Assembly (NCBI GenBank): GCA_030980935.1
Contig: GCA_030980935.1_3059.1
Direction: 5' to 3' (one strand)
Length of the DNA: 64,000 bases
DNA from: a phage
Numbering within the stretch: position 1 is the first letter of the stretch; each line of letters opens with the position of its first letter. Below the pieces are notes generated by a model. The model saw nothing but the letters and a program-made list of their open reading frames with translations. It ran no database searches and had not been told where the DNA came from. The translations under genes were made by a program, and so were the position numbers. Shown here piece by piece: positions 1-64,000 of the stretch.

Positions 1-2380
1 CACCACATTCTCTTTTGCTGATGATATTATCATCACTCCTAAAAAGCTGAATGAAAGAACTGCTACAGAAACTCGCAGAGGTGTTGCAGAAATTGCTACT
101 CAGCAAGAAACAAACGCAGGAACAGATGATACAACCATCATTACTCCTAAAAAGCTTCAAGCTCGTCAAGGTTCTGAATCATTATCTGGTATTGTAACTT
201 TTGTATCTACTGCAGGTGCTACTCCAGCTTCTAGCCGTGAATTAAATGGTACGAATGTTTATAATAAAAACACTAATAATTTAGTTGTTTCGCCAAAAGC
301 TTTGGATCAGTATAAAGCTACTCCAACACAGCAAGGTGCAGTAATTTTAGCAGTTGAAAGTGAAGTAATTGCTGGTCAAAGTCAGGAAGGATGGACAAAT
401 GCTGTTGTAACGCCAGAAACGTTACATAAAAAGACATCAACTGATGGAAGAATTGGTTTAATTGAAATTGCTACGCAAAGTGAAGTTAATACAGGAACTG
501 ATTATACTCGTGCAGTCACTCCTAAAACTTTAAATGACCGTAGAGCAACTGAAAGTTTAAGTGGTATAGCTGAAATTGCTACACAAGTTGAATTCGACGC
601 AGGCGTCGACGATACTCGTATCTCTACACCATTAAAAATTAAAACCAGATTTAATAGTACTGATCGTACTTCTGTTGTTGCTCTATCTGGATTAGTTGAA
701 TCAGGAACTCTCTGGGACCATTATACCCTTAATATTCTTGAAGCAAATGAGACGCAACGTGGTACACTTCGTGTAGCTACACAAGTTGAAGCTGCTGCAG
801 GAACATTAGATAATGTTTTAATAACTCCTAAAAAGCTTTTAGGTACTAAATCTACCGAATCGCAAGAAGGTGTTATTAAAGTTGCAACTCAGTCTGAAAC
901 TGTGACTGGAACGTCAGCGAACACTGCTGTATCTCCAAAAAATTTAAAATGGATTGTGCAGAGTGAACCTACTTGGGCAGCTACTACTGCAATAAGAGGT
1001 TTTGTTAAAACTTCATCTGGTTCAATTACATTCGTTGGTAATGATACAGTCGGTTCTACCCAAGATTTAGAACTGTATGAGAAAAATAGCTATGCGGTAT
1101 CACCATATGAATTAAACCGTGTATTAGCAAATTATTTGCCATTAAAAGCAAAAGCTGCTGATACAAATTTATTGGATGGTCTAGATTCATCTCAGTTCAT
1201 TCGTAGGGATATCGCACAGACGGTTAATGGTTCACTAACCTTAACCCAACAAACGAATCTGAGTGCCCCTCTTGTATCATCTAGTACTGCTACGTTTGGT
1301 GGATCAGTTTCGGCAAATAGTACATTAACTATTTCTAATACTGGAACGGCAACTCGTCTGATTTTTGAGAAAGGACCTCAAACTGGAACTAACCCAGCAC
1401 AGACGATGACTATCAGAGTTTGGGGAAATCAGTTTGGTGGCGGATCAGATACAACGCGTTCTACTGTATTTGAAGTTGGTGATGAAACATCTAATCACTT
1501 TTATTCTCAACGTAATAAAGATGGGAATATAACGTTTAGCATTAATGGTACTGTGATGCCAATAAATGTTAACGCTTCAGGCACGTTAAATGCGAATGGC
1601 GTTGCAACATTCGGTCGTTCAGTTACAGCCAACGGTGAATTCATTAGCAAGTCTGCAAATGCTTTCAGAGCAATTAGTGGTGATTACGGATTCTTTATTC
1701 GCAATGATGCTGCTAATACCTATTTTATGCTCACTGCATCCGGTGATCAGACTGGCGGATTTAATGGATTACGTCCTTTGTCTATTAATAATGCATCTGG
1801 CCAAGTAACGATTGGTGAAAGCTTAATCATTGCCAAAGGTGCTACTATAAATTCTGATGGTTTAACTGTTAACTCGAGAATTCGTTCTCAAGGTACTAAA
1901 ACATCTGACTTATATACCCGTGCGCCAACATCTGATACTGTAGGATTCTGGTCAATTGATATTAACGATTCAGCCACTTATAACCAGTTCCCGGGTTATT
2001 TTAAAATGGTTGAAAAAACTAATGAAGTGACTGGACTTCCGTACTTAGAACGTGGCGAAGAAGTTAAATCTCCTGGTACACTGACACAGTTTGGTAACAC
2101 ACTTGATTCGCTTTACCAAGATTGGATTACTTATCCAACGACACCAGAAGCGCGTACCACTCGCTGGACACGTACATGGCAGAAAACCAAAAACTCTTGG
2201 TCAAGTTTTGTTCAGGTATTTGACGGAGGTAACCCTCCTCAACCATCTGATATCGGTGCTTTACCATCTGATAATGCTACAATGGGGAATCTTACTATTC
2301 GTGATTTCTTACGAATTGGTAATGTTCGCATTATTCCTGACCCAGTGAATAAAACTGTTAAATTTGAATGGGTTGAATAA
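1..2380 (+). CDS. 34: Long tail fibre proximal subunit gp34, C-terminal part only (5-prime end lies upstream of window)
   Basis: Reading frame open from window start (track ORF 302-2380 is an internal Met); repeated ..TPKKL..AEIATQ.. motifs; followed by 35-36-37-38-t as in T4. Confidence 0.85.
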   Translation, partial: TTFSFADDIIITPKKLNERTATETRRGVAEIATQQETNAGTDDTTIITPKKLQARQGSESLSGIVTFVSTAGATPASSRELNGTNVYNKNTNNLVVSPKALDQYKATPTQQGAVILAVESEVIAGQSQEGWTNAVVTPETLHKKTSTDGRIGLIEIATQSEVNTGTDYTRAVTPKTLNDRRATESLSGIAEIATQVEFDAGVDDTRISTPLKIKTRFNSTDRTSVVALSGLVESGTLWDHYTLNILEANETQRGTLRVATQVEAAAGTLDNVLITPKKLLGTKSTESQEGVIKVATQSETVTGTSANTAVSPKNLKWIVQSEPTWAATTAIRGFVKTSSGSITFVGNDTVGSTQDLELYEKNSYAVSPYELNRVLANYLPLKAKAADTNLLDGLDSSQFIRRDIAQTVNGSLTLTQQTNLSAPLVSSSTATFGGSVSANSTLTISNTGTATRLIFEKGPQTGTNPAQTMTIRVWGNQFGGGSDTTRSTVFEVGDETSNHFYSQRNKDGNITFSINGTVMPINVNASGTLNANGVATFGRSVTANGEFISKSANAFRAISGDYGFFIRNDAANTYFMLTASGDQTGGFNGLRPLSINNASGQVTIGESLIIAKGATINSDGLTVNSRIRSQGTKTSDLYTRAPTSDTVGFWSIDINDSATYNQFPGYFKMVEKTNEVTGLPYLERGEEVKSPGTLTQFGNTLDSLYQDWITYPTTPEARTTRWTRTWQKTKNSWSSFVQVFDGGNPPQPSDIGALPSDNATMGNLTIRDFLRIGNVRIIPDPVNKTVKFEWVE

Positions 2381-2388
2381 GAGGTATT

Positions 2389-3504
2389 ATGGAAAAATTT
2401 ATGGCAGAGTTTGGACAAGGATATGTCCAAACGCCATTTTTATCGGAAAGCAATTCAGTAAGATATAAAATAAGCATAGCGGGTTCTTGCCCGCTTTCTA
2501 CAGCAGGACCATACGTTAAATTTCAGGATAATCCTGTAGGAAGTCAAACATTTAGCGCAGGCCTTCATTTAAGAGTTTTTGACCCTTCCACCGGAGCGTT
2601 AGTTGATAGTAAATCATATGCTTTTTCGACTTCAAATGATACTACATCAGCTGCTTTTGCTAGCTTCATGAATTCTTTGACAAATAACAGAATTGTTGCT
2701 ATATTAACTAACGGAAAGGTTAATTTTCCTCCTGAAGTAGTATCTTGGTTAAGAACAGCAGGAACGTCTGCTTTTCCATCTGACTCTGTATTGTCAAGAT
2801 TCGACGTATCATATGCTGCTTTTTATACTTCTTCTAAAAGAGCTATTGCATTAGAGCATGTTAAACTGAGTAATAGAAAAAGCACAGATGATTATCAAAC
2901 TATTTTAGATGTTGTATTTGACAGTTTAGAAGACGTCGGAGCTACCGGGTTTCCAAGAAGAACGTATGAAAGCGTTGAGCAATTTATGTCAGCGGTTGGT
3001 GGAACTAATAACGAAATTGCAAGATTACCAACTTCAGCTGCTATAAGTAAACTCTCTGATTATAATTTAATTCCTGGTGACGTTCTTTATCTTAAAGCCC
3101 AGTTATATGCCGATGCTGATTTACTTGCGCTTGGAACTACAAATATATCTATCCGTTTTTATAATGCATCTAATGGATATATTTCCTCGACACAAGCTGA
3201 GTTTACTGGACAGGCTGGGTCTTGGGAATTAAAGGAAGACTATGTAGTTGTTCCAGAAAATGCAGTTGGATTTACGATATATGCACAGAGAACTGCTCAA
3301 GCGGGACAAGGCGGTATGCGAAATTTAAGCTTTTCTGAAGTATCAAGAAATGGCGGCATTTCAAAACCTGCTGAATTTGGCGTCAATGGTATTCGTGTTA
3401 ATTATATCTGTGAATCTGCTTCACCTCCGGATATAATGGTACTTCCTACGCAAGCATCGTCTAAAACTGGTAAAGTGTTTGGGCAAGAATTTAGAGAAGT
3501 ATAA
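2389..3504 (+). CDS. 35: Long tail fibre hinge connector gp35
   Basis: 371 aa (T4 gp35 about 372 aa); position between 34 and 36. Confidence 0.85.
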   Translation: MEKFMAEFGQGYVQTPFLSESNSVRYKISIAGSCPLSTAGPYVKFQDNPVGSQTFSAGLHLRVFDPSTGALVDSKSYAFSTSNDTTSAAFASFMNSLTNNRIVAILTNGKVNFPPEVVSWLRTAGTSAFPSDSVLSRFDVSYAAFYTSSKRAIALEHVKLSNRKSTDDYQTILDVVFDSLEDVGATGFPRRTYESVEQFMSAVGGTNNEIARLPTSAAISKLSDYNLIPGDVLYLKAQLYADADLLALGTTNISIRFYNASNGYISSTQAEFTGQAGSWELKEDYVVVPENAVGFTIYAQRTAQAGQGGMRNLSFSEVSRNGGISKPAEFGVNGIRVNYICESASPPDIMVLPTQASSKTGKVFGQEFREV

Positions 3505-3509
3505 ATTGA

Positions 3510-3534
3510 GGGAGCCTTCGGGTTCCCTTTTTCT
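3510..3534 (+). terminator. UUCG-tetraloop hairpin plus U-run after gene 35
   Basis: GGGAGCC-TTCG-GGTTCCC followed by TTTTT. Confidence 0.6.
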
Positions 3535-3535
3535 T

Positions 3536-3543
3536 TATAAATA
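3536..3543 (+). promoter_or_regulatory. Late promoter core TATAAATA upstream of gene 36
   Basis: Exact TATAAATA about 24 nt before gene 36 ATG. Confidence 0.7.
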
Positions 3544-3566
3544 CTATTAAAATAAAGGGGCATACA

Positions 3567-4232
3567 ATGGCTGATTTAAAAGTAGGTTCAACAACCGGAG
3601 GCTCTGTCATTTGGCATCAAGGAAATTTTCCATTGAATCCAGCCGGTGACGATGTACTCTATAAATCATTTAAAATATATTCAGAATATAATAAACCACA
3701 GGCAGCTGATAACGATTTCGTTTCTAAAGCTAATGGTGGTACTTATGCATCAAAGGTAACATTTAACGGCGGCGTCCAAGTCCCGTATGCTGTAAACAAC
3801 ACAAACCCATGCGGTATTTATCCAGGTAACGGTGATAATGCTACTTTTGCTGTAGCAAATATTGATATTGTTTCGTGGAATGGTATTGGTTTTAAATCAT
3901 CGCAAGGTTCAGCAGCCCGAACTGTTGTAATTAATGCACGTAATGGTGATATTAATACAAAAGGTGTTGTGTCTGCGGCAGGTCAAGTAAGAAGTGATGC
4001 AGCTGCTCCTATAGCAGCGAATGACCTTACTAGAAAGGACTATGTTGATGGAGCAATAAATACTGTTACAGCAAATGCAAACTCTAGAGTGTTACGATCT
4101 GGTGACACTATGACGGGAAACTTAACCGCACCAAACTTTTTCTCGCAGAATCCTGCATCTCAACCTTCACATGTTCCACGATTTGACCAAATCGTAATTA
4201 AGGATTCTGTTCAAGATTTCGGCTATTATTAA
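3567..4232 (+). CDS. 36: Long tail fibre distal connector gp36
   Basis: 221 aa as in T4; TATAAATA late promoter about 25 nt upstream. Confidence 0.85.
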
Positions 4233-4240
4233 GAGGACTT

Positions 4241-7200
4241 ATGGCTACTTTAAAACAAATACAATTTAAAAGAAGCAAAACCGCAGGTGCACGTCCTGCT
4301 GCTTCAGTATTAGCCGAAGGTGAATTGGCTATAAATTTAAAAGATAGAACAATTTTTACTAAAGACGATTCAGGAAATATCATTGACTTAAGCATTTCCG
4401 CTGGCGGTAATATTAGTGGAAATATCACTCAAACTGGCGATTATACACAGACTGGAAAATTTAATTTAATTGGTCCGCAAATTGTAGCAAGCGGTGGATA
4501 TATTGAGTTTAATTATCGTACTACTGGAAGTGGGGCTTGGTCCGGTCAACACACTGCAAAGGCTCCAATTTTTGTAGATTTAAGCTCAGCTACTTCCACA
4601 TCTGAATATAATCCTATAATTAAACAGCGCTTTAAAGATGGAACTTTTTCATTAGGTACTTTAGTTTCTGAAGGTTCGTTGAAGATTCATTATATCAATG
4701 AATCTGGCGATTCGAAATATTGGACGTTTCGACGTGACGGCGGATTTGTTGTTGACGGTGGAGGTTTAGCAGTATCAGGAGGTAGTATAACTACATCTGG
4801 AAATATTGCAGCTCTCGGAAATATTACTTCGCCTCAGATTAATACTAAAAATATTATTTTAGATACAAAAGCATTTGGACAATATGATTCACAGTCATTA
4901 GTTCAATATGTTTATCCTGGAACAGGTGAAGAAAATGGCATAAACTATCTTCGTAAAGTTCGAGCTAAATCAGGCGGAACTATTTACCATGAAATCGCTT
5001 CAGCTCAAACTGGTAAGAATGATGAAATTTCTTGGTGGACCGGAAATACACTTACTACTAAATTAATGGGTCTTCGTAATGATGGCGCAATGGTATTACG
5101 TCGTTCACTTGCTATTGGCACAATTACCACTGACGAAAATACTAACAACTATGGTTCTCCTACTCCAATGGGAGAAAGATATATTGCTTTGGGCGATGCT
5201 GCCACTGGTTTAAAATACATTAAGCAGGGCGTTTATGATTTAGTAGGTAATTGGAATTCTGTTGCGTCTATTACTCCTGATAGTTTCCGTAGTACTCGTA
5301 AAGCGATATTTGGACGTTCAGAAGACCAAGGTGGAACATGGATTATGCCTGGAACTAACGCTGCGCTTTTATCAGTTCAAACTCAAGCTGATGGAAACTC
5401 CGCTGGTGATGGTCAAACACACATTGGATATAATTCTGGCGGTAAAATGAACCACTATTTTCGTGGTACAGGTCAGATGAATATCAATACCCAACAGGGT
5501 ATGGAAATTAATCCAGGAGTGTTAAAATTAACCACTGGGGCAAATAATGTAATGTTATACGCGGACGGCGGTATTACATCTGTTAAGCAGCTTTCAATAT
5601 ACAATGGGGTGTATTTAGCAGCTAATAATTCTACTGCTGGGCTAACATTCGCTCCAACTACTACAATTGATGGCACTAAGCAAATTTTGTGGGAAGGCGG
5701 TACTCGTGCTGGTCAGAATAAAAGCTATGTAACTGTTAAAGCATGGGGTAATTCATTTAACGCATCTGGCGATCGTAATCGTGAAACGGTTTTTGAAGTA
5801 GCTGATGGACAAGGATATTATTTTTATTCACAGCGTGTGGCTCCAAGTGGCTCTGAAACTACTGGGCCTGTTGTAACCCAGTTCAATGGACAAGTTAATG
5901 CTAGAGGAAGTATTATTACTGACGGAAGTTTTAAAGTTAATGGATTAAGCACTTTAGTCGGTAATGTTACTATGTCTAATGGTTTGTTTGTCCAAGGTGG
6001 TTCTTCTATTACTGGACAGGTAAAAATTGGTGGAACGGCTGATGCATTAAGAATTTGGAATGCTGAATACGGTGCTATTTTCCGTCGTTCTGAAGATAAG
6101 TTTTATATTATTCCAACCCCACAGAATGCGGGTGAATCAGGCGGCATTTCTAATTTACGTCCGTTCTATATTACATTAAGTAATGGTAAAGTTTCCATGG
6201 ATCATGATGTAGATATCGGCGGCGGTAGATTTAAAGTAGAAGTGGCTGGAACTACTGCTAATCAACGCATAACAGTAAATATGGCATCAGATGCTATTAG
6301 AATAAATGCTCCAACACAAGAGTCTTCTAACTTCATTCAAGGACGTAAGGCTGATGTGCCTAAATGGTATTTGGGTATTGGCGATGGCGGCAACGTCGTT
6401 CGTATGCACAGCTACACATATTCACATGGTATTGCATTAAATTCTGATTCTGTCGATATTACTAAGCCTTTTAAAGTCGGAAATGCACAATTAGGAACTG
6501 ACGGTAATATTACCGGTGGTTCAGGAAACTTTGCTAATTTAAACAGTACAATTGAATCATTAAAAACCGATATTGTTTCAAGTTATCCTATTGGAGCTCC
6601 TATTCCATGGCCAACGGATACTCCTCCTGACGGTTACGCTATTATGGAAGGCCAGACTTTTGATAAGTCTGCATACCCAAAATTGGCTATGGCTTACCCA
6701 TCTGGCGTAATTCCAGATATGCGCGGGCAAACTATTAAAGGTAAACCAAGTGGTCGAGCTGTATTAAGCGCAGAAGCCGATGGTGTTAAGGCTCATAGCC
6801 ATAGTGCATCGGCTTCAAGTACTGACTTGGGTACTAAAACTACATCAAGCTTTGATTATGGTACTAAAACATCTTCAAGCTTTGATTATGGTACTAAGAC
6901 TAGTAACACCACAGGAAACCATAACCATACAGTGAGTGGTAATACTAGTTCCGCCGGTGCGCACCAACACAACGAAGGGACGTATTTTTCATCGTACGGA
7001 TACTTTATGAACGGATACAATACTCGCCAGTCATCGGGAGCTGCCATCGAAACATCCAATAGACAAGGCATAGCGTTTTATGGTAAAACCTCTAGTGCTG
7101 GTGCCCACACTCATAGTTGGTCAGGAACCACGAGTACTACAGGTAACCATGCTCATACTGTAGGTATAGGTGCTCATACCCATACTGTAGGTATAGGTGC

Positions 7201-7318
7201 TCATACCCACACGGTAGCAATTGGCTCACATGGTCATACTATCACTGTAAATAGTACAGGTAATACAGAAAACACGGTTAAAAACATTGCTTTTAACTAT
7301 ATCGTTCGTTTAGCATAA
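4241..7318 (+). CDS. 37: Long tail fibre distal subunit gp37 (receptor-binding)
   Basis: 1025 aa (T4 about 1026); C-terminal His-box repeats [16 protein letters not shown] and tandem GTKT.SSFDY repeats. Confidence 0.9.
6830..6889 (+). repeat. Tandem 30-bp coding repeat inside gene 37 (GTKT.SSFDY)
   Basis: ggtactaaaac..tcaagctttgattat occurs twice in tandem. Confidence 0.7.
7157..7209 (+). repeat. Tandem 27-bp coding repeat inside gene 37 (His-box HTVGIGAHT)
   Basis: actgtaggtataggtgctcataccca repeated in tandem. Confidence 0.7.
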
Positions 7319-7323
7319 GGAGA

Positions 7324-7337
7324 GGGGCTTCGGCCCC
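7324..7337 (+). other. UUCG hairpin between SD and AUG of gene 38
   Basis: GGGGC-TTCG-GCCCC between AAGGAG and the ATG at 7346. Confidence 0.6.
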
Positions 7338-7345
7338 TTCTAAAT

Positions 7346-7897
7346 ATGAAAATATATCATTATTATTTTGACACTAAAGAATTTTACAAAGAAGAAAATT
7401 ACAAACCGGTTAAAGGCCTCGGTCTTCCTGCTCATTCAACAATTAAAAAACCTTTAGAACCTAAAGAAGGATACGCAGTTGTATTTGATGAACGTACTCA
7501 AGATTGGATTTATGAAGAAGACCATCGCGGCAAACGAGCATGGACTTTTAATAAAGAAGAAATTTTTATAAGTGACATTGGAAGCCCGGTTGGTATAACC
7601 TTTGATGAGCCCGGCGAATTTGATATATGGACTGATGACGGTTGGAAAGAAGACGAAACATATAAACGCGTTTTAATTCGCAATAGAAAAATTGAAGAAT
7701 TATACAAAGAATTCCAAGTTTTAAATAATATGATTGAAGCTTCTGTCGCGAATAAAAAGGAAAAATTCTATTATAAAAACCTTAAGCGGTTCTTTGCTCT
7801 TTTAGAAAAGCATGAGCATTTAGGTGGTGAATTTCCTAAATGGCCTGAAAAAGAACAGAAGCCTTGGTATAAGCGTTTATTCAAGCATTACGTATAA
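7346..7897 (+). CDS. 38: Tail fibre assembly protein gp38 (T4-type, 183 aa)
   Basis: 183 aa, position after gene 37; SD separated from AUG by a UUCG hairpin. Confidence 0.8.
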   Translation: MKIYHYYFDTKEFYKEENYKPVKGLGLPAHSTIKKPLEPKEGYAVVFDERTQDWIYEEDHRGKRAWTFNKEEIFISDIGSPVGITFDEPGEFDIWTDDGWKEDETYKRVLIRNRKIEELYKEFQVLNNMIEASVANKKEKFYYKNLKRFFALLEKHEHLGGEFPKWPEKEQKPWYKRLFKHYV

Positions 7898-7900
7898 ATA
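7893..7900 (+). promoter_or_regulatory. Late promoter core TATAAATA upstream of holin t
   Basis: Exact TATAAATA about 18 nt before t ATG. Confidence 0.7.
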
Positions 7901-7917
7901 TCTTAAAAGGAGGGTCT

Positions 7918-8574
7918 ATGGCAGCACCTAGAATATCATTTTCGCCCTCTGATATTCTATTTGGTGTTCTAGATCGCTTGTTCAAAGATAACGCTACCGG
8001 GAAAGTTCTTGCTTCCCGGGTAGCTGTCGTAATTCTTTTATTTATGATGGCGATTGTTTGGTATAGGGGAGATAGTTTCTTTGAGTACTATAAGCAATCA
8101 AAGTATGAAACATACAGTGAAATTATTGAAAAGGAAAGAAATGCACGCTTTGAATCTGTCGCCCTGGAACAACTCCAGATAGTTCATATATCATCTGAGG
8201 CAGACTTTAGTGCGGTGTATTCTTTCCGCCCTAAAAACTTAAACTATTTTGTTGATATTATAGCATACGAAGGAAAATTACCTTCAACAATAAGTGAAAA
8301 ATCACTTGGAGGATATCCTGTTGATAAAACTATGGATGAATATGCAGTCCATTTAAATGGACGTCATTATTATTCCAACTCAAAATTTGCTTTTTTACCA
8401 ACTAAAAAGCCTACTCCCGAAATAAACTACATGTACAGTTGTCCATATTTTAATTTGGACAATATCTATGCTGGAACGATAACCATGTACTGGTATAGAA
8501 ATGATCATATAAGTAATGACCGCCTTGAATCAATATGTGCTCAGGCGGCCAGAATATTAGGAAGGGCTAAATAA
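7918..8574 (+). CDS. t: Holin T
   Basis: 218 aa, N-terminal TM segment, TATAAATA late promoter at 7893-7900, strong SD AAGGAGGG. Confidence 0.85.
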   Translation: MAAPRISFSPSDILFGVLDRLFKDNATGKVLASRVAVVILLFMMAIVWYRGDSFFEYYKQSKYETYSEIIEKERNARFESVALEQLQIVHISSEADFSAVYSFRPKNLNYFVDIIAYEGKLPSTISEKSLGGYPVDKTMDEYAVHLNGRHYYSNSKFAFLPTKKPTPEINYMYSCPYFNLDNIYAGTITMYWYRNDHISNDRLESICAQAARILGRAK

Positions 8575-8847
8575 TTATTTGTTCGTATACATCTCTAGAT
8601 ATCGATATACACCCTCAAAACCCTCGTTGAATTCGTCGATGAGGGTTTTCTTATCTTCTTGAGTTAATTCAGAAACAATTTTACGGAATGAATTCTGATT
8701 TAACTTTCTACCTTCATGCGTTACTCCAATCTCATTCAGAAATGCAATAAAATTAGCACGATTCTCAACAATATCTTCTCTGGAAAATTTAATCAAAATA
8801 GACGCAACAGTAATAATTTCACGAACTGTATCAATGTTTTTATTCAT
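8575..8847 (-). CDS. asiA: Anti-sigma70 protein AsiA
   Basis: 90 aa; sequence recognised as T4 AsiA (MNKNIDTVREIITVASILIKFSRED...). Confidence 0.95.
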   Translation of the reverse strand: MNKNIDTVREIITVASILIKFSREDIVENRANFIAFLNEIGVTHEGRKLNQNSFRKIVSELTQEDKKTLIDEFNEGFEGVYRYLEMYTNK

Positions 8848-8859
8848 TAACTATACCAC

Positions 8860-9012
8860 TCAATTAGTTGACTTTGTTATAATATCATCAGACGCTTGAT
8901 TTGTAAACTGGTCTGTGGTATTTTCTTCAAAAATTTTTTCTACGAATTCCTTGAACGACTTACGTTCCTGAGCTACATTATGCTCGATTACCTTTTCAAG
9001 ATTATGACTCAT
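8860..9012 (-). CDS. Small hypothetical protein (50 aa) between asiA and arn
   Basis: ORF below track length cutoff; ATG overlaps arn stop by 1 nt (translational coupling). Confidence 0.4.
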   Translation of the reverse strand: MSHNLEKVIEHNVAQERKSFKEFVEKIFEENTTDQFTNQASDDIITKSTN

Positions 9013-9287
9013 TCGAAATAATCTTCAATTTCGTAATCATGGACGTAAATCATTATAGTTTTTAATACATCATCAATACTTTTTCCTGGAGCTGGAATTA
9101 CGTAAAAATATCCTGCTTTTGAGAGGTCTTTATAAGTTCCAACCAAGAAATCATTATTCTCGAGATGTAGTTCTTCAACTAATTCATTAACAATTGAGTG
9201 GTATAAATTTGGTAGAAACTTATATAGCTTTTCTAGAATATCAATTTTGATTGTGTATTGAACCACGGACTGAGAATCAATAATCAT
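9009..9287 (-). CDS. arn: Anti-restriction nuclease Arn (McrBC inhibitor)
   Basis: 92 aa, acidic, position asiA-arn-motA as in T4. Confidence 0.75.
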   Translation of the reverse strand: MIIDSQSVVQYTIKIDILEKLYKFLPNLYHSIVNELVEELHLENNDFLVGTYKDLSKAGYFYVIPAPGKSIDDVLKTIMIYVHDYEIEDYFE

Positions 9288-9370
9288 AGACCTTCCCCTT
9301 ATGTTTCTGTTTGCGATTAGATTCTTTAAACGCTTTCTTCTTATCTTTATGAAGAGAAGCTTTATTAAAA

Positions 9371-9589
9371 TTATGTTTTGCGACTAAATTGTTCATAGTG
9401 CTGAATTACCTCTCTTAAACATTTGCATGTGAATGAAAACTTTTTAGCTACACCACATTCAAATATATGTTCTCTTAAATCGCGTGTATCGGTATATCCC
9501 ATCTCAACAATAAAATGCCGTATTAGATTTTTATCTTTATCATTGAGAGAATTAAAATAATCAGATTTTGAATTAATTTCCCTGGCCAA
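9371..9589 (-). CDS. Hypothetical early protein (arn.x-like)
   Basis: 72 aa ORF in arn-motA cluster, same strand as neighbours. Confidence 0.5.
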   Translation of the reverse strand: MAREINSKSDYFNSLNDKDKNLIRHFIVEMGYTDTRDLREHIFECGVAKKFSFTCKCLREVIQHYEQFSRKT

Positions 9590-9869
9590 ATTGAATCACC
9601 TTCAGTTGACGTTTTAATTCTTTTATCATTTCTTCGTTCATCGCAATATAAAGATCGCGTAAAGCAGGTTTTAGCATTCCATTTACTGGAGAACTAAATG
9701 GACATACATAATCTTTTCCTACAAGCTTTTTGGTGAATTCCATATCGCAGAACTTAAATCCCGGCTCATTGGTATAAATTCCCCAATTAGTTGACATCAT
9801 TTTATTAGCATATTCCAGTGCCTGGATTTGATTCATAATTCCATCAATTTGAAACTTTTTAATATTCAT
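9573..9869 (-). CDS. Hypothetical early protein
   Basis: 98 aa ORF, tightly packed in arn-motA cluster. Confidence 0.5.
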   Translation of the reverse strand: MNIKKFQIDGIMNQIQALEYANKMMSTNWGIYTNEPGFKFCDMEFTKKLVGKDYVCPFSSPVNGMLKPALRDLYIAMNEEMIKELKRQLKVIQFGQGN

Positions 9870-10330
9870 TAGTAAAGGTCCTCAGAGTAAAGTTCTTTTT
9901 CACTACCACCACGTTCAATACGTACTTGTCCAGCGTAAGTTGCAATAATCATTGCTTCTTCACGTGTCCAATAATTACTGTATTGGTCAATAAACCCTTG
10001 GTCATCATCACAAACTTGTTGAGTAACTAATTGAGGTTTAACTACATCTAAAACTTCTGCCATATCTTTAGAATAATGACGAGCACCTGGAATAACAAGA
10101 GTTCGTCCATCTTTTAATTTAAAACGGTTGGCTGCGCAAACAATTCGTCGTTGATACTTTTGATTTTCGTCCCAATATGCAGTCTGCCAACAGAGTTCAG
10201 GAACTTCTTTCAGAATATCTTCTTCTGTGCATTTATAACCATGTGCTTTAAATTTTTCAACAAGACTTTCTGGAGTTTCACGAGATAAAGGAACATTCAG
10301 CATTTTTAAACGATTAATAAATGGGTTCAT
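9869..10330 (-). CDS. Hypothetical early protein
   Basis: 153 aa ORF; stop/start overlap with neighbours. Confidence 0.55.
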
Positions 10331-10656
10331 TTAAACCATCCTTTAATACGCTGCCACAAAGTTTTCTGTTGAGCTTTGTTAACACCAATTGAGCGAATAA
10401 CTGGTTGAGATTCCTGGAATTCTTTATAATCAGCAAGGTAAATTTCGTAAGCTGCATCCGTAAATGAACTTATCGCCGCCATAAAATTATTGCGAATACC
10501 TGCTGGAGCATCTTTACTTTCACGAATAATCATGTATTTACCAGTCTTAATCTTTACGATAGTTCCAAGATAAGCTCCATGGTACCAGATGTCCCACCCC
10601 TCTTGAGTGGGTTCTGCACAACGACGAAGTTCATTAACAATTTCTAACTTGTTCAT
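10327..10656 (-). CDS. Hypothetical early protein (motA.1-like)
   Basis: 109 aa ORF immediately downstream of motA. Confidence 0.55.
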
Positions 10657-10666
10657 TATTTATTCC

Positions 10667-11302
10667 TCACAGTTCAGATGCTACGGTGATTACTGCTTCA
10701 ATGTTTTCTTCCGAGCGTTTAATGTCAAGATACACATTACCGTTTTTAGCGATTTTACATGACATTCCGATATCAGTAAATTTCTGAATATGATGTTCCA
10801 TCATTTTGTATCCAAAAATTCGCATATTTCCATTGTTGTTAATTTCAAAATTGCGAATTCCGTGAGTGCGTTTTTCTAAAATAGCGAGATAGTTACTGCG
10901 ATAAGTTTCAACCTTTTTAAGAACAAATCCATTTTCATCTAAAAGTTTTAACATGAGGTCTTTATCTTCTTCCATATCAGAAGTAATTTCGCGAGCTTTA
11001 CGAGTTGCTCGTTTTTTCAGCAGTTCAGGAGCGTTTTCCTGTGCGTATAAAGTTGCTGCATTTGAAATAATATCCTGGGCTTCACCTGTAATGATTAATC
11101 CATCACCAGATTTCTCCACCAGGCCTTTTTTAATCAATACCCCAATATTACTATTAACTACTGCGTTACCTAAATCTGGATGCACCTCACGAACTTCTGC
11201 AGCTGTAATGAAATCTTTCTTAGCAATAGTAATTAAAATCGCAGCAGTTTTTTCATTCAGAACATCGTTAGAAGCTTTGATGATGTAAGTTACTTTAGAC
11301 AT
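10667..11302 (-). CDS. motA: Middle-promoter transcription activator MotA
   Basis: 211 aa as T4 MotA; position between arn cluster and gene 52. Confidence 0.9.
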   Translation of the reverse strand: MSKVTYIIKASNDVLNEKTAAILITIAKKDFITAAEVREVHPDLGNAVVNSNIGVLIKKGLVEKSGDGLIITGEAQDIISNAATLYAQENAPELLKKRATRKAREITSDMEEDKDLMLKLLDENGFVLKKVETYRSNYLAILEKRTHGIRNFEINNNGNMRIFGYKMMEHHIQKFTDIGMSCKIAKNGNVYLDIKRSEENIEAVITVASEL

Positions 11303-11400
11303 TTTCTAATCTCCGTAATTCTGTATCAGTAGTTGATAGTTGTATAGTACCACAGTATGCTTTGGTTGTAAACCGTTTTGTGAAAAAATTTTAAAATAAA
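11303..11400 (-). promoter_or_regulatory. Early promoter cassette upstream of motA
   Basis: Conserved block gtagttgatagttgtatagtacca plus GTTTAC -35-like element. Confidence 0.5.
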
Positions 11401-11422
11401 AAGGGAGAGCCGAGGCTCTCCC
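11385..11422 (-). terminator. Intrinsic terminator
   Basis: GGGAGAGC-CUCG-GCUCUCCC stem-loop followed by U-rich tract on minus strand. Confidence 0.6.
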
Positions 11423-11427
11423 TAAAA

Positions 11428-11577
11428 TTACTGCATGACTGTGATAACTGTCATGATAACACGTTGAATTCCGAACGCAAGAAGACCTCCTGCTACGGCT
11501 GGAACGACACCTAAACCCGCCAGTAAAATGCTACCAGATACTAATGCAGCGCTTGTAATACCAATGAATGGACTCAT
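11428..11577 (-). CDS. Small hydrophobic protein (49 aa)
   Basis: MSPFIGITSAALVSGSILLAGLGVV...; ATG overlaps gp52 stop; followed by hairpin plus U-run terminator. Confidence 0.45.
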   Translation of the reverse strand: MSPFIGITSAALVSGSILLAGLGVVPAVAGGLLAFGIQRVIMTVITVMQ

Positions 11578-12902
11578 TTGATTTCCTCTAAATCTTTAGT
11601 GTATTCAGTAACTACATCAGTAGTTTTCCAATATTCGTTTTCTTCTTTTTTGGCTTTAGCTTCTTCAGCAAGTTTCTTCGCTTCATCGGAAGTCATATGA
11701 AAAATATTCATTCCAACTAATTTATCAACATAAGAAGAATACATATCGATTTTCGAAAGTTCTTCGGTCAGTTCTTTACGAGTTTTACCCTGTACAACAA
11801 TTACACCTGAAATTACTTTCTTAATGAAATGTGCCTTGGCAAAGGCTAAACGAAAAGCTGATTCAGTTTCTTTAATTTTGTTATCAATTCGTTTTTGAAC
11901 ATAAGTTTTACGAACTTCAACAAAGTCTTTAATTAAATCAACTACGTTATCGTAAACTTGTAGTTTTCCTTTCTCATTAATAACCGTAATATTCTGAGAA
12001 CGACGCTCAATCAACCCGAAGTCTTTCATAATTTTTGCATGGCGTTCTTCTTCGTTATCGCTCAAAGAATATTCTTTACGGAATTTAACTTTAAAGCCGA
12101 AGCCGTGCTCACCACAAGCATCATCCCATGTAATGAAGCCTTTATCTTCAAGTGGGTCTAAGATTTTACTCACATAAGTTTCACGATCATACTTATACGG
12201 AATCTCAGTGATATGCATTTGAGTTCGTGAAGTAAACTTATATGTTCCACGAATTTCATATTGCCCATCAATTTCAACGACTTCACCACGAAATTCTGGG
12301 AATTCTACCTTCGGTTTAGTTACTTTCTTTCCTTGAAGAGCTTGTAATACAGCTTTCTTAACAGAAGAAACGCTATGAGGAAGAATGTAAGTTGCATAAC
12401 CAGTTGCAATACCGGAAACGCCATTAAGAAGAACAGTAGGAATAATAGGCAAATAGAAAGCAGGCGGAATGTGTTCTTTATCTTGATGTACCGGAGCATA
12501 CTCAGTATCTTTATATACGTTATAGAAATTTTTACTTACACGAGCAAAAATATAACGACTTGCCGCTGCTTTTTGAACGGTACGAGAACCGAAGTTTCCT
12601 TGACCATCTAACAGAGGAAAGTTATTATTCCAAGTGTTAGCCATCAAAGCACCTGCGTCTTGTGCAGAGTTTTCACCATGATGATATCCAAGGTCAGCTA
12701 CACCACCTGCAATAGAAGCAAGTTTGTGAAACTTATCTTTATTTCCTCGTGCCAAATCAAGAGCTCGAGCAATAACAAATCGTTGAACTGGCTTAAATCC
12801 ATCAATCATATTTGGAATGGCACGATTTTCAACCGTGTACATAGCATAAGCCAATGCTTCATTATCAATGATACTTTTTAAATCGCGATTATTCAGTTGC
12901 AT
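11574..12902 (-). CDS. 52: DNA topoisomerase II medium subunit gp52
   Basis: 442 aa as T4 gp52; topoisomerase A-subunit-like sequence. Confidence 0.9.
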   Translation of the reverse strand: MQLNNRDLKSIIDNEALAYAMYTVENRAIPNMIDGFKPVQRFVIARALDLARGNKDKFHKLASIAGGVADLGYHHGENSAQDAGALMANTWNNNFPLLDGQGNFGSRTVQKAAASRYIFARVSKNFYNVYKDTEYAPVHQDKEHIPPAFYLPIIPTVLLNGVSGIATGYATYILPHSVSSVKKAVLQALQGKKVTKPKVEFPEFRGEVVEIDGQYEIRGTYKFTSRTQMHITEIPYKYDRETYVSKILDPLEDKGFITWDDACGEHGFGFKVKFRKEYSLSDNEEERHAKIMKDFGLIERRSQNITVINEKGKLQVYDNVVDLIKDFVEVRKTYVQKRIDNKIKETESAFRLAFAKAHFIKKVISGVIVVQGKTRKELTEELSKIDMYSSYVDKLVGMNIFHMTSDEAKKLAEEAKAKKEENEYWKTTDVVTEYTKDLEEIK

Positions 12903-12906
12903 AAAT

Positions 12907-13047
12907 TTACCATACTAGTGAATGTAGTGCCATAATAACATCAGAAATGAAAAGCACGACTTGAATTAATCCGAACATTACTCCATAATATAGTGCTACC
13001 AATAAAGTAGCAAGGGCTAGTGAATAGCCCAAGATTTTCTTAATCAT
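12907..13047 (-). CDS. Small membrane protein (46 aa, 52.1-like)
   Basis: MIKKILGYSLALATLLVALYYGV...; hydrophobic; below track cutoff. Confidence 0.4.
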   Translation of the reverse strand: MIKKILGYSLALATLLVALYYGVMFGLIQVVLFISDVIMALHSLVW

Positions 13048-13198
13048 TAGTAGATAACAACACAAATGTTAAATATGCACACATACCCTGGGCTAAAGCT
13101 TGTGAAAACACACTGCTAGCATCGATACAGATAGTTAAAACACATGCTACTATCCAACAAATAAATGAAATAACTCCTAATAATTTTGCGATATTCAT
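13040..13198 (-). CDS. ac: Small membrane protein, acriflavine-resistance Ac-like (52 aa)
   Basis: MNIAKLLGVISFICWIVACVL...; size and position (52-ac-stp-ndd) match T4 ac. Confidence 0.5.
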   Translation of the reverse strand: MNIAKLLGVISFICWIVACVLTICIDASSVFSQALAQGMCAYLTFVLLSTND

Positions 13199-13205
13199 AT
13201 TTTCC

Positions 13206-13286
13206 TCACTGGCGTCCGAAGACGCCTTTAGTTTTAAGATTATTACGATAGAACTGCATCACGTGTTCGTTGTGGAAATTACTCAT
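13206..13286 (-). CDS. stp: Stp peptide (26 aa), activator of host PrrC anticodon nuclease
   Basis: Translates to [26 protein letters not shown], recognised as T4 Stp; ATG overlaps ndd stop; internal UUCG hairpin. Confidence 0.85.
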
Positions 13287-13744
13287 TAATATGCCTGCAA
13301 AACGAATTTAAAGTTATCAGCCAACATACGGTTCATTTCTTCAAGTGTTTGATACTCAGAATGATGATTACGAGTAAACGCTAAAGCTAACTGTCCTTTT
13401 CCAAATCCCGTCGTCAGAGGTTTCATCTTAGAAGCAGGCAGATAAAATACTGTGTATGGAACATTGTTATTTGCAATAGTACGTGCAAGCTGAGACCGAC
13501 GTTGACGAATATGACTTAGAACTGCGCTGAATCCTTGCTTAGAACGCTGATTACCTACATAAAATCGTGCTGACACACATGGATTACTAAATGGACGACC
13601 ATCTAATTTACTTACTAAAAAGTAAAATCCAGGTTTAGATAAAATATCTTTATGCGGAGTTCCCAAAAACCACTCACCACCCTTGATTGTACCAATAACA
13701 GTAGCGCCTGCGTTGTTCAGATCAGTAACAGTCATGTATTTCAT
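13286..13744 (-). CDS. ndd: Nucleoid disruption protein Ndd
   Basis: Track ORF 13286-13798 trimmed to the Met giving 151 aa ([18 protein letters not shown]...) with SD GAGGA upstream. Confidence 0.85.
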
Positions 13745-13802
13745 ATTAATTTCCTCTAAATTATTTTCTACTCCAAGGCCGCATGAATACGCGGCCATTA
13801 AA

Positions 13803-14018
13803 TTAATCGTCGCAGTCGACGCTCAATTCCCAAAACTCTTCTACTGTATAAGTTTCAGTATCATTTTCAATACAGAAACGTTCATTACTATTATTTGCTA
13901 AAGTAGCATTAACTGTCGGTTTCTCGCTAGTGCTCTTAAGAGGTGAAATACGAATTAACTGATCACCGTTATCTAAACAGAAAATTTCACCAACTTTTAC
14001 ATCTTTAAAACTTTTCAT
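13803..14018 (-). CDS. Hypothetical protein (ndd.1-like)
   Basis: 71 aa ORF in ndd-denB hyperplastic cluster. Confidence 0.5.
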
Positions 14019-14133
14019 AATTCACCTCAAGGAGTATAAAATCCAAATGCAGTTGTTGACCATCCCATCCAATATGGGAAATTTGCACCAATGTAAAACA
14101 TGAGAATATAAAACCAAATGTTTAGTAAATTCA

Positions 14134-14352
14134 TCATTTTACACCATTCCAAATTGTTTCAACTACGGATTTTAAACCATTTTGATGAATATCCATTCCG
14201 ACTACCGCCATCAAATAGATTCCAACTACAACTGAACCTAAGGCAAAAATCAGCATAAAAATGAATAAAGCCGGAAAAATATTATCGAAAAACCATTCAA
14301 TAAATGTAAAAGCACTGCGTTTACGCTTCATATTTTCCTCACATAAATCCAA
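14134..14352 (-). CDS. Small membrane protein
   Basis: 72 aa, hydrophobic core FPALFIFMLIFALGSVVVGIYLMAVV. Confidence 0.5.
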   Translation of the reverse strand: MDLCEENMKRKRSAFTFIEWFFDNIFPALFIFMLIFALGSVVVGIYLMAVVGMDIHQNGLKSVVETIWNGVK

Positions 14353-14452
14353 AGTAAACGTTTAATACATCAATCATTAAAACGATTGGGAATATACTCA
14401 AAACTACTAGTATTATAACTACATTCCATATAGCTTTAACAATCTTTTTCAT
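14339..14452 (-). CDS. Small membrane peptide (about 37 aa)
   Basis: Track ORF 14339-14587 runs through a promoter cassette; likely true start is ATG with SD GGAGG giving MKKIVKAIWNVVIILVV... Confidence 0.4.
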   Translation of the reverse strand: MKKIVKAIWNVVIILVVLSIFPIVLMIDVLNVYFGFM

Positions 14453-14695
14453 TTTCTGTTCCTCCGTAGTTGATAGGGTAATAGTACCACGGAAGAACAG
14501 TCTTGTAAACAACTTTTTTAAAAATATTCGTAATAAATGTGAATACCAACTACTACCGCTGAAACCTGTGCAACCCACCACGCGCAAGCAATAAGTACAG
14601 AATTCAAAATTTTCATAATAACCTCATTACAAAAGTAAATGTTAAACAAATTAATGGAATACTAATTAACCAAACGAAACACCACCATAGTGAAC

Positions 14696-14968
14696 TCATA
14701 ACTCAATCTCAGCGATTTTCATTTCATTACTATTAATAGCCGCTTTAAGACTATCTGAAAGAATTACATCCCAGTGGTCATTCATATGACCATTAATTAA
14801 GCGTGTAATTTCTTCGGGAGTTGAAAAATAAGGCGTATCAGACTCCCAATGCGATAATCCTAAGCGAGTATAAATCATACCTTCATCATCGCTAGAATAT
14901 TCAACTGACACAAACTCATCAGTTATTTTATGTTTAGCGTAATAAAATTTAAATTTCATTTTACTCAA
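14696..14968 (-). CDS. Hypothetical protein
   Basis: 90 aa ORF, coupled to upstream ORF. Confidence 0.5.
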   Translation of the reverse strand: MSKMKFKFYYAKHKITDEFVSVEYSSDDEGMIYTRLGLSHWESDTPYFSTPEEITRLINGHMNDHWDVILSDSLKAAINSNEMKIAEIEL

Positions 14969-15171
14969 TAATCCGCTAAAAGATCGACGATTGCATCACG
15001 AAGACACTTATTCGCAATACGTTTAAGGGCAATTTCAGTTTCTGGAGCATTTTGAATAATCATCGAATTCAACTCAGCCTCAGCAAACTGAAGTTCTTTA
15101 ACTAGTTCAGCTTTATATTTCCCTTGCCCTTTCTTAGCCTTTGTCCGTTTTAATTCAGCTGTAGTAAACAT
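14965..15171 (-). CDS. Hypothetical protein (68 aa)
   Basis: Track N-terminus MENKM is a TTG artefact; true start is the ATG in conserved GGAGAATAAAATG. Confidence 0.5.
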   Translation of the reverse strand: MFTTAELKRTKAKKGQGKYKAELVKELQFAEAELNSMIIQNAPETEIALKRIANKCLRDAIVDLLADY

Positions 15172-15250
15172 TTTATTCTCCAAATCCGTATTAGTTGATA
15201 GTTGTATAGTACCACAGTCCTTGTGGTATGTAAACTGTTTTATGAAATTT
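15172..15250 (-). promoter_or_regulatory. Early promoter cassette (PeSL-like)
   Basis: Near-identical to the 11303, 23146 and 43358 copies; ends in GGAGAATAAAATG. Confidence 0.5.
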
Positions 15251-15252
15251 TT

Positions 15253-15810
15253 TTAAATAGAAAGATACCATCCATTGTAGTTGCTTTTTCTTACAACCTT
15301 ACGAAGGTCTTCTCTGTCACCGATGAACTTCGGAGTGTACTGGATGACACCTGGGTGAATTTCTTTAGTGTTGAATATAATTATACAGTCAGCGACCTGA
15401 TGATTCAGAATGGGCCCTAGATTTATTCCAGAACCATATGGATACTCTCCGCTGCATCCTGTTGTTACCGAAATCCAACGTGAGTCAGTTTGATGTGTCT
15501 TAACTTCTACACGAAGCCCACAGTATTTTGGATGCGCCAATACATCCCATGCGTATGTATACGGGTCATTAACATCCTCTTGGCCTTTATTAACATACCC
15601 GCTTAGCCAATCTGCTACAAAAAACTCTGCGTACACAGCGATACGGCATCTTTCGATAACTTCTGCCTTATCCTGGTTCGGATTTTGTTTTAAAGAGTAT
15701 CTTGCTGTATCAGCAATTTTGACCTTCATTTCACTAGTCAAGTCACTGTTCGATAGAGTAAATGTCGGAATCTGAAATAGTCTCTGTAAACCCGGATTCG
15801 TTTTCTGCAT
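15253..15810 (-). CDS. denB: Endonuclease IV DenB
   Basis: 185 aa as T4 DenB; position upstream of rIIB. Confidence 0.85.
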   Translation of the reverse strand: MQKTNPGLQRLFQIPTFTLSNSDLTSEMKVKIADTARYSLKQNPNQDKAEVIERCRIAVYAEFFVADWLSGYVNKGQEDVNDPYTYAWDVLAHPKYCGLRVEVKTHQTDSRWISVTTGCSGEYPYGSGINLGPILNHQVADCIIIFNTKEIHPGVIQYTPKFIGDREDLRKVVRKSNYNGWYLSI

Positions 15811-15875
15811 TAAACTTTCCTTTTACGTCGGAATCACTGATATTCATATAAATCATAATTTCTCTTAAAACAAAA

Positions 15876-15887
15876 GGGCCGAAGCCC
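15876..15887 (-). other. UUCG-tetraloop hairpin
   Basis: GGGC-CGAA-GCCC on plus strand (UUCG loop on minus-strand RNA). Confidence 0.5.
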
Positions 15888-15893
15888 CTTATT

Positions 15894-16088
15894 TTATTTG
15901 AATTGTGCAATTCTTTTCTCTAAACATTCAGCATAAGATTTCATTGAGATAAACTGCGAAAGTAGCAGTTCTTGCTCAACTGCACTAACTGTTAGAAACT
16001 TTGCGCTTTCTAAAAATTTGCTCAGTGCATTAATTTTGAGCATTAATTGATCGTATTCTTCTTTTACTCGTGCTTGATAACCTAACAT
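15894..16088 (-). CDS. Hypothetical protein (denB.1-like)
   Basis: 64 aa ORF flanked by UUCG hairpins. Confidence 0.5.
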   Translation of the reverse strand: MLGYQARVKEEYDQLMLKINALSKFLESAKFLTVSAVEQELLLSQFISMKSYAECLEKRIAQFK

Positions 16089-16108
16089 AATTTTCCTTAA
16101 TATGATAA

Positions 16109-16120
16109 GGGCCGAAGCCC
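16109..16120 (-). other. UUCG-tetraloop hairpin
   Basis: GGGC-CGAA-GCCC downstream of rIIB. Confidence 0.5.
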
Positions 16121-17059
16121 TTATTTAAATTGTTCAGTAACGTCTTCAACTACTTCGTATTGGCAGGTACGCATTTTAGCATCGTTGTAATCAATCGGAA
16201 TTGATACTACATCACGTGGATGTACTTTAACTTTTACAACTCGGCTGGTTGAACTGCCAAAGTGACGAATATAAGATTTAGAACACACATGCAGACCACG
16301 AGAACAAGTTTGTGTATCATCGTCATTCACACGAGTACGCGGCATTTTAACTACTTTACCAGGACTGTTATCAAAGGTGTTTGAGTGACAGTCAAAGTAG
16401 TTGTCACGAACTACTTTCCAAGCATAGAAGTAACCATCTTCTGTAATTTCAATATCGTTTGCTACCAAGAAATCAAAGAGTCGAGATACCGCTTTCTGGC
16501 TTGGGTTTTCCAGCAGATTTTCCAAGAACGGAAAATAAAATTCAAAGTTTTCACCTTTTTCCATCGAATCGAGAATACGATCAACTAAACCAGACCGTAA
16601 TTCGATATTTTGATAGAACAAGCTTCCGCCTTCAATTCGAACATCGCCGGAAATATATTTTTCAACAGCGCGACGAACATTAATTTTTTGCGCAGCTTCT
16701 TCCAGCTTATCCGCTACAAGCAGATTAAGAATTTCCTGGAAGTTTGAATGAGTATTAGGAGTTGCGTTATAAGTTACACCGTCAACAGTAATTGAAATGA
16801 ATTTTTTAGATGCATTCCAAATAATGTCAGATTTAGCAACTGGAGCAATAACTGCATCGCTATTAACTTTAACTGTAATATCACCGCTAATAGTAACTTT
16901 AGGGCGTTTAGCTTCTTCAGCATTTTTCAAAACACGACGGATTGTGTCAACCGATACATCCTTCCAATAAGCTAATTCCTGCTGAGTGTAATTACCACTT
17001 GAATACAGTTTAACAATTTCAGCTTGTTCGTTTTTGGTCAGGCATTTAATATTGTACAT
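16121..17059 (-). CDS. rIIB: rIIB membrane-associated protein
   Basis: 312 aa as T4 rIIB; adjacent to rIIA. Confidence 0.9.
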   Translation of the reverse strand: MYNIKCLTKNEQAEIVKLYSSGNYTQQELAYWKDVSVDTIRRVLKNAEEAKRPKVTISGDITVKVNSDAVIAPVAKSDIIWNASKKFISITVDGVTYNATPNTHSNFQEILNLLVADKLEEAAQKINVRRAVEKYISGDVRIEGGSLFYQNIELRSGLVDRILDSMEKGENFEFYFPFLENLLENPSQKAVSRLFDFLVANDIEITEDGYFYAWKVVRDNYFDCHSNTFDNSPGKVVKMPRTRVNDDDTQTCSRGLHVCSKSYIRHFGSSTSRVVKVKVHPRDVVSIPIDYNDAKMRTCQYEVVEDVTEQFK

Positions 17060-17070
17060 AATTTTCCTTA

Positions 17071-19248
17071 TTAGGCCGCAAGGGCCTTCATAGTTTTAGC
17101 GATTTGAGAAACTTCATCATCACTTAAAGAGTTGCGATAACCGATGAAGTCGGAAACAATACGGAATTTCTTGGTAAACTCAGCAACCATTTTATCACTA
17201 TTTTTTGAAGCATTATTTGACAATACATCAAAAAGATTAGTTACTGTCCAGATGTCATGACCGATGGTACCTTTTCCACCGTTGAAATATATGCCCTGTA
17301 ATGAACTAACCATATTACCAAGGCGAGTATATTCTTCAGAAACTTCATCTACACTGAAGTACTTCATCATAAAATCTAGTTCAGGATACTTAATAATTTT
17401 ATCAATATATCGTTTAGCTGAACTTGAATAACCTACATACTTATCATAATCTACAGCATCAAAAGCATCTACATATAAATCACGCAGAGTTTCAAAAATA
17501 CATTGGCACTGACCGAGTTCTTTTACCTTTTTCTGTAAAAGCGGACGAATAACATAAAATTCATTAATGCCAATAAGATTAGCCATACGAATCAAAATAT
17601 TCATAGATGGATGACAAAGTGATGTAGTACCATCCATAGAGAAAATATCAGAACGATGCATATACGCTACATAACCAGTAATTTCATCTGCTTCTGACGT
17701 AAGTGTAAATAATTCCTCTTTTTCCCAACGCCCATCTTTAATTTCAAACTTAAATGCTGTAGCAGCTTTAGGACGAGGAGCTTTACTTTTAACTACCTTT
17801 GGAATATAGCTTTTAACTAAAGCTTCAATTTCTGACAAATAATGAATGTTAACTTCATCACTTTCAAACATTGCCATAATATCAGGAAGCAAATCAATCT
17901 GCGATTCTACTTCTGGATTAATAAACAGAAGGCGTTCGTTGTGATGAATATTCAAAGTGTTATTAAATTCACTATCATCTAACGCATGTGCTAATCCACG
18001 GACAATATTAACACGATTTTTAATATTATCAATAACGATATTAATTTTTGTTGTATTAATACCAAACAGACGATAACTTGATGCAACGGCTGAAGTTTCA
18101 TGGCTTTGCTTAATGCGTTTCAGTCGAGGGTCAAGATTTACTTCATACACAACTCCTGCATTGCATAACTTACTGTCAGGTTCAAACATGCTCTGCATTT
18201 TCTTATATGACAGATTTTTAGTCGTGAATTTGACTGAATTACTAATCATATAATCTCGAGCAGAATACCCCATCTTCATCAATTCACGATATGTGTGACG
18301 AGGAGATGTAGATTCTTTAAATCGTTTTACATCTTCATTAAATGCTTTCTCACTAAGCTCTTTAACTCGTTCAATAATATTTTTACGAGTGCGATCATCT
18401 AATGAAAGAGCTTCACGTGATGGAGCAATATCAAGTGAACCCATTGGAAATTTAATGTAATTCACTTCATTGCGAATGCTTAGCCAGTTACGGTCTCTAA
18501 TAACACCATCGATAGGATAAACAATACCGCCATAGATAGCATATAATCCACCACGATCTGGCCAATATCTTTCTGGATTTACGCCATAATAATCATCAAA
18601 ATCCGGAAAATAATCAATTTCGCGGTCAAGACCATTAATGATAGCCAAATCTTTGAATGGTCGCATGATATAAGAAACTTCATAAGCAAAGTTTCTAAAG
18701 TCTTTTTCTTCAACTGGAACTACGATTTCAATACCAGTTTTATCATTTGGACCCATTTCTTTTACGAATGTAGGTTTAATTTGTGGACCATCGCCATCCA
18801 TGTAAGCTACATAACCACGAATTTCACCTTTATGATACGAAGTAATACTAAACGTATCAGTATAACTAAACGGAGATTTAGAACCTAAACCAAATCCGCC
18901 AATAAAGTCATTAGATTCAGCCTTAGATGAACTGAAGTATGAATTATACAAACCAGGAGAATTATCATCACCCTGAATATCAAAATCACTCATACCCGGA
19001 CCAAAATCTCGGCAAACAAATCGTGGATCTAAACGTCCAGGAACTTGAATGATAAATTTTTCAGGATTTCCATTGAGAGCATGGGCATCAATCATGTTGG
19101 TAATCAATTCACGAACAACTGCGCGAATCTTATTTGTATACAAATCAGATGACAGAATTTTAAATACTTTAGGATTTGCTGCGATGCTAAATGCTTTTGA
19201 TTTAGAACCATTGCCAAGAATTGTTTCTTTTTCAGTGGTGATAATCAT
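17071..19248 (-). CDS. rIIA: rIIA protein
   Basis: 725 aa as T4 rIIA; GHKL-ATPase-like N-terminus. Confidence 0.9.
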
Positions 19249-19258
19249 AATTTCCTCA

Positions 19259-19462
19259 TTAATTCATATTACGCTTAATAACTTCAGCAACTTCTAGTAG
19301 TTCATCTTTAGTTGCAGTGTCGGATTGAATTTTATCTCTAATATCTTTAAAGCGGTTTTTAAATTCTTCGGCTTCTCCCATATCGAAAAAGCGTTGAATG
19401 ATTCTATATTCTCGATGAACTGCTTTATCAAAAAGTTCTAAATTTACTCTATATGATTTCAT
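19259..19462 (-). CDS. rIIA.1-like small protein
   Basis: 67 aa ORF directly upstream of rIIA; early promoter upstream. Confidence 0.6.
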
Positions 19463-19516
19463 TTCAATATCCTCATTTGCCCAATTAATTATACCACATC
19501 CTTGTGGTAAAGTAAA
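19463..19516 (-). promoter_or_regulatory. Early promoter upstream of rIIA.1/rIIA
   Basis: Minus strand TTTAC...TATAAT. Confidence 0.45.
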
Positions 19517-21337
19517 TTACTGGCTCATCCATTCTTTACGAAGGTCAGCATTATCTCCCATGAGCATTTCAAAAAGCTCTTTCCAGTTCTCAGGAAGTTT
19601 AACAACATCATATACTGGATTTTGAATCATCTCACGATATTCAGATTTTTCCAAAGAGCCAAGTCCTTTAATATAACGGATGCTATGTTTAGGTAGAGCA
19701 TCTTTGGCACTCTCATATTCAGCGACTGTATAAAACCATTCTTGTTTTTTACCGACCTGAGCGATGATTACAGGAGTTTTGACAAAGCGAATTCGTCCTT
19801 GCTCAAACAGTTCTGGCCAATTACTAAAAAATCCGAGCAGAGAAGGATAAATGCTTCCTAGACCATCATGGTCAGCATCAGTCATAATAGCAATATTATG
19901 ATAATTCAAGTTTTCAGCTTTTTCACCGAGAACTAATCCAGTGATTGCGCAAATATCAAATAGTTCTTTGTTTTTAAGCATATCTGCATAAGACATACCC
20001 CAACTGTTGAGAACTTTACCACGCAATGGATAACCACCATGAAGTTCTTTATCACGAACATCAATAAGATATCCGATAGCAGAATCACCCTCAGTCAAGA
20101 AAAGAGTAGTATCAGCATCTTTACCACAAAGATTCGCTTTAATATGTTTATGAACCTTAGCTTTAGAAGCCTTTTTAGCTGCTTTAGTTTCTGCTGCTTT
20201 TTCTGCCGCTAATTTACGAGCCAAGGCAGCTTCAATAATTGGCATTAAAATTGCTTCATTGTTTAAAATAGCGCGTGAAATCTTTTTAGCATCAAGTTGA
20301 ATATGACTACGAATTTCACCAAATGGAGAAGTCAAACGCTCTTTAGTTTGAGAATCAAATCGCATGTTTTTCATATCACGAACAAACATAACGATAGTCA
20401 AACATTCTTTAACACGTGCTTTAGTTACATCAATTTTGAACTTACGTTTGATTTGTGGAATAAGGTCTTCACAAATATCATCCATAACACAGTCAATGTG
20501 ATGGCCACCATTCTTAGTATGAATATTATTGACGTACGTCAACTGACGAAAACCATCCGGTGAACGACCAACCGCAATAGAACAATTTTCTTGTTCTTGA
20601 ACGATAGCATGTTCATCATACTGTCGTGCGTATTTCTTAAAATTGCCCTGAACCTTTTTACCATTAAAGGTAAATTGAATATCAGGATAAACAACAGCAA
20701 GTGTCTGGAGACGATCTAGTGTAATGTCAAGATAAACTTGGGACAGCTCATTAGTTTCAAATGACATAAAATCTGGAATGAAAGTAACACGAGTTCCTTT
20801 CCATTTTCCAGGAATAGTTTCCCAGGATTTATTTTCCATGCCATTTGAACAACGAACTACAATATTATTTTGACCATCGCCAGTTTCACCGACAAACATC
20901 ACAGAAAAAATGTTAGTTAAACTAGAACCAACACCATTCATACCACCGGTGACACGTTCTTTATCATCACCAAAGTTACCACCCGCTTTTGGAATAGTCC
21001 AAGCAGCAACTGGACCAGGAATTTCTTCACCGGTAGGTGTTTTAACCATCGCTTGTGGAATACCGCGACCGTTATCTTCAACTGTTACCTGATTATTTTT
21101 AATGGTAACATTAATTTTATTCGCGAATTTAAACTTAGTACGAATACCTTCATCGACTGAGTTATCGATAATTTCATCAATAAGCTTAACAAGACCAGGT
21201 ACATACTGAACACTTTCCCATTTACCAAACAGAAAGCGCTCATGCATTTCATTAGCAGAAGAGCCAATGTACATGCCACTACGCTTTTTGATATGTTCAA
21301 TATCGCTCAGAATTTTAATTTCATTCTTAATCATCAC
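19517..21337 (-). CDS. 39: DNA topoisomerase II large subunit gp39, unsplit form (gene 39 plus gene 60 equivalent)
   Basis: 606 aa with GyrB-like ATPase N-terminus and Toprim C-terminus in one ORF; likely start is second Met (21334). Confidence 0.9.
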   Translation of the reverse strand: MMIKNEIKILSDIEHIKKRSGMYIGSSANEMHERFLFGKWESVQYVPGLVKLIDEIIDNSVDEGIRTKFKFANKINVTIKNNQVTVEDNGRGIPQAMVKTPTGEEIPGPVAAWTIPKAGGNFGDDKERVTGGMNGVGSSLTNIFSVMFVGETGDGQNNIVVRCSNGMENKSWETIPGKWKGTRVTFIPDFMSFETNELSQVYLDITLDRLQTLAVVYPDIQFTFNGKKVQGNFKKYARQYDEHAIVQEQENCSIAVGRSPDGFRQLTYVNNIHTKNGGHHIDCVMDDICEDLIPQIKRKFKIDVTKARVKECLTIVMFVRDMKNMRFDSQTKERLTSPFGEIRSHIQLDAKKISRAILNNEAILMPIIEAALARKLAAEKAAETKAAKKASKAKVHKHIKANLCGKDADTTLFLTEGDSAIGYLIDVRDKELHGGYPLRGKVLNSWGMSYADMLKNKELFDICAITGLVLGEKAENLNYHNIAIMTDADHDGLGSIYPSLLGFFSNWPELFEQGRIRFVKTPVIIAQVGKKQEWFYTVAEYESAKDALPKHSIRYIKGLGSLEKSEYREMIQNPVYDVVKLPENWKELFEMLMGDNADLRKEWMSQ

Positions 21338-21387
21338 TTATCCTCGTTTGGTTTCGGGAATATTATACTCCGGTAATCATAAAGCTA

Positions 21388-21403
21388 AAGGCCCGAAGGC
21401 CTT
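21388..21403 (-). other. UUCG-tetraloop hairpin
   Basis: AAGGCC-CGAA-GGCCTT followed by T-run. Confidence 0.5.
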
Positions 21404-21676
21404 TTATTTAAAACGAATAGTTGAATCCTTAAAGAACAGCCCAGAACATACTGTTCCTTCTACTTTCTGCCCGGTAGGTCCAATAGCACGAAATCCAGTA
21501 TGCTGGAAATCATTTTCAGAGCAACCGAACCAATTATATCCAGTGATTTCAATATTAGTAAAACCACTTGAAGACAAAACTTTGGTTGCATTATCAGCAT
21601 CAGTACATCCTACTAAAGATACTGCTAATACTAATGCCGCGATAGAACGATTAACATATTTCATAATTTCACTCAA
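21404..21676 (-). CDS. Putative lipoprotein
   Basis: Signal peptide with lipobox LVGC; about 60-aa mature part with 3 Cys. Confidence 0.5.
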   Translation of the reverse strand: MSEIMKYVNRSIAALVLAVSLVGCTDADNATKVLSSSGFTNIEITGYNWFGCSENDFQHTGFRAIGPTGQKVEGTVCSGLFFKDSTIRFK

Positions 21677-22040
21677 ATTTAATGGCTTGAAGGAGACTAA
21701 TAATTCTCAAGCGACTTCTTTCATCTTTAACTGTAAAAGAAAGAGGGTCACCAGATTTCATAGTGATAGTGCATTCAAAATCAAAATCTTCTGTGACTTC
21801 TTCAAAGAAGTCAAATTCTTCATCATAAATTAGAACATTACTCTGAAAACTGTGAAGAATTTTTCCATCATTTCCGGATGCTGTACTAATCATTGTAACA
21901 TTATGACCTTTCATATCTTCAACGATAAATTCGCTTGTAGATATTACAGCATTAATAGAACCATTCCTATAAATAGCAGACATTAGATATTTCTTTTCTT
22001 CGCCTTTGCGAATACGATACTTCTTACCGATTTTAAACAT
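21669..22040 (-). CDS. Hypothetical protein
   Basis: 123 aa ORF, acidic C-terminal half. Confidence 0.5.
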   Translation of the reverse strand: MFKIGKKYRIRKGEEKKYLMSAIYRNGSINAVISTSEFIVEDMKGHNVTMISTASGNDGKILHSFQSNVLIYDEEFDFFEEVTEDFDFECTITMKSGDPLSFTVKDERSRLRIISLLQAIKFE

Positions 22041-22042
22041 AA

Positions 22043-22219
22043 TTATCCTTTAAGTAAGTCGTAAAATCCGCCATTCACATGCTTAGGAGCAGAAGGCCGA
22101 CGAGTAGACAAACGATGACATTTAGGGCAAACATCATTTTCTCGTTCAGAAATCTTTTTAATTTTTTCATATTCATGCCCGCAGTCTTCAGATTGGCATT
22201 TATAATCATACATTGGCAT
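22043..22219 (-). CDS. FmdB-type zinc-ribbon protein (58 aa)
   Basis: MPMYDYKCQSEDCGHEYEK...CPKCH, CxxC...CxxC signature; below track cutoff. Confidence 0.5.
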   Translation of the reverse strand: MPMYDYKCQSEDCGHEYEKIKKISERENDVCPKCHRLSTRRPSAPKHVNGGFYDLLKG

Positions 22220-22221
22220 AA

Positions 22222-22647
22222 TTATTCCTTAAAATGAGCTTTCAGCATCTGATACAAAGACCATGCCTGTTCATTATTTTCAATAGTAACTTTCATGACC
22301 GGGAATTCTGTGAAATCTTCTATTTGTTCTTGCTCTTTCTCTTCCTGCTCTTGCTCTTCAACTGCCTGATATGGATTTTCCACTTCATCAAAGAACCCAG
22401 CTTCGTTAGTAGAAAGCCAAATAAAGTTTTCGTCAAGGATATCACCATGTGTTGCATATCCAACTGTGCCAGTAGATGTCACAATTTTAGTAGGACGACC
22501 AAGATGGTCAACATCTAAAATTTTAAAAGGATGCATACCTAAACGGCGTGCATAGATTCCGTTATCAGTATGATCTTTAATAAAATTTTCTTGAGCTTGT
22601 TTATTTTTAAATTGATACCATTTATTAACTTCAAATCTAATAGCCAT
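22222..22647 (-). CDS. Hypothetical protein, goF-like by size and position
   Basis: 141 aa (T4 GoF is 141 aa as recalled); acidic [12 protein letters not shown] tract. Confidence 0.5.
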
Positions 22648-22862
22648 TAATAAATTTCCTTCCAGTAAGTTGTACCGTCTTCAGTGATTTCACGGAATAC
22701 ACCATAAATCGGTTGTTTATCACCAACCTTTTCATACACATAAACCGAAGTCAAGTGAGTAAACTTGATGGTGTGTTCCTTTTGAACTACTACCAAATCT
22801 GGATCGAATAATACATCTTCAAATTCGTCATTAGTGCAATTCTGAACAATTTTACGTTTCAT
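22647..22862 (-). CDS. Hypothetical protein, cef-like by size and position
   Basis: 71 aa ORF upstream of the motB cluster. Confidence 0.45.
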
Positions 22863-22875
22863 TACAATTTCCTCA

Positions 22876-23145
22876 TTAATTAAACATTGGAGCGATACGT
22901 TTCAGAAGAGTAGCAGCACCTTTAGCGAATTTTACATCATGAAAAACAGTTTCTTCTTCTGTAACAACTCGAACTTTAATATTTTCACAATCCCAATTTT
23001 TACGAACAATCTTCAAAAGCTGCAGTAAATCTTTACATTCAGCAATATCGATAACACATCCACGAGAATCTTCCATTATCGCACGATAACCGTAAGCCAT
23101 ACCATAATCGTTAAAAGATTGCTCGATGATAATTAAGTTTTCCAT
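22876..23145 (-). CDS. Hypothetical protein (89 aa)
   Basis: Track start MENKM is a TTG artefact; true ATG in GGAGAATAAAATG downstream of promoter cassette. Confidence 0.5.
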   Translation of the reverse strand: MENLIIIEQSFNDYGMAYGYRAIMEDSRGCVIDIAECKDLLQLLKIVRKNWDCENIKVRVVTEEETVFHDVKFAKGAATLLKRIAPMFN

Positions 23146-23240
23146 TTTATTCTCCAAGTTGTTTTCTGTATCAGTAGTTGATATTGATATAGTACCATAA
23201 TCAACTACTGATGTATATAGTTTTATGAAAAAAATTTAAA
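23146..23240 (-). promoter_or_regulatory. Early promoter cassette (PeSL-like)
   Basis: Repeat copy; ends in GGAGAATAAAATG. Confidence 0.5.
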
Positions 23241-23242
23241 CT

Positions 23243-23734
23243 TTATGCATAGCGAGCTTTGCTGTAGTGTTTAATCCAACTTTCAGGAATGACTTTGTAT
23301 GTTCCTAAAAATACCGTGTTGTACAGCTTAACACCGTCTTCTACCCACTGATCGGTAATGTATGCGCACATAGCACGAGTACGGTTAACAACCCCTTCCT
23401 CACCTTCAGTAAATTCAAACTCATAAGGAGCAACGAACTTAATAGCTTGACCGAGTTTCCACTTAAAGTCTACGCCTACATGCGAAGTATCAATCGTTTC
23501 AATTCCTTTAGCAGGAACAGCTTTTAAAAACGCAGACTCAAGAAATTTCGCACGAACATAGCCAAACTGGGGTTTAGACTTTCCATCTTTAGGAATGATA
23601 CGCACTTTTACTTCAGAATCTTCATCTTTAACACCGTGTTTAAGCTGAATGCTTACAACTTCAACCAATTTTCCTGCTGCTTTAGAACGGGATTTATCAG
23701 ATACACGAGCTAATTCACCAATATTAATAATCAT
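23243..23734 (-). CDS. motB: MotB-like protein
   Basis: 163 aa (T4 MotB about 162), position before dexA. Confidence 0.55.
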   Translation of the reverse strand: MIINIGELARVSDKSRSKAAGKLVEVVSIQLKHGVKDEDSEVKVRIIPKDGKSKPQFGYVRAKFLESAFLKAVPAKGIETIDTSHVGVDFKWKLGQAIKFVAPYEFEFTEGEEGVVNRTRAMCAYITDQWVEDGVKLYNTVFLGTYKVIPESWIKHYSKARYA

Positions 23735-23807
23735 AGTTATCTCTCACTTGTTAAAAAGATTTTATACTCCACGGGACCATTATACTCTGGTCCCAAGAGT
23801 TTGTAAA

Positions 23808-24245
23808 CTAGCTTACACGAACATTAATCACTGCGCTGCGAGGAACTACAGAGTACTCTCCAGCATGAACTACGTTCAGAAGTTCAACACCATCTTCAAT
23901 CCACTGATCAGTCACCCATCCACCCACAGGATTCGCGAATGGACGACGAATATAAACTGCCTTACACAGTAGATCAGTTGGATCTTCAGGTTTTTCAATT
24001 TCTGTCAATAGACTAAAATCTTTTTCATAAATAATAAGCGATGACACCATTCCATAATAGTTTCTAATTTCAATATACATCATGCCGATAAGAATTCCGC
24101 TATTAACACTAATAACAGTAAAAGGATATCCGCCAGTTAAAGCAAGAAGTTCACAAAACTTATTATGAGATGTATTAGACAGTACCGGAAAATTCTTAAT
24201 TTCATCAAATTTTTTCAATTGATAAACAGCATTATTTTTAATCAT
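23808..24245 (-). CDS. MotB paralogue (motB.1-like)
   Basis: C-terminus TDQWIEDGVELLNVVHAGEYSVVPRS parallels MotB ITDQWVEDGVKLYNTVFLGTYKVIPES. Confidence 0.5.
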   Translation of the reverse strand: MIKNNAVYQLKKFDEIKNFPVLSNTSHNKFCELLALTGGYPFTVISVNSGILIGMMYIEIRNYYGMVSSLIIYEKDFSLLTEIEKPEDPTDLLCKAVYIRRPFANPVGGWVTDQWIEDGVELLNVVHAGEYSVVPRSAVINVRVS

Positions 24246-24255
24246 AATTTTCTCT

Positions 24256-24768
24256 TTAATCTAAGGTAATAAAGCCTTTTAATTCGGCATGCGATTTGCG
24301 GAACATTACTTGATGTCCGCCAATGATAACTTGGTCATCTGGCACTTCATAAATCGCAATGTACATTCCACGTTCTTTTAAGTCTTCACGCTCTTCTCGA
24401 GTGAACCATCTCATCATATCATATTCACTAGCGAAAGCAAAATGATATAATGCAATAAACCACAATGGAATATAATTTTCAATTCGTGAATAATCTTTAT
24501 TCCATTTAGTTTTAATAACATCATTAGCATTTTCAACTAATAACTTATCATCGTGTGGAATAGGAATACTTTCATGGCTTTCATAATTATCGCTATGATG
24601 ATGAAATGACGATGAATTAATACCGCAAAATTTTAGCCAAGTTCGAGTTTTCATAGAATCAAATCCACGATAAGGAGTTGATTGAACGCATAACTCTTGC
24701 CTAATTTTGACTATACCACTATCATCATTTAATGCGCTAAACGATGATTCAACACGATAAATTTTCAT
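24256..24768 (-). CDS. Hypothetical protein (motB.2-like)
   Basis: Track ORF 24256-24807 trimmed to MKIYRVESS with SD GAGGA; the longer version runs through the promoter -10. Confidence 0.5.
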   Translation of the reverse strand: MKIYRVESSFSALNDDSGIVKIRQELCVQSTPYRGFDSMKTRTWLKFCGINSSSFHHHSDNYESHESIPIPHDDKLLVENANDVIKTKWNKDYSRIENYIPLWFIALYHFAFASEYDMMRWFTREEREDLKERGMYIAIYEVPDDQVIIGGHQVMFRKSHAELKGFITLD

Positions 24769-24831
24769 TTTATTATCCTCAGTAGCTATGGTGTTATAAT
24801 ACCACAACTAACCGAGGAAGTAAACAACTTT

Positions 24832-25515
24832 TTATCGTTTTGTTGGAAGAGACAGAGGATCGCAATCTTCCTCTGACGGAGCATCTTCAAGACCCATAGC
24901 GTATCGCAAAGCATACTTCATCATCAGGATGTCTTTCGCACAGTCATGAATAGAATCATGTGCAACGAATCCATCTAAAGTTCCCTTTGGAAGAGGACAC
25001 GTGGTCATATCACGAACAAGCAGAAGTGCTTCAATTCTGGTACGAATATCACGCTGATTCCAGAATTTACATGGTTCTAACTTAAATGTATCAAGCTCAT
25101 TCTCGGAAACGCCATTAAGACGTTGAATATCGCGAATGAGATCGACTAAAATTGGAAAATCAAACGACATTCCACGGCACCAGCCTTGAGATTTCCAAGG
25201 ATCGATATTATGTGCATTGATGTAATCGTTGAATTTTGCAATACCATCAATGGTGCTTACATCTTCATCGGATGGTGCAATATTTTTTCGAGCTTCAGGA
25301 GACTGATTTTTCCACCATTCGATAGTGCTTTTAGTAAAAAGACGATGTCCTTTTTGGCTTTTTAAATCAAATTTGATTTTAATGCCACGTGAAACTAGTT
25401 CATCGAATGATTCAACTACTTCTGGGTTAGGGTCAAAAGCAATTACAGCCAAATCAATAACAGCTGCTTTTTCACCACTTCCCATTGTTTCAAAATCTAT
25501 AATAAAATCAAACAT
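24832..25515 (-). CDS. dexA: Exonuclease A DexA
   Basis: 227 aa as T4 DexA; DEDDh-type 3-prime to 5-prime exonuclease motifs (DFETMG...H..D). Confidence 0.85.
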   Translation of the reverse strand: MFDFIIDFETMGSGEKAAVIDLAVIAFDPNPEVVESFDELVSRGIKIKFDLKSQKGHRLFTKSTIEWWKNQSPEARKNIAPSDEDVSTIDGIAKFNDYINAHNIDPWKSQGWCRGMSFDFPILVDLIRDIQRLNGVSENELDTFKLEPCKFWNQRDIRTRIEALLLVRDMTTCPLPKGTLDGFVAHDSIHDCAKDILMMKYALRYAMGLEDAPSEEDCDPLSLPTKR

Positions 25516-25790
25516 TAAACTTTCCTCGCTAAATCGCGAATTTGGCCTACAGTATAGTCTTGAATATAAACTTTATTAATAGGCTCATCAATAAATTTTG
25601 CCATAGATTCAATGTCTTTTTGTATCTCTTCAAGACTGTATACTATCTTTGAAGCTTTTTCGCGAATAGTAACATTATCAGGTCCTGGATTTTCTTGAAT
25701 GACAGCTTTAACATTTGTCATAAGAGATTTAAACTGATGCAAACTTAATTCAATCATTAATAACCGCCTTATAAAGATGGCTAATTTCAC
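25515..25790 (-). CDS. Hypothetical protein (dexA.1-like)
   Basis: 91 aa ORF. Confidence 0.45.
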   Translation of the reverse strand: MKLAIFIRRLLMIELSLHQFKSLMTNVKAVIQENPGPDNVTIREKASKIVYSLEEIQKDIESMAKFIDEPINKVYIQDYTVGQIRDLARKV

Positions 25791-26010
25791 CTAAAACATA
25801 ATCACTGATTGTGACAGTTTTCACTTCACCACAAAAGAATTCTAACGCAATCAAATCTCGTTCAATTTCTTCTAATTGAAGCATTAACTTGCCAGATTCA
25901 ATTTTTACATTTCTACGATTTTTACTATAAGCTATTTCATAAATTTCGCTCACTTTATCTTGAAGCAGATAAAACTGGTCTTTAGTTATTTCCACGAATA
26001 GCTTCCTCAA
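25750..26010 (-). CDS. Hypothetical protein (dexA.2-like)
   Basis: 86 aa ORF; start may be internal. Confidence 0.45.
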   Translation of the reverse strand: MRKLFVEITKDQFYLLQDKVSEIYEIAYSKNRRNVKIESGKLMLQLEEIERDLIALEFFCGEVKTVTISDYVLGEISHLYKAVIND

Positions 26011-26242
26011 ATTTAATTAGTAATTTACAGACACTTTCATCTAGTGTAATTACCGTATCTGTATTACTGTGATATGATTGTTTTTCAATTCGTTTAATTG
26101 CTAATATAGTATCACTTATAAGATAAAGCTTATGAAGGAGCTCAGCTCCTGTTACCATAACATCGAGATTATCTTGCTTATTAGTATGCTTCCTTATACC
26201 ATCTATTAGACGATTTAAATATTTTGAATTGATGTTAATCAT
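25982..26242 (-). CDS. Hypothetical protein
   Basis: 86 aa ORF immediately downstream of dda. Confidence 0.45.
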   Translation of the reverse strand: MININSKYLNRLIDGIRKHTNKQDNLDVMVTGAELLHKLYLISDTILAIKRIEKQSYHSNTDTVITLDESVCKLLIKFEEAIRGNN

Positions 26243-26248
26243 ATAGCC

Positions 26249-27568
26249 TCACACATAAAACACATCATAACGACCACGGGTAACACCAACATAAAGAAGT
26301 TGTTGAGCCAATTCAGCATCTGCATAATGAATACAAGGCGTATAAATGAAAGCACGGTCTACAGACATACCCTGAGCTTTATGGAATGTTGATGCAGGAA
26401 GTGCTTTCACTTTACTAAACTGTGATTTAGCATCCCAAAAATCACTCCACGGAGCTTTTCCGCCTTTGTTCCAATTTTTATAAGTTTCTGCAGTTTTACC
26501 TAAAAATAGGTTAAACTTATATAGCTCTTCATCAGATGAAATTATTTTAATCTTTTCACGATAATATTCATCATCGCCGTAAGTTTCTACTGTTAAATCC
26601 CAATGACGAATTAAGTATTCTCCAGGAACACCACGGGCTTTAACAAACGTTGATGTATACTCTGCTTCTATAATACGAACTAATTGTCCGTTATTAAAAA
26701 TAATTTCTGACACAGGCTTTCCATCAATTTTATATGTTTTAATTAATGGTTCCTGCATTACAATAATTTCACCAACAATAAAATCTTTATCAGTTTCAAA
26801 AATCTTTTTACGAATAATGCTATTTAACTTGTCAACAGATTTATTCGTAAATGCCATTACGCGATTTTCAAACAAATCATCTAATGATTTTACGATTGAA
26901 AAATAATTTACCATAAAATCGCGTAAAGCGGTATCACCAGTAAATCCACGTACTCCATGCCCGTCAACAACTTTATCATAAATCCACTTACCGTTGCGAA
27001 CATCAGTAGCTACATCAATAATAGGAGCATTACTACGTTTAACTTCAGTGAGTTCACACTGATAAAAATCTTTGTGTGTAAAGAATGGACTGATATAAGC
27101 AGTATTTTCTCCTGGATCAACAGGTCTAATTTGCTTATTATCACCTATTCCAATTATAGTACACCAAGGTGGAATAGTTGAAAGCAGAATTTTAAATAGC
27201 TTTCTATCATACATTGACACTTCGTCGCAGATTAATACCCTGCATTTAGCTAAATCTGGTACTTCTTTTTGTTCAAAAAGAACGTTTTCTTCATACGTAA
27301 CTGGGTTAATTTTAAGAATACTGTGAATAGTACTCGCTTCTTTCCCCGACAGTTTTGAAAGAATCTTTTTAGCTGCATGTGTAGGAGCTGCCAAAATGAT
27401 ACCAGTTTCGCCTGTTGATATTAAAGCTTCAATGATGAACTTAGTAAGAGTAGTCTTACCAGTACCAGCAGGTCCATTAATAGTTACATGATGTTTCTTT
27501 TCTTTAATAGCCCTCATAACGATGTTAAAGGCATTTTTCTGGCCTTCTGTCAAATCATCAAATGTCAT
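26249..27568 (-). CDS. dda: DNA helicase Dda (SF1)
   Basis: 439 aa as T4 Dda; Walker A GPAGTGKT. Confidence 0.9.
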   Translation of the reverse strand: MTFDDLTEGQKNAFNIVMRAIKEKKHHVTINGPAGTGKTTLTKFIIEALISTGETGIILAAPTHAAKKILSKLSGKEASTIHSILKINPVTYEENVLFEQKEVPDLAKCRVLICDEVSMYDRKLFKILLSTIPPWCTIIGIGDNKQIRPVDPGENTAYISPFFTHKDFYQCELTEVKRSNAPIIDVATDVRNGKWIYDKVVDGHGVRGFTGDTALRDFMVNYFSIVKSLDDLFENRVMAFTNKSVDKLNSIIRKKIFETDKDFIVGEIIVMQEPLIKTYKIDGKPVSEIIFNNGQLVRIIEAEYTSTFVKARGVPGEYLIRHWDLTVETYGDDEYYREKIKIISSDEELYKFNLFLGKTAETYKNWNKGGKAPWSDFWDAKSQFSKVKALPASTFHKAQGMSVDRAFIYTPCIHYADAELAQQLLYVGVTRGRYDVFYV

Positions 27569-27876
27569 CGGAAAGTCCCTGCAATTGGAATACTAACAAT
27601 ACGCCCAGTATCTAGAATTCGTTGATATAATCTTTGTGTATCTACATCAGGCTTAACATGTTTAACTTCTATTTTATTAAACCAAAACTTGCGTGGAGTC
27701 TCAACTAGTCTTGGAATTCCCATACCTAAAGCTAGTTTATATTGGTCTTTGAGAGTAGTAAAAACTCTATCAGCAATCTCTCTTTCAAAAAACACAGCAG
27801 GACGATGTTCATCAAGCGGAACTGGCGCCGTAAATCCGTCTTTGTCTCGGTAAACTATCGCATATACATAAACCAT
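27565..27876 (-). CDS. dda.1-like protein
   Basis: 103 aa ORF coupled to dda. Confidence 0.55.
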   Translation of the reverse strand: MVYVYAIVYRDKDGFTAPVPLDEHRPAVFFEREIADRVFTTLKDQYKLALGMGIPRLVETPRKFWFNKIEVKHVKPDVDTQRLYQRILDTGRIVSIPIAGTFR

Positions 27877-27877
27877 A

Positions 27878-28624
27878 TTATCCTCGGATAAGTTTAAAAA
27901 TTGAACAATTCAGCGGATATCCTCTTTTCAGTTTAAGTTTATCAATAAAAGACAAGTTTTGATACCGCTCTACACCTTGAATAATTTTATCACACATATC
28001 ATATTGCATTTCTGCTTCTGACAACTTTTTCACAGTTTTCCAATCCGAGCCTTTAAGAAGAACGTTCAATTTAACAACTTCAGCGCCTTCTGCTATACGA
28101 GAACCATCAATACGAGCTTTAAGTGCTATAATTCTTAGCTTAATGTCAGAGGTCTGTTTTGATTTAGAAAGCTGAGAAATGTGTTCAATTCGATTTTCAC
28201 GCTTTTTCTGTATAGCTTTAATTTGATTATAAGTCTTTTTGATTTTAGCCCATTTCTTTTCATCTAAATTTAGTTTATGAACTTTTTTCGCAGATGAACG
28301 ACCAATTCGCAAAGCAAACAAATCACGTTTTTCAATTAACTCCTCTAAAGTATAATCAGAACGAAATGTATTATACTTTTTCTTTACTGCAATAACATTC
28401 CCTTTAATGTATCCAACGTTATTATCAAAACGTTCTAATGATAATTTCTCTCCTTCAATACGATTATCAAAAGGTTCTCCCGAGTAAGCGCAAACTTTTT
28501 GGTCTAAAATGTTCTTAATGTAATTGAAGTCTAAGTTAAAATCTTTAGAACGTCTTTTTGCAGATGCCTGAGTATGCTCTAAACGACGTTTAATTTTACG
28601 AATTTGATTATTAGACAGTTTCAT
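27878..28624 (-). CDS. srd: Srd-like protein (sigma-factor decoy)
   Basis: 248 aa, position dda.1-srd-modA. Confidence 0.65.
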   Translation of the reverse strand: MKLSNNQIRKIKRRLEHTQASAKRRSKDFNLDFNYIKNILDQKVCAYSGEPFDNRIEGEKLSLERFDNNVGYIKGNVIAVKKKYNTFRSDYTLEELIEKRDLFALRIGRSSAKKVHKLNLDEKKWAKIKKTYNQIKAIQKKRENRIEHISQLSKSKQTSDIKLRIIALKARIDGSRIAEGAEVVKLNVLLKGSDWKTVKKLSEAEMQYDMCDKIIQGVERYQNLSFIDKLKLKRGYPLNCSIFKLIRG

Positions 28625-28747
28625 ATTTTTCTCACATCTTACGGACGGTTAACTACTTATACTATAACATTTTTACCTTAACTTGTAAACAACTTTATGT
28701 AAAAATGCTTTAAAAATTTCATGGTATAATGAATCTAAGTCCTTCCA

Positions 28748-29350
28748 TTATAGATTAAATCCTTCAAAATCAAGAGTATAGATAGTGTATGTTGAATACT
28801 TTTTATACTCATATCTATCTGCAATTCTAAATACACTTCCAGCTGGTATCATTACTTCTTGTTCATCTGAAACTAATTCCATATTACGATAACGATGGCT
28901 ATCCGGAAACTTAAAGTTTGGATTGTATTCTTTACAGCGTAGAGCTTTTATAGCATACTCCTGGAAATTGAATACCATAGGAGCTTTGAATTCAAAAATA
29001 ACCTGTGTGTTATACTCTAAACCGGAAGCAAAATGTAGAGCTATATTTTTATCATATGAAGCTGATACGACTTTATCAAATGTAATAATATCAATTCCTT
29101 GATTTAACACCTGCTTAGTCTCGACTGGAACACCTCTCCAAAGAGGTTTATCGTTTGGAACCAAACGAGATTTGATTATTTCATTTAACCAAGTATGGTC
29201 ATCTGGCTTATTGGTAATACAATGAATTAAAAGTTCAATTTCAGATAAATTAAACCCTTCAGAAAGCAATTCTTCACGAATAGAAGCACGCACCGATGCA
29301 TCCATTGATTTTATTTTAAAATCTTTTAGTTGCATTATTGAGTATTTCAT
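28748..29350 (-). CDS. modA: ADP-ribosyltransferase ModA
   Basis: 200 aa as T4 ModA; paralogue of adjacent modB. Confidence 0.75.
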   Translation of the reverse strand: MKYSIMQLKDFKIKSMDASVRASIREELLSEGFNLSEIELLIHCITNKPDDHTWLNEIIKSRLVPNDKPLWRGVPVETKQVLNQGIDIITFDKVVSASYDKNIALHFASGLEYNTQVIFEFKAPMVFNFQEYAIKALRCKEYNPNFKFPDSHRYRNMELVSDEQEVMIPAGSVFRIADRYEYKKYSTYTIYTLDFEGFNL

Positions 29351-29970
29351 TCAACTACCTCAATATCATAAACTTTAAATGTTCCAAATGAATCGTGTAA
29401 TTTTTCTTTTGAAATAGAAGTTATTTTATACTTTCCAATTGGAATCATCCATTCTTGTTCATGCACAATCATCATTAAGTTATCAGTACGCTCTGAATCT
29501 AATCCATCAGTATCTTCATATGTATACTTAAACTCAGTATTAGGAGAAGAAAGTATAATATCGCTGATATGGTCAGAATAATTAAAAGCTTTATCAGTTT
29601 TTAAACGAAGTATTGTTTCAGTGAAATATTCAGCATAAGAAAAAGAACACGCTGTGTGTAAACTAGTAGTAAATGAATCTACCCTGTTCGTTGAAAACAC
29701 TTCTCCAACCTGTAAATCTTTAATAAGTTCTTTTGTCGATTTTGATATACCACGATATAATTGATAAGGCGATTTAGTTAAATGCTTTTTAATGATTTTA
29801 TTCAACTGTCTGTGAAGAGCTTCATTCTTTTTGGCTTCCATACATTGCCAAAGAACAGACTGCTCGAAGTCAGTAAATTTTTCACAGACTTTTTTATACA
29901 TATCATATTGAAAATCAACGCTTTCAGCTTTTATAGATAACTGTTCAACATCTGCAGGATTAATAATCAT
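29347..29970 (-). CDS. modB: ADP-ribosyltransferase ModB
   Basis: 207 aa as T4 ModB. Confidence 0.75.
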   Translation of the reverse strand: MIINPADVEQLSIKAESVDFQYDMYKKVCEKFTDFEQSVLWQCMEAKKNEALHRQLNKIIKKHLTKSPYQLYRGISKSTKELIKDLQVGEVFSTNRVDSFTTSLHTACSFSYAEYFTETILRLKTDKAFNYSDHISDIILSSPNTEFKYTYEDTDGLDSERTDNLMMIVHEQEWMIPIGKYKITSISKEKLHDSFGTFKVYDIEVVE

Positions 29971-30037
29971 GATAGCCTCCGTATACTTCAGAAGCTATCA
30001 TATCATCGTTAGAAAGGAAAGTAAACAACTTTTTGAA

Positions 30038-30220
30038 TTATTTTGCCCAGGGAGCCCAAGGCGGAGGGTCAAGATGGTATGAAGCTAGTTCTTCTAGAAG
30101 AGCATCTGGGGCTTCAATTCCATAATTCTGTAATACTATACGGTACTCTTTCTTATAATCACTAGAATCATTCTGGATATTCGTAGAATGATTATCTTCT
30201 AACATCTCAAATAAATCCAT
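30038..30220 (-). CDS. Hypothetical protein (modA.2-like)
   Basis: 60 aa ORF. Confidence 0.45.
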   Translation of the reverse strand: MDLFEMLEDNHSTNIQNDSSDYKKEYRIVLQNYGIEAPDALLEELASYHLDPPPWAPWAK

Positions 30221-30228
30221 ATTAATTC

Positions 30229-30699
30229 CTAGCGATAAAAACCAAATTGACGATTAGCTTCAATAATCTTTCTTTCTTCTTCGGACATTCTCCAGCGTAG
30301 TCCAACATCAAAATGAGCCCAGACCATCCTAACAAATGCATTTATATCTTTAATATCTTCAATAATGAATGTTTTACTTTTAGAAGGTTGACTCGCTAAT
30401 TTAACTTTATCGTCTTCAAACATGTCAAAAAGACCATATTCATGAGCTCTTTTATAGCCTTTAATAGTTAAAGCTTCAGAAGAAGAAAATGGTGAATCTG
30501 TATTCTGCAAAATATCTTCAGTATGCTTTATAATTAGAATAACATTTTCTGGATATTTTCTTTCTTTTATATCTTTAATTAAAATATCCGGATTTTCTGC
30601 TAAAGGAATAATTAACGAGCATTTTTTATCAAGTGTATTTACTGATTTACCTTCTTTAGACATAAATTCTATTGAATATAATTTTGCTACTTCAATCAT
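30229..30699 (-). CDS. Hypothetical protein
   Basis: 156 aa ORF. Confidence 0.5.
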
Positions 30700-30856
30700 G
30701 TGATTTCCTTTTGCCTACTAATGGACCGTCAGGAATTTTGTTTTCCTGAATGTATTTCTCATTTTCTTCCATCATTTTACTACCGATTTTAAGAAGCAAA
30801 TCCATTGCTTCATTTGCTTTAGCCTTTGCCTCTTCTAACGTCATATCTTTGGTCAT
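30692..30856 (-). CDS. Small hypothetical protein (54 aa)
   Basis: [25 protein letters not shown]...; ATG overlaps upstream stop; below cutoff. Confidence 0.4.
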
Positions 30857-31056
30857 GATTTATCACCATAGATGTCTCTCATCAATTTAAGCGCTGAGCG
30901 TTCTAATTTCTTTTCTTTCTCAGCACTAATCATTGATTTCATCCATTCTTCTGACTCGTTCTGTATTTCTTTATTTGCCTGTTCAACCCAACCATCATCA
31001 ATATACATTGAGTTTGGTCTATTGAACCATTCAAGCATTTTCTTCAGAACTTTCAT
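30853..31056 (-). CDS. Hypothetical protein
   Basis: 67 aa ORF. Confidence 0.45.
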
Positions 31057-31528
31057 TTGTTTTACCTAAAACAATAGTAGGAGCATCGTCAAATTCATGA
31101 ATTTTTAGCAATTTTGGATTTAAATTATTCCATACATAATAAATAAAGTATGATAAAGCATCTTCACTCGCAATTATAAATTTATTTCCTTCATTTATTT
31201 TCCAGTCATATACTGAATCGTACGAATAAAAAGATAAAGGATTACCATTATATTGTTCTGCGCTAACATTAATGTATTCGGATTTAGTAAATGCTTCAAT
31301 TGCTCTAAACGGACTATTTGGCACAGTTTCAATAATTCCGATCTTTTTAAGTTTTATTTCAACATCTTCTGGAACTGGCATTGAAACGAAATTTTCTACG
31401 AGATACATAGGGTTACAATAACCCTTATCAATCACTACGGCTACAGTAATTGGAACATCTTTAGCAAACGACATGCTATTACTGCTAATATACATTTCAA
31501 ACAAAATTGCTTCCATAATTTTCCTCAA
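31031..31528 (-). CDS. Hypothetical protein
   Basis: 165 aa ORF. Confidence 0.5.
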
Positions 31529-31866
31529 TCACAAGATGTAGATGAACAGCTAGAATCACAAGAACTTCCGCATGAATCACCTGCCCATACATGAACAGGG
31601 ACATTTGTATCATATGAATCAGAACTAGACTGTGTATTCTGTGTGTTAGATGATGTAGTAGGTACTGACCAGCGCCAAGGATTTTTATAATATTCTTGGG
31701 CTTCTTCATAAGTCATAGTGACTGCTTCTACTGTTCCATCTCCCATATAAACATACTCAACTACAGTTAAAGGAAGGTAGTCATTTGAAATAGGAACTAC
31801 ACCTTCTCCAGGAGTCGTAGAGAAAAAATCTGTAAAGAAACTTTTAAACCAATTAAAGATAAACAT
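31525..31866 (-). CDS. Hypothetical protein with Ser/Cys-rich C-terminal tail
   Basis: 113 aa; hydrophobic N-terminus, tail [18 protein letters not shown]. Confidence 0.5.
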
Positions 31867-32072
31867 TACAAAAAGCCTCTCTTAAATTCGACTTGCTTCT
31901 CGCCATAATCATATCGAATCTCTGCATTAAATTCGACAGAACCATCTGCGTACATCATAAATGAATGCACAACAACTTCTGTAGACCATGGTTGTAGTTC
32001 ATATTTCTTCATTACATGCCGTGAAATGATAATATCTAAATCTTCATTTGGTTTAATCCAACGATTTAACAT
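31866..32072 (-). CDS. Hypothetical protein
   Basis: 68 aa; early promoter GTTTAC...TATAAT upstream. Confidence 0.5.
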   Translation of the reverse strand: MLNRWIKPNEDLDIIISRHVMKKYELQPWSTEVVVHSFMMYADGSVEFNAEIRYDYGEKQVEFKRGFL

Positions 32073-32140
32073 AGTGCTCTCCTCTATAAGATAATTCTAT
32101 TATACCATACTCATTTTGGAAAGTAAACCATTTAAATGAA
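32073..32140 (-). promoter_or_regulatory. Early promoter
   Basis: Minus strand GTTTAC...TATAAT upstream of ORF 31866-32072. Confidence 0.45.
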
Positions 32141-32144
32141 AAAA

Positions 32145-32162
32145 GGACTCCCGAAGGAGTCC
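32145..32162 (-). other. UUCG-tetraloop hairpin downstream of soc
   Basis: GGACTCC-CGAA-GGAGTCC. Confidence 0.5.
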
Positions 32163-32168
32163 TTGAAT

Positions 32169-32414
32169 TTATTCACCAGTTACTTTCCACAAATCTTCAT
32201 TTGCAGAAATCCATTCAGTACGTTGATTTTCTTCATATACTGTAGAATATGCTGCTTTTTCTGAAGGGAATGTCTGATAATGAGCACCAGAAATTTTGTG
32301 AACGTCAGAATAAAGAGGGAAAGCTACAGAAATTTCCTTTCCTTCAATTTTCTTATTTCCATCTAATTTCTGCTCAAATGTTTTGATATTAACATAACCG
32401 CGAGTACTAGCCAT
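32169..32414 (-). CDS. soc: Small outer capsid protein Soc
   Basis: 81 aa; sequence recognised as T4 Soc; late promoter TATAAATA upstream. Confidence 0.9.
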   Translation of the reverse strand: MASTRGYVNIKTFEQKLDGNKKIEGKEISVAFPLYSDVHKISGAHYQTFPSEKAAYSTVYEENQRTEWISANEDLWKVTGE

Positions 32415-32443
32415 GTAATTCTCCTTTTATTTAAATTACATGA

Positions 32444-32451
32444 TTATTTAT
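32444..32451 (-). promoter_or_regulatory. Late promoter core TATAAATA upstream of soc
   Basis: Reverse complement TATTTATA on plus strand about 30 nt upstream of soc start. Confidence 0.6.
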
Positions 32452-32497
32452 AATAAATTCTCGCGGCTTTTAAGTCGTCGTTTATTTAAACGAGCTA

Positions 32498-33016
32498 TTA
32501 ATAGCCTCGATCTTGACGAGCGAAGTTTTCGGCATTTTTCAGATAATAAAGTTTAAAGATTTCTTCAGCTGACATTCCAAGAGCAATGAATTTATTCATG
32601 AAAAAGTGAAATTGGTCAATTAGTTCAAATTTAATTTCAAGTTGATCTTCAGGAGATAAATCTTGAATTTTCTTGGATTGCATTTCAGAATAACGTTTCT
32701 TCCAAGGTTTCCATACAGCAGAAGCTTCTTTTTCACCATTACTCATACCACCAAGAGAAGTATATAGCTCGCGAGTTTCATCTGCGATATAATCGTCTTG
32801 GTTTCGCAACCAAGCAAGAACTTCTCCTGCAGTTTCAAGTGAATCAGGATGACGATTTGTTTCTGGTTTATCATTAGCCAAACGAATCTGTAAATGCCGC
32901 TGCATGTCAAGCATAACCTGCAATGGGTCAATACTGTGCATAATATACTCAGCATATGCACGATTTGCTTTATCAACACCTTCGATCAAATGAGCACATT
33001 CATTAAAGTGAGCCAT
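32498..33016 (-). CDS. 56: dCTPase/dUTPase gp56
   Basis: Track ORF trimmed to MAHFNECAHL (171 aa as T4 gp56), SD AAGGA upstream. Confidence 0.85.
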   Translation of the reverse strand: MAHFNECAHLIEGVDKANRAYAEYIMHSIDPLQVMLDMQRHLQIRLANDKPETNRHPDSLETAGEVLAWLRNQDDYIADETRELYTSLGGMSNGEKEASAVWKPWKKRYSEMQSKKIQDLSPEDQLEIKFELIDQFHFFMNKFIALGMSAEEIFKLYYLKNAENFARQDRGY

Positions 33017-33076
33017 TATTTTTCCTTTCAATTCATTAATAAGTTAAATAATTATATCATTTGAGTATGTAAGCAA

Positions 33077-34416
<1,340 letters not shown>

Positions 34417-34440
34417 TATATCATCCTCAGCAATTTATTT

Positions 34441-34476
34441 TATAATACCATAACAAGCTGAGAAAGTAAACAAATT
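34441..34476 (-). promoter_or_regulatory. Early-type promoter for the 186-aa nuclease-like gene
   Basis: Minus strand GTTTAC, 18-nt spacer, TATTATA; followed by SD GAGGA. Confidence 0.45.
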
Positions 34477-34506
34477 TATGATAAATATTAATTTAAAGGA
34501 GGACAT

Positions 34507-34707
34507 ATGGTACAAAAATTAATGGCACTTGTTAATGCCATAAAAGGTAATAAAAAACGTATAGCTTTTACTATTTCTGCTATGGTAGGAATTTTACTCT
34601 GGAACTTTATTCTATCACCTATTGCAATTGCACATGGTATTAATATTCCAGTGGTTACTCTTGATACATTTGTAGATTTAGCATTTGCTTTAGTTGGGTT
34701 GATTTAA
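34507..34707 (+). CDS. Small hydrophobic peptide (66 aa), plus strand
   Basis: Strong SD AAAGGAGG 4 nt before ATG; Ala/Gly/Val/Ile/Leu-rich, 1-2 predicted TM segments; only plus-strand ORF candidate in the minus-strand block. Confidence 0.4.
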   Translation: MVQKLMALVNAIKGNKKRIAFTISAMVGILLWNFILSPIAIAHGINIPVVTLDTFVDLAFALVGLI

Positions 34708-35732
34708 ATCTTGGCATATTTAGATAGCCGCATTTTAGCCATCAACCCCTGTGCAATATTATTTTTCATATATTCCATAATTTGTTCAGGGGTTGCACCT
34801 TCCTTTCTAATCATATCATTAACATCTTTTGATTTCCAGGGAGATTTATCCCAAAACATAACCCTTTCTCCTGCATCAACTAATTTAGTCATTCGCTTAA
34901 TAGTGTCAGGATGACGAGGTTCATTATCTAAAACCCACACACGTCTATCTTTAAATGGAACAACTTCTAGGTCTAATTGACCACCCGTAATAGCTATACC
35001 ATTTTCAATAAAAAGTGAATCTATAGGTCCTTCTAGAACATATACATCACCATCTTTAACTCGTTCGACTCCATAGATTTTTGTTGCTTCAGGATAAGCT
35101 TTGATGGTGATATATTTTTGGGGAGCATCTTTCTTTAATGCACGTCCTTGAAAAGACTCAGCTTTTCCATTAGCATTATAAATTGGAATAACAAGACGAG
35201 GCTCAGGTATTTCCTTTTTATATGTTCCTGGTGCTATGCTATTAACTAATTTAGGCCATTCGGTTGTAAACCAAAGATATTTCCATTTATCCTTTGGAAT
35301 ACAGCGAGCTTTTACATATTTTATAATTGGATGGTCTTCCGCCAATTTATCTAATCTAATGCATGACGGAAGAGATTTAATTATTTTCTTCTCAGGTTGT
35401 TTAGGAAGTTCTTTAGGTTTTTCTACTGGACGACTTTTACCTTTTTCTTTTCTTATTTCAAAGATATACTCACGATATAAATCGGGTTCAAACTCCTTTA
35501 AATATATTCCGATTGGTGCATGATAGTTACAGTTATAACAATGAATATTTCCTTCATTATTATCACCATAATACCATCCACGAGCTTTATTCTGGTCGGT
35601 TTTTGAATCTCCACAAACTGGACATCTAAACCGCAATTTAAAAGTTGAACTATTATTTACTTGTGTGAATTTAGGTAGATGAGCTAATGCACGGTATGCA
35701 AACTCATTATCAATCCAAGGTATTGATGACAT
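34704..35732 (-). CDS. 61: DNA primase gp61
   Basis: 342 aa as T4 gp61; N-terminal zinc ribbon CPVCGDS...CYNCNYH. Confidence 0.9.
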   Translation of the reverse strand: MSSIPWIDNEFAYRALAHLPKFTQVNNSSTFKLRFRCPVCGDSKTDQNKARGWYYGDNNEGNIHCYNCNYHAPIGIYLKEFEPDLYREYIFEIRKEKGKSRPVEKPKELPKQPEKKIIKSLPSCIRLDKLAEDHPIIKYVKARCIPKDKWKYLWFTTEWPKLVNSIAPGTYKKEIPEPRLVIPIYNANGKAESFQGRALKKDAPQKYITIKAYPEATKIYGVERVKDGDVYVLEGPIDSLFIENGIAITGGQLDLEVVPFKDRRVWVLDNEPRHPDTIKRMTKLVDAGERVMFWDKSPWKSKDVNDMIRKEGATPEQIMEYMKNNIAQGLMAKMRLSKYAKI

Positions 35733-35734
35733 TT

Positions 35735-35899
35735 TTACTCTTCTTTTTCTTTAGATTCCTCTTTCTTCTTTTTAGGAATCTGTTCAGGACCTTTATTTAC
35801 TACAGCACCTGACGTTGTTCCAGTAGAGATATTTTCAGGATTACCACCTGAATCTCCAGCGACCATATCTTCTTTAATAAATTCTTTATATGTTTTCAT
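35735..35899 (-). CDS. Small hypothetical protein (54 aa, 61.1-like)
   Basis: MKTYKEFIKEDMVAGDSGG...KKKKEESKEKEE; below cutoff; start lies inside a 47-bp direct repeat. Confidence 0.45.
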   Translation of the reverse strand: MKTYKEFIKEDMVAGDSGGNPENISTGTTSGAVVNKGPEQIPKKKKEESKEKEE

Positions 35900-35943
35900 A
35901 TTAACCTCTATTCATAAAAGCATTAAAAATTTGGTCATCAATA
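35897..35943. repeat. 47-bp direct repeat, copy A
   Basis: catattaacctctattcataaaagcattaaaaatttggtcatcaatag; 3 mismatches to copy B. Confidence 0.8.
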
Positions 35944-36257
35944 GATGGCGCAGTAATATTTTCTGCATCATTTAGCAAATCATTAATTTCATCAGATAGC
36001 ATAACACATGTACCTTTATTTCCTGTAATTGTTACTGCACAATTACGAACGTTTTCTTTATCAAATTTTAGGTTAATATTTTCGTAGTGAAAATCCTTTA
36101 ATGCCGAATATATCTTTAAAATGAAATTGTCTTTTACTACAATAAACCCAACCTCACTATTAAAACGCGGTTCATGGAAACTGTAATAAACCTTTTCATC
36201 TATAAAATCGTATGAAATTTTTTCCATTTTTAAATATGAAAATTCAGAACTATACAT
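35901..36257 (-). CDS. Hypothetical protein, truncated paralogue of the next gene
   Basis: 118 aa; shares VKDN core and C-terminus SIDDQIFNAFMNRG with downstream 196-aa ORF; flanked by 47-bp direct repeats. Confidence 0.55.
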   Translation of the reverse strand: MYSSEFSYLKMEKISYDFIDEKVYYSFHEPRFNSEVGFIVVKDNFILKIYSALKDFHYENINLKFDKENVRNCAVTITGNKGTCVMLSDEINDLLNDAENITAPSIDDQIFNAFMNRG

Positions 36258-36301
36258 ATTAACCTTTATTCATAAAAGCATTAAAAATTTGATCGTCAAT
36301 A
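36255..36301. repeat. 47-bp direct repeat, copy B
   Basis: catattaacctttattcataaaagcattaaaaatttgatcgtcaatag; 358 bp from copy A. Confidence 0.8.
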
Positions 36302-36849
36302 GAAACTTTTACAATTTTGTGATCGATACCAAAATACACAGAAGCAATATTATTAATATTATTTTCAGTGAAATCTAAATCAACATCAATATCTTTTTGA
36401 CTAACGCTCAAAGGATAATTAATACGAATAATTCGATTATCTTTAACAAAGATTCCACCGACATACTCTGTGCTGCGTTTAAAGTTTACACGTTTCCTAA
36501 ATGAAAAATATTCAGGTTCTTTATGGGCTCGACTCATAGGGCTTAAAGTATATTCCGAATATGAAATATCAAATCCTACACCTTCAATATGAGCCAAAGT
36601 GTCATGATTAAACCAATTATAATCGTATGCCAAATCCATTAAATTGTAATATGTGAAAGGCACCGGATTAACATCATATGTTGTACCTTTAAAATCTGCC
36701 CAGGCAACGATTTCGTTATCTTTAACAATTACAAAAATTGTGCCAATAAGATATCCACGGTTATTTTCATCAGGCGTTATATTATAACATTGTGCATCAG
36801 GAAATTTACCGTATTTAAACGGTGGATTTTTGTGCATATAATAAATCAT
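36259..36849 (-). CDS. Hypothetical protein (61.2-like) with internal repeat
   Basis: 196 aa; motif I(F/V)V(I)VKDN occurs twice; C-terminus SIDDQIFNAFMNKG. Confidence 0.55.
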   Translation of the reverse strand: MIYYMHKNPPFKYGKFPDAQCYNITPDENNRGYLIGTIFVIVKDNEIVAWADFKGTTYDVNPVPFTYYNLMDLAYDYNWFNHDTLAHIEGVGFDISYSEYTLSPMSRAHKEPEYFSFRKRVNFKRSTEYVGGIFVKDNRIIRINYPLSVSQKDIDVDLDFTENNINNIASVYFGIDHKIVKVSIDDQIFNAFMNKG

Positions 36850-36850
36850 A

Positions 36851-37144
36851 TTATTCGCCTGTGATTTCGGTTACGATATTTTTGTTATTAAAGTTTTTAT
36901 CGCAGTACAGAACATAATTATACTGCATTACACCACCAGACTTAAGTTGTTTTTGCACTTCAGCTTTCATTTCAGGACGATCGCGCTCAACGATATTCAT
37001 AATATCCGCTTCAATTTGAGTTTCAACTTCAGTCTGATCTGCAGTCATAGACCATTCACACAAATCTTTATCATATCCTGCCATAGCAGGCTGAGCAGCA
37101 CAAGAAGCCAAAGTAAAAATTGTAGCAAAAATAAATTTTTTCAT
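36851..37144 (-). CDS. Secreted small protein (61.3-like)
   Basis: 97 aa; signal peptide MKKFIFATIFTLASCAAQPAMA. Confidence 0.55.
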   Translation of the reverse strand: MKKFIFATIFTLASCAAQPAMAGYDKDLCEWSMTADQTEVETQIEADIMNIVERDRPEMKAEVQKQLKSGGVMQYNYVLYCDKNFNNKNIVTEITGE

Positions 37145-37204
37145 GATAATCTCCTCAGTAGTTTATGTTTATATAGTATCTCAATTTCCAACAAAAGTAA
37201 ACAG

Positions 37205-37462
37205 CTATTTTAAAACTTCTGCGTAATCACATGTTACAAACTGTTTCTCTAGCTTAACGATTTTACGAAAATACCTTTTATACTGACGAATCTGCCTCTT
37301 CGTAGGACGTACAGCAAACTTAATAAATTCCACTCGACCAAATGGAGGACTTTCTTCTGCTGGAATATCTAACACCAATTCCCACGTATCTGCAATAAGT
37401 GCTTTGAATTGAGTATTTTTCCTGACGTTATACGGAGTAGGTTTAAATAAAACAATATGCAT
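37205..37462 (-). CDS. Hypothetical protein at gene 61.4 position (possibly TifA-like)
   Basis: Track ORF trimmed to MHIVLFKPTPY (85 aa) with SD GAGGA; directly downstream of dmd. Confidence 0.5.
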   Translation of the reverse strand: MHIVLFKPTPYNVRKNTQFKALIADTWELVLDIPAEESPPFGRVEFIKFAVRPTKRQIRQYKRYFRKIVKLEKQFVTCDYAEVLK

Positions 37463-37463
37463 A

Positions 37464-37646
37464 TTATCCTCGGCAATCCACTTCGCACACTTTCTTGTCA
37501 TCAATGAAAGCTTCAACTAATGCTTTATTAACTTCAGCATATTGAGTAGTAGCCCATTGAACGTCATCTTTCATCATTGTGATTTCTTTAGTAAACATGC
37601 TTTCATTCTTAAACCACCCCATAAAAACTACCTTTACCAATTCCAT
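37464..37646 (-). CDS. dmd: Dmd antitoxin (inhibitor of RnlA/LsoA)
   Basis: 60 aa; sequence recognised as T4 Dmd (MELVKVVFMGWFKNESMFTKEI...). Confidence 0.9.
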   Translation of the reverse strand: MELVKVVFMGWFKNESMFTKEITMMKDDVQWATTQYAEVNKALVEAFIDDKKVCEVDCRG

Positions 37647-37649
37647 AAC

Positions 37650-37704
37650 AATCTCCTCATTTAACCAACAAGACTACTATACCATAGTCTTGTCAGCTTG
37701 TAAA
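37650..37704 (-). promoter_or_regulatory. Early promoter upstream of dmd
   Basis: Minus strand GTTTAC...TATAGT. Confidence 0.45.
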
Positions 37705-39132
37705 CTAAAATTTTAATTCATTTGCCAAAGCATCTAACTGTGCTCGAGTGGATTCATTTCTTTGATAGCGATTCTGTTCAGCCTGAATCTGTTGTGAACC
37801 TGCTACTTCACTCACTTCAGTTGGAGTAGAATCTTGTTCAATTTCTACCCATTTCTGATTTCCCTTTTGAACACCCATCAAAAACTTATTCCACTTATTC
37901 TTATCGCCATATCGTGATTTGATTTGCTTAATGAGTTGTTGTTCAGCAGCTGCTAGCTCCTCGGTTTCAATGACCGCAAGCATAAAATCAGCTGTTGCTG
38001 GAAGACCAGCAGATTCTGCGATATCACTCATGTTAACATCGGAAGAGTCCCAAGCTTGTTTACCAACCTGTGCTGCAGTCCAAAGAACAGTTTCGGTTTC
38101 AACAGCAAGAGCACGCAATTCCTCTGCAATAGCTTTAACAGTTGTGTAACTATTTTCTGAGTAAACTCTGATGCGGCAAGATTTACAAATACCTAGATAG
38201 TCGACAATAATGATTGTTGGAACAAAATTCTTTTTGAGCTTCAATTCATTCAAGAGAGACCTGAATGTGTTAGCATCTGCCCCACCAGTAGGGTACTGTT
38301 TAACAATTAAACGACCGAGAGTAGATTTCTCACGCCATTTTTCCATTTTTCCTTTATACTCAGCGTAAGAAATATGCCCATCATCAATGTCATCAAGAGA
38401 AACATCGAGCATATTAGCGTCAATACGTTTAGCACAGACTTCTTCTGCCATTTCCATGGAGATATAAAGAACGTTATGTCCAAGCTGTAAATAATCTGCT
38501 GCTAATGAACACAATCCTAATGATTTACCAACGTTAACGCCAGCCATTAAAACGTTCAGTGTTCCAGTTTCAGCTCCGCCTTTAGTAATTTTGTTTAGAA
38601 TTCTGAGTTTAAATGGAACCTTACGAGCTTTATTCATATAAGATAGCCAACGTGCTTCGTAGTCATCCATCCAATCATGACCAACGTAACTATCAAATGA
38701 AATTGATAATGCTTGGCGCATGATGTCAGGAATAGCACCAACATCCGGCATTTTCTTATTTCGTTTTTCCGGAGGAAGCTCAGCATTAGTTTGAATTTCG
38801 ATTATTTTAGACGTAGCATTAAACATCGCCCTTTGCTGAACATATTTTTCTGTTTCTTTTATTAACCAACTGTGGTCTTCCGGAGAATCAGCTAGTTTTG
38901 AAATAAGTGTTTTTACACCAGAATATTCTGTTTCCGTAAATGAACTATTTTCTAATGCAACATTTAACGCATTAATAGATGGAACGCTATGATACTCATT
39001 GACATGAGATTTAATTAATTTGAATGTATTTTTAGCTGGACCACTTTCAAAATATTCTGAATCCATATATGGCCAAACTTTTGAAAAATAAGCTTGATCA
39101 AATATGAGATGAGAAAGAATAATTTCTACCAC
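37705..39132 (-). CDS. 41: Replicative DNA helicase gp41 (DnaB-like)
   Basis: 475 aa as T4 gp41; Walker A GVNVGKS. Confidence 0.9.
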   Translation of the reverse strand: MVEIILSHLIFDQAYFSKVWPYMDSEYFESGPAKNTFKLIKSHVNEYHSVPSINALNVALENSSFTETEYSGVKTLISKLADSPEDHSWLIKETEKYVQQRAMFNATSKIIEIQTNAELPPEKRNKKMPDVGAIPDIMRQALSISFDSYVGHDWMDDYEARWLSYMNKARKVPFKLRILNKITKGGAETGTLNVLMAGVNVGKSLGLCSLAADYLQLGHNVLYISMEMAEEVCAKRIDANMLDVSLDDIDDGHISYAEYKGKMEKWREKSTLGRLIVKQYPTGGADANTFRSLLNELKLKKNFVPTIIIVDYLGICKSCRIRVYSENSYTTVKAIAEELRALAVETETVLWTAAQVGKQAWDSSDVNMSDIAESAGLPATADFMLAVIETEELAAAEQQLIKQIKSRYGDKNKWNKFLMGVQKGNQKWVEIEQDSTPTEVSEVAGSQQIQAEQNRYQRNESTRAQLDALANELKF

Positions 39133-39141
39133 ACTTACTCC

Positions 39142-39504
39142 TTAAAAGAATTTAAACTTTTTCTTTGACCTTTTATTAAATGCATCTTGTAGTTGCATTG
39201 TAATACATTTTTCTACATGAGGAGCTAACTCAGCTTTTCTTTCTTGGTCAAGAACAGCAAAGTCCATTACGACTTTTCCATTAACCCAATCTAATTTTGT
39301 CACATACACAATGTGTGTAGAACCATCTTCTAGTTTAATGACAATCTCCTGGATAACATTTTCCATGGCAGATTTAATTATCTTAAGAGACTCATTAAAA
39401 AGACGTTCTTTTCTTTCTTCTTCCCCCTCCGAAGAGGGGGATTCATCGATAATTTCTAGATCTAAATCTAAATCATCTTTATTCATTAAATTCTTCCATA
39501 TCAC
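39142..39504 (-). CDS. 40: gp40-like head assembly protein
   Basis: 120 aa, position between 41 and uvsX; internal CCCCUC-UUCG-GAGGGG hairpin. Confidence 0.55.
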   Translation of the reverse strand: MIWKNLMNKDDLDLDLEIIDESPSSEGEEERKERLFNESLKIIKSAMENVIQEIVIKLEDGSTHIVYVTKLDWVNGKVVMDFAVLDQERKAELAPHVEKCITMQLQDAFNKRSKKKFKFF

Positions 39505-40660
39505 TTAACTGCTCGAGGTCAGTTTCTAAATCAGCAGCTGATTTACTTTTACTTTCTGGAGATTTAAATTTTTCAACCTTTGAGTTAATCAATTCATCAA
39601 CTTCAGCTTCAACAATTTCATTACTATCAATAGCACCTAACTGATAAGCACGTTTAATAGCATCTCGGAATGGTTGATGCTTAAATAAAGGACCCCAGAA
39701 TGTAGTGCAGTTGGTATCTTTTGCACGCCAAGATTTTTCTTCGCGAATCATCTCGCCGGTTTCTTCATCAAGAAATTCACGAGCATACCAACCATTTTTA
39801 GGTTTTACCACGAATCCTAATTCTAGAGCCATATCTAACAATCCAGAATAAGGATCGATACCGCCGTCAAATTTAACATCAATAAAGAATTTACTTTTTT
39901 CTTTAACGGTACGAGATTTTTCTACATTTAGAACAAATTGATACCCTTGAAGATCAGAACCATCTTTAATTTGACGTTTACCGATAATGAATACAGTATC
40001 AGCCGAATACATTACGCCTGTACCACCTGTCATCACGGTTTTACTAAACATTTCAATTGTTTCAATTGTATGGTTAACCGCAACACATGGAATATTTTTA
40101 ATGCTAAAATAAGGAGTAACAATACGGAATAATGACTTCAGTGATTTAGCACGAGTCATATCTGCCACAGATTTTTCATTCAAGGCGTCTTCCGTTTCTT
40201 TCTTAGAAGCCATATTACCGATTGAGTCGATGAATACAATAACTTTTTCACCGCGCTCAATAGCTTCAAGCTGATTCACCATATCAATTTTCAGCTGTTC
40301 AACTGACTGGATTGGCGTATGAATTACTCGTTCCGGGTCAACTCCCATGGATCGCAAATAAGCTGGAGTAATACCAAATTCGCTATCATAGAATAGACAA
40401 ACCGCGTCAGGATATTTGTTCAAATATGCCGCAACCATAGTCAAAGACATATTTGATTTAAAGTGTTTAGAAGGCCCTGCGAAAATAGTTAAACCAGACT
40501 GCATGCCGCCATCAATCGCACCAGAAATAGCAATATTAAGCATTGGGATTTTTGTACGGATTACATCCTTTTCATTAAAGAATTTAGATGTAGTCAGTTC
40601 AGCAGTCATTTTAGAAGTGGAAGCTTTAATCAAACGGGATTTTAAATCTGCAATAGACAT
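39479..40660 (-). CDS. uvsX: Recombinase UvsX (RecA-like)
   Basis: 393 aa; RecA fold motifs, Walker A GPSKHFKS. Confidence 0.9.
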   Translation of the reverse strand: MSIADLKSRLIKASTSKMTAELTTSKFFNEKDVIRTKIPMLNIAISGAIDGGMQSGLTIFAGPSKHFKSNMSLTMVAAYLNKYPDAVCLFYDSEFGITPAYLRSMGVDPERVIHTPIQSVEQLKIDMVNQLEAIERGEKVIVFIDSIGNMASKKETEDALNEKSVADMTRAKSLKSLFRIVTPYFSIKNIPCVAVNHTIETIEMFSKTVMTGGTGVMYSADTVFIIGKRQIKDGSDLQGYQFVLNVEKSRTVKEKSKFFIDVKFDGGIDPYSGLLDMALELGFVVKPKNGWYAREFLDEETGEMIREEKSWRAKDTNCTTFWGPLFKHQPFRDAIKRAYQLGAIDSNEIVEAEVDELINSKVEKFKSPESKSKSAADLETDLEQLSDMEEFNE

Positions 40661-40737
40661 TCATTTTTTCCATAGGCATCATTATATTTTCCTCACTGGT
40701 TAAAGATAGAGTAATTATAACACAATAAATTTAGGCA

Positions 40738-41586
40738 TTAATCAACTGCTATTGGATGAATAGCATTAAACTTATGAAATGCTTCTGATTTTTCTTTACG
40801 CGAAACACACATGCGAAGAACCTTTAATGGCTCGTCTTCTTCACCCAACGATTTTCGTTTTTCAATATTCGATGTTTTCCAACGAGCTTGCTCTGGAAAC
40901 TCTCTATTGATCTGCTCAAGCGCTCTATTATGTTTAGAATTACTACGAATTGAACTGCACCCGCCAGGAGCTTGTGCTTTTCCAGATACAACCAGATATT
41001 TGAACAAGGCCAAATGCGGATAACCTTGATTAATTAAATTGAGAAATGCATACATATCTTCGCACAAATCAATTTTTCCATACCCAATTTGTTCTGTCGT
41101 AAGTTTTCCAAGGTCATACCATGTATTCGTGAATCCATATGAATTTTCACGATAATTACCCCAAGATGAAGTAATTTTAAAAATTGGTAGGCGAGCATGA
41201 CCATGATAATACCCGCAATCCATGGCATCTTCGACGTATTGAATCAATTCATAGAACTGTTCATGAGTCAATTGATTGACTTTATCTACACATCGGCGAT
41301 CATCTCTTTTTCGCATTGAACTCATACGAATAGTAGTATCATCGTCAATCATCCAGATTCGTTGACCTGCATACATATCAGTAATTGCTTTACGAGTACC
41401 GGCAATTCCGTTTACATCATCAGGAATAGTTATAATTTTAGCTCTAGACCCATAAGCATCATAATAAGCTTTTTCTTCGTGTTCACGCACTACAATATGG
41501 GGTTCATAATCAGTCGGAAACATATCAAGGGCAGAAACTGCCCCAACACGCTGATAGCTTGGAATTACGAATTGAATCATTTCCAC
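40738..41586 (-). CDS. GT-A-type glycosyltransferase at the beta-gt locus (not T4 beta-gt; possibly T2/T6-type beta-alpha-gt)
   Basis: 282 aa; DxD motif IWMIDDDTTIR; occupies the slot between uvsX and gene 42. Confidence 0.55.
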   Translation of the reverse strand: MEMIQFVIPSYQRVGAVSALDMFPTDYEPHIVVREHEEKAYYDAYGSRAKIITIPDDVNGIAGTRKAITDMYAGQRIWMIDDDTTIRMSSMRKRDDRRCVDKVNQLTHEQFYELIQYVEDAMDCGYYHGHARLPIFKITSSWGNYRENSYGFTNTWYDLGKLTTEQIGYGKIDLCEDMYAFLNLINQGYPHLALFKYLVVSGKAQAPGGCSSIRSNSKHNRALEQINREFPEQARWKTSNIEKRKSLGEEDEPLKVLRMCVSRKEKSEAFHKFNAIHPIAVD

Positions 41587-42317
41587 TCACCGTTATAGTC
41601 TTTTTTCACAATATGAGTTTCGCCAGTATTCCACCAATGATCAACCAAGTAAAAATGACGAGAATATACATGAAGACTTCCAACATTCCATATAATAGAA
41701 CCTGCTTTATACTGACGAGTTGAATCGCCTGCATTCAAATCAGATACTAATTTATCTAGTACGTATTTTTGCCATGCGTAATCATTACGGAATCCGAAGA
41801 CCACGTCATTTGAGCGCATGCTTACTACTGCATTGACTTTCTTATCACGAATCAGGTACTGTACTGTATTAGTACACATGAAATCTGACATACCGTCTTT
41901 ATTGTAATCAAATTGCATGGATGGACGAGTATAAATCATGATACCACGTCGAGAATCAGGATTTTGACCAAGTTCAGCTAAACACATATCATACTGGGCA
42001 TAGTTATCTTCTGACCAAATAGCCCAACCATAATTCGAGTTAATTTCGCCTTTAGAAGATGCTACCTGCTGCCAAATCTTTGGTGTTTCACCTGGAATAT
42101 CTTTAACAAACAGACTTTGAGACTTGTACCATTCAAGTTCACGCTGAATGTATTCATCATTAAGAGCACCAAAAATAAAAGGTTCATCTGCTACAAATGA
42201 TGCGCCAATAATTTCAATAGTTTTAACACCGGTTTTATCAACTACGAAATCTTTTTCTTTTAATGCAAGCCCCAAATGAAGACGGATTTCTTCAACTGTC
42301 ATAGAGTCACTAATCAT
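41577..42317 (-). CDS. 42: dCMP hydroxymethylase gp42
   Basis: 246 aa as T4 gp42; thymidylate-synthase-like fold. Confidence 0.9.
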   Translation of the reverse strand: MISDSMTVEEIRLHLGLALKEKDFVVDKTGVKTIEIIGASFVADEPFIFGALNDEYIQRELEWYKSQSLFVKDIPGETPKIWQQVASSKGEINSNYGWAIWSEDNYAQYDMCLAELGQNPDSRRGIMIYTRPSMQFDYNKDGMSDFMCTNTVQYLIRDKKVNAVVSMRSNDVVFGFRNDYAWQKYVLDKLVSDLNAGDSTRQYKAGSIIWNVGSLHVYSRHFYLVDHWWNTGETHIVKKDYNGEWK

Positions 42318-42470
42318 TTAAACCTCAATTGATACATTCATATTTAAATTGTAACAGTAATAAACCCCAACCTAAAATAATAGTTGGAATCATAAGAGGA
42401 ACCGTTACACTATAGTATATACTTATTATAATCATCAAGATTAAAAGCAACACTGTTATAATTTTGCTTT

Positions 42471-42722
42471 TCATTCCTTCTCTCTGATGATAATTACCTG
42501 ATTTGGCTGTGCAGACTTTTTAGTTTCACCCGCAATTGACCAAATAAATGTAATAAACCAACCAATAATTGACCAGTTAAACAGTAAAGATGTGAAAAAG
42601 ATTCCTACTGTCGATTTTGACCCACGCATCAAGGCGATAAACCATGGAAGCATGTATATAATAATAGCCAACACACCTGAAACTAAAACCATAAAAATTG
42701 AACCTGCTACTAAAGTTTCCAT
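42471..42722 (-). CDS. imm: Superinfection immunity protein Imm
   Basis: 83 aa, two TM segments, position 42-imm-43. Confidence 0.8.
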   Translation of the reverse strand: METLVAGSIFMVLVSGVLAIIIYMLPWFIALMRGSKSTVGIFFTSLLFNWSIIGWFITFIWSIAGETKKSAQPNQVIIIREKE

Positions 42723-42729
42723 GTTTTCC

Positions 42730-43110
42730 TCACTTAGTCAAATTTTTTACGCATGAATTATAAGAATTCACTACATACTCCATCGGAGCATTTTTACCAG
42801 TACGCCATTGGTAATTATTGGCCCAATTAGCCCAAAGCTCGGCGCAGTAGTTTTCAATTTTTTCTTCGCGTGTAATTACATCCGAATTACGATATGCTTG
42901 AGCAGATTCATCTGGACGAATAGCTTCGTCAAAATTCGCCTGCATTTGTTCGACTGTTTGCTTTGGAGCTTCTTTATAACACTTGACATTAGGATTATAA
43001 AATTTGCTTGAACAGTTTACAATTTTTCCTGCATCAGACTGATTTACTACCGGTCCTTGAGCTACACAACCAGTAAGACCTAATGCAATAACCAAAATAG
43101 CGATTTTCAT
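42730..43110 (-). CDS. Putative lipoprotein (imm.1-like)
   Basis: 126 aa; signal peptide with lipobox LTGC. Confidence 0.55.
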   Translation of the reverse strand: MKIAILVIALGLTGCVAQGPVVNQSDAGKIVNCSSKFYNPNVKCYKEAPKQTVEQMQANFDEAIRPDESAQAYRNSDVITREEKIENYCAELWANWANNYQWRTGKNAPMEYVVNSYNSCVKNLTK

Positions 43111-43120
43111 AATAATTTCC

Positions 43121-43357
43121 TCAAATGCAAGTAGTAATTACTCCAGTAGTGCTTATGCAGGTATTACCCATTTGCACACCTAAAGATCCATTTGTATTCA
43201 CATGAAGATTATCATCAATTTTAACTGATATTTTACCATTAGTGTGAATAACGGTGCTAGATTTAATCACAGGTTGAGTATCATTTTCAACACTAACAAA
43301 TGGAACTGCTACTAATGCAACTAAACAAACTGCTAAGCATCCCATAACAATTTTCAT
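43121..43357 (-). CDS. Small secreted protein (78 aa)
   Basis: True start MKIVMGCLAVCLVALVAVPF after TTG artefact; signal peptide; own promoter cassette. Confidence 0.5.
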   Translation of the reverse strand: MKIVMGCLAVCLVALVAVPFVSVENDTQPVIKSSTVIHTNGKISVKIDDNLHVNTNGSLGVQMGNTCISTTGVITTCI

Positions 43358-43440
43358 TTTATTCTCCAAATCTGTATCAGTAGTTGATAGTTGTATAGTA
43401 CCATGGAAGAACAGTCTTGTAAACAGTTTTGTGAAAATTT
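43358..43440 (-). promoter_or_regulatory. Early promoter cassette (PeSL-like)
   Basis: Repeat copy with GTTTAC -35 and TACTAT -10-like elements; ends in GGAGAATAAAATG. Confidence 0.5.
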
Positions 43441-43511
43441 TTTAGGGAATTCTAAAGATCCAGAATCATCTGTTTTTCATAAGTATAGATTTATATTACT
43501 TGTATGAAAAA

Positions 43512-43527
43512 GGGACCCGGAGGTCCC
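43512..43527 (-). other. Stem-loop downstream of gene 43
   Basis: GGGACC-CGGA-GGTCCC. Confidence 0.5.
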
Positions 43528-43540
43528 TAGATTTATTCTA

Positions 43541-46237
43541 TCAGCCAAACAGGAAGTCTAACGAAGCTTTTTCTTCATAGTCCATACCAGCCGATTCACA
43601 CATGCCCGCAAGCGGTTTAACAAACGATTTTTGGAACAAAGTTGAGTAGTCAATCCAAGACAGTACGTCAGAACGAATTTCTTTTGGAAGTTCTGTACCC
43701 GACGGCCAAGCAATGCACTTGTCACCAAATGGATTTCCTTCACGCAATGGAAGAACCATTACTTTATTTCCATCCAAAATTGGAGCTACACCCAGACCAC
43801 TAACAGCTCGACGATAAGTTAGCACCCCACGAATATGGAACGGGCATTTAAATCCTGGCCAACCTTTATCATCATATTTCGCTATATCGTTCGCAGTTTT
43901 TACTTCAGCAATAACTTTATAGTCAAGTTGACGATATTCTTTCTCGAAGTTTTTGTAATATTCTTGGACAGACTCTTCACCTTCCTGAAGAATACGACGA
44001 ATACTTTCTTCGAGAGCTTCTTGAACCGCTTTAGGCGTTGAACTTTGCTGAGTTTCCATACCCATGATTTTTAGATGCGGTTCAGCAAATCGCTTATCTT
44101 CCATATCATAAACGTTCAGAGCATAACGCTTTTTCGCTTTCCAAAATCCACCGACACCCTTTGAACCAAGCGGAGGGCAAGAAATAGCTTCACGGTCCAT
44201 ATGCATCAGATGCTCGCGGTTATTCATATAATCACATAACTCACGATATGCAACATCAATCATAGGTTCCATCTTTTTCTTACCGAACTGATTCATGAAT
44301 TCAACTAAATCGTTCTGCTCTTTGAATCGGTCAAGACCAACTTTTTCAATAACTTTATCTACACAAACATATACCGAATCAGTATCACCTGCTGCAATGA
44401 AATCTTCGCCATTAGTTCCGCATACTTTATTCAGATATTCATTAATTTTACGAGCAATCCACTGAATACCAACTTGGCCGAAAATTGTGATAGCAGTAGC
44501 ATTTCGCAAATCATAGTAACGGAAATGAATATTACCAAGAGCACCATAAAGACTGTTAATAAGAATTTTACGGTTCAGCTGATTTGTGTTAGCAAGTGTA
44601 GCCGCTTTTTCACATTCTTCAATCAAACTATTGAGAACAGATTCAGTATAATTCGATAGTTCATTTAAGAAATCATCACTGAACTTAACATATCGTTCAA
44701 CTTCAGGTTTAGTTGAACAAGACCCTGCGCCTTTCATAATAATCTTTTTAATAGCTTCGGCATTCATTTCTTCAGCGAACATTTTCTTTTTCCAATCTTT
44801 ACGCTGGAAAAATACTTTAGCGATTTCCTTTGGAATGATACCTTCTTGATGCTTATCGTACATCCATCCATTCGGAGAACAAGAATATTCATCACTCGGT
44901 TTAGGAGCTGTTCCTGCGATATATTCATGAATTGGATGAACTTTAAACTGACCACGAATAGTCTCAGGACTAATGTTAACCTGACGAATAATGCTCGGAT
45001 ACAGAGACGTCAAGTCAAAACTCATAATATATCGACGAGCAATTGGTTTAGGTTCAAACACAAATGCACCCGGAAAACTCTGTTTAACATGCGAACCTTG
45101 TTGAGGAATAACCTTGTGTTCACCTTTCAATGAGTTAAAAATAATAGCATCCCAGGTTTTAATAGGACTCATTACACCAGAAAAAGGCATTTTAGCGTAA
45201 TAAGACATACTTAAAACTAGATCGATAAACCCGCGAATTTTATCAATTGCTTGAACTGATTCTACGTCAATGATGTTATAACTAATGTATCGTTGATGAT
45301 TAGTCTCACGAAGTTTATTAATAGGACCGTCGTATGGTAATTTACCTTTTTTGGTTTCATGCTGAGCAACTGATTCCAAAGAGAATGACGGCAAATTAGT
45401 AAATGCGAATTTCTTATACAAATCTAAATAATCAAGAATAGATACGCCATCAATAGAATAAATTTCTTTGCTACCGTACATATTTTGGATAAGTTTAGAT
45501 TTTACTCGACCGATTGGAGAGAAGCGTTTCATACTACGTTCACCGAGAACCATTTTAACGCGATTCATGATATACGGAACGTCAAATCCCTCAATATTCC
45601 AACCAGTAAAAATAGCAGGTCGTTTCTGTTCCCAGAGATTGATATATTCCATGAGCATATCACGCTCATTATCGAATGGCATATAAATTACTCGGTCAAG
45701 AATTTCTTGAGGAACTTCATCACCACCTTCACAGTCAAGCTTAGCAGCTAACTTTGCATCCCATTTTGATACTGAACCATACATTGAATTCAAAAGGTCG
45801 AAAACATAAAAACGATCATCAATTGAATCATAATGAGTGATAGCATCAATTTCATATTCAGCTTTCATTGGGTCAGGAAATTTATCACCAGTAACCTCAA
45901 TGTCACAGTTAGCTACACGAACAAATTTTCGGTCATAAACAATTTCTGAACCGTATGTATCACTGATATAAGCGAGTTTAAAATCGTTCATACCGAGAGC
46001 TTCGAGACCGATGTCTTCCATTCGTTTCATCCAATCTCGAGCATCTTTCATTGATGGAAATTTTTGAGGAGCGCAGTTTTTACCATAGATGTCTTTGTAT
46101 TTTGACTCTTCCTTACAATGCCTAAACATAGTCGGAAGATATTCTACTTCACGAGTACGTTCCTTTCCGTTTTCATCAATGTAACGTTCAACAATGTTAT
46201 TTCCAACTGTTTCGATAGAGATATAAAATTCTTTCAT
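43541..46237 (-). CDS. 43: DNA polymerase gp43 (family B)
   Basis: 898 aa as T4 gp43; exo motifs and polymerase motifs (YGDTDS). Confidence 0.95.
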   Translation of the reverse strand: MKEFYISIETVGNNIVERYIDENGKERTREVEYLPTMFRHCKEESKYKDIYGKNCAPQKFPSMKDARDWMKRMEDIGLEALGMNDFKLAYISDTYGSEIVYDRKFVRVANCDIEVTGDKFPDPMKAEYEIDAITHYDSIDDRFYVFDLLNSMYGSVSKWDAKLAAKLDCEGGDEVPQEILDRVIYMPFDNERDMLMEYINLWEQKRPAIFTGWNIEGFDVPYIMNRVKMVLGERSMKRFSPIGRVKSKLIQNMYGSKEIYSIDGVSILDYLDLYKKFAFTNLPSFSLESVAQHETKKGKLPYDGPINKLRETNHQRYISYNIIDVESVQAIDKIRGFIDLVLSMSYYAKMPFSGVMSPIKTWDAIIFNSLKGEHKVIPQQGSHVKQSFPGAFVFEPKPIARRYIMSFDLTSLYPSIIRQVNISPETIRGQFKVHPIHEYIAGTAPKPSDEYSCSPNGWMYDKHQEGIIPKEIAKVFFQRKDWKKKMFAEEMNAEAIKKIIMKGAGSCSTKPEVERYVKFSDDFLNELSNYTESVLNSLIEECEKAATLANTNQLNRKILINSLYGALGNIHFRYYDLRNATAITIFGQVGIQWIARKINEYLNKVCGTNGEDFIAAGDTDSVYVCVDKVIEKVGLDRFKEQNDLVEFMNQFGKKKMEPMIDVAYRELCDYMNNREHLMHMDREAISCPPLGSKGVGGFWKAKKRYALNVYDMEDKRFAEPHLKIMGMETQQSSTPKAVQEALEESIRRILQEGEESVQEYYKNFEKEYRQLDYKVIAEVKTANDIAKYDDKGWPGFKCPFHIRGVLTYRRAVSGLGVAPILDGNKVMVLPLREGNPFGDKCIAWPSGTELPKEIRSDVLSWIDYSTLFQKSFVKPLAGMCESAGMDYEEKASLDFLFG

Positions 46238-46297
46238 AGATATTCCTTAGTTTATAGCCCGAGTTATTAGGCTCTTGATATATTATACTCCAAATAA

Positions 46298-46311
46298 GGG
46301 GCCGAAGCCCC
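46298..46311 (-). other. UUCG-tetraloop hairpin downstream of regA
   Basis: GGGGC-CGAA-GCCCC. Confidence 0.5.
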
Positions 46312-46315
46312 TTGC

Positions 46316-46684
46316 TTAATTACCAATCGTATATTTAGGAACGAGTTTCCATTCATGTTTTTGTTTAAAAGAAATAACTCGGAAGTTATTAGTTAAATCT
46401 TTCATAAAAGTTCTTTGACCAGGAACGATTTCAATCAGTCCCCAATCTTCTAACAGCCATGCAATCGAATCACGACGAACTTCATCTTCTTCTGTCATTT
46501 CAACTTGACGGCCATCCATACGAAGCATTTCTTTAAAATGAACAATATAGTATAGTCCTTTTTTCTGAAGAATATGACAGGACTGATACAGAACTTTATC
46601 TTTATTATTAGCAATTCCCATACGAGTCAAAGTTTCTTTTACTTTCAGAAAATCTTCAGGTTTTTTAAGAGTAATTTCAATCAT
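46316..46684 (-). CDS. regA: Translational repressor RegA
   Basis: 122 aa as T4 RegA. Confidence 0.9.
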   Translation of the reverse strand: MIEITLKKPEDFLKVKETLTRMGIANNKDKVLYQSCHILQKKGLYYIVHFKEMLRMDGRQVEMTEEDEVRRDSIAWLLEDWGLIEIVPGQRTFMKDLTNNFRVISFKQKHEWKLVPKYTIGN

Positions 46685-46685
46685 T

Positions 46686-47249
46686 TTACCATTCCAATGC
46701 TAGTTTTTTGAGTTGTTTCTGTTCTTTTACGTTCTTAGTCACTTCTTTCAAAAAATCATCCGTGACTAATCCTTTAAGTTCTTTTAATACTAAAGGCAGT
46801 TTTCCATTTTTAGTAAGAATTGATTTATAGTTAATTGCATCATTTGTATTAACTTGATACCGCTTAGCAAGTAACTTAATAATCAATACTTCGGTGGAAT
46901 CTTCAACTAGTTTTGCCCATTTACCATATCTTTTACCACGAGGAACTGCAGCCATTAGATAATTAAAATGAGCTTCATCGCTTAAACCTGATCCAATTAA
47001 ATTCATAGCATATACAGCTGGCATGCACTCCGGAAATTGTGATAATGCATTTTCAACCATGAATTTTGAATAATCTTTTTGAGCAATAGAGCATTTAGTT
47101 TTATTATTAATAGCTCCAATTATTTCAAAAAACTCATTTTCAGCTTTTTCTTTAAAAGAATCAGCAGCAGATTGGACAGCTGTCCAATCTTTTGAATACC
47201 AAGCAACTTGATGCTCGTTTAATTGAATATCATCTTCAAATAAGCTCAT
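46686..47249 (-). CDS. 62: Clamp loader small subunit gp62
   Basis: Track GTG start trimmed to ATG (MSLFEDDIQ, 187 aa as T4). Confidence 0.85.
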
Positions 47250-47250
47250 A

Positions 47251-48210
47251 TCACTTCCACTGCATTTCACATGCTAACTGAATGAAAAGATAAGCTAGAT
47301 GCAATTCAGTATTAGCTGCAATACCATGATACTGATTATTTTCGCCGACAATTTCGTACATACGAATAATACTTTGTGGAGTTACACGTGAATAGATTTC
47401 TTCGGCAAGTTTACCCACGAACCACGAATAATCGGCTGCGTATTTTGGTGCTAAAGCTCTGAGTTGTTTAACATCTTTATTTTTGAGAGACTCAAGAACA
47501 TCATCAATAGCACCACGATCGTTAGTAACCAGTGATAAAATACCAGCATCCAAAACACCTTTAGATGAATAACTATCGAGCTCGCCAATAGTTTTACGAA
47601 AATCAGGAAAATTCTTTTTAACCAAAGCTGCTACAACTTTCATATCAGCTATAGCAATTCCTTCATGCTTACAGATTTCAGTCAACCGACGAATCATCTG
47701 CTTCATCATTTCAATTTTATCTTCATCGGTCGGTTGACCGAATGTGATAACTCGACAGCGTGACTGAAGCGGTTTAATAATACCATCAATATTGTTAGCA
47801 GTAATAATAATACTACAGTTTGAACTATAAGCTTCCATAAAGGAACGAAGATGTCGCTGAGATTCTGCTAAACCTGAACGGTCAAATTCATCAATAACAA
47901 TTACCTTTTGACGACCATCAAATGAAGCGGCGCTGGCAAAATTAGTCAAAGGACCACGAACGAAATCAATTTTACAATCTGATCCATTCACAAACATCAT
48001 ATCAGCATTTACATCATGACACAATGCTTTTGCTACAGTTGTTTTACCTGTTCCTGGAGAAGGAGAATGAAGAATAATATGTGGAATCTTACCTTTACTT
48101 GTAATAGATTTAAAGGTTTCTTTATCAAAGGCGGGAAGAATACATTCATCGATAGTAGATGGACGATATTTCTGTTCAAGAATGTGTTCTTTTTCATTTA
48201 CGGTAATCAT
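47251..48210 (-). CDS. 44: Clamp loader ATPase gp44
   Basis: Track TTG start trimmed to ATG (MITVNEKE, 319 aa); Walker A SPGTGKTT. Confidence 0.9.
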
Positions 48211-48245
48211 AATTTCCTCATTCAAGTTTTAGTGTAAATTATAAA

Positions 48246-48257
48246 GGGCCGAAGCCC
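48246..48257 (-). other. UUCG-tetraloop hairpin downstream of gene 45
   Basis: GGGC-CGAA-GCCC. Confidence 0.5.
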
Positions 48258-48261
48258 TCTA

Positions 48262-48948
48262 TTAAAAATCGTGGGTAGAATCAGCTTCAAGAGCTACTAC
48301 ATAATTCGCGTGTTCACCTTCAAATTTAGCAGCACCCTGTTTACCTTTTGCCCAAAGCAGAAGTTTGTAATTTCCTGGTTGCATTTTCATATTTGCCATA
48401 TTGATAATGAAATTAAATGTATTTTCACCATCATAATCACCAAGAGTCAAAGAATATTTAACGCGGGTCAAAGCAGAATCTTCTACTTTATTAAAACCGT
48501 TAATTACGATTTTACCTTCTTTTACCGTGATAGCAATTGTATCAATTTGCAGACCACGAGATACACGCAACAGTTGTTGAAGGTCTTCAGCTTTAATTTC
48601 AGTAACAACAGATGCTACCGGGAATGGAATTGGTTTATTAGGAGCAACTACTGTACTCGGATCGGCTGCTGGCCAAAAAATTGTTGAGCGGGCATCAGCA
48701 ATTTTAATATTTCCATCTTCTGACTGGGAAATTTCTGCATCATCATTAACTAGAGACAGAATACCGAGAAAACCGTTCAAATCGTAAATTGCTACATCAA
48801 AATCAATAACGTCAGAAATATTTGCTTCCGCATAAGTTGTACCATTAACCGCACGAGTCATAATAAATTGACCGGATTTAAGCATAATACCGGAGTTAAT
48901 AGTAGCGAAATTTTTAAGCAGAGCAGTAGTATCTTTAGACAGTTTCAT
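48262..48948 (-). CDS. 45: Sliding clamp gp45
   Basis: 228 aa as T4 gp45. Confidence 0.9.
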   Translation of the reverse strand: MKLSKDTTALLKNFATINSGIMLKSGQFIMTRAVNGTTYAEANISDVIDFDVAIYDLNGFLGILSLVNDDAEISQSEDGNIKIADARSTIFWPAADPSTVVAPNKPIPFPVASVVTEIKAEDLQQLLRVSRGLQIDTIAITVKEGKIVINGFNKVEDSALTRVKYSLTLGDYDGENTFNFIINMANMKMQPGNYKLLLWAKGKQGAAKFEGEHANYVVALEADSTHDF

Positions 48949-48974
48949 GTAATTTCCTTCAATTCAAATGAGAT

Positions 48975-49005
48975 TTAATTTTATAACTAATTTAATAAAG
49001 CAATT
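48975..49005 (-). promoter_or_regulatory. Possible MotA-dependent middle promoter upstream of gene 45
   Basis: Minus strand reads ttGCTTTAtt then TATAAAAT; spacing slightly short of canonical. Confidence 0.3.
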
Positions 49006-49393
49006 AACGATTAAAATCAGCTGCGATTGTTTCGGCAACAATTTGAGCAGCAACAATTAGACGTTCATCTGCATTACCACAATAATCATCTTCAAGGCGT
49101 TCACCACATGAAGTCATAATAAATTTAGCACCGGCGTTTAGGGATTCTGCAGTATGTTTGCGCATTAGTTCAATCCATTTATTACTTACTTCACGATCGA
49201 TAGCTTCATAATACGCATGACGAGCAGGTGCAGATTTAATTTTGTTCTGAATAACTTCCATTGCGTTATCAGAAAGAGACAAAACCCATGCGCGACGAAT
49301 TTTATTTTGGTTTTGCGGATTTGAGTCAGAACGCACGTGTTTTGGCTGAATATCTTTTACATCAACAGTATAATTCACAGTAATTTTAGTCAT
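49004..49393 (-). CDS. rpbA: RNA polymerase-binding protein RpbA
   Basis: 129 aa, position 45-rpbA-46. Confidence 0.7.
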
Positions 49394-49402
49394 AATACAC
49401 CT

Positions 49403-49591
49403 TTAGTCATAATAATCAGTAACAGTCCAAGCTTCATTTCTATTGGACATTATTTTTGTATATTCTGCTTTAAATGCATTCCTAAGCATAGATTCAGTAA
49501 CTATATGCTCTTCATTAGAAAAATTATTTCTCAGAATATATCGTTTTATTTCAGGAAAAGTTAATAGATGCTGTCCAGTTGAATATTCCAT
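49403..49591 (-). CDS. 45.2-like small protein
   Basis: 62 aa ORF. Confidence 0.55.
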   Translation of the reverse strand: MEYSTGQHLLTFPEIKRYILRNNFSNEEHIVTESMLRNAFKAEYTKIMSNRNEAWTVTDYYD

Positions 49592-49646
49592 GTTTTTCCT
49601 CCATAGAGATTATACTCTAATAAATTAAAGCATAATCTCTTATAAA

Positions 49647-51329
49647 TTAAACTATTACAGTAAATCGACCAACTTTCTTCATTTGAAGATGCTGACCATA
49701 TGCTTGTGGGTCATGGTCTCTATGCGAAATAACAAAAACATTAGTATTTTTTAAACTATCTAAAATAGTTGAAATAGCTTTTACACCTTCAACGTCGGTC
49801 GCTGAATCAAAAACTTCATCAAGAATTAGTGTGTTTATTTTAACACCTGAAACTTTTTCAGCAATATCACGCCAAGTAAATAAAAGAGCAATATCAATTC
49901 GCGCTTTTTCACCTTGACTGAATGAAGCATAACTAAAATCTTCGCGACCACGGGATTTAATTGTCTCATTAAATTCTTCATCTAATGTAAACACATAATC
50001 CGCTTCCATTATTTTAAGATAATGGTTAATCTGCTTATTAAATAATGGAATGTACTTTTTAATAATAGCACCTTTAATACCAGAATCTTTGAGCATATCA
50101 GTCAAAATTCCTCGGTGGTATTTTTCCATTACTAAATTAGTTTTTGTCTTAACAATTTTATCAAGTTCTTCTTGAAGCAGTGCTATTTCATCAGCATGGT
50201 CAATAAACTCAGAAGATGCTTTTTCTATAGCTGCTTTAACTTTTTTAGCTTTATCTACCGTCGTGATTAGAGATTGCTTTTTATTGCGAATATCATTTGC
50301 CAACGACTGCTGAGTTTTAATATTATCTCGGTATTCATCAACAAGAACCTTTAAATTATCACGGTGTGTTGAAAGCTGTTCAAACGAATGCGTACATTCA
50401 GAAACTTTATCTTTAATTTTAGAAACAACTTTATCACCGGAACTTAATTGCGACAAACAGGTTGGACATAATCCACCTTCGTGATACATATTAATGACTT
50501 TATTGTACGAGTCAATTTTTGATTTAATTAAAACTGCTTCTTGACCGATTTTATTAAATGCATCAGTCGGGTCTTCGTCTAAAACAATATTAACTAATCT
50601 TTCATTAGCTTCTTCTATTTTCGATTTTAGCGTTCTAGCTTCTTTTGCCAAATCATCATACATATTTTGCAGACGAGTAAGATTGTCACCCGTTAATTTT
50701 TTCTGGCGTTCAACGTTATCATTATATATTTTAATTTGTTGGATAATACTATCTTTTTTAACATCAAGCACTTGGTTCTGCGAATTTAATTCGCGTATTA
50801 GTGCTTTATTAAGCTTATCCATTTCAGCTAATGTTCCTACCTCAAGCAGGTCTTCCACAAGCTTTCTTCGCGCAGGGGTCGACAAACCCATGAAAGGGGT
50901 ATACCCTGCTGTACCAAGGACAACAATCTGCTTGAAACTGGCATATGACATTCCGATAAGCTGTTCAAATTCTGCTTGGAAATCTTTACTGCTGGCAGAT
51001 TCATTAAGACGTGTACCGTTAACGGTGATTTCGAAAACGTTTGGTTTTTGTCCTCTTTTGATATAGTACTTTTTCTCATCATATTCCATCCACAGTTCAA
51101 CTAAAAGTTCTTTCTTATTTGTGCTGTTTATTAATTGACCTTTCTTTACATCACGAAATGGCTTGCCAAAAAGCCCAAATGTGATGGCTTCTAACATAGT
51201 AGACTTACCACCGCCATTTCGTCCAGTAATAAGAGTTTTTTGAACCCTATCTAATTGAATGTCAATAGGATTTCCACCTACTGACATTATATTTTGATAC
51301 CTAACTCGGTTTAGTTTAAAATTCTTCAC
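49647..51329 (-). CDS. 46: Recombination nuclease subunit gp46 (Rad50/SbcC-like)
   Basis: 560 aa; Walker A GRNGGGKS, coiled-coil middle, signature and Walker B at C-terminus. Confidence 0.9.
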   Translation of the reverse strand: MKNFKLNRVRYQNIMSVGGNPIDIQLDRVQKTLITGRNGGGKSTMLEAITFGLFGKPFRDVKKGQLINSTNKKELLVELWMEYDEKKYYIKRGQKPNVFEITVNGTRLNESASSKDFQAEFEQLIGMSYASFKQIVVLGTAGYTPFMGLSTPARRKLVEDLLEVGTLAEMDKLNKALIRELNSQNQVLDVKKDSIIQQIKIYNDNVERQKKLTGDNLTRLQNMYDDLAKEARTLKSKIEEANERLVNIVLDEDPTDAFNKIGQEAVLIKSKIDSYNKVINMYHEGGLCPTCLSQLSSGDKVVSKIKDKVSECTHSFEQLSTHRDNLKVLVDEYRDNIKTQQSLANDIRNKKQSLITTVDKAKKVKAAIEKASSEFIDHADEIALLQEELDKIVKTKTNLVMEKYHRGILTDMLKDSGIKGAIIKKYIPLFNKQINHYLKIMEADYVFTLDEEFNETIKSRGREDFSYASFSQGEKARIDIALLFTWRDIAEKVSGVKINTLILDEVFDSATDVEGVKAISTILDSLKNTNVFVISHRDHDPQAYGQHLQMKKVGRFTVIV

Positions 51330-51589
51330 AAAAGATTCCTTTTAATGTATCTTTTAGACCATTCTATCATATCATCATAATCTAAAAAGTATTCATCAAA
51401 TTCAGCCATGCAAACAACGCCTTGTGCTGCTTTTGATGTGATATAAATTATTCCAACATATCTAGAATCTTCTTCGGTATAATCAATGTTTGCTATGAAT
51501 TCATCATTAATGTCAAATGTCGAAAACTTCACAGTATGCATCCTTAATACAAGATACAGCCATATCTCGTAATGATTTAGGTGTGTCAT
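51326..51589 (-). CDS. 46.1-like protein
   Basis: 87 aa ORF. Confidence 0.45.
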   Translation of the reverse strand: MTHLNHYEIWLYLVLRMHTVKFSTFDINDEFIANIDYTEEDSRYVGIIYITSKAAQGVVCMAEFDEYFLDYDDMIEWSKRYIKRNLL

Positions 51590-51776
51590 TATCTAAAATG
51601 TTGAAGTTAAAAGATACAGCCCAGTCAGTGCAGACTGTAACCTTTTTAATACAATTATCTTCAACCTCTAACGGTTCAAACCAATATTCAATAATTTCTT
51701 TATGACCAATATCATCTTTTACTTCGCATTCAAAATGCTGACTCATCATAACATTTTTAAATTCATCAAAAGTCAT
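51513..51776 (-). CDS. 46.2-like protein
   Basis: 87 aa ORF coupled to gp47. Confidence 0.5.
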   Translation of the reverse strand: MTFDEFKNVMMSQHFECEVKDDIGHKEIIEYWFEPLEVEDNCIKKVTVCTDWAVSFNFNILDNDTPKSLRDMAVSCIKDAYCEVFDI

Positions 51777-52792
51777 TGTGTTGCCTCTACATATAGCTGA
51801 TTCGCATATTGAATAAGTGCTTCACGGTCAGAATCAGTGATGTCTGGAATTGCATTAATGTATTCTTCCATTAACGTCTGAAGAGATTGAACTTCAACTT
51901 CTTCACTGTCATCTGACTCGACAGAGTTATCAATTTTTGACACAACTCGTAATGAATGCACAACTTTTTCTAGTTCAGATTCGAACTTCGTCAGATTTTT
52001 GTCTACTTCAGTTACTATAACACGTACTGATAAATTTGTAAAATCTTTATAGTCAATTTTTCCTTTAAATGGATAATGAATTCTACGATGCCAGGTAGTA
52101 TTGTTTGGAATAAATTCCATTCGTTCTGTTTCTGTATCAAACATCCAGAACCCACGAGGGTCATTCTCGTCACCTGCAGTTAGTGTCCATGGTGTCCCAA
52201 TATATCTGACGTTAGCAGCCTCAGAGATAGTATGGAAGTGACCAGACCACACCTCTTTATAAGTCTTAAGGAAATCAGGTTCAAGACCATGAGATTTCAT
52301 TCCTTTATAAAAATAAAATCCATTCAGCTCCCAGTGACCAACACAAAAAGAAGCAGATGAAGTTTTGATGTGTTCAAGAATTTCACCAGTATTTTCTTCA
52401 CACATCCAAGGAATTAAATCAATTAAACATCCGTCAAAATCTACTGTAGTAGGCTTATCATATACTTTAACATTAGGATATTTAGCCAAAAGCTCAGTAG
52501 AGGCATTTGGAGTTAAAGTATTTTTAAAGTGCATATCATGGTTTCCTACAACAGTATGTAGGGTAATACCAGCATCATCAAGCATTTGAACTATTTCACG
52601 AGCAAACTCCATAGTTTTATGCGTGATTGCTTTTCGCACATCAAAAATATCGCCGTATTGAATCCAGGTAGTAATTCCATTTTTCTTAGAATATTCTATT
52701 GCTTGTTTAATTCCATCCAACTGAATGGATTGAACCCACTCATCATCGGCTTTAACGCCTAAATGCCAATCACCTAAATTTAAAATTTTCAT
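51773..52792 (-). CDS. 47: Recombination nuclease subunit gp47 (Mre11/SbcD-like)
   Basis: 339 aa; phosphoesterase motifs (GDWH, GNHD). Confidence 0.9.
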   Translation of the reverse strand: MKILNLGDWHLGVKADDEWVQSIQLDGIKQAIEYSKKNGITTWIQYGDIFDVRKAITHKTMEFAREIVQMLDDAGITLHTVVGNHDMHFKNTLTPNASTELLAKYPNVKVYDKPTTVDFDGCLIDLIPWMCEENTGEILEHIKTSSASFCVGHWELNGFYFYKGMKSHGLEPDFLKTYKEVWSGHFHTISEAANVRYIGTPWTLTAGDENDPRGFWMFDTETERMEFIPNNTTWHRRIHYPFKGKIDYKDFTNLSVRVIVTEVDKNLTKFESELEKVVHSLRVVSKIDNSVESDDSEEVEVQSLQTLMEEYINAIPDITDSDREALIQYANQLYVEATQ

Positions 52793-52929
52793 ATATCAAG
52801 AACCGTCATTGAAATGCAAAATAAAATTATTGAAATAAATCCATCTGGAGTGCTAAAGAACCCAATCCAACATGCTCTAGCGAATAGATAAAATGCGAGA
52901 AAAAGTATCACATATCCAAGAAATATCAT
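52789..52929 (-). CDS. Small membrane protein (46 aa)
   Basis: MIFLGYVILFLAFYLFARACWIGFF...; stop overlaps gp47 ATG; below cutoff. Confidence 0.4.
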   Translation of the reverse strand: MIFLGYVILFLAFYLFARACWIGFFSTPDGFISIILFCISMTVLDI

Positions 52930-52955
52930 TATATCAAACTCCGTATAAAGCTAAA

Positions 52956-52967
52956 GGGCCGAAGCCC
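52956..52967 (-). other. UUCG-tetraloop hairpin downstream of a-gt
   Basis: GGGC-CGAA-GCCC followed by T-run. Confidence 0.5.
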
Positions 52968-52968
52968 T

Positions 52969-54171
52969 TTATTTTGTAATAATGTCAAACTGTTCTTTAA
53001 AGCAGAAGCTTGAATCTTGGTGCTGATACAAAAATTCATATGCTTTTTCTCGCTCACGGTCATAAAGAGCTCGGTCAGATGACAGTTCTTTAATACGTTC
53101 AAATGTTGATTCCATGTCATTTTCATCAAACCAAACGATACCGCTATCATGCGAAATTAGCGGAGTATTATCAACACGGAATTTTAAATTTTCGCCAGTA
53201 GATTTCCAAAATACCGGAATTGTTCCACATGCACCAAGCTCGAGATGAGTATATTCTAAAGAACGTTGTAGATATTTTTTATCCAACTTACTCAACTGAT
53301 AACCAAAACCGGATTTACTCATACGTTCAAGCATTTCGCTATTTACATAACGGTCAAGAATTTGCGTTGGCAAATTAGGAGCAATTTTAATTTGGTCTAC
53401 TTGATGAAGACGATAATACTCGTATGGAATTCCTTTTTCTTTAATAGGAATGAACGCTGGAGAACGTTCCAGACCTTCCATAATAGTACTTAGTCCTGCA
53501 GGTTTAAGATGTTTTTCGTGAAAATCAAACATCTGATAAAAACCTTTCCATGTAGTCGTACGACCAATCCAACGGTTGATATTCATGTTAATTTCAGAAA
53601 CATCTTTCCAGTAGGTTGATCGAACCTTCGCAATATCCATAGGAGGCTGAAAGTTATATACGGTCGGTGCTTCTTCAATATCATCAAACAGAGAAACTGT
53701 TTCTGGATACCATTCTTTCATCAAAACTTTATTAAAATCGCCATTATCAGAATGACTAAAAATAACATCAGCTCGACGAACAGTTTCTTCTAATCCCAAA
53801 TTTCGACGCAAAGAAAGAGAAGAATGGTCATGCTGATAAACTACAACACGAACAGAAGGTTTAATGTTATCAATAATTTTTTTATAGTTATTAATAGTGT
53901 CTTCTTCAACCGAAGTAGCAGGAACTGAATTGATAATTAGAATATCACAATCATTTACCAGCTTAAGTGTTTTATCGTATTCTTTTGCCAATAAAACCGG
54001 AATTGAAAATGATTTATAATCATGCGCGCAATTACGAGTAAATGATTTATCTTTAGCATAAACCAAAGTCACTTCATGACCATTTTTAATAAACCAATCA
54101 CGTTGCTCAAGAGAAAATTTAGTTACACCGCAACCTTCAAGACCTCGAGCCATAAAAATGCATACTTTCAT
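52969..54171 (-). CDS. a-gt: Alpha-glucosyltransferase (hmC DNA glucosylation)
   Basis: 400 aa; recognised as near-identical to T4 alpha-gt. Confidence 0.9.
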   Translation of the reverse strand: MKVCIFMARGLEGCGVTKFSLEQRDWFIKNGHEVTLVYAKDKSFTRNCAHDYKSFSIPVLLAKEYDKTLKLVNDCDILIINSVPATSVEEDTINNYKKIIDNIKPSVRVVVYQHDHSSLSLRRNLGLEETVRRADVIFSHSDNGDFNKVLMKEWYPETVSLFDDIEEAPTVYNFQPPMDIAKVRSTYWKDVSEINMNINRWIGRTTTWKGFYQMFDFHEKHLKPAGLSTIMEGLERSPAFIPIKEKGIPYEYYRLHQVDQIKIAPNLPTQILDRYVNSEMLERMSKSGFGYQLSKLDKKYLQRSLEYTHLELGACGTIPVFWKSTGENLKFRVDNTPLISHDSGIVWFDENDMESTFERIKELSSDRALYDREREKAYEFLYQHQDSSFCFKEQFDIITK

Positions 54172-54237
54172 TTAATATCCTCATTGTTTTGGTTTATTTT
54201 ACCAAAAATTTGTAAAGCAATATAGGAGCCGAAGCTC

Positions 54238-54411
54238 CTATCCGCATAATACACCATACAGAGGCTCATTAGAGCTTCTAAATTTAATACGCTTATATGT
54301 TATAGTTCCTTCTGCTTTAGCTTTATCATGAGATTCTTTAAAGCGTCTCATCATTTCTACTTTAGAGGAACGAATTTTATTATAATCTATTTCACAAGTC
54401 TGGGCGTTCAT
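54238..54411 (-). CDS. Small hypothetical protein (57 aa)
   Basis: Below cutoff ORF followed by GGAGC-CGAA-GCTCC hairpin. Confidence 0.35.
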   Translation of the reverse strand: MNAQTCEIDYNKIRSSKVEMMRRFKESHDKAKAEGTITYKRIKFRSSNEPLYGVLCG

Positions 54412-54414
54412 CTT

Positions 54415-54621
54415 TCATAACTGCCACCATTTTTTGACTTGATAGGAATCAACCCACACTTTCATATTAGGGTCTGCTCTTACAATAGGAGGATTAACTT
54501 CTTTAATTGAACTATCGTGGTATTCTTTTTCAGAAATTTTCACGCAAAGATGACCATTCAAAGATTCAGTAAATCCTGCATTAATTTTAAGACGCTTGAA
54601 TTTTACGCGTGTAAGCATCAA
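54415..54621 (-). CDS. Hypothetical protein
   Basis: 68 aa ORF. Confidence 0.45.
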   Translation of the reverse strand: MMLTRVKFKRLKINAGFTESLNGHLCVKISEKEYHDSSIKEVNPPIVRADPNMKVWVDSYQVKKWWQL

Positions 54622-54904
54622 TCATATCCTCAATCTGCGATCTAGTAGTCTTCCAAAGAATACTAATGAGTTCATCGTTATATGGCTGTTTTAGAATATC
54701 CCGACTTTTCTTGATAGCATATTCGTATTGAGCAAAATTATTGTTTTCAGCTGCAGTCTGAGCGTGTTTATAAAGACGGTTCAGTTCGCGTTTATTTTTA
54801 GACAATAACTTATTTGCTTTTCTTTCTGCTTCAAGACGGTTCTTTTCTTCAATAGAAGAAATAAGCTTTTCCACTTCATCATTAATTTCGGGTTTATCAG
54901 TCAT
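54587..54904 (-). CDS. Hypothetical protein
   Basis: 105 aa ORF, helical/charged. Confidence 0.5.
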   Translation of the reverse strand: MTDKPEINDEVEKLISSIEEKNRLEAERKANKLLSKNKRELNRLYKHAQTAAENNNFAQYEYAIKKSRDILKQPYNDELISILWKTTRSQIEDMIDAYTRKIQAS

Positions 54905-54905
54905 A

Positions 54906-55124
54906 TTATTTCTCTAATATAAAATAAAAATCATCATCTGTTAAATGATACCGATAGTTTAATTCTACACCATTAGATTTAAAAGCGGTATCATACGGAT
55001 TTTCTGGATCAATATCAATGTCAAGAGCTAAAACTTCCCTGAGATACATTTTAAGTAAATAGGGAATAGCTTCAACTTCAGGTATTTCTTCCAAGAATCC
55101 GGAGAGGTTAATCGTTAGCCTCAT
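54906..55124 (-). CDS. Hypothetical protein
   Basis: 72 aa ORF downstream of gene 55. Confidence 0.5.
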
Positions 55125-55665
55125 ATAAAAAATCCAAACTAGGAGAATCGTCTACAACACTTTTCTTTTCAGCCCCCGGTGTTCTATAGGTTGATTCTTC
55201 GTAATGCGTCATTTTATCGTAGATGTCTTGAATAAAAGTTTCATCTACTAACGCAACCATATCGTCGTCACGACTGTCATAGACATTGTGAACGAAGTAA
55301 CTGTATTTCTTTGCAACTTCCTTACGTTCTTTTTTAATACGCTGGACGAATGCATTAAAACAAGCTTGAGTTATATACGCATGTGGGTTTTTATATTTCG
55401 TTTCATCAAAATTATGAAGCCCCTTAATAGAAGCTTCTATACCATCTGCAATCATTTCTTGTTTCCAAGACTGGGTGTATCCTGAAAAGTTGAAACGTTT
55501 AGATAAGCCTTCTGCAATAAGCATAATGGCTAATCCGATAGTATCATTCTGACGAACTACTTTATTTGGGTCTTTATTATTTGCTAATTCTGTTTTCCAA
55601 TCAATAATAGCTTGTAAAAGCTCTTTATTGTTTACGTAATTATATTTAGGCTTAGTTTCTGACAT
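55108..55665 (-). CDS. 55: Late-transcription sigma factor gp55
   Basis: Track GTG start trimmed to ATG ([10 protein letters not shown], 185 aa as T4 gp55) with SD AAGAGGTG. Confidence 0.9.
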
Positions 55666-55743
55666 TTTCACCTCTTAGCTCAATTCATAGATCTATTATA
55701 TCATAATATTTGAAGATCTATCTTAAAGCATAGAGGATATCAG

Positions 55744-56013
55744 TTATCTAAGTAAACAGTATGCTTGGAACACTTTTTCCATCATCTTTTTAAATTCATG
55801 AATATCTATATAATGACTAGTTAAATCAGCATGATATAAAAAGTCTAAAAACTTTTCATGTGTGCTAGCATATTCGCTTTCATTTAATTCAGAAACATGG
55901 CTTTCCCAATATCCAACACCAGTTTTATTTGGGAAAAATGAAATTTTCATGTATTGGTCAACATAGAAAATTCCATAATTTTCAATAGTAATAGAAATAT
56001 TAATAAATTTCAT
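55744..56013 (-). CDS. Hypothetical protein
   Basis: 89 aa ORF. Confidence 0.45.
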   Translation of the reverse strand: MKFINISITIENYGIFYVDQYMKISFFPNKTGVGYWESHVSELNESEYASTHEKFLDFLYHADLTSHYIDIHEFKKMMEKVFQAYCLLR

Positions 56014-56231
56014 ACATTCATCAACTTAGCCGCTTCGAGAGCTGCATCTAGTGAATCAAACTGGTCAACGTATTCAATCAATTCGCCATAATTAGCGTAT
56101 AACCACCATTGGCTAAATTCATACTCAAGGATGAATCCATTTCCTTCAATTTGAGTTAAACCAATGCCATTTGTATTTACTTCATATCCGGCAAGACGTA
56201 AATCGTTAATAAGAGCTTCGTTCATATTCAT
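56010..56231 (-). CDS. Hypothetical protein
   Basis: 73 aa ORF. Confidence 0.45.
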   Translation of the reverse strand: MNMNEALINDLRLAGYEVNTNGIGLTQIEGNGFILEYEFSQWWLYANYGELIEYVDQFDSLDAALEAAKLMNV

Positions 56232-56554
56232 ACCTTAGCAATTTTCAGGTCAGCAAATTTTTTCTTGCGTTGATTTTTCATACGACGAATAGTTTTATCG
56301 GAAATTTCATGTTTTTGATAAGCTTTAGATTCTACACCAAAAGCTTTAACATCAAATTCTGACAAGATATATTGAACCAACAATTCACGGACAGTATTTC
56401 GTCCAATCTTCTGATCATTCTGTTTCATCGTCTGATGAAGCTCTTTTTCCCATTTATCCAAAATTTGAGGAGTTACAATATCGCCTTTTTCTAGCAGAGA
56501 AACTACTTTATCATATGCATAAGAATTGATGGCGTTTTTAATTTGAATAGTCAT
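56228..56554 (-). CDS. Hypothetical protein
   Basis: 108 aa ORF, basic C-terminus. Confidence 0.5.
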   Translation of the reverse strand: MTIQIKNAINSYAYDKVVSLLEKGDIVTPQILDKWEKELHQTMKQNDQKIGRNTVRELLVQYILSEFDVKAFGVESKAYQKHEISDKTIRRMKNQRKKKFADLKIAKV

Positions 56555-56594
56555 ACATTATCCTCAATTGCGTTAAAATTTTATTATCCAAAAA

Positions 56595-56606
56595 GGGCCG
56601 AAGCCC
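56595..56606 (-). other. UUCG-tetraloop hairpin
   Basis: GGGC-CGAA-GCCC. Confidence 0.5.
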
Positions 56607-56807
56607 TTAGCTAAACTGTTTGGCACCCTTCCAGCCTTCGTACATCATTGCGGCTGATATTAATATTGCTCCTGAGCAACTTGAATATTTGTGATTCCAA
56701 AACCAGTTTAGAAAAACTTCGTCATCAATACCTTGGGCTATCATATTTTCAAAGAACTGACGACGAGCTTCGGCAATTCGCTGCGATAATTTAGATTCAG
56801 GATTCAT
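56607..56807 (-). CDS. Hypothetical protein
   Basis: 66 aa ORF with UUCG hairpin downstream. Confidence 0.45.
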   Translation of the reverse strand: MNPESKLSQRIAEARRQFFENMIAQGIDDEVFLNWFWNHKYSSCSGAILISAAMMYEGWKGAKQFS

Positions 56808-56939
56808 TTAAATTTCCCAATTACCATTTTCATCAATGAATTTAATCCAGTCATTTACTGACCACTTAGTTGTATCGCCTTTTGGAGTAACATTTAAAGT
56901 ATATAGCCCTTGCTTAAAAAGCATTCGTTTGATATTCAT
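56808..56939 (-). CDS. Small hypothetical protein
   Basis: Track ORF 56808-57023 overlaps upstream gene; probable internal start MNIKRMLFKQG. Confidence 0.35.
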   Translation of the reverse strand: MNIKRMLFKQGLYTLNVTPKGDTTKWSVNDWIKFIDENGNWEI

Positions 56940-56946
56940 AATTTCC

Positions 56947-57285
56947 TCAGCTGTAACGATAACACTCGTTTGATTTACGTTTAGCAACTCGTTGAGAAGT
57001 ATTATAATCAAAATCATCGTCAATGTAAACTGATTTTTTCAACTTTCTTACTTCACCACGTAATTGGCGATTTAGCTCATCTTTAACTTCTGAATCAATA
57101 CCTTTCATTCTACGCCATTTATCTGAGCGAAAAATGTTTTCAACCATATCTTTATGACTTACCCCATCAGGAGCTTTACGCTTTCCGAAATAGTCATAAT
57201 CACGAACTTTCAAGTCTTTACGACGATACGTTTTACCCATGGAGTTTAATTTCCTTAGCAACTGAACTAAATACAGCACGATCAC
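56947..57285 (-). CDS. Hypothetical protein
   Basis: 112 aa ORF, basic. Confidence 0.5.
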   Translation of the reverse strand: MIVLYLVQLLRKLNSMGKTYRRKDLKVRDYDYFGKRKAPDGVSHKDMVENIFRSDKWRRMKGIDSEVKDELNRQLRGEVRKLKKSVYIDDDFDYNTSQRVAKRKSNECYRYS

Positions 57286-57415
57286 AAATCATGTGTTTAT
57301 GTAACTTGAGTATAATATAGCAAACTTCAAAACTATTTACATGAGTAACACGAACAGCATTACCATTAATGAGATAATACTGTCCCTTTTTAATTTCTTT
57401 ATCAACCACAACCAT
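57233..57415 (-). CDS. Hypothetical protein
   Basis: 60 aa ORF downstream of an early promoter cassette. Confidence 0.45.
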   Translation of the reverse strand: MVVVDKEIKKGQYYLINGNAVRVTHVNSFEVCYIILKLHKHMICDRAVFSSVAKEIKLHG

Positions 57416-57573
57416 ATCAATTCCTCAAAGGTAATTCATGTGTTAATAATACCACAGTTTGAGCTCGTTGTAAACAACTTTGTGAAAATTATTTTAGGGA
57501 ATGATAAGAAGGGAACGATAGCTTAGAATGGTAATATACAGAATGTAAGAAAGAAAGGCCCAGAGGGCCCGTC

Positions 57574-57882
57574 TCAGTCTTCTATGATATCTCTATCATA
57601 TCCAAGTGAAATGAGAGTTTCTTTGAAGTGTTTAATGTTCTTTTGTCTAGAATCATTAATGAAAATGACTGGATAACGAATGTTAAGAGATGTGAATCCA
57701 GCGCGTTTAGCAAGAGATACAATCAGCGGACGATCATACTCAATCTTACCATTATTTGTAAGAACTTTATAGAAAGTAAAAGGAGCATTGAGCTCCTTTA
57801 GAAGTTTTGTAACTGATTGACATCCAGGACAACGACCTACTTCATCTGGAATTCCATAGACTTCAATCTTGTTTTGTTTCAC
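57574..57882 (-). CDS. nrdH: Glutaredoxin-like protein NrdH
   Basis: 102 aa; CPGC redox motif. Confidence 0.8.
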   Translation of the reverse strand: MKQNKIEVYGIPDEVGRCPGCQSVTKLLKELNAPFTFYKVLTNNGKIEYDRPLIVSLAKRAGFTSLNIRYPVIFINDSRQKNIKHFKETLISLGYDRDIIED

Positions 57883-57884
57883 AA

Positions 57885-58097
57885 CTATTCCTTACTAAGA
57901 GCAGCATTCAGCTTGTTAGTAATTTTATCTAGACGCTTATTGAACTCGCTAGAAGATAAGCCCTTTTCTGGAGAAATCAAACTAATCACGAAAAATATAG
58001 CAATAAAAGGAATAAGGAAAATAGCTCCAACTGCCATAAACAGAAAGAATGTTACAGTTGTAAGAAAATCAGCTAAACCTTTACGAAATTTATACAT
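57885..58097 (-). CDS. Small membrane protein
   Basis: 70 aa, two hydrophobic segments. Confidence 0.5.
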   Translation of the reverse strand: MYKFRKGLADFLTTVTFFLFMAVGAIFLIPFIAIFFVISLISPEKGLSSSEFNKRLDKITNKLNAALSKE

Positions 58098-58212
58098 ATT
58101 TTACCCTTAATTGATTAACCAAGCATTGATAAGCACTAAACTATATTGCGAATAAAATTCTGGACCAAAATGAAAAATCATATCATTTATAGTATCCATA
58201 ATGTAATTCAAT

Positions 58213-58683
58213 TTAATCATGTGTCCACACCCCATCGGTATTTGACCAAAGTCGCTGATTATCTGATCCTCGCCACAGCTTTTTGGTCGGAAGATTTTTC
58301 TCATACTTCCCATCAATAATAACATCAACATATTTAAGCATTTCTAGTTGTTTAATATCTTCAAACTTATATCCTGTCCACAACCAAATGCTTTTACTGG
58401 GATAAAGATTTTTTACTGTTTGAACGATGCAATGAATAACATCTCGGTTATCAGGATAGAGAGGGTCTCCTCCAGTTATAGTTAATCCTTCTATATAATC
58501 ATTATTCAAACATTCAATTAATTGTTCTAGTGTTTCACCAGTGAATGGAATACCATTTCTAGCATTCCATGTTGATTTATTATAACACCCTTCACATTTA
58601 TGCAAACAACCTGTAACGAAAAGAACGACCCTGCAACCAGGGCCATTCACAAAATCGCAAGGATAAAATCTATCATAATTCAT
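58213..58683 (-). CDS. nrdG: Anaerobic ribonucleotide reductase activating protein NrdG
   Basis: 156 aa; radical-SAM cysteine cluster CLHKCEGCYN. Confidence 0.9.
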   Translation of the reverse strand: MNYDRFYPCDFVNGPGCRVVLFVTGCLHKCEGCYNKSTWNARNGIPFTGETLEQLIECLNNDYIEGLTITGGDPLYPDNRDVIHCIVQTVKNLYPSKSIWLWTGYKFEDIKQLEMLKYVDVIIDGKYEKNLPTKKLWRGSDNQRLWSNTDGVWTHD

Positions 58684-60497
58684 TGGTGTTTAACCCTATG
58701 CATGATTTCTTTATTTTTACCGAGATTAAATCCGCGTTCGTTCGGATTTCCCAAATAACCACAAGTTCTTCTTATTGTGTTCATCTTTTTAGGATCAGTT
58801 TCTCCACAAATAGAACAAACAAACCCGTTTTCAGTAGGAGTCATTTCATGGGTACTTCCACACGTAAAACATTTATCTACTGGCATGTTAACACCAAAAT
58901 AATCTAAATGTTGTGCAGCATAATCCCATACAGCCTCAAGACCTTTTAGGTTATTTTTCATATCAGGAAGTTCAACATAAGAAATGTGACCGCCTGTCGC
59001 AATGAAATGATATGGGGCTTCGCGAGAAATCTTTTCAAACGGAGTAATATTTTCTTCTACTGAAACGTGGAAACTGTTAGTGTACCAGCCTTTATCAGTA
59101 ACATCCTTTACACTTCCATATTTCTCAGTATCAAGTTTACAGAAGCGATAACAAAGGTTTTCAGCAGGTGTAGAATACAAGCTAAAAGCAAAACCAGTTC
59201 TTTCAGTCCACTGCTTAAGACGAGCATTCATTTTAGTTAAAATTTCCTGTCCAATATCACGACCGACAAGAATATTCAATTCGTGAATACCAATGTATCC
59301 TAGGGACACTGAACTTCTACCGTTTTTAAATAACTCAATTATGTCATCATCAGGTTTAAGACGAACCCCGAATGCACCTTCTTGGTAAAGAATAGGAGCA
59401 ACAGTAGCTTTAACTCCTTTTAAGGAACTAATTCTACACATCAATGCTTCAAAACATAAATCCATTCGCTCATTGAACAATTCAGTAAATTTCTGTTCAT
59501 TGAACTGTGTTCCAATATAAGAATCTAACGCAATACGAGGAAGATTCAGTGTTACAACACCGAGATTATTACGTCCATCAAGAATTTCATTGCCAGTCGA
59601 ATCTTTCCATATGCTCAAGAAACTACGACAACCCATTGGAGAAACAGGAACAGATGAACCAGTGATAACTTTATTGTTCTTAGCTGAAATAATATCAGGA
59701 TACATTCTTTTGCTTGCGCACTCTAGAGCAAGCTGTTTAATATCATAGTTCGGATCGTCTTTATAAAGATTAACACCTTCTTCAACGAACATAACAAGCT
59801 TAGGGAAAATAGGAGTTATCCCATCACGACCGAGACCTTTAATACGATTTTTCAGAATTGCTTTCTGAATCATTCGTTCAGTCCAGTCAGTTCCTGTACC
59901 AAATGTAATTGTTACAAAAGGTGTTTGTCCGTTTGAACTAAAGAGAGTATTTACTTCATATTCATAAGCTTGGAATGCATCGTATACATCTTTTTCTGTT
60001 TTAGATTGAGCATAATTCAACGCATCAGCGATTTGCCATTTTTCTGCATCCTCAATATGTTTTGCATAGGTGCGTTTAACATAAGGAGAAAGTACTTTAT
60101 CTACATTAGCAAAAGTCGTTCCGCCGTATTGATGGGAAGCAACCTGTGCAGTAATTTGTGCCATAATTGCAGTAGCAACACCGATTGATTTAGGAGTTTC
60201 AATCTGTGCATTACCGAGCTTAAATCCGTTCTCAAGCATTCCTTTTAAATCTACTAAACAGCAATTAGTAAATGGAAGAGCAGGGGAATAATCAATATCA
60301 TGGAAATGAATAATTCCGCTTTCATGCGCTTTCATAATAAAAGACGGGACCATATTTTTGGCAATGTGTTTAGACACAATACCAGCCATAAGGTCCCGTT
60401 GAGTTGGAAAAACACGAGAATCTTTATTAGCATTCTCGTTCAAAAGGTCTTTATTAGTTTTATGAATCAATCCTTCAATTTCTTTTTCAATTGTCAT
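58680..60497 (-). CDS. nrdD: Anaerobic ribonucleoside-triphosphate reductase NrdD (uninterrupted)
   Basis: 605 aa continuous ORF; C-terminal glycyl-radical region; no intron. Confidence 0.9.
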   Translation of the reverse strand: MTIEKEIEGLIHKTNKDLLNENANKDSRVFPTQRDLMAGIVSKHIAKNMVPSFIMKAHESGIIHFHDIDYSPALPFTNCCLVDLKGMLENGFKLGNAQIETPKSIGVATAIMAQITAQVASHQYGGTTFANVDKVLSPYVKRTYAKHIEDAEKWQIADALNYAQSKTEKDVYDAFQAYEYEVNTLFSSNGQTPFVTITFGTGTDWTERMIQKAILKNRIKGLGRDGITPIFPKLVMFVEEGVNLYKDDPNYDIKQLALECASKRMYPDIISAKNNKVITGSSVPVSPMGCRSFLSIWKDSTGNEILDGRNNLGVVTLNLPRIALDSYIGTQFNEQKFTELFNERMDLCFEALMCRISSLKGVKATVAPILYQEGAFGVRLKPDDDIIELFKNGRSSVSLGYIGIHELNILVGRDIGQEILTKMNARLKQWTERTGFAFSLYSTPAENLCYRFCKLDTEKYGSVKDVTDKGWYTNSFHVSVEENITPFEKISREAPYHFIATGGHISYVELPDMKNNLKGLEAVWDYAAQHLDYFGVNMPVDKCFTCGSTHEMTPTENGFVCSICGETDPKKMNTIRRTCGYLGNPNERGFNLGKNKEIMHRVKHQ

Positions 60498-60967
60498 TTT
60501 AAACTCTTTCTAAGCTGCTTCTTAAATGAAGCTATTAATTGTGTTTTAGTGTCAGATTCATTATATTCAAATCCTCTTTGAAGCATCTCAGCCATCATTT
60601 CCTCTTTTCCTAAACGAGAAAATTCCTTTGATTTATCTCCAACGAAGTTAGGGTGAATATTATTTTGGGTGTAATCGGATTTTAAATAAGTAAGTAAATT
60701 TTCTAACCATTCAAGATAATCAACACCTTGTCCCTTTAAGCCAGAACGATTAAATTTATGCTTCATTTGACCTTCCGCAGCATTGCAGAGATTACAGAGC
60801 AATCCACGTACCTTTCCTGCTTTTGGTCCATTTAATTCATGGTCATGGTCAAGGTGATTAGCTTGAACATCAGGATTTAGTTCTCGTTGGCAAATTAAGC
60901 ATTTACCGTTTTGTGCATCATAAAATTTCTGTTTTTCTTCTTTGTATAATTTGCCAGTCAATAACAT
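60494..60967 (-). CDS. 49: Endonuclease VII gp49 (Holliday junction resolvase)
   Basis: 157 aa as T4 endo VII; zinc-binding cysteines and H-N-H-like core. Confidence 0.9.
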   Translation of the reverse strand: MLLTGKLYKEEKQKFYDAQNGKCLICQRELNPDVQANHLDHDHELNGPKAGKVRGLLCNLCNAAEGQMKHKFNRSGLKGQGVDYLEWLENLLTYLKSDYTQNNIHPNFVGDKSKEFSRLGKEEMMAEMLQRGFEYNESDTKTQLIASFKKQLRKSLK

Positions 60968-61009
60968 AATAAAACCCTTACCTTAAATAGATAAGGGTAT
61001 TTATTATTT

Positions 61010-61186
61010 TCAAGTATTGTAAAACATTTGATTCAATCGCTTATATTGTCGAATCATCTTTTTAGTAGGACGAGAATAAGTTCCTATACAAGTGGTCATA
61101 TTAGGGTCAGTAGGACTTCCTTTAATAAAAAGTTTCCAAACCTTACCACCATTTAACTTTTCAGTATAAATTAATTCGGTTTTCAT
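61010..61186 (-). CDS. Small hypothetical protein (58 aa)
   Basis: Below cutoff; ATG overlaps upstream stop. Confidence 0.35.
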   Translation of the reverse strand: MKTELIYTEKLNGGKVWKLFIKGSPTDPNMTTCIGTYSRPTKKMIRQYKRLNQMFYNT

Positions 61187-61650
61187 TAAAACGCTCGGTC
61201 AGAAAAAGAAATTTGAGTTTCAAGCCATTCAATATATTCTGCCGCGGCTTGCATTAAATTTCCTTCGTAATCATCAATATCTTTTTTCAACGCCGATTTA
61301 GATAATGCATATGAAATGCGTTCACCCTGAAATCCAGCTTTAGGTTTATGAAGAACTTGATCAATTCGTTCTACAACTTCTTCAATTTCGCCATTTTCTG
61401 CGGATTCAGTATTCCACAAGCACCAATACGTAATTGGCTTATCGTAGATGTTAATAATCTTTCCATCAGAAAGTTCAATTTCAATAATTCCAGTATCAGG
61501 TTCTATATCATCTTCGCATTCTTTTGCAAGTTCACGAACTTTAAAGACAGTACCTGCACTAAGTTCCGGCCAGTAATTACACAGCCCTTTATCAGCACGA
61601 TTAATTCTAAACCACTTATCTACTGCAATCATACCCCATCTCCATATCAA
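61186..61650 (-). CDS. Hypothetical protein
   Basis: 154 aa ORF in the 49-nrdC cluster. Confidence 0.5.
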   Translation of the reverse strand: MIWRWGMIAVDKWFRINRADKGLCNYWPELSAGTVFKVRELAKECEDDIEPDTGIIEIELSDGKIINIYDKPITYWCLWNTESAENGEIEEVVERIDQVLHKPKAGFQGERISYALSKSALKKDIDDYEGNLMQAAAEYIEWLETQISFSDRAF

Positions 61651-61755
61651 TTAAGTCATTTATCGTCGGTTCATTATATACTGTTTCTTCATCAGTGTAA
61701 ACCGGTTCTTCCGGCTCTGGCTCTACTGTTTCCCATCTAGCCGCCCACCAAGGTT

Positions 61756-62076
61756 TTATAGCGTAATCCATTCTCGTACTGTCTGAGTTACTACACGTTC
61801 ACGGGGCTCGACTAGTTCAACAGTCGGAACTGCATAATACCAGTCAGAATGGTAAGAACCTGAGCGAGATTCATTTACAGACACATGAACGTTATGTTTT
61901 TGACTAAAATAAACACACTGACGATATTGGCATTTACCATCTTGCACCCAGTCTTCTATTTCGATAGGTTTAAGATAATCGGAAAAATCGAAATCATAGT
62001 TTTCCGAAAATGCATCATGGTCTTCAATGATTTCGCTCAGAACTGCATCAACATCTAATTTATTTTCAATAGTCAT
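61756..62076 (-). CDS. Hypothetical protein
   Basis: 106 aa ORF, acidic. Confidence 0.5.
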   Translation of the reverse strand: MTIENKLDVDAVLSEIIEDHDAFSENYDFDFSDYLKPIEIEDWVQDGKCQYRQCVYFSQKHNVHVSVNESRSGSYHSDWYYAVPTVELVEPRERVVTQTVREWITL

Positions 62077-62086
62077 TTTTCACCAA

Positions 62087-62257
62087 TTAATTTCGCAATT
62101 TATTAAGTTCTTCATCATCAATCCAGGATTCTAGTCCTGATGGCAGGTCACATTCAATTTCCCAAAGAAGTTCTTCAATTTTCTGAAGACGATCTAGTTC
62201 TTCGGCTGGAATAGTAACCATTGACGGAGTTCTTGATACACTAATATCGTAAATCAT
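62087..62257 (-). CDS. Small hypothetical protein
   Basis: Track ORF 62087-62296 trimmed to internal Met to avoid overlap with upstream gene. Confidence 0.4.
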   Translation of the reverse strand: MIYDISVSRTPSMVTIPAEELDRLQKIEELLWEIECDLPSGLESWIDDEELNKLRN

Positions 62258-62259
62258 AT

Positions 62260-62475
62260 TTACCCCAGTTTGACCATGCAATCGCCATATTTCCATTTAG
62301 AAATAGACTTTTCACCGTTAGAATAATAAACTTCGAGTTTAGCACGATTATTTTTAATTTGAATAACCTTTGCTGTCATCAAAGTTCCATACCCGTAATA
62401 AACTGTAACCTCATCACCTACATATACCGCGCTTCCGCGGTAGTCATGGATATAATCAGTTCCTTCGAGCATCAT
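62260..62475 (-). CDS. Hypothetical protein
   Basis: 71 aa ORF coupled to nrdC. Confidence 0.5.
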   Translation of the reverse strand: MMLEGTDYIHDYRGSAVYVGDEVTVYYGYGTLMTAKVIQIKNNRAKLEVYYSNGEKSISKWKYGDCMVKLG

Positions 62476-62735
62476 TTAAAGTATTCCCGCAATTGGTCAA
62501 ATCCACCAATATGACTTCCATCAGGAGCAAATACTTGTGGCATTGTCAAACCAATTTGAGTATCACGACCTAGTTTCGTCAGAAGCTCAGCGATTTTCTC
62601 ATCATCAAAAACACCTTTTTCCGGCATAATGTTGATAAATTCAAATGGCTGTTTATTCACAGTCAAGAGACGTTTTGCATTATCGCAATACACACATTTA
62701 TGGATGTTGCTATCATAACCATATACTTTAAACAT
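62472..62735 (-). CDS. nrdC: Thioredoxin/glutaredoxin NrdC
   Basis: 87 aa; CVYC redox motif. Confidence 0.85.
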   Translation of the reverse strand: MFKVYGYDSNIHKCVYCDNAKRLLTVNKQPFEFINIMPEKGVFDDEKIAELLTKLGRDTQIGLTMPQVFAPDGSHIGGFDQLREYFK

Positions 62736-62736
62736 A

Positions 62737-62979
62737 TTATTCCTTAATTCCTAGTACTTGTTTAAAAGTCTCGTCGTAATCAAGACTTTGACCTGTTTGT
62801 TCTTTATGTTTGTATATAATATCACTTACTTCTGATAGCATATTTTTATATGAACGAGTTAAAGCAGATTTAAGCACGCTATATCTATCAGGAAATTTAC
62901 CGTGTTCATTATAATACGCTATTGCTAATTCACGGACTGCCTTTTCAGCAGTCTCCATATATTCTTTACGCTTTGTCAT
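62737..62979 (-). CDS. Hypothetical protein (about 80 aa)
   Basis: Track ORF 62737-63114 trimmed to [13 protein letters not shown], which abuts the stop of the upstream gene. Confidence 0.45.
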
Positions 62980-62980
62980 T

Positions 62981-63370
62981 TTAATCCAAAATATTATTAG
63001 GCATTGGTTGAACACTCGCAAGTTCTTTAAAGAACTCAGTAGAGTCAGGTAATTTAACCATTTCCGGAGCATGCTTACTAAATTTATGTTTGCAATGACG
63101 GCATTTATATTCAAGTTCCGGTTTACGCCAGTTAATCAATTGAACTTGTTCAGTACCGCATTCAGGACAATTAGGAACGTTTTTAGAAGCCCTTTCGCGA
63201 CGTTCAACCATAACCATAATAGCATCCCAGGCTGGAGGTTTAAAATCTAAATCATCACAACCATGAATCTTTCCGCGCATTTCCAGATCGTCTTCTTCAC
63301 CAGCCATAATAATTTTAATTAGACTGGAATTACTTGAAGCTGCAATATCTTCTAATAGACGCTTTTTCAT
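62981..63370 (-). CDS. Zinc-ribbon protein
   Basis: 129 aa; CPECG...CRHCKH motif. Confidence 0.5.
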
Positions 63371-63963
63371 TTCAATACCTCAATAGCATTACGTAAACCA
63401 TTTGCTTTTGCATTAAGAGCTTTTAACAATTTAGTGTGTTCGGCAATCTGAGCTTCAACTTCAACTAGTCGAGATTTGAGGTATTCACGTTCTTCGCTCA
63501 AGTTATCAATCTTTTCTACTTTAGGCTCTTTTACAACTGTCTTATATGTATTAGGGTTCTTCAGTTTAATTAAAATGCGTGAACTGTATAACATTGAACC
63601 ATTATCTTCGGTTTCGTCATACATTTCTACTACGTCCATGATTTTTAACATCATGCGGAGTTTATAAGATAACGAACGAATAGTTTTGTTGTGCTTATTA
63701 ATTTCTCTAGAGTTCATGGTGCCGAGATTACGTGAGTAATAATAAGGAACCTGGATATTAATTAATACTGATGAACCACCTGGCTTGTGTGTTACTTCAT
63801 CAGCAATAACCCAATCCTTAACATGAACTGTATTTGTACGGTCATCGCCCGCGGTAAATAGTTTGCGAGCATGCTTAAAAAGCATATTCACTTGGTCATT
63901 GAATTGACAAGCAAATTTATCAGCAAATTTAGTTTCAGGAATGGTAGATAACCAATCAGCCAA
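63367..63963 (-). CDS. Hypothetical protein with C-terminal coiled coil
   Basis: 198 aa ORF. Confidence 0.5.
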   Translation of the reverse strand: MADWLSTIPETKFADKFACQFNDQVNMLFKHARKLFTAGDDRTNTVHVKDWVIADEVTHKPGGSSVLINIQVPYYYSRNLGTMNSREINKHNKTIRSLSYKLRMMLKIMDVVEMYDETEDNGSMLYSSRILIKLKNPNTYKTVVKEPKVEKIDNLSEEREYLKSRLVEVEAQIAEHTKLLKALNAKANGLRNAIEVLK

Positions 63964-64000
63964 ATGGGTCTTTTTAACATCGTTAACAATAGTAAATTCA

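Follow-up and report, generated by a model that had tools for sequence, protein, structure and literature searches.

The tip of the T4 long tail fibre subunit gp37 (PDB 2XGF; Bartual et al., 2010) is the closest described counterpart of the locus considered here. Domain D11 of T4 gp37 is an insertion in the collar and consists of a stem formed by residues 882-931 and 960-1009 (50 + 50 aa), a tip subdomain (932-959) and seven irons (PMC6957217). At the head the chain reverses direction, and the resulting needle has six strands and seven di-histidine motifs (PMC12609058). Iron binding by these HxH boxes has an established structural role in T4 (PMC6957217, PMC12609058), and mutagenesis and co-evolution work on T4 has placed the determinants of specificity in the tip subdomain (PMC6957217; PMC13559767). 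HxH motifs also occur in the cell-puncturing spikes P2 gpV and Mu gp45, where three motifs of the trimer hold one iron on the three-fold axis (PMC11821841, PMC12609058). Unlike the needle described below, these beta-helix spikes carry only one such site, located at the tip, possess neither a hairpin nor a repeated ladder, and are without sequence homology to it. The variant of the needle stem with eight HxH boxes is not new. It has been on record since the sequences of phages TuIa and TuIb appeared in 1990, and it is common in sequenced relatives.

The stretch of phage DNA analyzed, referred to as the window, comprises 64,000 nt of contig GCA_030980935.1_3059.1, and positions are numbered within it (Table 1). 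It contains the genes for gp36, gp37, gp38 and the holin t, in that order. A search of PDB sequences with phmmer matched residues 2-272 of the tip query to residues 2-242 of the T4 gp37 tip chain (2xgf_A, E = 4e-96). Together with the gp38 chaperone encoded downstream, this match bears out the original prediction that the gene encodes gp37 and that the region is its receptor-binding tip. From its sequence, the protein appears to belong to the T4-type tip family, with the collar, iron needle and head of 2XGF. The product of gene 38 is identical to T4 gp38 at 182 of 183 aa. It is thus a T4-type chaperone required for folding a gp37 of the T4 type, and no adhesin of the T2 type is encoded. Gene 37 itself is a mosaic by megablast and sliding identity: its N-terminal part is nearest to phage SHBML-50-1, and positions 5800-7500 are identical to Shigella phage JK45. 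An AlphaFold2 model of the 272-aa tip, built from a 52-sequence alignment, was confident in the collar alone (mean pLDDT 56.8, pTM 0.29), as is to be expected when an intertwined trimer is modeled as a monomer.

Table 1. Features of the gp37 tip and neighboring genes in the window.
Feature	Position	Strand	Residues and units	Evidence
Gene 37, long tail fibre distal subunit gp37	4241..7318	+	1025 aa + stop	ORF list, translation, Pfam, megablast, sliding identity
Pfam gp37_trimer			aa 685-759	Pfam
Pfam PF07484 Collar			aa 785-832	Pfam; 43.9 bits, cut-off 24
N-terminal part of collar domain (D10)	6578..6790	+	aa 780-850 (T4 811-881)	2XGF alignment, Pfam Collar; T4 limits from PMC6957217
Outgoing (ascending) needle-stem arm	6791..6970	+	aa 851-910, 60 aa (T4 50)	2XGF alignment; PMC6957217
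HxH boxes 1-3	6794-6802, 6920-6928, 6962-6970	+	Start aa 852 HSH, 894 HNH, 908 HQH	
30-bp tandem repeat	6830..6919	+	6830-6859 (aa 864-873), 6860-6889 (aa 874-883), 6890-6919	Tandem Repeats Finder (30-bp period, 2.4 copies, 6830-6902, 86% matches, score 118), copy comparison, alignments
Head (tip subdomain)	6971..7087	+	aa 911-949, 39 aa (T4 28)	Alignments; T4 tip subdomain 932-959 (PMC6957217)
Returning (descending) needle-stem arm	7088..7264	+	aa 950-1008, 59 aa (T4 50)	2XGF alignment; PMC6957217
HxH boxes 4-8	7106-7114, 7148-7156, 7175-7183, 7202-7210, 7229-7237	+	Start aa 956 HTH, 970 HAH, 979 HTH, 988 HTH, 997 HGH	
27-bp tandem repeat	7154..7234	+	7154-7180, 7181-7207, 7208-7234; in protein frame VGIGAHTHT (7160-7186), VGIGAHTHT (7187-7213), VAIGSHGHT (7214-7240)	Tandem Repeats Finder (27-bp period, 2.4 copies, 7154-7217, 94% matches, score 114), copy comparison, alignments
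C-terminal strand re-entering collar	7265..7315	+	aa 1009-1025	Alignments with homologues
Gene 38, T4-type chaperone (tail fibre assembly protein)	7346..7897	+		Comparison with T4 gp38, T4 annotation note

The tip closely resembles that of T4. The collar, the needle, the C-terminus, the HxH boxes and the order of the elements are alike, as is the neighboring gp38, which is 99% identical. The sole large differences from 2XGF are 10 aa added before the head, 9 aa added after it, and the head itself, which has no evident sequence similarity to that of T4. The additions correspond to a further 10-aa unit in the outgoing arm and a further 9-aa HxH unit in the returning arm, and the protein possesses eight HxH boxes while T4 has seven. 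Together the boxes cover nucleotides 6794-7237. On the outgoing arm, a His-free spacer made up of three units of 10 aa lies between boxes 1 and 2, and a 14-aa interval leads on to box 3. The boxes of the returning arm are spaced at 14, 9, 9 and 9 aa, so that the spacing is mirrored around the variable head (42, 14, head 48, 14, 9, 9, 9 aa). The C-terminal strand is kept in most homologues, although a few have divergent C-termini.

The repetition reported in the original prediction is real, and every peptide quoted there is found in the translation of the gene 37 ORF. At the DNA level, the first two 30-bp copies are identical at 27 of 30 positions, and the third unit has decayed to 15 of 30. 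The first two 27-bp copies are identical throughout (27/27), with a diverged third unit (16/27). Exact periodicity in the ORF extends over at most 29 nt, with a period of 27, while the longest runs in 300 codon shuffles had a mean of 8.8 and a maximum of 15, so the repetition exceeds what is expected by chance. The two repeats belong to the two arms of the well-known needle, studded with iron, in which a T4-like tail fibre ends.

Among deposited phages, the nearest relatives carry the same arrangement. The tip of the window is 99.9-100% identical to those of deposited phages, including JK45, and over positions 6500-7400, which include both arrays and the head, JK45, the Citrobacter phage PhiZZ6 and the Escherichia phage JLBYU31 are 99.3-99.9% identical. 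These three phages share the head of the window with the Citrobacter phage PhiZZ23, in which each of the two arrays is nevertheless shorter by one unit. From 6870 to beyond 9900, PhiZZ23 and the window are about 100% identical, except for a clean indel of one 27-bp unit, and this is exactly the unit that T4 lacks in alignment. On the outgoing arm of PhiZZ23, one 30-bp unit fewer is found at a recombination junction, and the sequence upstream of nucleotide 6870 is diverged. The literature search found no papers on PhiZZ6 or PhiZZ23, and the host field of JLBYU31, consulted for a clue to the receptor, names an uninformative pst deletion strain.

The gp37 proteins of TuIa and TuIb (X55190, X55191) possess a stem of identical architecture, with both extra units and spacings of 42, 14, head, 14, 9, 9 and 9 aa. 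Their two 27-bp copies differ at 3-4 positions, while those of the window are identical. Their heads are also different: the head interval is 55 aa rather than 48, and the head of the window is unrelated to those of TuIa, TuIb and T4. In work of 1990 by Montag et al., TuIa and TuIb are said to use OmpF and OmpC.

Where the two arrays are compared across homologues, their lengths prove to be coupled. The survey covered 219 complete, non-identical homologous tips, which are related to one another, and n denotes how many 9-aa HxH intervals the returning arm contains. The His-free spacer of the outgoing arm measures exactly 12+10n aa in 215 tips, with n = 1 in one, n = 2 in 98, n = 3 in 108, n = 4 in six, and n = 5 and n = 6 in one each. 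Three of the four inexact tips are off by a single residue, and the fourth has lost an HxH box; none of the 219 shows a mismatch of a whole unit between the arms. This is not the behavior of a contingency-type hypervariable repeat, in which the arrays would vary freely and independently. All 219 tips have as many 14-aa HxH intervals on one arm as on the other. In a permutation test, 212 of 216 tips were concordant, compared with at most 123 in 10,000 permutations. A tree built from framework residues requires at least 37 changes of n, a figure obtained from a tree that is confounded by recombination. The same module of collar, needle and head, with mirrored HxH boxes and the same rule, is present in the side tail fibres (Stf-like) of enterobacterial prophages and in Felixounavirus fibres (such as Bas63 LTF and STF). 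These are 55-70% identical to the window, have other N-terminal shafts, and contain 1-6 rungs and 0-2 of the 14-aa rungs.

Copy number thus does vary (n = 1-6), yet always by matched pairs of units. In two respects the original prediction anticipated this result, in that the copy number differs from that of T4, each repeat having one unit more, and is variable among isolates, as illustrated by PhiZZ23 and by the range of n. Taken together, these two findings contradict a count identical to T4 and invariant among isolates, which was the outcome that the prediction had named as refuting it. The further proposal that the repeats are free-running hotspots of expansion and contraction does not hold, as the two arrays have coupled copy numbers in all the complete homologues examined. 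The prediction had also not recognized the two repeats, of 10 and 9 aa, as partners on opposite arms of one hairpin.

Based on the current evidence, it is very probable that this sequence codes for domain D11, the needle, of a T4-type gp37 tip and that the repeats are matched halves of its rungs. The pairing of the halves is deduced from the arithmetic of the spacings and from the published T4 structure. The chain would exit the collar as one strand, build a small receptor-binding head and then return to the collar, so that three chains would form a needle of six strands. Metal ions, Fe2+ in T4, would be stacked in a column along its core, each held by six histidines from three copies of one HxH box. 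The half of a rung contributed by the outgoing arm would be the His-free 10-aa unit x-D-[L/Y]-G-T-K-T-x-x-x, and that contributed by the returning arm the 9-aa HxH unit V-G-I-G-A-H-x-H-T. Another type of rung would consist of a 14-aa HxH interval on each arm. Counted in this manner, the 10/9 rungs number three in the window and two in T4, and both have a single 14/14 rung. The needle of the window is therefore likely to be longer than that of T4 by one rung, an estimated 2.5-3 nm, and its trimer should bind eight metal ions instead of seven. The arms must keep register, so copy number could change in matched pairs only, and the product of slippage on one arm alone would presumably misfold and be lost. 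Purifying selection probably acts against unmatched arms. Part of the coupling, however, could be due to linkage and not to selection, as only some 300 bp separate the arms, which are often transmitted jointly as one cassette.

A different interpretation is that the two arrays are independent slippage hotspots, comparable to a contingency locus, and that copy number itself tunes host range. The clean difference of a single 27-bp unit between the otherwise identical DNA of the window and PhiZZ23 fits such a process, the identity of the 27-bp copies of the window suggests that the event was recent, and copy number in homologues does span n = 1-6. In 1996, Tetart et al. reportedly found that duplications in gene 37 widen the host range of T4. 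These duplications reportedly contain the determinant in the head. The absence of any whole-unit mismatch indicates that the arrays are not independent, and at least three unrelated heads, those of the window, TuIa and TuIb, are borne by a stem with n = 3. Moreover, about 167 phage records align over at least 80% of each arm, unlike what would be expected of a rapidly switching locus. The determinants of receptor recognition have been mapped in T4 to the tip subdomain and the arrays sit in the structural stem, which also argues against the original prediction that the repeats set host range (PMC6957217, PMC13559767). Receptor specificity resides in the head and not in the repeats, and the variable head is presumed to be the segment that touches the receptor. 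Independent slippage, which we consider distinctly improbable, was rejected on the strict coupling of the arrays. Still less credible is an artefact of assembly or sequencing that collapsed or inflated a tandem array. Short tandem arrays are error-prone in general, and no support for an artefact was found here. The arrangement is identical in the independently sequenced JK45, PhiZZ6 and JLBYU31, and in the Sanger records of TuIa and TuIb from 1990. In addition, the arrays total less than 100 bp and fit well inside a single read, the reading frame is unbroken, and the arms keep their matched lengths. This explanation was rejected on the agreement of the independent records and can be given practically no weight.

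A more serious competitor is the view that the repeats, the 'His boxes' of the Krisch laboratory, serve mainly as patches of homology for swapping head cassettes, with their number a by-product. In papers of 1996 and 1998, Tetart et al. reportedly described such 'His-box' recombination linkers flanking an adhesin cassette. In the window, the repeat regions do flank the variable head. A mosaic edge coincides with a repeat at one junction, the right edge of the diverged PhiZZ23 patch, which stops at the 30-bp repeat. TuIa and TuIb resemble the window in the two repeat regions, while the intervening heads of the three are unrelated, and a passage of Trojet et al. also speaks for this role. What this view leaves unexplained is the strict arithmetic of 10 to 9 and the equal counts of 14-aa intervals. 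It also does not account for the conservation of HxH in the protein of the prophage-type tips, in which the DNA of adjacent units is far more diverged (13-20 of 27 positions identical), and the role of the boxes in iron binding is established structurally in T4. As the principal explanation it has slightly less than an even chance. It is, however, compatible with matched rungs, and both may hold. If the repeats are matched rungs, their conservation would still provide homologous crossover points on both sides of the head, so that a head could be transferred to a stem of whatever length.

For the window itself these results have little significance, since its gene 37 is an ordinary T4-type gene. 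The by-product is a simple, checkable rule that links both arrays as matched rungs of a hairpin needle. This rule explains why the two copy numbers shift together, and it predicts one additional metal site for every 10/9 rung, giving eight here, and two for every 14/14 rung. For the engineering of chimeric tail fibres, it implies that both arms should be kept in register when heads are moved between stems. A more far-reaching idea, which we regard as rather unlikely, is that the length of the needle is quantised and open to selection. Rungs would then be gained or lost by compensated double indels, of 30 bp on the outgoing arm and 27 bp on the returning arm, and their number (1-6 in nature) would tune the reach of the head through LPS, O-antigen or capsule, and thus host range, independently of the head sequence. 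If this were true, the 12+10n rule and the two types of rung would amount to a design grammar for fibres of chosen length. Lastly, an antisense ORF of 61 aa (6886-7071) lies inside the head-coding region and is taken to be a chance ORF.

The long-tail-fiber gene block of T4 lies on the + strand of the window, as indicated by the ORF list and Pfam. The 1025-aa ORF in this block was originally predicted to be gp37, and this identification is correct, as shown by its Pfam domains, by the match of its last 272 residues to 2XGF, the crystallized tip of T4 gp37 (E = 4e-96), and by the adjoining T4-type gp38. In T4, gp38 is the chaperone that folds T4-type gp37 (T4 annotation).

Features of the gp37 region (window coordinates; + strand)
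Feature	nt	aa of gp37	Strand	Basis
gp36	3567-4232		+	Pfam Phage_T4_gp36
gp37 ORF, 1025 aa	4241-7318		+	Pfam gp37_trimer aa 685-759, Collar aa 785-832
Outgoing arm, 60 aa		851-910	+	T4 limits via alignment
Two full 10-aa repeat copies	6830-6889	864-883	+	translation
Head, 39 aa		911-949	+	T4 limits via alignment
Returning arm, 59 aa		950-1008	+	T4 limits via alignment
gp38 ORF, 183 aa	7346-7897		+	182/183 identical to T4 gp38
Holin t	7918-8574		+	long-tail-fiber gene block

The tandem repeats and HxH (di-histidine) boxes described for this protein in the original prediction are real. All of the peptides quoted there occur in the translation, which contains eight HxH boxes starting at aa 852, 894, 908, 956, 970, 979, 988, and 997. 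Tandem Repeats Finder detected two arrays, one at 6830-6902 with a period of 30 bp (86% matches) and one at 7154-7217 with a period of 27 bp (94% matches). When compared directly, the full 30-bp copies are identical at 27 of 30 positions and the 27-bp copies at 7154-7180 and 7181-7207 at all 27. The perfect match of the 27-bp pair would fit a recent duplication; a decayed third unit closes each array. The exact periodic run is 29 nt, compared with a maximum of 15 in 300 codon shuffles. An artefact was rejected as the source of the repeats because independently sequenced phages show the identical arrangement. Both the feature and its form are already known. Among the matches to window 6500-7400, the GenBank records teqhad, teqdroes, and teqskov list a 'repeat_region', indicating that a repeat within or close to this stretch of the gp37-gp38 locus was marked by their depositors.

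The D11 needle of T4 comprises residues 882-1009, inserted into the collar, with a stem formed by residues 882-931 and 960-1009 (50 + 50 aa); these two segments are separated by a tip subdomain of 28 aa, 932-959 (PMC6957217). Because each chain reverses direction at the head, the needle is six-stranded, and T4 possesses seven di-histidine motifs (PMC12609058). When these limits are carried over to the window via the 2XGF alignment, the 10-aa repeat falls within the outgoing arm, and the returning arm holds the 9-aa HxH repeat. Relative to T4, the window has 10 additional residues ahead of the head (one further GTKTxSSFDY) and nine past it (one further VGIGAHTHT), so the insertions lengthen both arms by one matched unit, giving eight HxH boxes rather than seven. 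In the DNA, the difference on the returning arm is exactly one 27-bp unit that is absent from T4. The head of the window also differs from that of T4 and is 11 aa longer. Based on the arithmetic of the sequence and the published descriptions, we deduce that the 10-aa and 9-aa repeats pair as rungs (10/9 rungs). Seven irons lie along the axis of the T4 needle (PMC6957217); for the needle of the window, we infer the metal content and the length increment. An AlphaFold2 monomer model of the tip was unusable. Antisense to the head-coding part is a 61-aa ATG ORF (6886-7071, - strand), taken to be a chance ORF.

The matching of the arms extends to homologous tips. A word-indexed search of proteins supplied 120 sequences, an exhaustive search of representatives at 50% identity listed 150 (147 of these new), and viral contigs from IMG/VR gave 80 loci; the TuIa, TuIb, PhiZZ23, and JK45 records and the T4 2XGF sequence were added. 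In each tip, the spacing between successive HxH boxes was measured downstream of the conserved PDMR motif. The spacings follow a strict mirror grammar: a spacer S, k intervals of 14 aa, the head, again k intervals of 14 aa, and n intervals of 9 aa. In 215 of 219 complete, non-identical tips, S equals exactly 12 + 10n; three of the exceptions are one residue off and one is minus an HxH box. The values of n were 1 (1 tip), 2 (98), 3 (108), 4 (6), 5 (1), and 6 (1), while k was the same on both arms in 219/219 tips (k = 0 in 109, 1 in 108, and 2 in 2). A whole-unit mismatch between the arms occurred in 0/219. Concordant pairs of S and n numbered 212/216, compared with at most 123/216 under random re-pairing, and a tree built from framework residues requires at least 37 changes of n. 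Longer tips show that the outgoing arm is built from a 10-aa motif, x-D-[L/Y]-G-T-K-T-x-x-x, which is present three times in the window and twice in T4, equal to n for each. This matched-rung rule (S = 12 + 10n, equal k) is a tidy generalization of modest interest.

Extreme needles occur in nature, among them P0119 and P0217, with six 10/9 rungs and nine HxH boxes, and P0178, with five 10/9 rungs, one 14/14 rung (a 14-aa interval on each arm), and 10 boxes; P0015 and P0238 have two 14/14 rungs each. The outgoing units of long needles alternate between DLG and FDY flavors, as if the duplication unit were 20 aa. Four E. coli proteins with a gp37-type tip (P0037, P0039, P0082, and P0091) bear the names 'terminase large subunit' or 'tape measure protein', with the corresponding Pfam domains at their N-termini; they appear to be products of fused gene calls or of mis-annotation in draft prophage assemblies.

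The window shares its head with Citrobacter phage PhiZZ23, in which each arm is one unit shorter. Between nt 6870 and a point beyond 9900, the PhiZZ23 DNA is essentially identical to that of the window, including the head, returning arm, gp38, and t, and the tract differs in length only by one clean indel of a 27-bp unit. PhiZZ23 is diverged upstream of 6870, and the edge of the diverged patch is the 30-bp repeat, again with one unit fewer in PhiZZ23. Thus, two separate events, one per arm, distinguish very close alleles whose arms are still matched, as compensation under a register constraint predicts. Linkage of the arms also contributes to the coupling seen among the 219 tips.

The outgoing-arm and returning-arm queries each aligned over at least 80% with 167 records of a phage collection, the outgoing count taking in PhiZZ23, gapped and with n = 2. 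For the T4 strains, the outgoing-arm alignment stops at the first unit and the returning-arm alignment begins at the second. Among T4-type tips of sequenced Tequatrovirus phages, the eight-box form therefore appears to be more common than the seven-box form of T4, which looks like the minority. In the frame starting at each HxH, adjacent units are identical at 22-25/27 and 22-30/30 positions in the T-even group (the 27/27 of the window refers to the repeat-finder frame), compared with only 13-20/27 in prophage-type tips. The extra rung is thus of long standing in the family, yet in the T-evens it is young or homogenized.

The original prediction treated the arrays as expansion and contraction hotspots in a region that sets host range. 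Copy number does differ from T4 and varies in nature, as in PhiZZ23 and in homologues with n from 1 to 6. In contrast, a role as independent host-range hotspots is not upheld, given the absence of tips out of register by a whole unit among the 219 and the location of the receptor contacts, mapped to the tip subdomain by alanine scanning and binding assays (PMC6957217). Likewise, every gene 37 mutation in a T4 co-evolution experiment fell in or near this subdomain (PMC13559767). Since, in addition, the n = 3 stem of the window bears at least three unrelated heads (those of the window, TuIa, and TuIb), the repeats are a scaffold rather than specificity determinants, and they are probably crossover sites. 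Duplications in gene 37 reportedly widened host range in the 1996 work of Tetart et al., as cited in later papers.

The window is a mosaic Tequatrovirus genome, and gp37 with its surroundings (4241-9900) is a recombination mosaic. SHBML-50-1 is the nearest match to the N-terminal part of gp37 (95.5% identity), and JK45 is 100% identical at nt 5800-7500 and diverged elsewhere. PhiZZ23, with ~100% identity from 6870 onward, has a diverged, indel-rich patch at 6000-6870, and AV120 shares ~97% identity over a 24-kb segment (30000-54000) that includes replication genes. The intercistronic regions of T4 classically contain stable C(UUCG)G hairpins. In the window, the gap that separates the stop codon of gp37 (7316-7318) from the start of gp38 (7346) has a GC-rich UUCG-tetraloop hairpin at 7321-7341 (GAGGGGC-UUCG-GCCCCUUC, -15.6 kcal/mol, z = -2.5), which is directly preceded by AAGGAG at 7317-7322 and is kept in PhiZZ23, JK45, TuIa, and TuIb.

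Follow-up and report, generated by a model that had tools for sequence, protein, structure and literature searches.

The early promoters of bacteriophage T4 are composed of an UP element, a -35 box, a TGn extension and a -10 box (PMC2988021). Their consensus comprises a GTTTAC(A) -35 box, a 17-nt spacer, a TGn extended -10 and a TAnnAT -10 hexamer, together with A/T-rich UP elements and further conserved positions outside the hexamers, and they are placed before early genes (Hinton 2010, PMC2988021; Nolan et al. 2006, PMC1524935). In T4-type phages, these promoters are also found within repeated composites named PeSL, in which an AT-rich region, an early promoter, a Shine-Dalgarno (SD) sequence and an ATG follow each other, with stem-loops located upstream of, between or overlapping the promoter boxes. 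Arbiol et al. (2010, PMC2839356) described PeSL for phi1/RB49, and Comeau et al. (2014, PMC4122927) did so explicitly for T4/PST, with the consensus TTTACW-N17-TAYWAT followed by SD and ATG; they are clustered in hyperplastic regions and adjoin indels between close relatives, and the published example of exchange, ndd.4/.5, is located in the ndd cluster considered below. Regarding the messages of early genes, the endoribonuclease RegB with ribosomal protein S1 recognizes the consensus GGAGRAYARAA, with GGAGAAUAAAA as the T4 optimum and motA as a good, documented substrate (Durand et al. 2006, PMC1702504), the sites being located in single-stranded leaders (PMC1702504; Uzan and Miller 2010, PMC3014915). 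Lastly, the T4 genes e, soc, 49 and I-TevI carry a helix that sequesters the ribosome-binding site (RBS) and whose 5' arm lies upstream of the promoter-proximal start, so that long read-through transcripts are masked and the transcripts of the embedded promoter are open; those are late promoters, resulting in late-only translation (PMC3014915, section 29).

The stretch of DNA analyzed here (the window; 64,000 nucleotides) comes from a T4-like coliphage (Tequatrovirus) with approximately 96-97% identity to RB14, slur02 and PST. It contains repeated elements of about 90 bp, which, judged from their sequence, most probably (about 0.9) are sigma-70-dependent early promoters of the T4 type, each continuing into a short, unstructured leader and the translation initiation region, thus forming PeSL-type cassettes. 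This was the core of the original prediction, and it holds, fitting the PST/T4 consensus (PMC4122927). The same five cassettes are present at the same loci of T4 (motA, ndd.4 and the ndd.6, cef and imm.1 regions), and the window motA, ndd, cef and imm.1 sites are orthologous to the T4 sequences and almost identical to them: the motA upstream region differs from its T4 counterpart by one extra A in the upstream A/T run, and the 23143 cassette does not differ at all. The elements are genuine but ordinary, as early promoters, PeSL cassettes and the RegB site have all been published previously. The cassettes, named below by the position of their start codons, and the features around them are listed in Table 1.

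Table 1. Cassettes, open reading frames and associated features of the window, with positions on the 64,000-nt stretch.
Feature	Position	Strand	Details
motA early-promoter cassette	11300..11397	-	motA ORF 10667-11302
Parts of the motA cassette	UP 11373-11397; -35 11367-11372; -10 11344-11349; ATG 11300-11302	-	-35 TTTACA; -10 TACTAT
Intrinsic terminator	11402..11423	-	AGGGAGAGCCUCGGCUCUCCCU then U5; directly upstream of the motA promoter
ndd.4-type cassette	14450..14534	-	-35 14504-14509; -10 14481-14486; orthologous to the T4 ndd.4 promoter
Membrane-type ORF, 37 aa	14339-14452	-	driven by the ndd.4-type cassette; PHROG 3098, function unknown
Stem-loop, 15 bp, in the ndd.4-type cassette	14456..14500	-	spacer (CUGUUCUUCCGUGGU) pairs with leader and SD (ACUACGGAGGAACAG)
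ORF2, 87 aa	14699..14959	-	absent from T4; PHROG 2390
ORF1, 68 aa	14968..15171	-	directly behind the 15169 cassette; PHROG 4535, function unknown
Cassette downstream of denB	15169..15259	-	drives ORF1; RBS GGAGAATAAAATG; orthologous T4 promoter upstream of ndd.6
GGAGAATAAAA, exact match to the optimal T4 RegB/S1 cleavage site	15171..15181; also 23145-23155 and 43357-43367	-	
ORF-B, 89 aa	22879..23145	-	behind the 23143 cassette; PHROG 3720
Cassette downstream of motB	23143..23242	-	drives the 89-aa ORF upstream of cef; variant -35 TATACA; RBS GGAGAATAAAATG
Perfect inverted repeat, 13 bp	23170..23212	-	AUCAGUAGUUGAU / AUCAACUACUGAU, enclosing the -10 hexamer; -20.2 kcal/mol
ORF-C, 78 aa	43124..43357	-	signal-peptide-like N-terminus; PHROG 4189
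Cassette between gene 43 and imm.1	43355..43450	-	drives ORF-C; mosaic of blocks
Early promoter of the 55.6 orthologue	57413..57502	-	shares -35, UP element and the ATTCCCTAAAA block with the 43355 cassette

A repeat search returned one 77-nt family, with copies at 11319, 14456, 15181, 23164, 43370 and 57421 (61-78% identity to the reference), each of them directly upstream of a minus-strand ORF. The sequence CATTTTATTCTCC occurs exactly at 15169, 23143 and 43355 (0.21 expected by chance in the scan of the window), and the 33-nt core TCTGTATCAGTAGTTGATAGTTGTATAGTACCA is found without mismatches at 11320 and 43371 and with three at 23165 (0.00 expected). The block that the cassettes share at the start site and leader is ACAACTATCAACTACTGATAC, followed by the RBS. 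The five copies announced upstream of minus-strand ORFs thus exist, far beyond chance, but at coordinates about 3 nt lower than those given, the start codons (CAT on the plus strand) being located at 11300, 14450, 15169, 23143 and 43355. They had been called near-identical, which the multiple alignment confirms for a core of about 30-45 nt in three to four copies but not for the whole cassette, with 68% mean column identity. The plus-strand sequence quoted for 11303 is actually that of the 43355 copy, the text at 11300 being CATTTTCTAATCTCCGTAATTCTGTATCAG. Similarly, the RBS/start end described as conserved is present as GGAGAATAAAATG in three of the five copies but reads GGAGATTAGAAAATG in motA and GGAGGAACAGAAAATG in the 14450 copy, and the GTTTAC box is present in four, the 23143 copy having TATACA instead. 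The second conserved block does recur twice, but at 43418-43450 and 57469-57502 rather than 43411 and 57441, in copies that differ by a 1-nt indel. The MENKM N-termini of the ORF track were rightly regarded as an artefact, as TTG-GAG-AAT-AAA-ATG reads L/M-E-N-K-M in frame with the true ATG.

Each copy has the same layout, composed of an UP element, GTTTACA, 17 nt and TGG-TACTAT. More precisely, four copies have TTTACA-N17-TACTAT and the 23143 copy has TATACA-N17-TACTAT, the TACTAT of all five is preceded by TGG, and A/T-rich blocks of the type AAAAAATTTTCA(C/T)AAAAC lie upstream of the -35 box. Compared to the general class of T4 early promoters, the five copies form a sub-family with TACTAT instead of TATAAT, and the block they have in common, which runs from the start site into the leader, is longer. 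Scanning for a generic sigma-70 consensus was uninformative, with 60 sites against 58.7 expected and no enrichment in the region, so that a T4-specific matrix was needed; this position-weight matrix gave 16 sites in the window, every one of which lies on the minus (coding) strand with SD and ATG following within 28-47 nt, motA being among the downstream genes. In the motA cassette, the 17-nt spacer ends in TGG, and the predicted +1 (A) at 11337 is followed by the leader and the SD GGAG; the other predicted +1 positions are 14474, 15199, 23182 and 43388, and that of motA in T4 is located at approximately 163,637. A dRNA-seq data set exists for T4 (bioRxiv 10.1101/2024.04.04.588121), and the primer extensions in the DksA paper concern other Pe promoters only. 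Considering the sequence together with published T4 biology, host RNA polymerase would bind the UP element, GTTTACA, the 17-nt spacer and TGG-TACTAT right after DNA injection, the first transcribed base would be the A of CTATCAAC, approximately 7 nt beyond the -10 hexamer, and the mRNA, having an open leader, would be translated at once.

The predicted folding of these messages agrees with an open leader: the leaders reach -0.3 to -2.7 kcal/mol, no better than shuffles, with GGAG unpaired, and the predicted proximal transcripts 0 to -5 kcal/mol, with an unpaired probability of the stretch from SD to AUG of 0.49-0.86 in the three copies with a RegB site. GGAGRAYARAA has only three matches in the window, which are the RBSs of the 15169, 23143 and 43355 cassettes, and, as in the T4 sites, GGAGAAUAAAA is their SD region. 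The RBS of motA matches at 10 of 11 positions. The ndd.4-type RBS of the 14450 copy differs from the T4 sites, as it misfits the consensus and sits within a stem. Like the T4 sites, the three exact matches are predicted to lie in single-stranded leaders of early genes. RegB and ribosomal protein S1 may then cut at the GGAGAAUAAAA RBS of these three copies; as the three RBSs are the RegB optimum, cleavage would inactivate the messages within minutes, limiting expression to the immediate-early period. To our knowledge, RegB cleavage at the three ORFs with this RBS has no published case.

The ORFs behind the cassettes belong only to PHROG families without known function and have no Pfam match. 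A DpnII-like assignment for the ORF at 33859-34416 was rejected, its match being below the Pfam cut-off and having no PDB support. The original prediction regarded the ORFs behind the cassettes as the likeliest recently acquired accessory genes, which is plausible for ORF1: it is present in 117 of approximately 540-565 related phage records and absent from T4, from loci L034/L035 and from divergent phages that keep ORF2. The latter is found in 369 of these records, and in divergent T4-like phages, its orthologue lies directly behind the same promoter as that of the 15169 cassette. The ORFs of the 23143 and 43355 cassettes are polymorphic, and those behind the three indel-abutting cassettes occur in only 21-58% of relatives. 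ORF-C is present in 319 of the approximately 540-565 records; T4 lacks it and has imm.1 directly under the control of the same promoter. On the other hand, ORF-B has an internal frameshifting deletion of about 200 bp in T4, the deleted stretch being intact in 261 of the approximately 540-565 records, which indicates a loss in T4 and not a gain in the window; motA, in turn, is a core gene and not an accessory one.

It had also been proposed that the cassettes mark junctions of gene shuffling. Compared with T4, the 15169, 23143 and 43355 cassettes each have an indel exactly at their start codon, with junction microhomologies of 4-9 bp at the RBS/ATG (AAT(A/G)AAATG, AAAA and ATGAAAAT). With one other early promoter added to these three of the five copies, 4 of the 16 cassettes carry an indel boundary (0.95 expected, P=0.010 under random placement), and in 3 of 16, it lies at most 12 nt from the start codon (P=0.001, random placement). 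However, 10 of the 17 indels between the window and T4 have an upper boundary no more than 12 nt away from a start codon, whether or not a promoter is present, and only three of them involve cassettes; the excess at cassettes is not significant when the general tendency of indels to fall at gene starts is taken into account. The A-rich RBS-ATG-AAA with which the cassettes end recurs before many genes and may supply the microhomology for deletion or insertion of whole ORFs behind a promoter. Recombination of whole cassettes as the source of the indels relative to T4 was rejected, the junctions being only 4-9 bp of RBS/ATG microhomology, and differently from the published PeSL, they touch only the RBS/ATG end, with no crossover between two cassettes.

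These observations bring forward a different explanation, to which we give a chance only slightly below even: the cassettes do not drive shuffling, and ORF indels stop at gene boundaries since other events would not survive in a genome so tightly packed; the indels would arise through microhomology at any A-rich RBS-ATG sequence, as deletions or insertions, hitting the cassettes in proportion to their share of gene starts. In agreement with it, besides the counts and short junctions above, the junctions 21667-22037, 26018-26248 and 61058-61194 use RBS/ATG microhomology with no promoter, and in six further indels, the sequence absent from the window holds, by the T4 annotation, homing-endonuclease or intron-associated genes (mobA with the gene 60 region, segF, segA, mobB, mobC and I-TevII). 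It is opposed by the module at 33944-34479, a promoter and ORF unit with its upstream junction inside the UP element and 95-100% identity across 148 records, by the inverse PCR of RB49/phi1, where mini-circles resulted from crossovers between the -10 and SD/ATG of flanking PeSLs (PMC2839356), and by the mosaic nature of the cassettes themselves. As indels end at gene starts generally and several ORF-sized ones have no promoter at the junction, the cassettes are at most candidate drivers of the shuffling.

Regarding the origin of the likeness among copies, the 43355 copy combines blocks from four others: its upstream block matches 57469-57502, its spacer agrees with that of the 14509 copy in 16 of 17 positions, its 33-nt core is that of motA and its RBS that of the 15169 and 23143 copies. 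Unlike the 43355 cassette, the promoter at 57413..57502 has its own -10 (TATTAT) and its own leader; the -35 box of the 43355 cassette is preceded, at a distance of about 60 nt, by the gene 43 terminator. Across IMG/VR, 14 different ORF N-termini follow the core TACTAT-N4-CTATCAACTA, and recombinant cassettes are found, such as L009, with an imm.1-type upstream half and a cef-type leader. The copies would thus be paralogues kept alike by selection on each functional block and by exchange between cassettes, the exchange of blocks being suggested by the mosaic structure. Orthologous cassettes of T4 and the window are nevertheless more alike than paralogues within either genome, so cassette exchange is not frequent on this time scale, and concerted evolution of the copies within one genome was rejected for the same reason.

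Convergent selection only, in which each copy would independently match an optimal promoter, start context and RegB site with no common descent or exchange, appears improbable. Every strongly conserved block is indeed a known functional element (UP, -35, TGn/-10, +1 region and RegB 11-mer), and early promoters with unrelated spacers in divergent lineages likewise contain the core CTATCAAC. However, positions without known function are shared as well, such as the spacer AGACTGTTCTTCC(G/A)TGG between the 14509 and 43423 promoters (the 16 of 17 positions above), ATTCCCTAAAA, which both the 43423 and the 57474 promoter have ahead of the UP element, and the leader CTGATACAGA common to three copies, besides the block-wise mosaics at IMG/VR loci.

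The inverted repeat UAUCA/UGAUA, attributed by the original prediction to all the copies, is present in three of the five; a 3-nt deletion breaks it in the 15169 copy, and the 14450 copy lacks it. As a meaningful structure, it must be abandoned: the hairpin reaches only -1.9 kcal/mol (z -0.35 to -0.42), 54-59 of 200 shuffles fold as well, and the real stem-loops are located elsewhere. A structured cis-regulatory RNA based on this repeat, with the conserved leader ACAACUAUCAACUACUGAUACAGA acting as a protein- or sRNA-binding hairpin or as an attenuator, is consequently very improbable, despite the identity of the 33-nt core in two copies and the 5-bp inverted repeat in three, as the predicted start site also cuts off the first base of the hairpin and an Rfam scan of the whole window gave no match. 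The idea that a small mobile element or a site-specific recombination site, and not a promoter, underlies the repeats can be set aside almost entirely, since their dispersed copies and association with indels are outweighed by a single orientation exactly before start codons, the same loci in T4 and the window, junctions of short microhomology only, and the lack of terminal inverted repeats, target-site duplications or an associated recombinase.

Returning to the cassettes as early promoters of PeSL type, the predicted stem-loops match in position the published PeSL subclasses. The motA copy, alone among the five, has an adjacent intrinsic terminator, whose hairpin is the stem-loop part of a classical terminator/promoter composite; the 14450 and 23143 copies have their 15-bp and 13-bp stems, both enclosing the -10; the 15169 copy has a small 7-bp hairpin within its spacer (ACCACAAGGACUGUGGU); and the 43355 copy has only a weak 5-bp repeat after the -10. 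For spacer-internal hairpins of the 15234 type, one common register across lineages was considered and rejected, as the registers differ by 1 nt. Differently from the published PeSL, the stem-loops of the window, except that of motA, have no U-tract of an intrinsic terminator, and the pairing of spacer with SD in the ndd.4-type stem looks more like translation masking than termination. The latter stem, with the -10 hexamer and the predicted start site in its loop, reaches -22.7 kcal/mol, below 15 of 15 chimeric controls; across nine variants, 91.9% of cells are paired, and the SD change GGAGG to GGAGA is offset by C to U in the spacer. The energy of the 23143 stem is likewise below all chimeric controls. 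In these two copies, the stem-loops are strong and covary, the promoter spacer pairing with the leader or SD, and, as the spacer is not transcribed from the cassette's own promoter, they could form only in read-through RNA from the upstream gene.

This pattern extends beyond the two copies: the stems of 6 of the 16 window promoters and of 7 of 29 non-redundant families beat every or nearly every spacer/leader chimera (p<=0.05; binomial p=4.6e-4). Across four lineages, the helix after gene 41 retains 97.6% pairing, both partners being changed in 9 of 12 pairs, and has nine G.U pairs against one A.C in the sense strand, which disfavours a DNA cruciform instead of RNA for the nested stem-loops; the SD of motB.2 is masked in three lineages through three different registers. 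We tentatively propose, at somewhat worse than even odds, that many T4-type PeSL stem-loops are selected sense-strand RNA helices and not terminators, masking read-through RNA and forming with RegB an "immediate-early only" gate. In such a gate, the helix would pair the untranscribed spacer (or the -10/start-site region) with the leader or SD of the next gene, keeping read-through RNA translationally masked, and only the transcripts of the embedded early promoter would be open, to be then destroyed by RegB. The arrangement resembles that of e, soc, 49 and I-TevI, but with an early promoter, which would result in early-only translation. Against its novelty, Arbiol et al. (2010, PMC2839356) already list stem-loops overlapping promoter boxes.

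The cassettes add no new kind of element. They mark the transcription units and variable immediate-early ORFs of the phage, showing where small accessory genes without known function plug in behind ready-made promoter/RBS modules. One modest addition is that the three identical RBSs are the exact RegB/S1 optimum. The gate, if true, would carry the late-promoter paradigm of e, soc, 49 and I-TevI over to early promoters, among them the promoters of modB and other toxic genes. The other modest addition is that the promoter-nested stem-loops covary as sense-strand RNA and often mask the SD, which suggests a testable way by which genes may be confined to the first minutes of infection.

The repeated element described in the original prediction exists: CATTTTATTCTCC is exact at 15169, 23143 and 43355 (0.21 expected), and a 33-nt core lies at 11320 and 43371 with 0 mismatches and at 23165 with 3 (0.00 expected). 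A repeat search joins the copies into one 77-nt family with 61-78% identity to its reference. The copies are found at the predicted sites, although not at the exact positions, their minus-strand start codons being at 11300, 14450, 15169, 23143 and 43355, and the sequence quoted for 11303 is that of the 43355 copy. As the conserved RBS and start, GGAGAATAAAATG holds in three copies only, and the GTTTAC box in four. Three copies carry the 5-bp inverted repeat UAUCA/UGAUA; the 14450 copy lacks it, and a 3-nt deletion destroys it in the 15169 version. The second conserved block was misplaced, its true sites being 43418-43450 and 57469-57502, and the MENKM N-termini are indeed an artefact of an in-frame TTG upstream, within TTGGAGAATAAAATG. 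The stretch 11303-11400, immediately upstream of motA (ORF 10667-11302, 211 aa), is T4 sequence except for one additional A in the upstream A/T run.

On the minus strand, the parts follow one another in the same way in every copy: an A/T-rich block such as AAAATTTTTTCACAAAAC, then G-TTTACA, a 17-nt stretch with TGG at its end, TACTAT, a leader reading ACAACTATCAACTACTGATAC(A/G)GA or a shortened version, an SD and ATG. With a matrix built from such sites, 16 were found in the window, all 16 on the coding strand and each followed by an SD and ATG. They agree with T4 early promoters as described in the literature, which have a UP/-35/TGn/-10 layout and additional consensus (PMC2988021), as well as with the PST/T4 consensus of promoter-early stem-loop (PeSL) cassettes, TTTACW-N17-TAYWAT followed by SD and ATG (PMC4122927). 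In every sequence-level test, the elements behave as T4 early promoters and PeSL cassettes and, in three copies, as predicted RegB/S1 sites. PeSLs have been known from phi1/RB49 since 2010 (PMC2839356) and from T4/PST since 2014, with an ORF exchange in the very ndd cluster seen here (PMC4122927); the finding is therefore real and already known, and its PeSL-type interpretation stands in the main, with the details corrected.

Positions of the promoter copies, the ORFs behind them and the stem-loops (handles of the first five copies are minus-strand start codons)
Feature	Position	Strand	Gene driven (homology with T4)
motA copy	11300	-	motA
14450 copy	14450	-	ndd.4-like 37-aa ORF
15169 copy	15169	-	ORF upstream of ndd.6
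23143 copy	23143	-	ORF upstream of cef
43355 copy	43355	-	ORF upstream of imm.1
Sixth, looser copy	57474 (promoter)		55.6 orthologue
77-nt repeat family	11319, 14456, 15181, 23164, 43370, 57421
ORF1; ORF2 (behind 15169)	14968-15171; 14699-14959	-
ORF-B (behind 23143)	22879-23145	-
ORF-C (behind 43355)	43124-43357	-
Other promoter-nested stem-loops	37664-37704, 24766-24824, 29968-30025, 23770-23807, 34414-34470	-
GGGCC-GAAG-GCCC hairpin	15859-15898, 16092, 21373, 46282, 48229, 52939, 56578

Regarding the RBS, the conserved 3' block GGAGAAUAAAA is letter for letter the cleavage optimum of T4 RegB with ribosomal protein S1, whose consensus is GGAGRAYARAA (Durand et al. 2006, PMC1702504), and motA is listed as a good RegB substrate (PMC1702504; also PMC3014915). 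This consensus has three matches in the 64 kb, all of them cassette RBSs. RegB requires single-stranded RNA, and the cassette leaders are unstructured, folding no more stably than shuffled sequences (-0.3 to -2.7 kcal/mol); consequently, the UAUCA/UGAUA repeat is not a meaningful structure. From these matches, we infer that the 3' block would be a strong, open RBS destroyed by RegB within minutes.

The window is placed in Tequatrovirus by megablast, with 10500-16000 sharing 97.3% identity with phages slur02/slur04 and 97.0% with RB14, and about 540-565 phage records match it at >=80% identity. It has 31-39% G+C and carries almost all genes beyond ~8.8 kb on the minus strand. Its colinearity with T4 (NC_000866), at 88-97% identity, runs from gene 37 via rIIB/rIIA as far as nrdC. 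A single 606-aa ORF (19517-21337, minus strand) covers T4 genes 39 and 60, and T4 2793-3911 (60.1, mobA and the gene 60 translational-bypass region) is missing. Compared with T4, segF, mobB, mobC and the I-TevII-bearing nrdD intron are also missing, and a different 946-bp segment replaces segA and beta-glucosyltransferase (32452/32498, 40649-41594, 54162/54187, 58663-58683, 59959/59962). Two 49-nt stretches (35897-35945 and 36255-36303; 94% identity, 358 bp apart), both opening with a start codon of the minus strand (CAT), flank a 363-bp segment specific to the window (35946-36308), an arrangement that looks like a small-ORF tandem duplication in the 61.1/61.2 region. Several short in-frame direct repeat families in the plus-strand tail-fibre genes at 1-7200 (e.g., 89/464/572, 6815-6904 and 6910-7191) fit the repetitive modules of the distal tail fibre (gp37) in T-even phages.

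The cassettes had also been proposed to mark gene-shuffling junctions. When the early region is aligned with T4 by blastn, 17 gaps appear, three of which adjoin cassette start codons. The promoter downstream of denB is followed directly by the ORF2 tail in T4, and by ORF1 and ORF2 in the window (microhomology AAT(A/G)AAATG); the T4 ORF behind the 23143-type cassette has a ~200-bp internal frameshifting deletion (microhomology AAAA); and the 43355-type promoter drives imm.1 directly in T4, with ORF-C lying between in the window (microhomology ATGAAAAT). A fourth junction belongs to a promoter and ORF module (33944-34479), its upstream junction being within the UP element; 148 phage records, T2 among them, contain this module with 95-100% identity. 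Under random placement, four cassettes with an indel boundary compare with 0.95 expected (P=0.010), and three boundaries <=12 nt from a cassette start codon with 0.23 (P=0.001). However, 10 of the 17 gaps have ends <=12 nt from some start codon, and RBS/ATG microhomology is also seen at several ORF-sized indels without a promoter; therefore, the cassette ends are one case of a general rule. Indels do adjoin cassettes above random, but this excess loses significance when their preference for gene starts in general is allowed for, so the cassettes are no more than candidate drivers of the shuffling. Six of the gaps are T4 sequence missing from the window, with homing-endonuclease or intron-associated genes in the T4 annotation. 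The ORF of this module (33859-34416, minus strand; 186 aa) is driven by an early promoter of its own and is an insertion relative to T4, placed between gene 61 and dam; its sub-threshold Pfam match to the restriction endonuclease DpnII (15.7 bits against a cut-off of 23, E=0.0099) is intriguing beside the GATC methylase gene dam, and a search of the PDB gave no support for a DpnII-like protein.

ORF1, ORF2, ORF-C and the ORF-B stretch missing from T4 are present in 117, 369, 319 and 261 of the ~540-565 related records, respectively, and all four ORFs fall in PHROG families of unknown function. ORF1 is the sole ORF missing at two related-phage loci (L034 and L035), and in divergent phages (~70% identity) the promoter lies directly before the ORF2 orthologue, so ORF1 is an inserted gene. 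The expectation of accessory genes behind the cassettes is plausible for ORF1, and the other ORFs are polymorphic; motA is instead a core regulator. In IMG/VR, TTTACA-N17-TACTAT-N4-CTATCAACTA occurs at 36 loci in ~20 T4-like genomes, before 14 different ORF N-termini. The 43355 copy is a block mosaic: its upstream block is that of the 57474 promoter, its spacer comes from the 14509 promoter (14450 cassette), its core from motA and its RBS from 15169/23143. Another related locus (L009) combines an imm.1-type upstream half with a cef-type leader. Such mosaics argue for an exchange of blocks between cassettes, but a window copy resembles its T4 orthologue more than its paralogues, so this exchange would be old or rare.

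As for stem-loops, among the five copies an adjacent intrinsic terminator occurs at motA only (11423-11402); at the 43355 cassette, the terminator of gene 43 is found ~60 nt upstream of the -35 (43423 promoter). Strong helices are nested in two promoters: a 15-bp helix in the 14450 copy, where the spacer pairs with ACUACGGAGGAACAG, the SD (-22.7 kcal/mol), and a perfect 13-bp repeat enclosing the -10 in the 23143 copy (-20.2 kcal/mol). In the 15169 copy, a 7-bp hairpin lies within the spacer. When compared with chimeras in which leaders were swapped between promoters (15 per promoter), 6 of the 16 window promoters fold better than all 15, and of 29 non-redundant promoter families, IMG/VR relatives included, 7 reach p<=0.05 (binomial p=4.6e-4). 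The dmd, motB.2, modB, motB and 34470-module early promoters also lie inside strong stem-loops (-12 to -24 kcal/mol), the 5' arm being the promoter spacer or -10 region and the 3' arm the start-site region or SD/AUG. Downstream of dexA in the more distant RB49-like genomes (L160, L162 and L163), the -35 hexamer is enclosed by a G+C-rich stem, and the U-tract of this stem makes up the promoter spacer, as in GGAACAG-TTTACAT-CTGTTCC-TTTT...TATAAT, which by its sequence is an extremely compact terminator/promoter overlap. The intergenic GGGCC-GAAG-GCCC hairpin, on the coding strand GGGCUUCGGCCC with a C(UUCG)G tetraloop, is present seven times, and one copy (15890-15873) scores as an intrinsic terminator; we take it to be the classical very stable intercistronic/terminator hairpin of T4.

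In four lineages, an early promoter immediately follows the gene 41 stop codon, with its -10 in an 8-nt loop between arms of 10-12 bp that differ in sequence between the lineages. This helix retains 97.6% pairing with both partners substituted in 9 of 12 pairs, a result reached by 0 of 500 shuffles (slid controls, 29-61%), and its 9 G.U cells against 1 A.C point to coding-sense RNA, i.e., read-through transcripts. In the ndd.4-type helix (91.9% paired), the SD change GGAGG to GGAGA is matched by a spacer C to U, and downstream of dexA the motB.2 SD is masked in three different registers by three lineages. This covariation supports selection on promoter-nested helices. Predicted accessibility of the translation initiation region is 0.27 in read-through vs 0.79 in promoter-proximal RNA for ndd.4, 0.21 vs 0.70 for modB and 0.31 vs 0.65 for motB.2. 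The nested anatomy is not new, as Arbiol et al. (2010, PMC2839356) distinguished five subclasses of PeSL according to where the stem-loop lies (upstream, overlapping the -35 or -10, between the boxes, or after the -10). The reading of the helices as translational masks may be novel, analogous to the late-promoter cases of T4 e, soc, 49 and I-TevI, and the remaining interest lies in promoter-nested helices as possible early-only translational gates.

Follow-up and report, generated by a model that had tools for sequence, protein, structure and literature searches.

A Tequatrovirus gene 39 that reads as one uninterrupted topoisomerase subunit gene, with a predicted empty MobA homing site

Background

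In T4, the large subunit of the type II DNA topoisomerase is divided between genes 39 and 60 with mobA between them, and any gene 39 found in one piece raises the question of whether the interrupting element never arrived, came and left, or was simply lost in assembly. The T4 arrangement of genes 39, mobA and 60 and its bypass cassette have reportedly been treated by Huang et al. 1988, Bonocora et al. 2011 and Manning & Atkins 2022, and unsplit gene 39 is said to have been known since T2 and T6 were compared with T4. The T4-specific insertion, about 1.1 kb placed after codon 473, extends gp39 by a 43-aa C-terminal tail and brings in the HNH endonuclease gene mobA and a 30-aa N-terminal tail; it also adds a diverged copy of the stretch that it replaces and a 50-nt coding gap.

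Manning & Atkins (bioRxiv 10.1101/2022.08.31.505936) view mobA and the bypass as one horizontally mobile cassette. According to Bonocora et al. 2011, as relayed by Manning & Atkins, and to Edgell et al. 2010, MobA nicks the uninserted allele, while the 50-nt insert shields the inserted allele from self-nicking. The uninserted, “parental” allele has itself been described already, in Bonocora et al. 2011 (as given in summaries of that work) and in Manning & Atkins 2022.

Here we examine gene 39 in a stretch of 64,000 nt of phage DNA (GCA_030980935.1, contig GCA_030980935.1_3059.1), referred to below as the window. Mapped on T4, the window spans gene 34 to nrdC.3. We report that its gene 39 is very probably an uninterrupted Tequatrovirus gene of the T2/T6 type (19517-21334), this being the best explanation of the locus, and we consider what its intact target site would mean for the mobility of the cassette.

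Results

Reading frame and start codon

The ORF listing gives a single ORF on the minus strand at 19517..21337, of 606 aa when counted from a GTG (below, the mechanical ORF), and neither strand carries a longer overlapping ORF. Its 605 codons from the ATG lie in DNA of 35% G+C, a length far beyond chance. The coordinates of this gene, its motifs, its junctions and its neighbours are collected in Table 1.

The preliminary description had counted 606 aa, a figure that we revise by one residue. The in-frame GTG at 21337 is the first start-type codon past the upstream stop, as a 606-aa protein would require; however, the GAGGA sequence stands only 3 nt from it, as against 6 nt from the ATG. The same GTG-ATG pair opens the ORF in T4, where the annotation uses the ATG; the gp39 annotations of T2 and MLF4 have 1818 nt, that is 605 aa; and T6 gp39, also 605 aa, was expressed from a Met-Ile-Lys start as an active protein and its structure was solved. 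On account of this spacing, the T4 annotation and these lengths, we infer that the gene runs from 19517 to 21334 and almost certainly starts at the ATG at 21334. Translation from the GTG is very unlikely.

Upstream of the gene, positions 21362..21387 hold a putative middle promoter, whose elements resemble the T4 middle-promoter consensus. The sigma-70 scan did not list this signal because its -35 hexamer is missing.

Table 1. Features of gene 39, its junctions and its surroundings in the window
Feature	Position	Strand	Basis or remark
Gene 39, unsplit; DNA topoisomerase II large (GyrB-like) subunit	19517..21334	-	605 aa + stop; ORF, T4 collinearity, T6 identity, phrog_543, Pfam
Stop codon TAA of gene 39	19519-19517	-	
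In-frame GTG, opens mechanical 606-aa ORF; improbable as start codon	21335..21337	-	
ATG, almost certainly the start codon	21334-21332	-	
Shine-Dalgarno GAGGA, 6 nt upstream of ATG	21341..21345	-	sequence reading; same in T4
Middle-promoter-like signal: MotA-box-like TAGCTTTA (21387-21380), 12-nt spacer, -10 hexamer TATAAT (21367-21362)	21362..21387	-	sequence reading
GC-rich hairpin AAAGGCC-TTCG-GGCCTTT, directly after gene 39.1 stop codon	21387..21404	-	sequence reading
GHKL ATPase motifs EIIDNSVDE (aa 54-62), DNGRGIP (aa 87-93), GGMNGVGSS (aa 130-138)	20921..21175	-	motif search and HATPase_c
Transducer-domain SQTKERL (“QTK” loop), aa 328-334	20333..20353	-	motif search, DNA_gyraseB; same in resequenced T4
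Toprim acidic motif TEGDSA, aa 414-419	20078..20095	-	motif search; on gp39 in T4
Toprim metal-binding motif TDADHDG, aa 485-491	19862..19882	-	motif search; on gp60 in T4
Codon 473 GCT (Ala), last codon common to T4 gene 39; T4 mobA cassette 5' junction directly after	19916..19918	-	codon comparison, blastn breakpoints
Parental 63 nt, gene nt 1420-1482, ENLNYHNIAIMTDADHDGLGS, replaced by cassette in T4; putative empty homing site	19853..19915	-	blastn, codon comparison
Codons 491-492 GGT CTA (Gly-Leu), uninterrupted; equivalent T4 codons flank 50-nt coding gap (GGA / UAG...GGA / UUA)	19859..19864	-	codon comparison
Match to T4 5661-3911	21666-19917		blastn, 96.3%
Match to T4 2899-2854	19908-19863		blastn, 76%
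Match to T4 2793-2141	19852-19200		blastn, 98.8%
Gene 39.1 homologue, upstream neighbour	21404..21676	-	phrog_902; aligns to T4 39.1 region
rIIA.1, downstream neighbour	19259..19462	-	Pfam T4_RIIA1 E = 2e-33; phrog_1683
rIIA, downstream of gene 39	17071-19248		
rIIB, downstream of gene 39	16121-17059		
Gene 52, GyrA-like partner subunit of same enzyme	11577..12902	-	tblastn with T4 gp52: 99.5% identity, all 442 aa

One chain for the whole subunit

Over its entire length the product matches the PHROGs family phrog_543, “DNA topoisomerase II large subunit” (E = 7e-296), and residues 453-606 of the mechanical ORF also match phrog_7229, a gene-60-type family. Three Pfam models exceed their gathering scores: HATPase_c at aa 48-150 (38.4 bits, cut-off 26.4), DNA_gyraseB at aa 251-385 (51.1 bits, cut-off 27) and TOPRIM_C (30.7 bits, cut-off 29). 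A GHKL ATPase domain and a GyrB-type transducer with its QTK loop are thus both present. The core Toprim model PF01751 gave no match in the product at E <= 0.001; the call of a complete Toprim domain is made from TOPRIM_C, from the motifs TEGDSA and DADHDG and from the match to the T6 structure. The glutamate motif (TEGDSA) and the DxDxD motif (TDADHDG) share one polypeptide here.

In the PDB search the product matches T6 gp39, in 8ylu (E = 0) and five further entries. This protein (YP_010067157; cryo-EM structures 8ylu, 8yo1, 8yo5 and others) is identical at 604 of 605 positions, the sole difference being Gln526 in the window and His in T6; it has the same GHKL ATPase-transducer-Toprim domain order, and gp52 is its partner in a type IIA topoisomerase of two subunits. 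The MLF4 protein (AYR03886.1) is identical at all 605 residues, with 98.5% nucleotide identity, and T2 gp39 (AP018813, BBF63163.1) at 603, the differences being F70L and T173D, with 96.9% nucleotide identity. Both of these phages carry an unsplit 605-aa gene at the same site between rIIA.1 and 39.1, and their gene 39 differs from that of the window only by synonymous or near-synonymous polymorphisms.

Cellular enzymes are homologous over the full length but more distant (human TOP2B, E = 1e-59; Streptococcus pneumoniae ParE, E = 4e-48; Escherichia coli GyrB, E = 1e-36), and the catalytic motifs are common to bacterial GyrB/ParE, the N-terminal half of eukaryotic topoisomerase II and the window protein. 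All scores against the NCBIfam gyrB/parE equivalogs are far under the cut-offs (218 bits, cut-off 882). The product belongs to a phage-specific branch and is no subunit of a cellular gyrase or topoisomerase IV, and we regard the label “DNA gyrase subunit B” in some database records as loose naming.

Collinearity with T4 and the position of the junctions

T4 genes 39, mobA and 60 encode the same enzyme subunit between the same flanking genes. By blastp, residues 2-474 of the mechanical ORF align with T4 gp39 1-473 (98.3%) and residues 473-606 with T4 gp60 27-160 (95.5%), both ungapped, and the protein alignment to T4 runs without a gap over the cassette junction. Aligned in this way with T4 gp39 plus gp60 and with T2 gp39, as the preliminary description had proposed, the window protein proved collinear throughout, and its claim that a single ORF encodes the whole subunit, as in T2, is borne out.

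At the nucleotide level the blastn breakpoints fall at window 19917 (T4 3911) and window 19852 (T4 2793), and T4 2794-3910, comprising the cassette and the gap, has no counterpart in the window. Past Ala473, where T4 enters its 43-aa tail and a stop, the window reads on as ENLNYHNIAIMTDADHDG-LGS. The junctions defined at codon level, Ala473 and Gly491/Leu492, agree with the published insertion coordinates of aa 466-473 and D490/G491 (Manning & Atkins). Past the landing codon the window differs from T4 at nine positions, five of them within the first 9 nt, which matches the published extension of the cassette in this clade to 9 nt past the gap (Manning & Atkins); we accordingly place the replaced stretch at gene nt 1420-1482. 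The cassette's own copy is identical to the end of this stretch at only 35 of 48 positions, a value inside the published range of 67-81% for cassette copies against the parental sequence (Manning & Atkins).

The T4 reference gp39 reads RLIRQTK at the transducer loop and resequenced T4 reads RFDSQTK. We rejected RLIRQTK as a true T4-specific difference, since the resequenced reading indicates a compensated frameshift error in the reference, which also has 11 extra nt in the cassette.

Absence of the cassette and its parts

Pattern searches of the entire window, with up to 3 mismatches allowed, found neither the 50-nt gap sequence nor the take-off hairpin, and codons GGT and CTA are contiguous where T4 has the gap. 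No tblastn match in the window at E <= 0.01 was obtained with intact T4 MobA (272 aa, the query taken from the resequenced T4 record), with the 43-aa C-terminal tail of gp39 or with the 30-aa N-terminal tail of gp60. An Rfam scan of the entire window for structured RNAs and introns, at gathering thresholds, returned 0 matches. The earlier statements that mobA and the gene 60 bypass are missing from this locus therefore hold.

A predicted empty homing site

The 63 nt that T4 has replaced (19915-19853) are intact in the window. With 30 nt of flanking sequence added (gene nt 1408-1500, window 19927-19835), they are identical to T2 at 93 of 93 positions, and the MobA target stretch is the same in the window, T2 and MLF4. 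This 63-nt stretch contains the region of MobA nicking in T2, according to the account of Bonocora et al. 2011 given by Manning & Atkins. Because of its identity to T2, an experimentally nicked MobA substrate, the window allele reads as the “parental”, empty homing-site form, and it is predicted to be susceptible to MobA.

Just 5' of the insertion point, the window and T2 differ at gene nt 1398, 1399 and 1407, differences that are unlikely to affect recognition by MobA.

Genomic neighbourhood

The gene order around rIIA.1 is the same as in T4 and T2. A megablast search with 19200-21700 retrieved 535 phage records, almost all of them from Tequatrovirus. One contiguous match spans 80% or more of the query in 506 records, the best being that to phage MLF4 (98.4%).

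All the T4 homing-endonuclease elements of the 64-kb interval are absent from the window: the mobA cassette, segF, segA (with beta-gt), mobB, mobC and the nrdD intron with I-TevII. Searches by tblastn found no homologues of T4 homing endonucleases elsewhere in the window, and PHROG and Pfam scans found no homing endonuclease in the 10 ORFs of window-specific inserts.

The segA/beta-gt slot is occupied by a T2/T6-type beta-glucosyl-HMC-alpha-glucosyltransferase, yet the region of gene 38 is 97% identical to T4 in the alignment, and the genome is therefore a mosaic. It is identical to no deposited record; for each 25-kb window end the best deposited match is only about 96-98%.

Frequency of the unsplit gene

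The uninterrupted 93-nt site occurs in about 447 phage records, of which 141 reach at least 99% identity, and the T4 cassette (T4 2794-3910) in 43, about a third of which are T4 laboratory stocks. Since uninterrupted records outnumber those with the cassette to this extent, the unsplit form is the default state, at about 90%. Over the N-terminal 1419 nt common to all, pairwise identity of the window is 96.55% to T4, 96.19% to T2 and 98.17% to MLF4, and the value between T2 and T4 is 96.12%.

Discussion

Function of the unsplit product

As a single 605-aa GyrB-like chain, the gene 39 product holds the GHKL ATPase, the transducer and the complete Toprim domain, and together with gp52 it should assemble into the type IIA topoisomerase of T-even phages, an ATP-dependent enzyme of two subunits (A2B2). 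Its translation is ordinary and collinear and needs no ribosome hop. T6 gp39 combined with T4 gp52, which is two residues from the T6 subunit, relaxes DNA and makes an active enzyme (Xin et al. 2024, PMC11461880), and the near-identity of the window protein to the assayed T6 subunit, from which it is one residue away, suggests that it would be active with gp52 as well. The T4 insertion “has little influence” on topoisomerase activity and is dispensable (PMC11461880).

History of the locus

We favour the reading of 19517-21334 as an uninterrupted gene 39 of the T2/T6 type, which either has never received the approximately 1.1-kb MobA/bypass homing cassette or has lost it cleanly by recombining with an allele free of the insertion. 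Such a clean reversion, with an uninserted phage as donor, is traceless and looks the same as an allele that was never entered.

A different route to the same gene structure would be secondary re-fusion, in which a cassette once carried lost its endonuclease and bypass and the two halves were joined again. “Hit and run” and fused forms do exist in Aeromonas and Campylobacter phage clades (Manning & Atkins), and the presence of the cassette in 43 relative records makes past exposure plausible. Re-fused or eroded alleles, however, retain the cassette-derived C- and N-terminal tails (Manning & Atkins), neither of which tblastn detected here; the 63 nt and their flanks match uninserted T2 in full but the cassette copy at only 35 of 48 positions; and the 9 nt that follow the landing codon are the parental version and not the cassette version. 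We consider re-fusion extremely improbable, and have rejected hidden cassette remnants as well, the gap, the hairpin, MobA and both tails all being absent. That the phage really has a split 39/60 or a frameshifted gene, and that the ORF was produced by mis-assembly or reference-guided polishing, has a negligible probability: only one assembly is available and the errors in the T4 reference (compensating frameshifts in gene 39, 11 extra nt in the cassette) show that the region is not free of errors, but all 605 codons are intact, the product differs by 0-2 aa from those of three phages sequenced independently, the same uninterrupted junction is found in 447 records, and the equally clean absence of the other T4 homing-endonuclease genes from the 64-kb interval fits a real T2/T6-like genome and not a local collapse. 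Within this single assembly, nothing in the sequence contradicts an unsplit gene 39.

The cassette as a marker and as an ancestor

The locus had been proposed as a marker of lineage, and for this purpose we find it weak. The cassette is mobile and its presence or absence does not track the flanking gene-39 sequence, which makes it a poor lineage marker; the window is equally near to T4 and T2 in the common 1419 nt, and we therefore rejected cassette status in this role. It had also been suggested that the unsplit gene represents the ancestral state for the bypass element. This may be kept for the gene architecture, which is ancestral, but not for the bypass sequence, which does not derive from the allele of the window, because it arrives ready-made inside the cassette, whose homologous stretch agrees at only 35 of 48 positions.

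Expected encounter with MobA

If MobA acts on this allele as it does on that of T2, then co-infection with a phage that carries the cassette would lead to nicking of the window allele and its conversion into split genes 39 and 60. One may go further and view the phage as a fully naive recipient, free of all six T4 homing-endonuclease elements of the 64-kb interval and with a T2-identical MobA target, in which the 5' polymorphisms at nt 1398, 1399 and 1407 could change how MobA recognises the site or how long the co-conversion tracts are. We hold this extended proposal to be highly improbable, and the data give no sign of such an effect on recognition or co-conversion; if it were true, the window allele would offer a natural variant with which to map how far the homing site extends on its 5' side.

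Conclusions

Unsplit gene 39 is an already known, majority state, a T6 protein one residue away from the product has been solved and assayed, and the biology of the cassette that sets T4 apart has already been elucidated; the significance of the locus therefore extends little past its correct annotation. We propose that its annotation read topoisomerase II large subunit, of 605 aa and from 21334, in place of “DNA gyrase subunit B”, and that the presence or absence of the cassette not serve as a phylogenetic marker. Carrying an intact target, the phage would be expected to gain the cassette in mixed infection with T4-type phages.

Mosaic genome and absence of T4 homing-endonuclease elements

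Here we report that all T4 homing-endonuclease elements are missing from the corresponding interval of the window: segF, segA, mobB, mobC, the mobA cassette that separates genes 39 and 60, and the group I intron of nrdD, which carries I-TevII. A tblastn search of the whole window with the T4 homing-endonuclease proteins revealed no copy at any other location, and an Rfam scan of the window returned no intron.

The slot of T4 segA and beta-gt is occupied by a 280-aa ORF matching phrog_842 ("beta-glucosyl-HMC-alpha-glucosyltransferase", E = 6e-89) as well as Pfam TAGT, and these matches point to a gentiobiosyl DNA modification of the T2/T6 type. Since, from about 7175 on, the gene 38 region aligns to T4 at 97%, whereas the glucosyltransferase is of T2/T6 type, the genome is a mosaic and not simply "T2-type". 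The distal half of the tail-fibre gene 37 (4386-7175, + strand) is strongly diverged, with 75-84% identity to T4 and unaligned gaps between flanks of 94-97% identity, and is the usual hypervariable region for host range.

Features of the window discussed in the text, with positions and strand
Feature	Position	Strand	Remarks
Strong sigma-70-like promoter, TTTACT-17 nt-(TG)TATAAT	19488-19516	-	Directly past gene 39 stop codon, before rIIA.1
123-aa ORF	21669-22040	-	Between 39.1 and 39.2; matches phrog_622
186-aa ORF, phrog_8706	33856-34416	-	Function unknown; adjoins dam (33077-33856)
118-aa AdfA-like ORF	35901-36257	-	Directly after 196-aa ORF
196-aa AdfA-like ORF	36259-36849	-	First of tandem pair
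280-aa ORF	40738-41580	-	Slot of T4 segA and beta-gt
Two small ORFs	62087-62296; 62260-62475	-; -	In place of T4 gene 49.3
Sites of missing T4 homing-endonuclease elements	32452-32498; 40648-41595; 54162-54187; 58663-58683; 59959-59962; 19853-19916		

Additional small genes and a predicted promoter

The 123-aa ORF is absent from T4 and present in phage MLF4, the best megablast match at the gene 39 region. It also shows a weaker match to a goF-annotated family (E = 9e-7) and may be a paralogue of goF, which itself lies one gene away. One of the two ORFs replacing gene 49.3 matches phrog_3402 (E = 7e-40), whose annotation is "antitoxin from a toxin-antitoxin system". The promoter predicted beyond gene 39 is probably an early promoter serving rIIA.1/rIIA.

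Where T4 has one gene, the window carries a tandem pair resembling AdfA (T4 61.2, anti-DarT factor A). The two ORFs share the C-terminal ending IDDQIFNAFMN(K/R)G, and the shorter matches Pfam AdfA (E = 1e-7) over no more than the C-terminal half of the model.

Errors in the T4 reference gp39

The old T4 reference gp39 reads RLIRQTK (NC_000866, 4340-4360) where the window (20333-20360), T2, T6 and the resequenced T4 (OZ209057) read RFDSQTK, a segment that includes the conserved QTK loop. At the DNA level, this reading reflects a +1/-1 pair of compensating frameshifts in the old reference, and D355A is a further difference of the same protein. The mobA cassette of this reference contains 11 extra nt, which break mobA into "mobA" and "60.1". 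The RLIR error has been inherited by structural work based on NP_049621.1.

A nuclease-like ORF abutting dam

At the position of the 186-aa ORF, T4 has non-coding DNA only. The ORF overlaps dam by a single base (33856), which ends its stop codon and opens the start codon of dam. In the predicted protein, FDIVIS...IIEIKH forms a D...E-I-K pattern that recalls PD-(D/E)XK nucleases; the Pfam DpnII restriction endonuclease model scored below threshold (E = 0.0099; 15.7 bits, cut-off 23), and no match was found in NCBIfam or among PDB sequences. A nuclease-like gene coupled to a GATC methylase would merit closer study.

Follow-up and report, generated by a model that had tools for sequence, protein, structure and literature searches.

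The window, i.e. the whole 64,000-nucleotide stretch of phage DNA analysed here, derives from a T2-type Tequatrovirus, and between goF and the gene of the fused 60+39 topoisomerase it carries three consecutive small open reading frames (ORFs), all encoded on the minus strand (Table 1). They code for a 58-aa zinc-ribbon protein (39.2), a 123-aa protein and a prolipoprotein (39.1), and over this 39.1–39.2 interval the closest record is that of Shigella phage SHBML-50-1, with 98.4% identity by megablast. Transcription runs from high to low coordinates, passing goF, 39.2, the 123-aa ORF, 39.1 and a hairpin before gene 39 is reached. A preliminary description of this DNA had located the three ORFs correctly but had called them downstream of gene 39; lying at higher coordinates on the minus strand and being transcribed before gene 39, they are upstream of it. 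goF is immediately upstream of 39.2 in the same transcription unit, and the early unit as a whole reads motB-cef-goF-39.2-ORF-39.1-terminator, with the three small genes at its 3′ end.

Table 1. Coordinates of the genes and sites in and around the 39.1–39.2 interval (window numbering)
Feature	Coordinates	Strand	Basis
rIIA	17071-19248	minus	ORF list
rIIA.1 (within window)		minus	
Fused 60+39 topoisomerase gene, 606 aa	19517-21337	minus	
Middle-promoter-like site, gene 39	21362..21389	minus	MotA-box-like TTTAGCTTTA 21389-21380, 12-nt spacer, TATAAT 21367-21362
Hairpin AAGGCC-UUCG-GGCCUU	21387..21404	minus	Fold −10.7 kcal/mol
39.1 orthologue, 86-aa prolipoprotein	21404..21664	minus	T4/phrog_902 match, family alignment, dN/dS, AF2 model
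123-aa gene, RB32ORF005c/RB69ORF005c type	21669..22040	minus	phrog_622, tblastn, dN/dS
39.2 orthologue (NwgI), 58-aa FmdB-type zinc ribbon	22043..22219	minus	Pfam, TIGR02605, identity to T4
goF, 141 aa	22222..22647	minus	Syntenic goF annotation in PP01, RB32 and T4; phrog_622 1.1e-41
cef, motB, dexA (within window, as goF)		minus	
Sigma-70-type promoter-like site TTTACA-17-TATAAT, 11/12 matches	23779..23807	minus	Consensus scan; upstream of motB

The genes are tightly packed. Both the goF/39.2 and the 39.2/123-aa ORF junctions read ...AAGGA-TAA-TT-ATG with a gap of 2 nt each, and the 123-aa ORF/39.1 junction reads GAG-TGA-AATT-ATG with a gap of 4 nt. The close packing had been noted before, together with overlapping stop and start codons, and this overlap disappears when the start of 39.1 is corrected: the mechanically called ORF (21404-21676) gives 90 aa from a TTG codon, but the true start is almost certainly the ATG at 21664, since this is the annotated start in the T4, PP01, RB32 and HP3 orthologues, giving an 86-aa product. 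A plus-strand ORF of 188 aa (21267-21833) was rejected as spurious, being antisense to conserved genes and unannotated in the related records inspected.

Starting on the final base of the stop codon of 39.1, the hairpin is likely the intrinsic terminator of the early unit. Its z-score is only −1.5, so the fold by itself is weak evidence; its sequence is identical in T4, fPS-90 and PP01, and a terminator is annotated at the equivalent position in the fPS-90 record. The 3′ side of the hairpin is overlapped by the MotA-box-like TTTAGCTTTA, which, going by the MotA-box consensus of T4 applied by eye, we take to belong to a middle-promoter-like element of gene 39; the fPS-90 record has a predicted middle promoter annotated at the equivalent place. 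At the other end of the unit, the sigma-70-type site before motB, which is the best one upstream, is a candidate for its early promoter. Sigma-70-like sites found in the region by the consensus scan do not exceed the number expected from shuffled sequence, and an early promoter upstream of motB is annotated in the fPS-90 record.

By megablast, the interval was found in 521 phage records, 419 of which cover at least 80% of it, and all three genes are already annotated in hundreds of T-even genomes, i.e. they are catalogued early genes of the T2/T4-type coliphages. The annotated loci of T4, PP01, fPS-90, T2, HP3, RB32 and Mosigvirus Shf125875 were compared, and pairwise dN/dS values were computed against T4, T2, PP01, fPS-90, HP3 and RB32. 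These were 0.00–0.19 for 39.1, 0.10–0.36 for the 123-aa gene (intact copies only) and about 0.1 for 39.2, the latter even between allele classes separated by a dS of about 1. All three are real genes and are under purifying selection. Searched by sequence against solved structures, the three proteins yielded nothing below E=0.1. What the genes are, their orthologues and families, the export signal and lipobox, the selection on them and their distribution come from the present analysis; the GroEL role of 39.2 is taken from the literature, and we infer the functions given for 39.1 and the 123-aa protein.

The preliminary description had found no confident match to T4 39.1 or 39.2 and had proposed a comparison of the 39-goF interval among T-even phages. 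When this was run, with T4, T2 and RB32 among the phages, two of the three proteins did match (98% identity to T4 gp39.1 and 81% to T4 gp39.2), and the 123-aa gene proved to be absent from T4 and present in T2 and RB32. Accordingly, conservation as core T4 genes with established roles does not apply to all three, since a function is known for only one of them and another is missing from T4.

The 123-aa gene is likewise absent from fPS-90 and BF15, and in these phages, as in T4, 39.1 directly follows 39.2. Using tblastn, the protein was detected in 578 phage records, in 418 of them at 80% identity or higher (including T2, RB32, PP01 and HP3), and 157 Mosigvirus records carry a protein of 33–37% identity. 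Given this wide presence in Tequatrovirus and Mosigvirus, T4 is the exception. The RB32 copy is annotated as “similar to RB69ORF005c”, and in Shf125875, the one Mosigvirus record inspected, the position between 39.2 and gene 39 is likewise taken by a 141-aa relative. The two types share 37% identity over 98% of the length (tblastn), or 44% in a MAFFT alignment; they differ in that the Mosigvirus protein is longer and that no 39.1 follows it in Shf125875.

Described before as acidic, the 123-aa protein does contain one strongly acidic stretch, YDEEFDFFEEVTEDFDFE, but is only mildly acidic overall (pI 5.5, 20 D+E versus 17 K+R) and is rather a relative of GoF. It matches phrog_622, the PHROG family also matched by GoF, over its full length (2.4e-29), and both proteins match phrog_13003 (annotated goF), 3710, 5347 and 24808; a match to Pfam FRD2 was weak (0.017) and below the cut-off. 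The alignment of the two proteins is colinear, proceeding from an N-terminal domain through an FF(D/E)EV motif (FFEEV in the 123-aa protein) and an acidic linker to a small C-terminal beta-beta-alpha domain. Compared with GoF, the protein is shorter (123 versus 141 aa), its linker is much shorter and its identity is only about 21%.

GoF itself belongs to the GoF/Frd.2/MotB.1 “LSm-like fold” family described by Kim et al. 2025 (PMC12152347), a paper in which the 123-aa gene is not mentioned. By fold, a member of this family is expected to have a bent N-terminal beta-sheet of five antiparallel strands, joined through a linker to a C-terminal domain. In the AF2 model of the 123-aa protein (pLDDT 65), strands were predicted at residues 7-10, 38-44, 47-53 and 79-81 with low-confidence gaps, along with the C-terminal beta-beta-alpha; the five-stranded barrel is not clearly visible in this moderately confident model, i.e. 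the predicted fold of the family was not confidently recovered. Against BFVD, the model matched only uncharacterised 120–160-aa proteins of T4-like phages (best 1e-6), and against PDB folds it gave no significant match.

Direct comparison of the 123-aa family with GoF by hhalign was not significant (E of 0.1 and 0.023), the profiles being shallow and built of near-identical sequences, and the paralogy with GoF therefore rests on the PHROG profiles. The alignment-seeded protein search listed close relatives of the seeds only. One might suppose that the 123-aa ORF has no kinship with GoF and arose separately as an ORFan, the two having been lumped by PHROG clustering. The hhalign values would agree with this, as would the pairwise BLASTP result (E=0.058 at 21% identity), the low confidence of the model at residues 27-34 and 54-66 and its want of a significant PDB match. 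We nevertheless hold such a separate origin to be rather unlikely, because the five PHROG profiles hit the two proteins in the same N-terminal part, the independent goF-annotated family does so at similar E (8.8e-7 versus 1.4e-6), the weak FRD2 match points the same way, the colinear layout is shared, and within one transcription unit only 39.2 stands between the two closely spaced genes. Thus, the 123-aa protein is quite probably a paralogue within the GoF/Frd.2/MotB.1 family.

Kim et al. report that no activity is known for wild-type GoF and that a reporter RNA is stabilised by the D25Y variant, GoF(D25Y), alone (PMC12152347). Literature searches found no experiment on the 123-aa protein. 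In line with what was proposed for GoF, it may be an RNA- or protein-binding modulator, which would act post-transcriptionally or by protein binding early in infection and would be non-essential.

The lipoprotein matches phrog_902 (1.6e-37) and, judged by its sequence, is the orthologue of T4 gp39.1. The two genes are alike in position, in the identical mature domain and in the terminator downstream; they differ in that the window gene is preceded by the 123-aa gene and by a weaker Shine-Dalgarno sequence (GAG versus AAGGG). Of the seven phages compared, six have the same mature chain, among them T4, T2, Yersinia phage fPS-90, HP3 and RB32, and that of PP01 differs by a single V/I change. The precursor, which begins MKYVNRSIAALVLAVSLVGC and continues with TD..., has the features of a bacterial lipoprotein, namely an N-terminal positive region, a hydrophobic stretch and a lipobox of the form [LVI][ASTVI][GAS]C. 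A signal peptide of residues 1-19 is predicted, with cleavage before the C of the lipobox LVGC (nt 21605-21616), which had already been recognised, leaving a 67-aa mature chain that starts at the lipid-modified Cys.

In the family alignment, Cys20, Cys48 and Cys73 are nearly invariant. Among the 195 family members surveyed, 150 have a strict lipobox, most of the rest show a near-lipobox with its Cys at the same position, and a few carry a transmembrane anchor instead, so that the domain appears always to be extracytoplasmic. The spacing of the Cys pair is 25 residues in 92 of the 112 three-Cys members, and Cys48 and Cys73 probably form a disulfide. In E. coli, a lipoprotein without Asp at position +2 is sorted to the outer membrane. 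The +2 residue of gp39.1 is Thr, and outer-membrane sorting is accordingly predicted; where the lipobox is recognisable in other family members, Thr or Ser stands at +2 in nearly all cases, and Asp is absent from the +2 residues tabulated for the family. In the AF2 model (pLDDT 78), a single helix packs against an antiparallel sheet of four strands, and comparison of the model with PDB folds gave no significant match (all E>1). The closest resemblance in topology, to YpmB (PepSY-like), was not accepted as evidence, the TM score being only 0.38–0.40.

The gp39.1 family is large. At E≤1e-3, a profile search collected 2,217 representatives, of which 1,108 remained at E≤1e-10, and tblastn found the family in 1,071 phage records; most of these are from Straboviridae of enterobacteria, but Stenotrophomonas phage Yut3, phiMAM1 (Ackermannviridae) and a jumbo phage of 270 kb are also among them. 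Family genes were also located between a Q-antiterminator-like gene and rdgC in a temperate-phage-like contig, and on a phage-like Shinella plasmid; ten distant representatives that were looked up were all metagenome singletons. A single-protein search of representative bacterial genomes gave no relative, no Pfam or NCBIfam model covers the protein, and literature searches found no experimental paper on gp39.1 or a relevant T4 lipoprotein. In phiMAM1 the homologue is immediately followed by a GP17 superinfection-exclusion gene and by one with a Lar domain, which is the only contextual hint on the role of gp39.1.

From these features, gp39.1 would be exported by Sec, lipid-modified and cleaved at Cys20, and then sorted by Lol to the inner leaflet of the outer membrane, where its 66-residue domain, one helix on a four-stranded sheet and probably disulfide-bonded, would face the periplasm. 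There we infer that it may bind a conserved envelope component of the infected cell, e.g. sealing or protecting the envelope against a secondary attack, rather than mask a specific receptor. gp39.1 may have an exclusion or envelope role.

Receptor masking of the T5 Llp or Cor type is the alternative to be weighed for gp39.1, i.e. a superinfection-exclusion lipoprotein that binds the phage's own outer-membrane receptor, blocks adsorption and protects progeny. T5 Llp is a small lipoprotein whose activity depends on a disulfide. gp39.1 resembles such proteins, by functional analogy only, in being a small phage lipoprotein that is predicted to be in the outer membrane, is early by its position in the early unit and has a Cys pair consistent with a disulfide, and the GP17 neighbour of the phiMAM1 homologue would also suit an exclusion function. 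T4 and T2 use different receptors, OmpC/LPS and FadL/OmpF, respectively. A receptor-specific binder is expected to covary with its receptor, yet the mature domain of gp39.1 is identical or nearly so in T4, T2 and the Yersinia phage, and such masking is unlikely because the mature sequence is essentially invariant in phages with different receptors. Neither a Pfam/NCBIfam match to a known exclusion lipoprotein family nor a significant PDB fold match was obtained, and gp39.1 showed no similarity to Llp or Cor in sequence or in fold. Taken together, we regard Llp/Cor-type masking as distinctly improbable, and a conserved envelope target as the better guess for gp39.1.

For 39.2, the zinc ribbon MPMYDYKCQSEDCGHEYEK...CPKCH that had been recognised as FmdB-type was confirmed at scores above the gathering cut-offs of both Pfam Zn_ribbon_8 (PF09723; 45.7 versus 34.4 bits, E 6.7e-12) and TIGR02605 (FmdB family; 44.9 versus 31.3 bits, E 8.7e-12). 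The two knuckles, C8-x4-C13 and C31-x2-C34, are invariant in every copy aligned, the tail SAPKHVNGGFYDLLKG is conserved and the C-terminal 16 residues are invariant. Apart from its T4 counterpart, the protein is 100% identical to those of PP01 and T2 and 93% identical to that of Mosigvirus Shf125875, an RB69-type allele. The gene directly follows goF in all loci examined. On the basis of full-length high identity and the conserved position between goF and gene 39, the protein is the orthologue of T4 gp39.2/NwgI, with which it shares the length of 58 aa, the position, the four Cys and the C-terminal motif; unlike T4, the window carries the other of two allele classes, with 11 residue differences and a synonymous divergence of about 1.

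The name NwgI was given to 39.2 by Ang & Georgopoulos 2012 (Genetics 190:989), whose work is summarised in PMC4396842 and PMC5153855. According to these summaries, gp39.2 shifts GroEL to an open conformation, in which GroES and phage co-chaperonins are bound, T4 deleted for 39.2 does not grow on specific groEL mutants, and the GroEL phenotypes come from gp39.2 alone in the published assays. By orthology with the T4/RB69 protein, the cytoplasmic zinc ribbon of the window phage would bind or otherwise act on host GroEL, shifting it to its open state, in which either GroES or gp31, the co-chaperonin of the phage, is accepted, and this action may secure folding of the major capsid protein on hosts with suboptimal GroEL. 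The window allele is here assumed to be as active as that of T4, despite differing at 11 of 58 residues.

Many GenBank records instead name gp39.2 an FmdB-like transcriptional regulator, as does PHROG 1076, and membership in the FmdB/Zn_ribbon_8 family gives this name its ground. The name is, however, an inherited label of a family that is defined by the zinc ribbon only, the 58 residues leave no further DNA-binding domain, and the only experimental work on gp39.2, as summarised in PMC4396842 and PMC5153855, indicates GroEL/GroES modulation, so a regulator function is highly improbable. The preliminary description had further remarked that small zinc ribbons and envelope lipoproteins of early regions are often anti-host or exclusion factors. 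These are indeed accessory, non-core early genes and 39.2 is, by orthology, host-modulating, but the published role of the T4 zinc ribbon is GroEL modulation rather than exclusion.

The gene contents of related phages do not hold the three genes together as an accessory block. T4 has 39.2 and 39.1, T2-type phages have all three, and Shf125875 has 39.2 and the ORF005c type with no 39.1 in the interval. Moreover, 39.2 exists in two deeply diverged allele classes, which assort independently of both other genes and whose occurrence is not tied to that of the 123-aa gene; a link between the 39.2 allele type and the 123-aa gene was considered and rejected, as RB32 and HP3 carry the T4-type allele plus the 123-aa gene. 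The three genes are gained and lost independently and form no functional module, and the supposed block consists of independent small early genes of the kind filling the T-even early regions. That they would make up one cooperating system, e.g. a module serving exclusion or acting against the host, with the envelope lipoprotein as the partner of the zinc ribbon and the acidic protein in the cytoplasm, is suggested by their adjacency on one strand at 2–4 nt, by the shared terminator and by an arrangement conserved in about 420 records, but it is scarcely credible against the loci of T4, fPS-90 and BF15 without the middle gene, the Shf125875 locus without 39.1, the quite different contexts of 39.1-family genes in other phages, the free assortment of the 39.2 alleles and, in the assays summarised in PMC4396842 and PMC5153855, the GroEL phenotypes yielded by gp39.2 on its own.

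The reading that we favour, with a probability of roughly 0.8, is thus that of three independent small early genes, co-transcribed with goF and ending at a hairpin terminator, of which 39.2 is the NwgI orthologue, the 123-aa gene is probably GoF-like and 39.1 encodes a predicted outer-membrane lipoprotein. There is little new in the locus itself, and 39.2 already has a published function. What the analysis contributes is that erratic database names (“XRE regulator”, “kilA anti-repressor”, “heat shock protein” and “FmdB-like transcriptional regulator”) are corrected and that the T2/RB-type 123-aa gene is placed, at the strength given above, in the GoF family. The exception is gp39.1, an invariant and widely distributed phage envelope lipoprotein, and the function of its family is the only question worth pursuing here. 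We put forward, tentatively, that it represents a very large phage-borne outer-membrane lipoprotein family, with more than 2,000 clusters at 50% identity and outside all Pfam and NCBIfam models, whose periplasmic domain might target a conserved Gram-negative envelope machine; if this is true, gp39.1 would stand for a novel class of factors that exclude superinfecting phages or take over the envelope.

The small zinc-ribbon gene 39.2 was found to fall into two allele classes, one shared by the window, PP01, T2 and the Mosigvirus copy and the other by T4, fPS-90, HP3 and RB32 (compared over loci L001-L006 and L011), with a synonymous divergence of ~1 and a dN/dS of ~0.1 between the classes. The flanking lipoprotein gene 39.1, unlike the two-class 39.2, is near-identical in all phages compared, which makes this a sharp mosaic boundary within a 900-bp interval.

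Features of the window, with coordinates and strand
Feature	Coordinates	Strand	Remark
Gene 39, fused 60+39 form	19517-21337	−	606 aa from GTG
188-aa ORF	21267-21833	+	antisense to the gene 39 start, to 39.1 in full and to the 123-aa gene at its 3′ end
39.2	22043-22219	−	
93-aa ORF	22876-23157	−	phrog_3720 match, 1.7e-46; between cef and motB

The fused gene 39, which lacks mobA and the gene 60 split, resembles in this the gene of T2, RB32 and RB69 but not that of T4, and its product is probably 605 aa, starting at the next ATG after the GTG. The 93-aa ORF has copies in PP01 and T2 and no annotated counterpart at the T4 locus; it is a further T2-type gene absent from T4. In the phage T2 copy of the 123-aa gene, the GoF-family candidate (AP018813, L004:1831-2202), a frameshift occurs near codon 105, and a 105-aa product is therefore annotated in that record; this represents either a pseudogene in that T2 stock or a sequencing error. 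The plus-strand 188-aa ORF is annotated in none of the related records inspected and is presumably spurious.

The GenBank product names for three of these genes are not reliable: 39.1 is labeled "XRE family transcriptional regulator", "heat shock protein" or "putative peptidase inhibitor", 39.2 "kilA anti-repressor", and cef "cytochrome C biogenesis protein CcmE".

Elsewhere, the 39.1 family varies in architecture and in context. Among P0231, P0214, P0240 and P0244, one member has the 39.1 domain twice in tandem, and an N-terminal transmembrane anchor replaces the lipobox in the three others. In Serratia phage phiMAM1 (region L010:3959-5104), the 39.1-family gene MAM_100 comes immediately before genes for a superinfection-exclusion protein of the Pfam GP17 family (1e-34) and for a protein that has a Lar restriction-alleviation domain. 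On the metagenome contig SRR7479610_947 (L008:1993-5480), a 39.1-family lipoprotein is flanked by a Q-antiterminator-like gene and rdgC, with an S24 repressor nearby; therefore, temperate-phage-like genomes also carry the 39.1 family.
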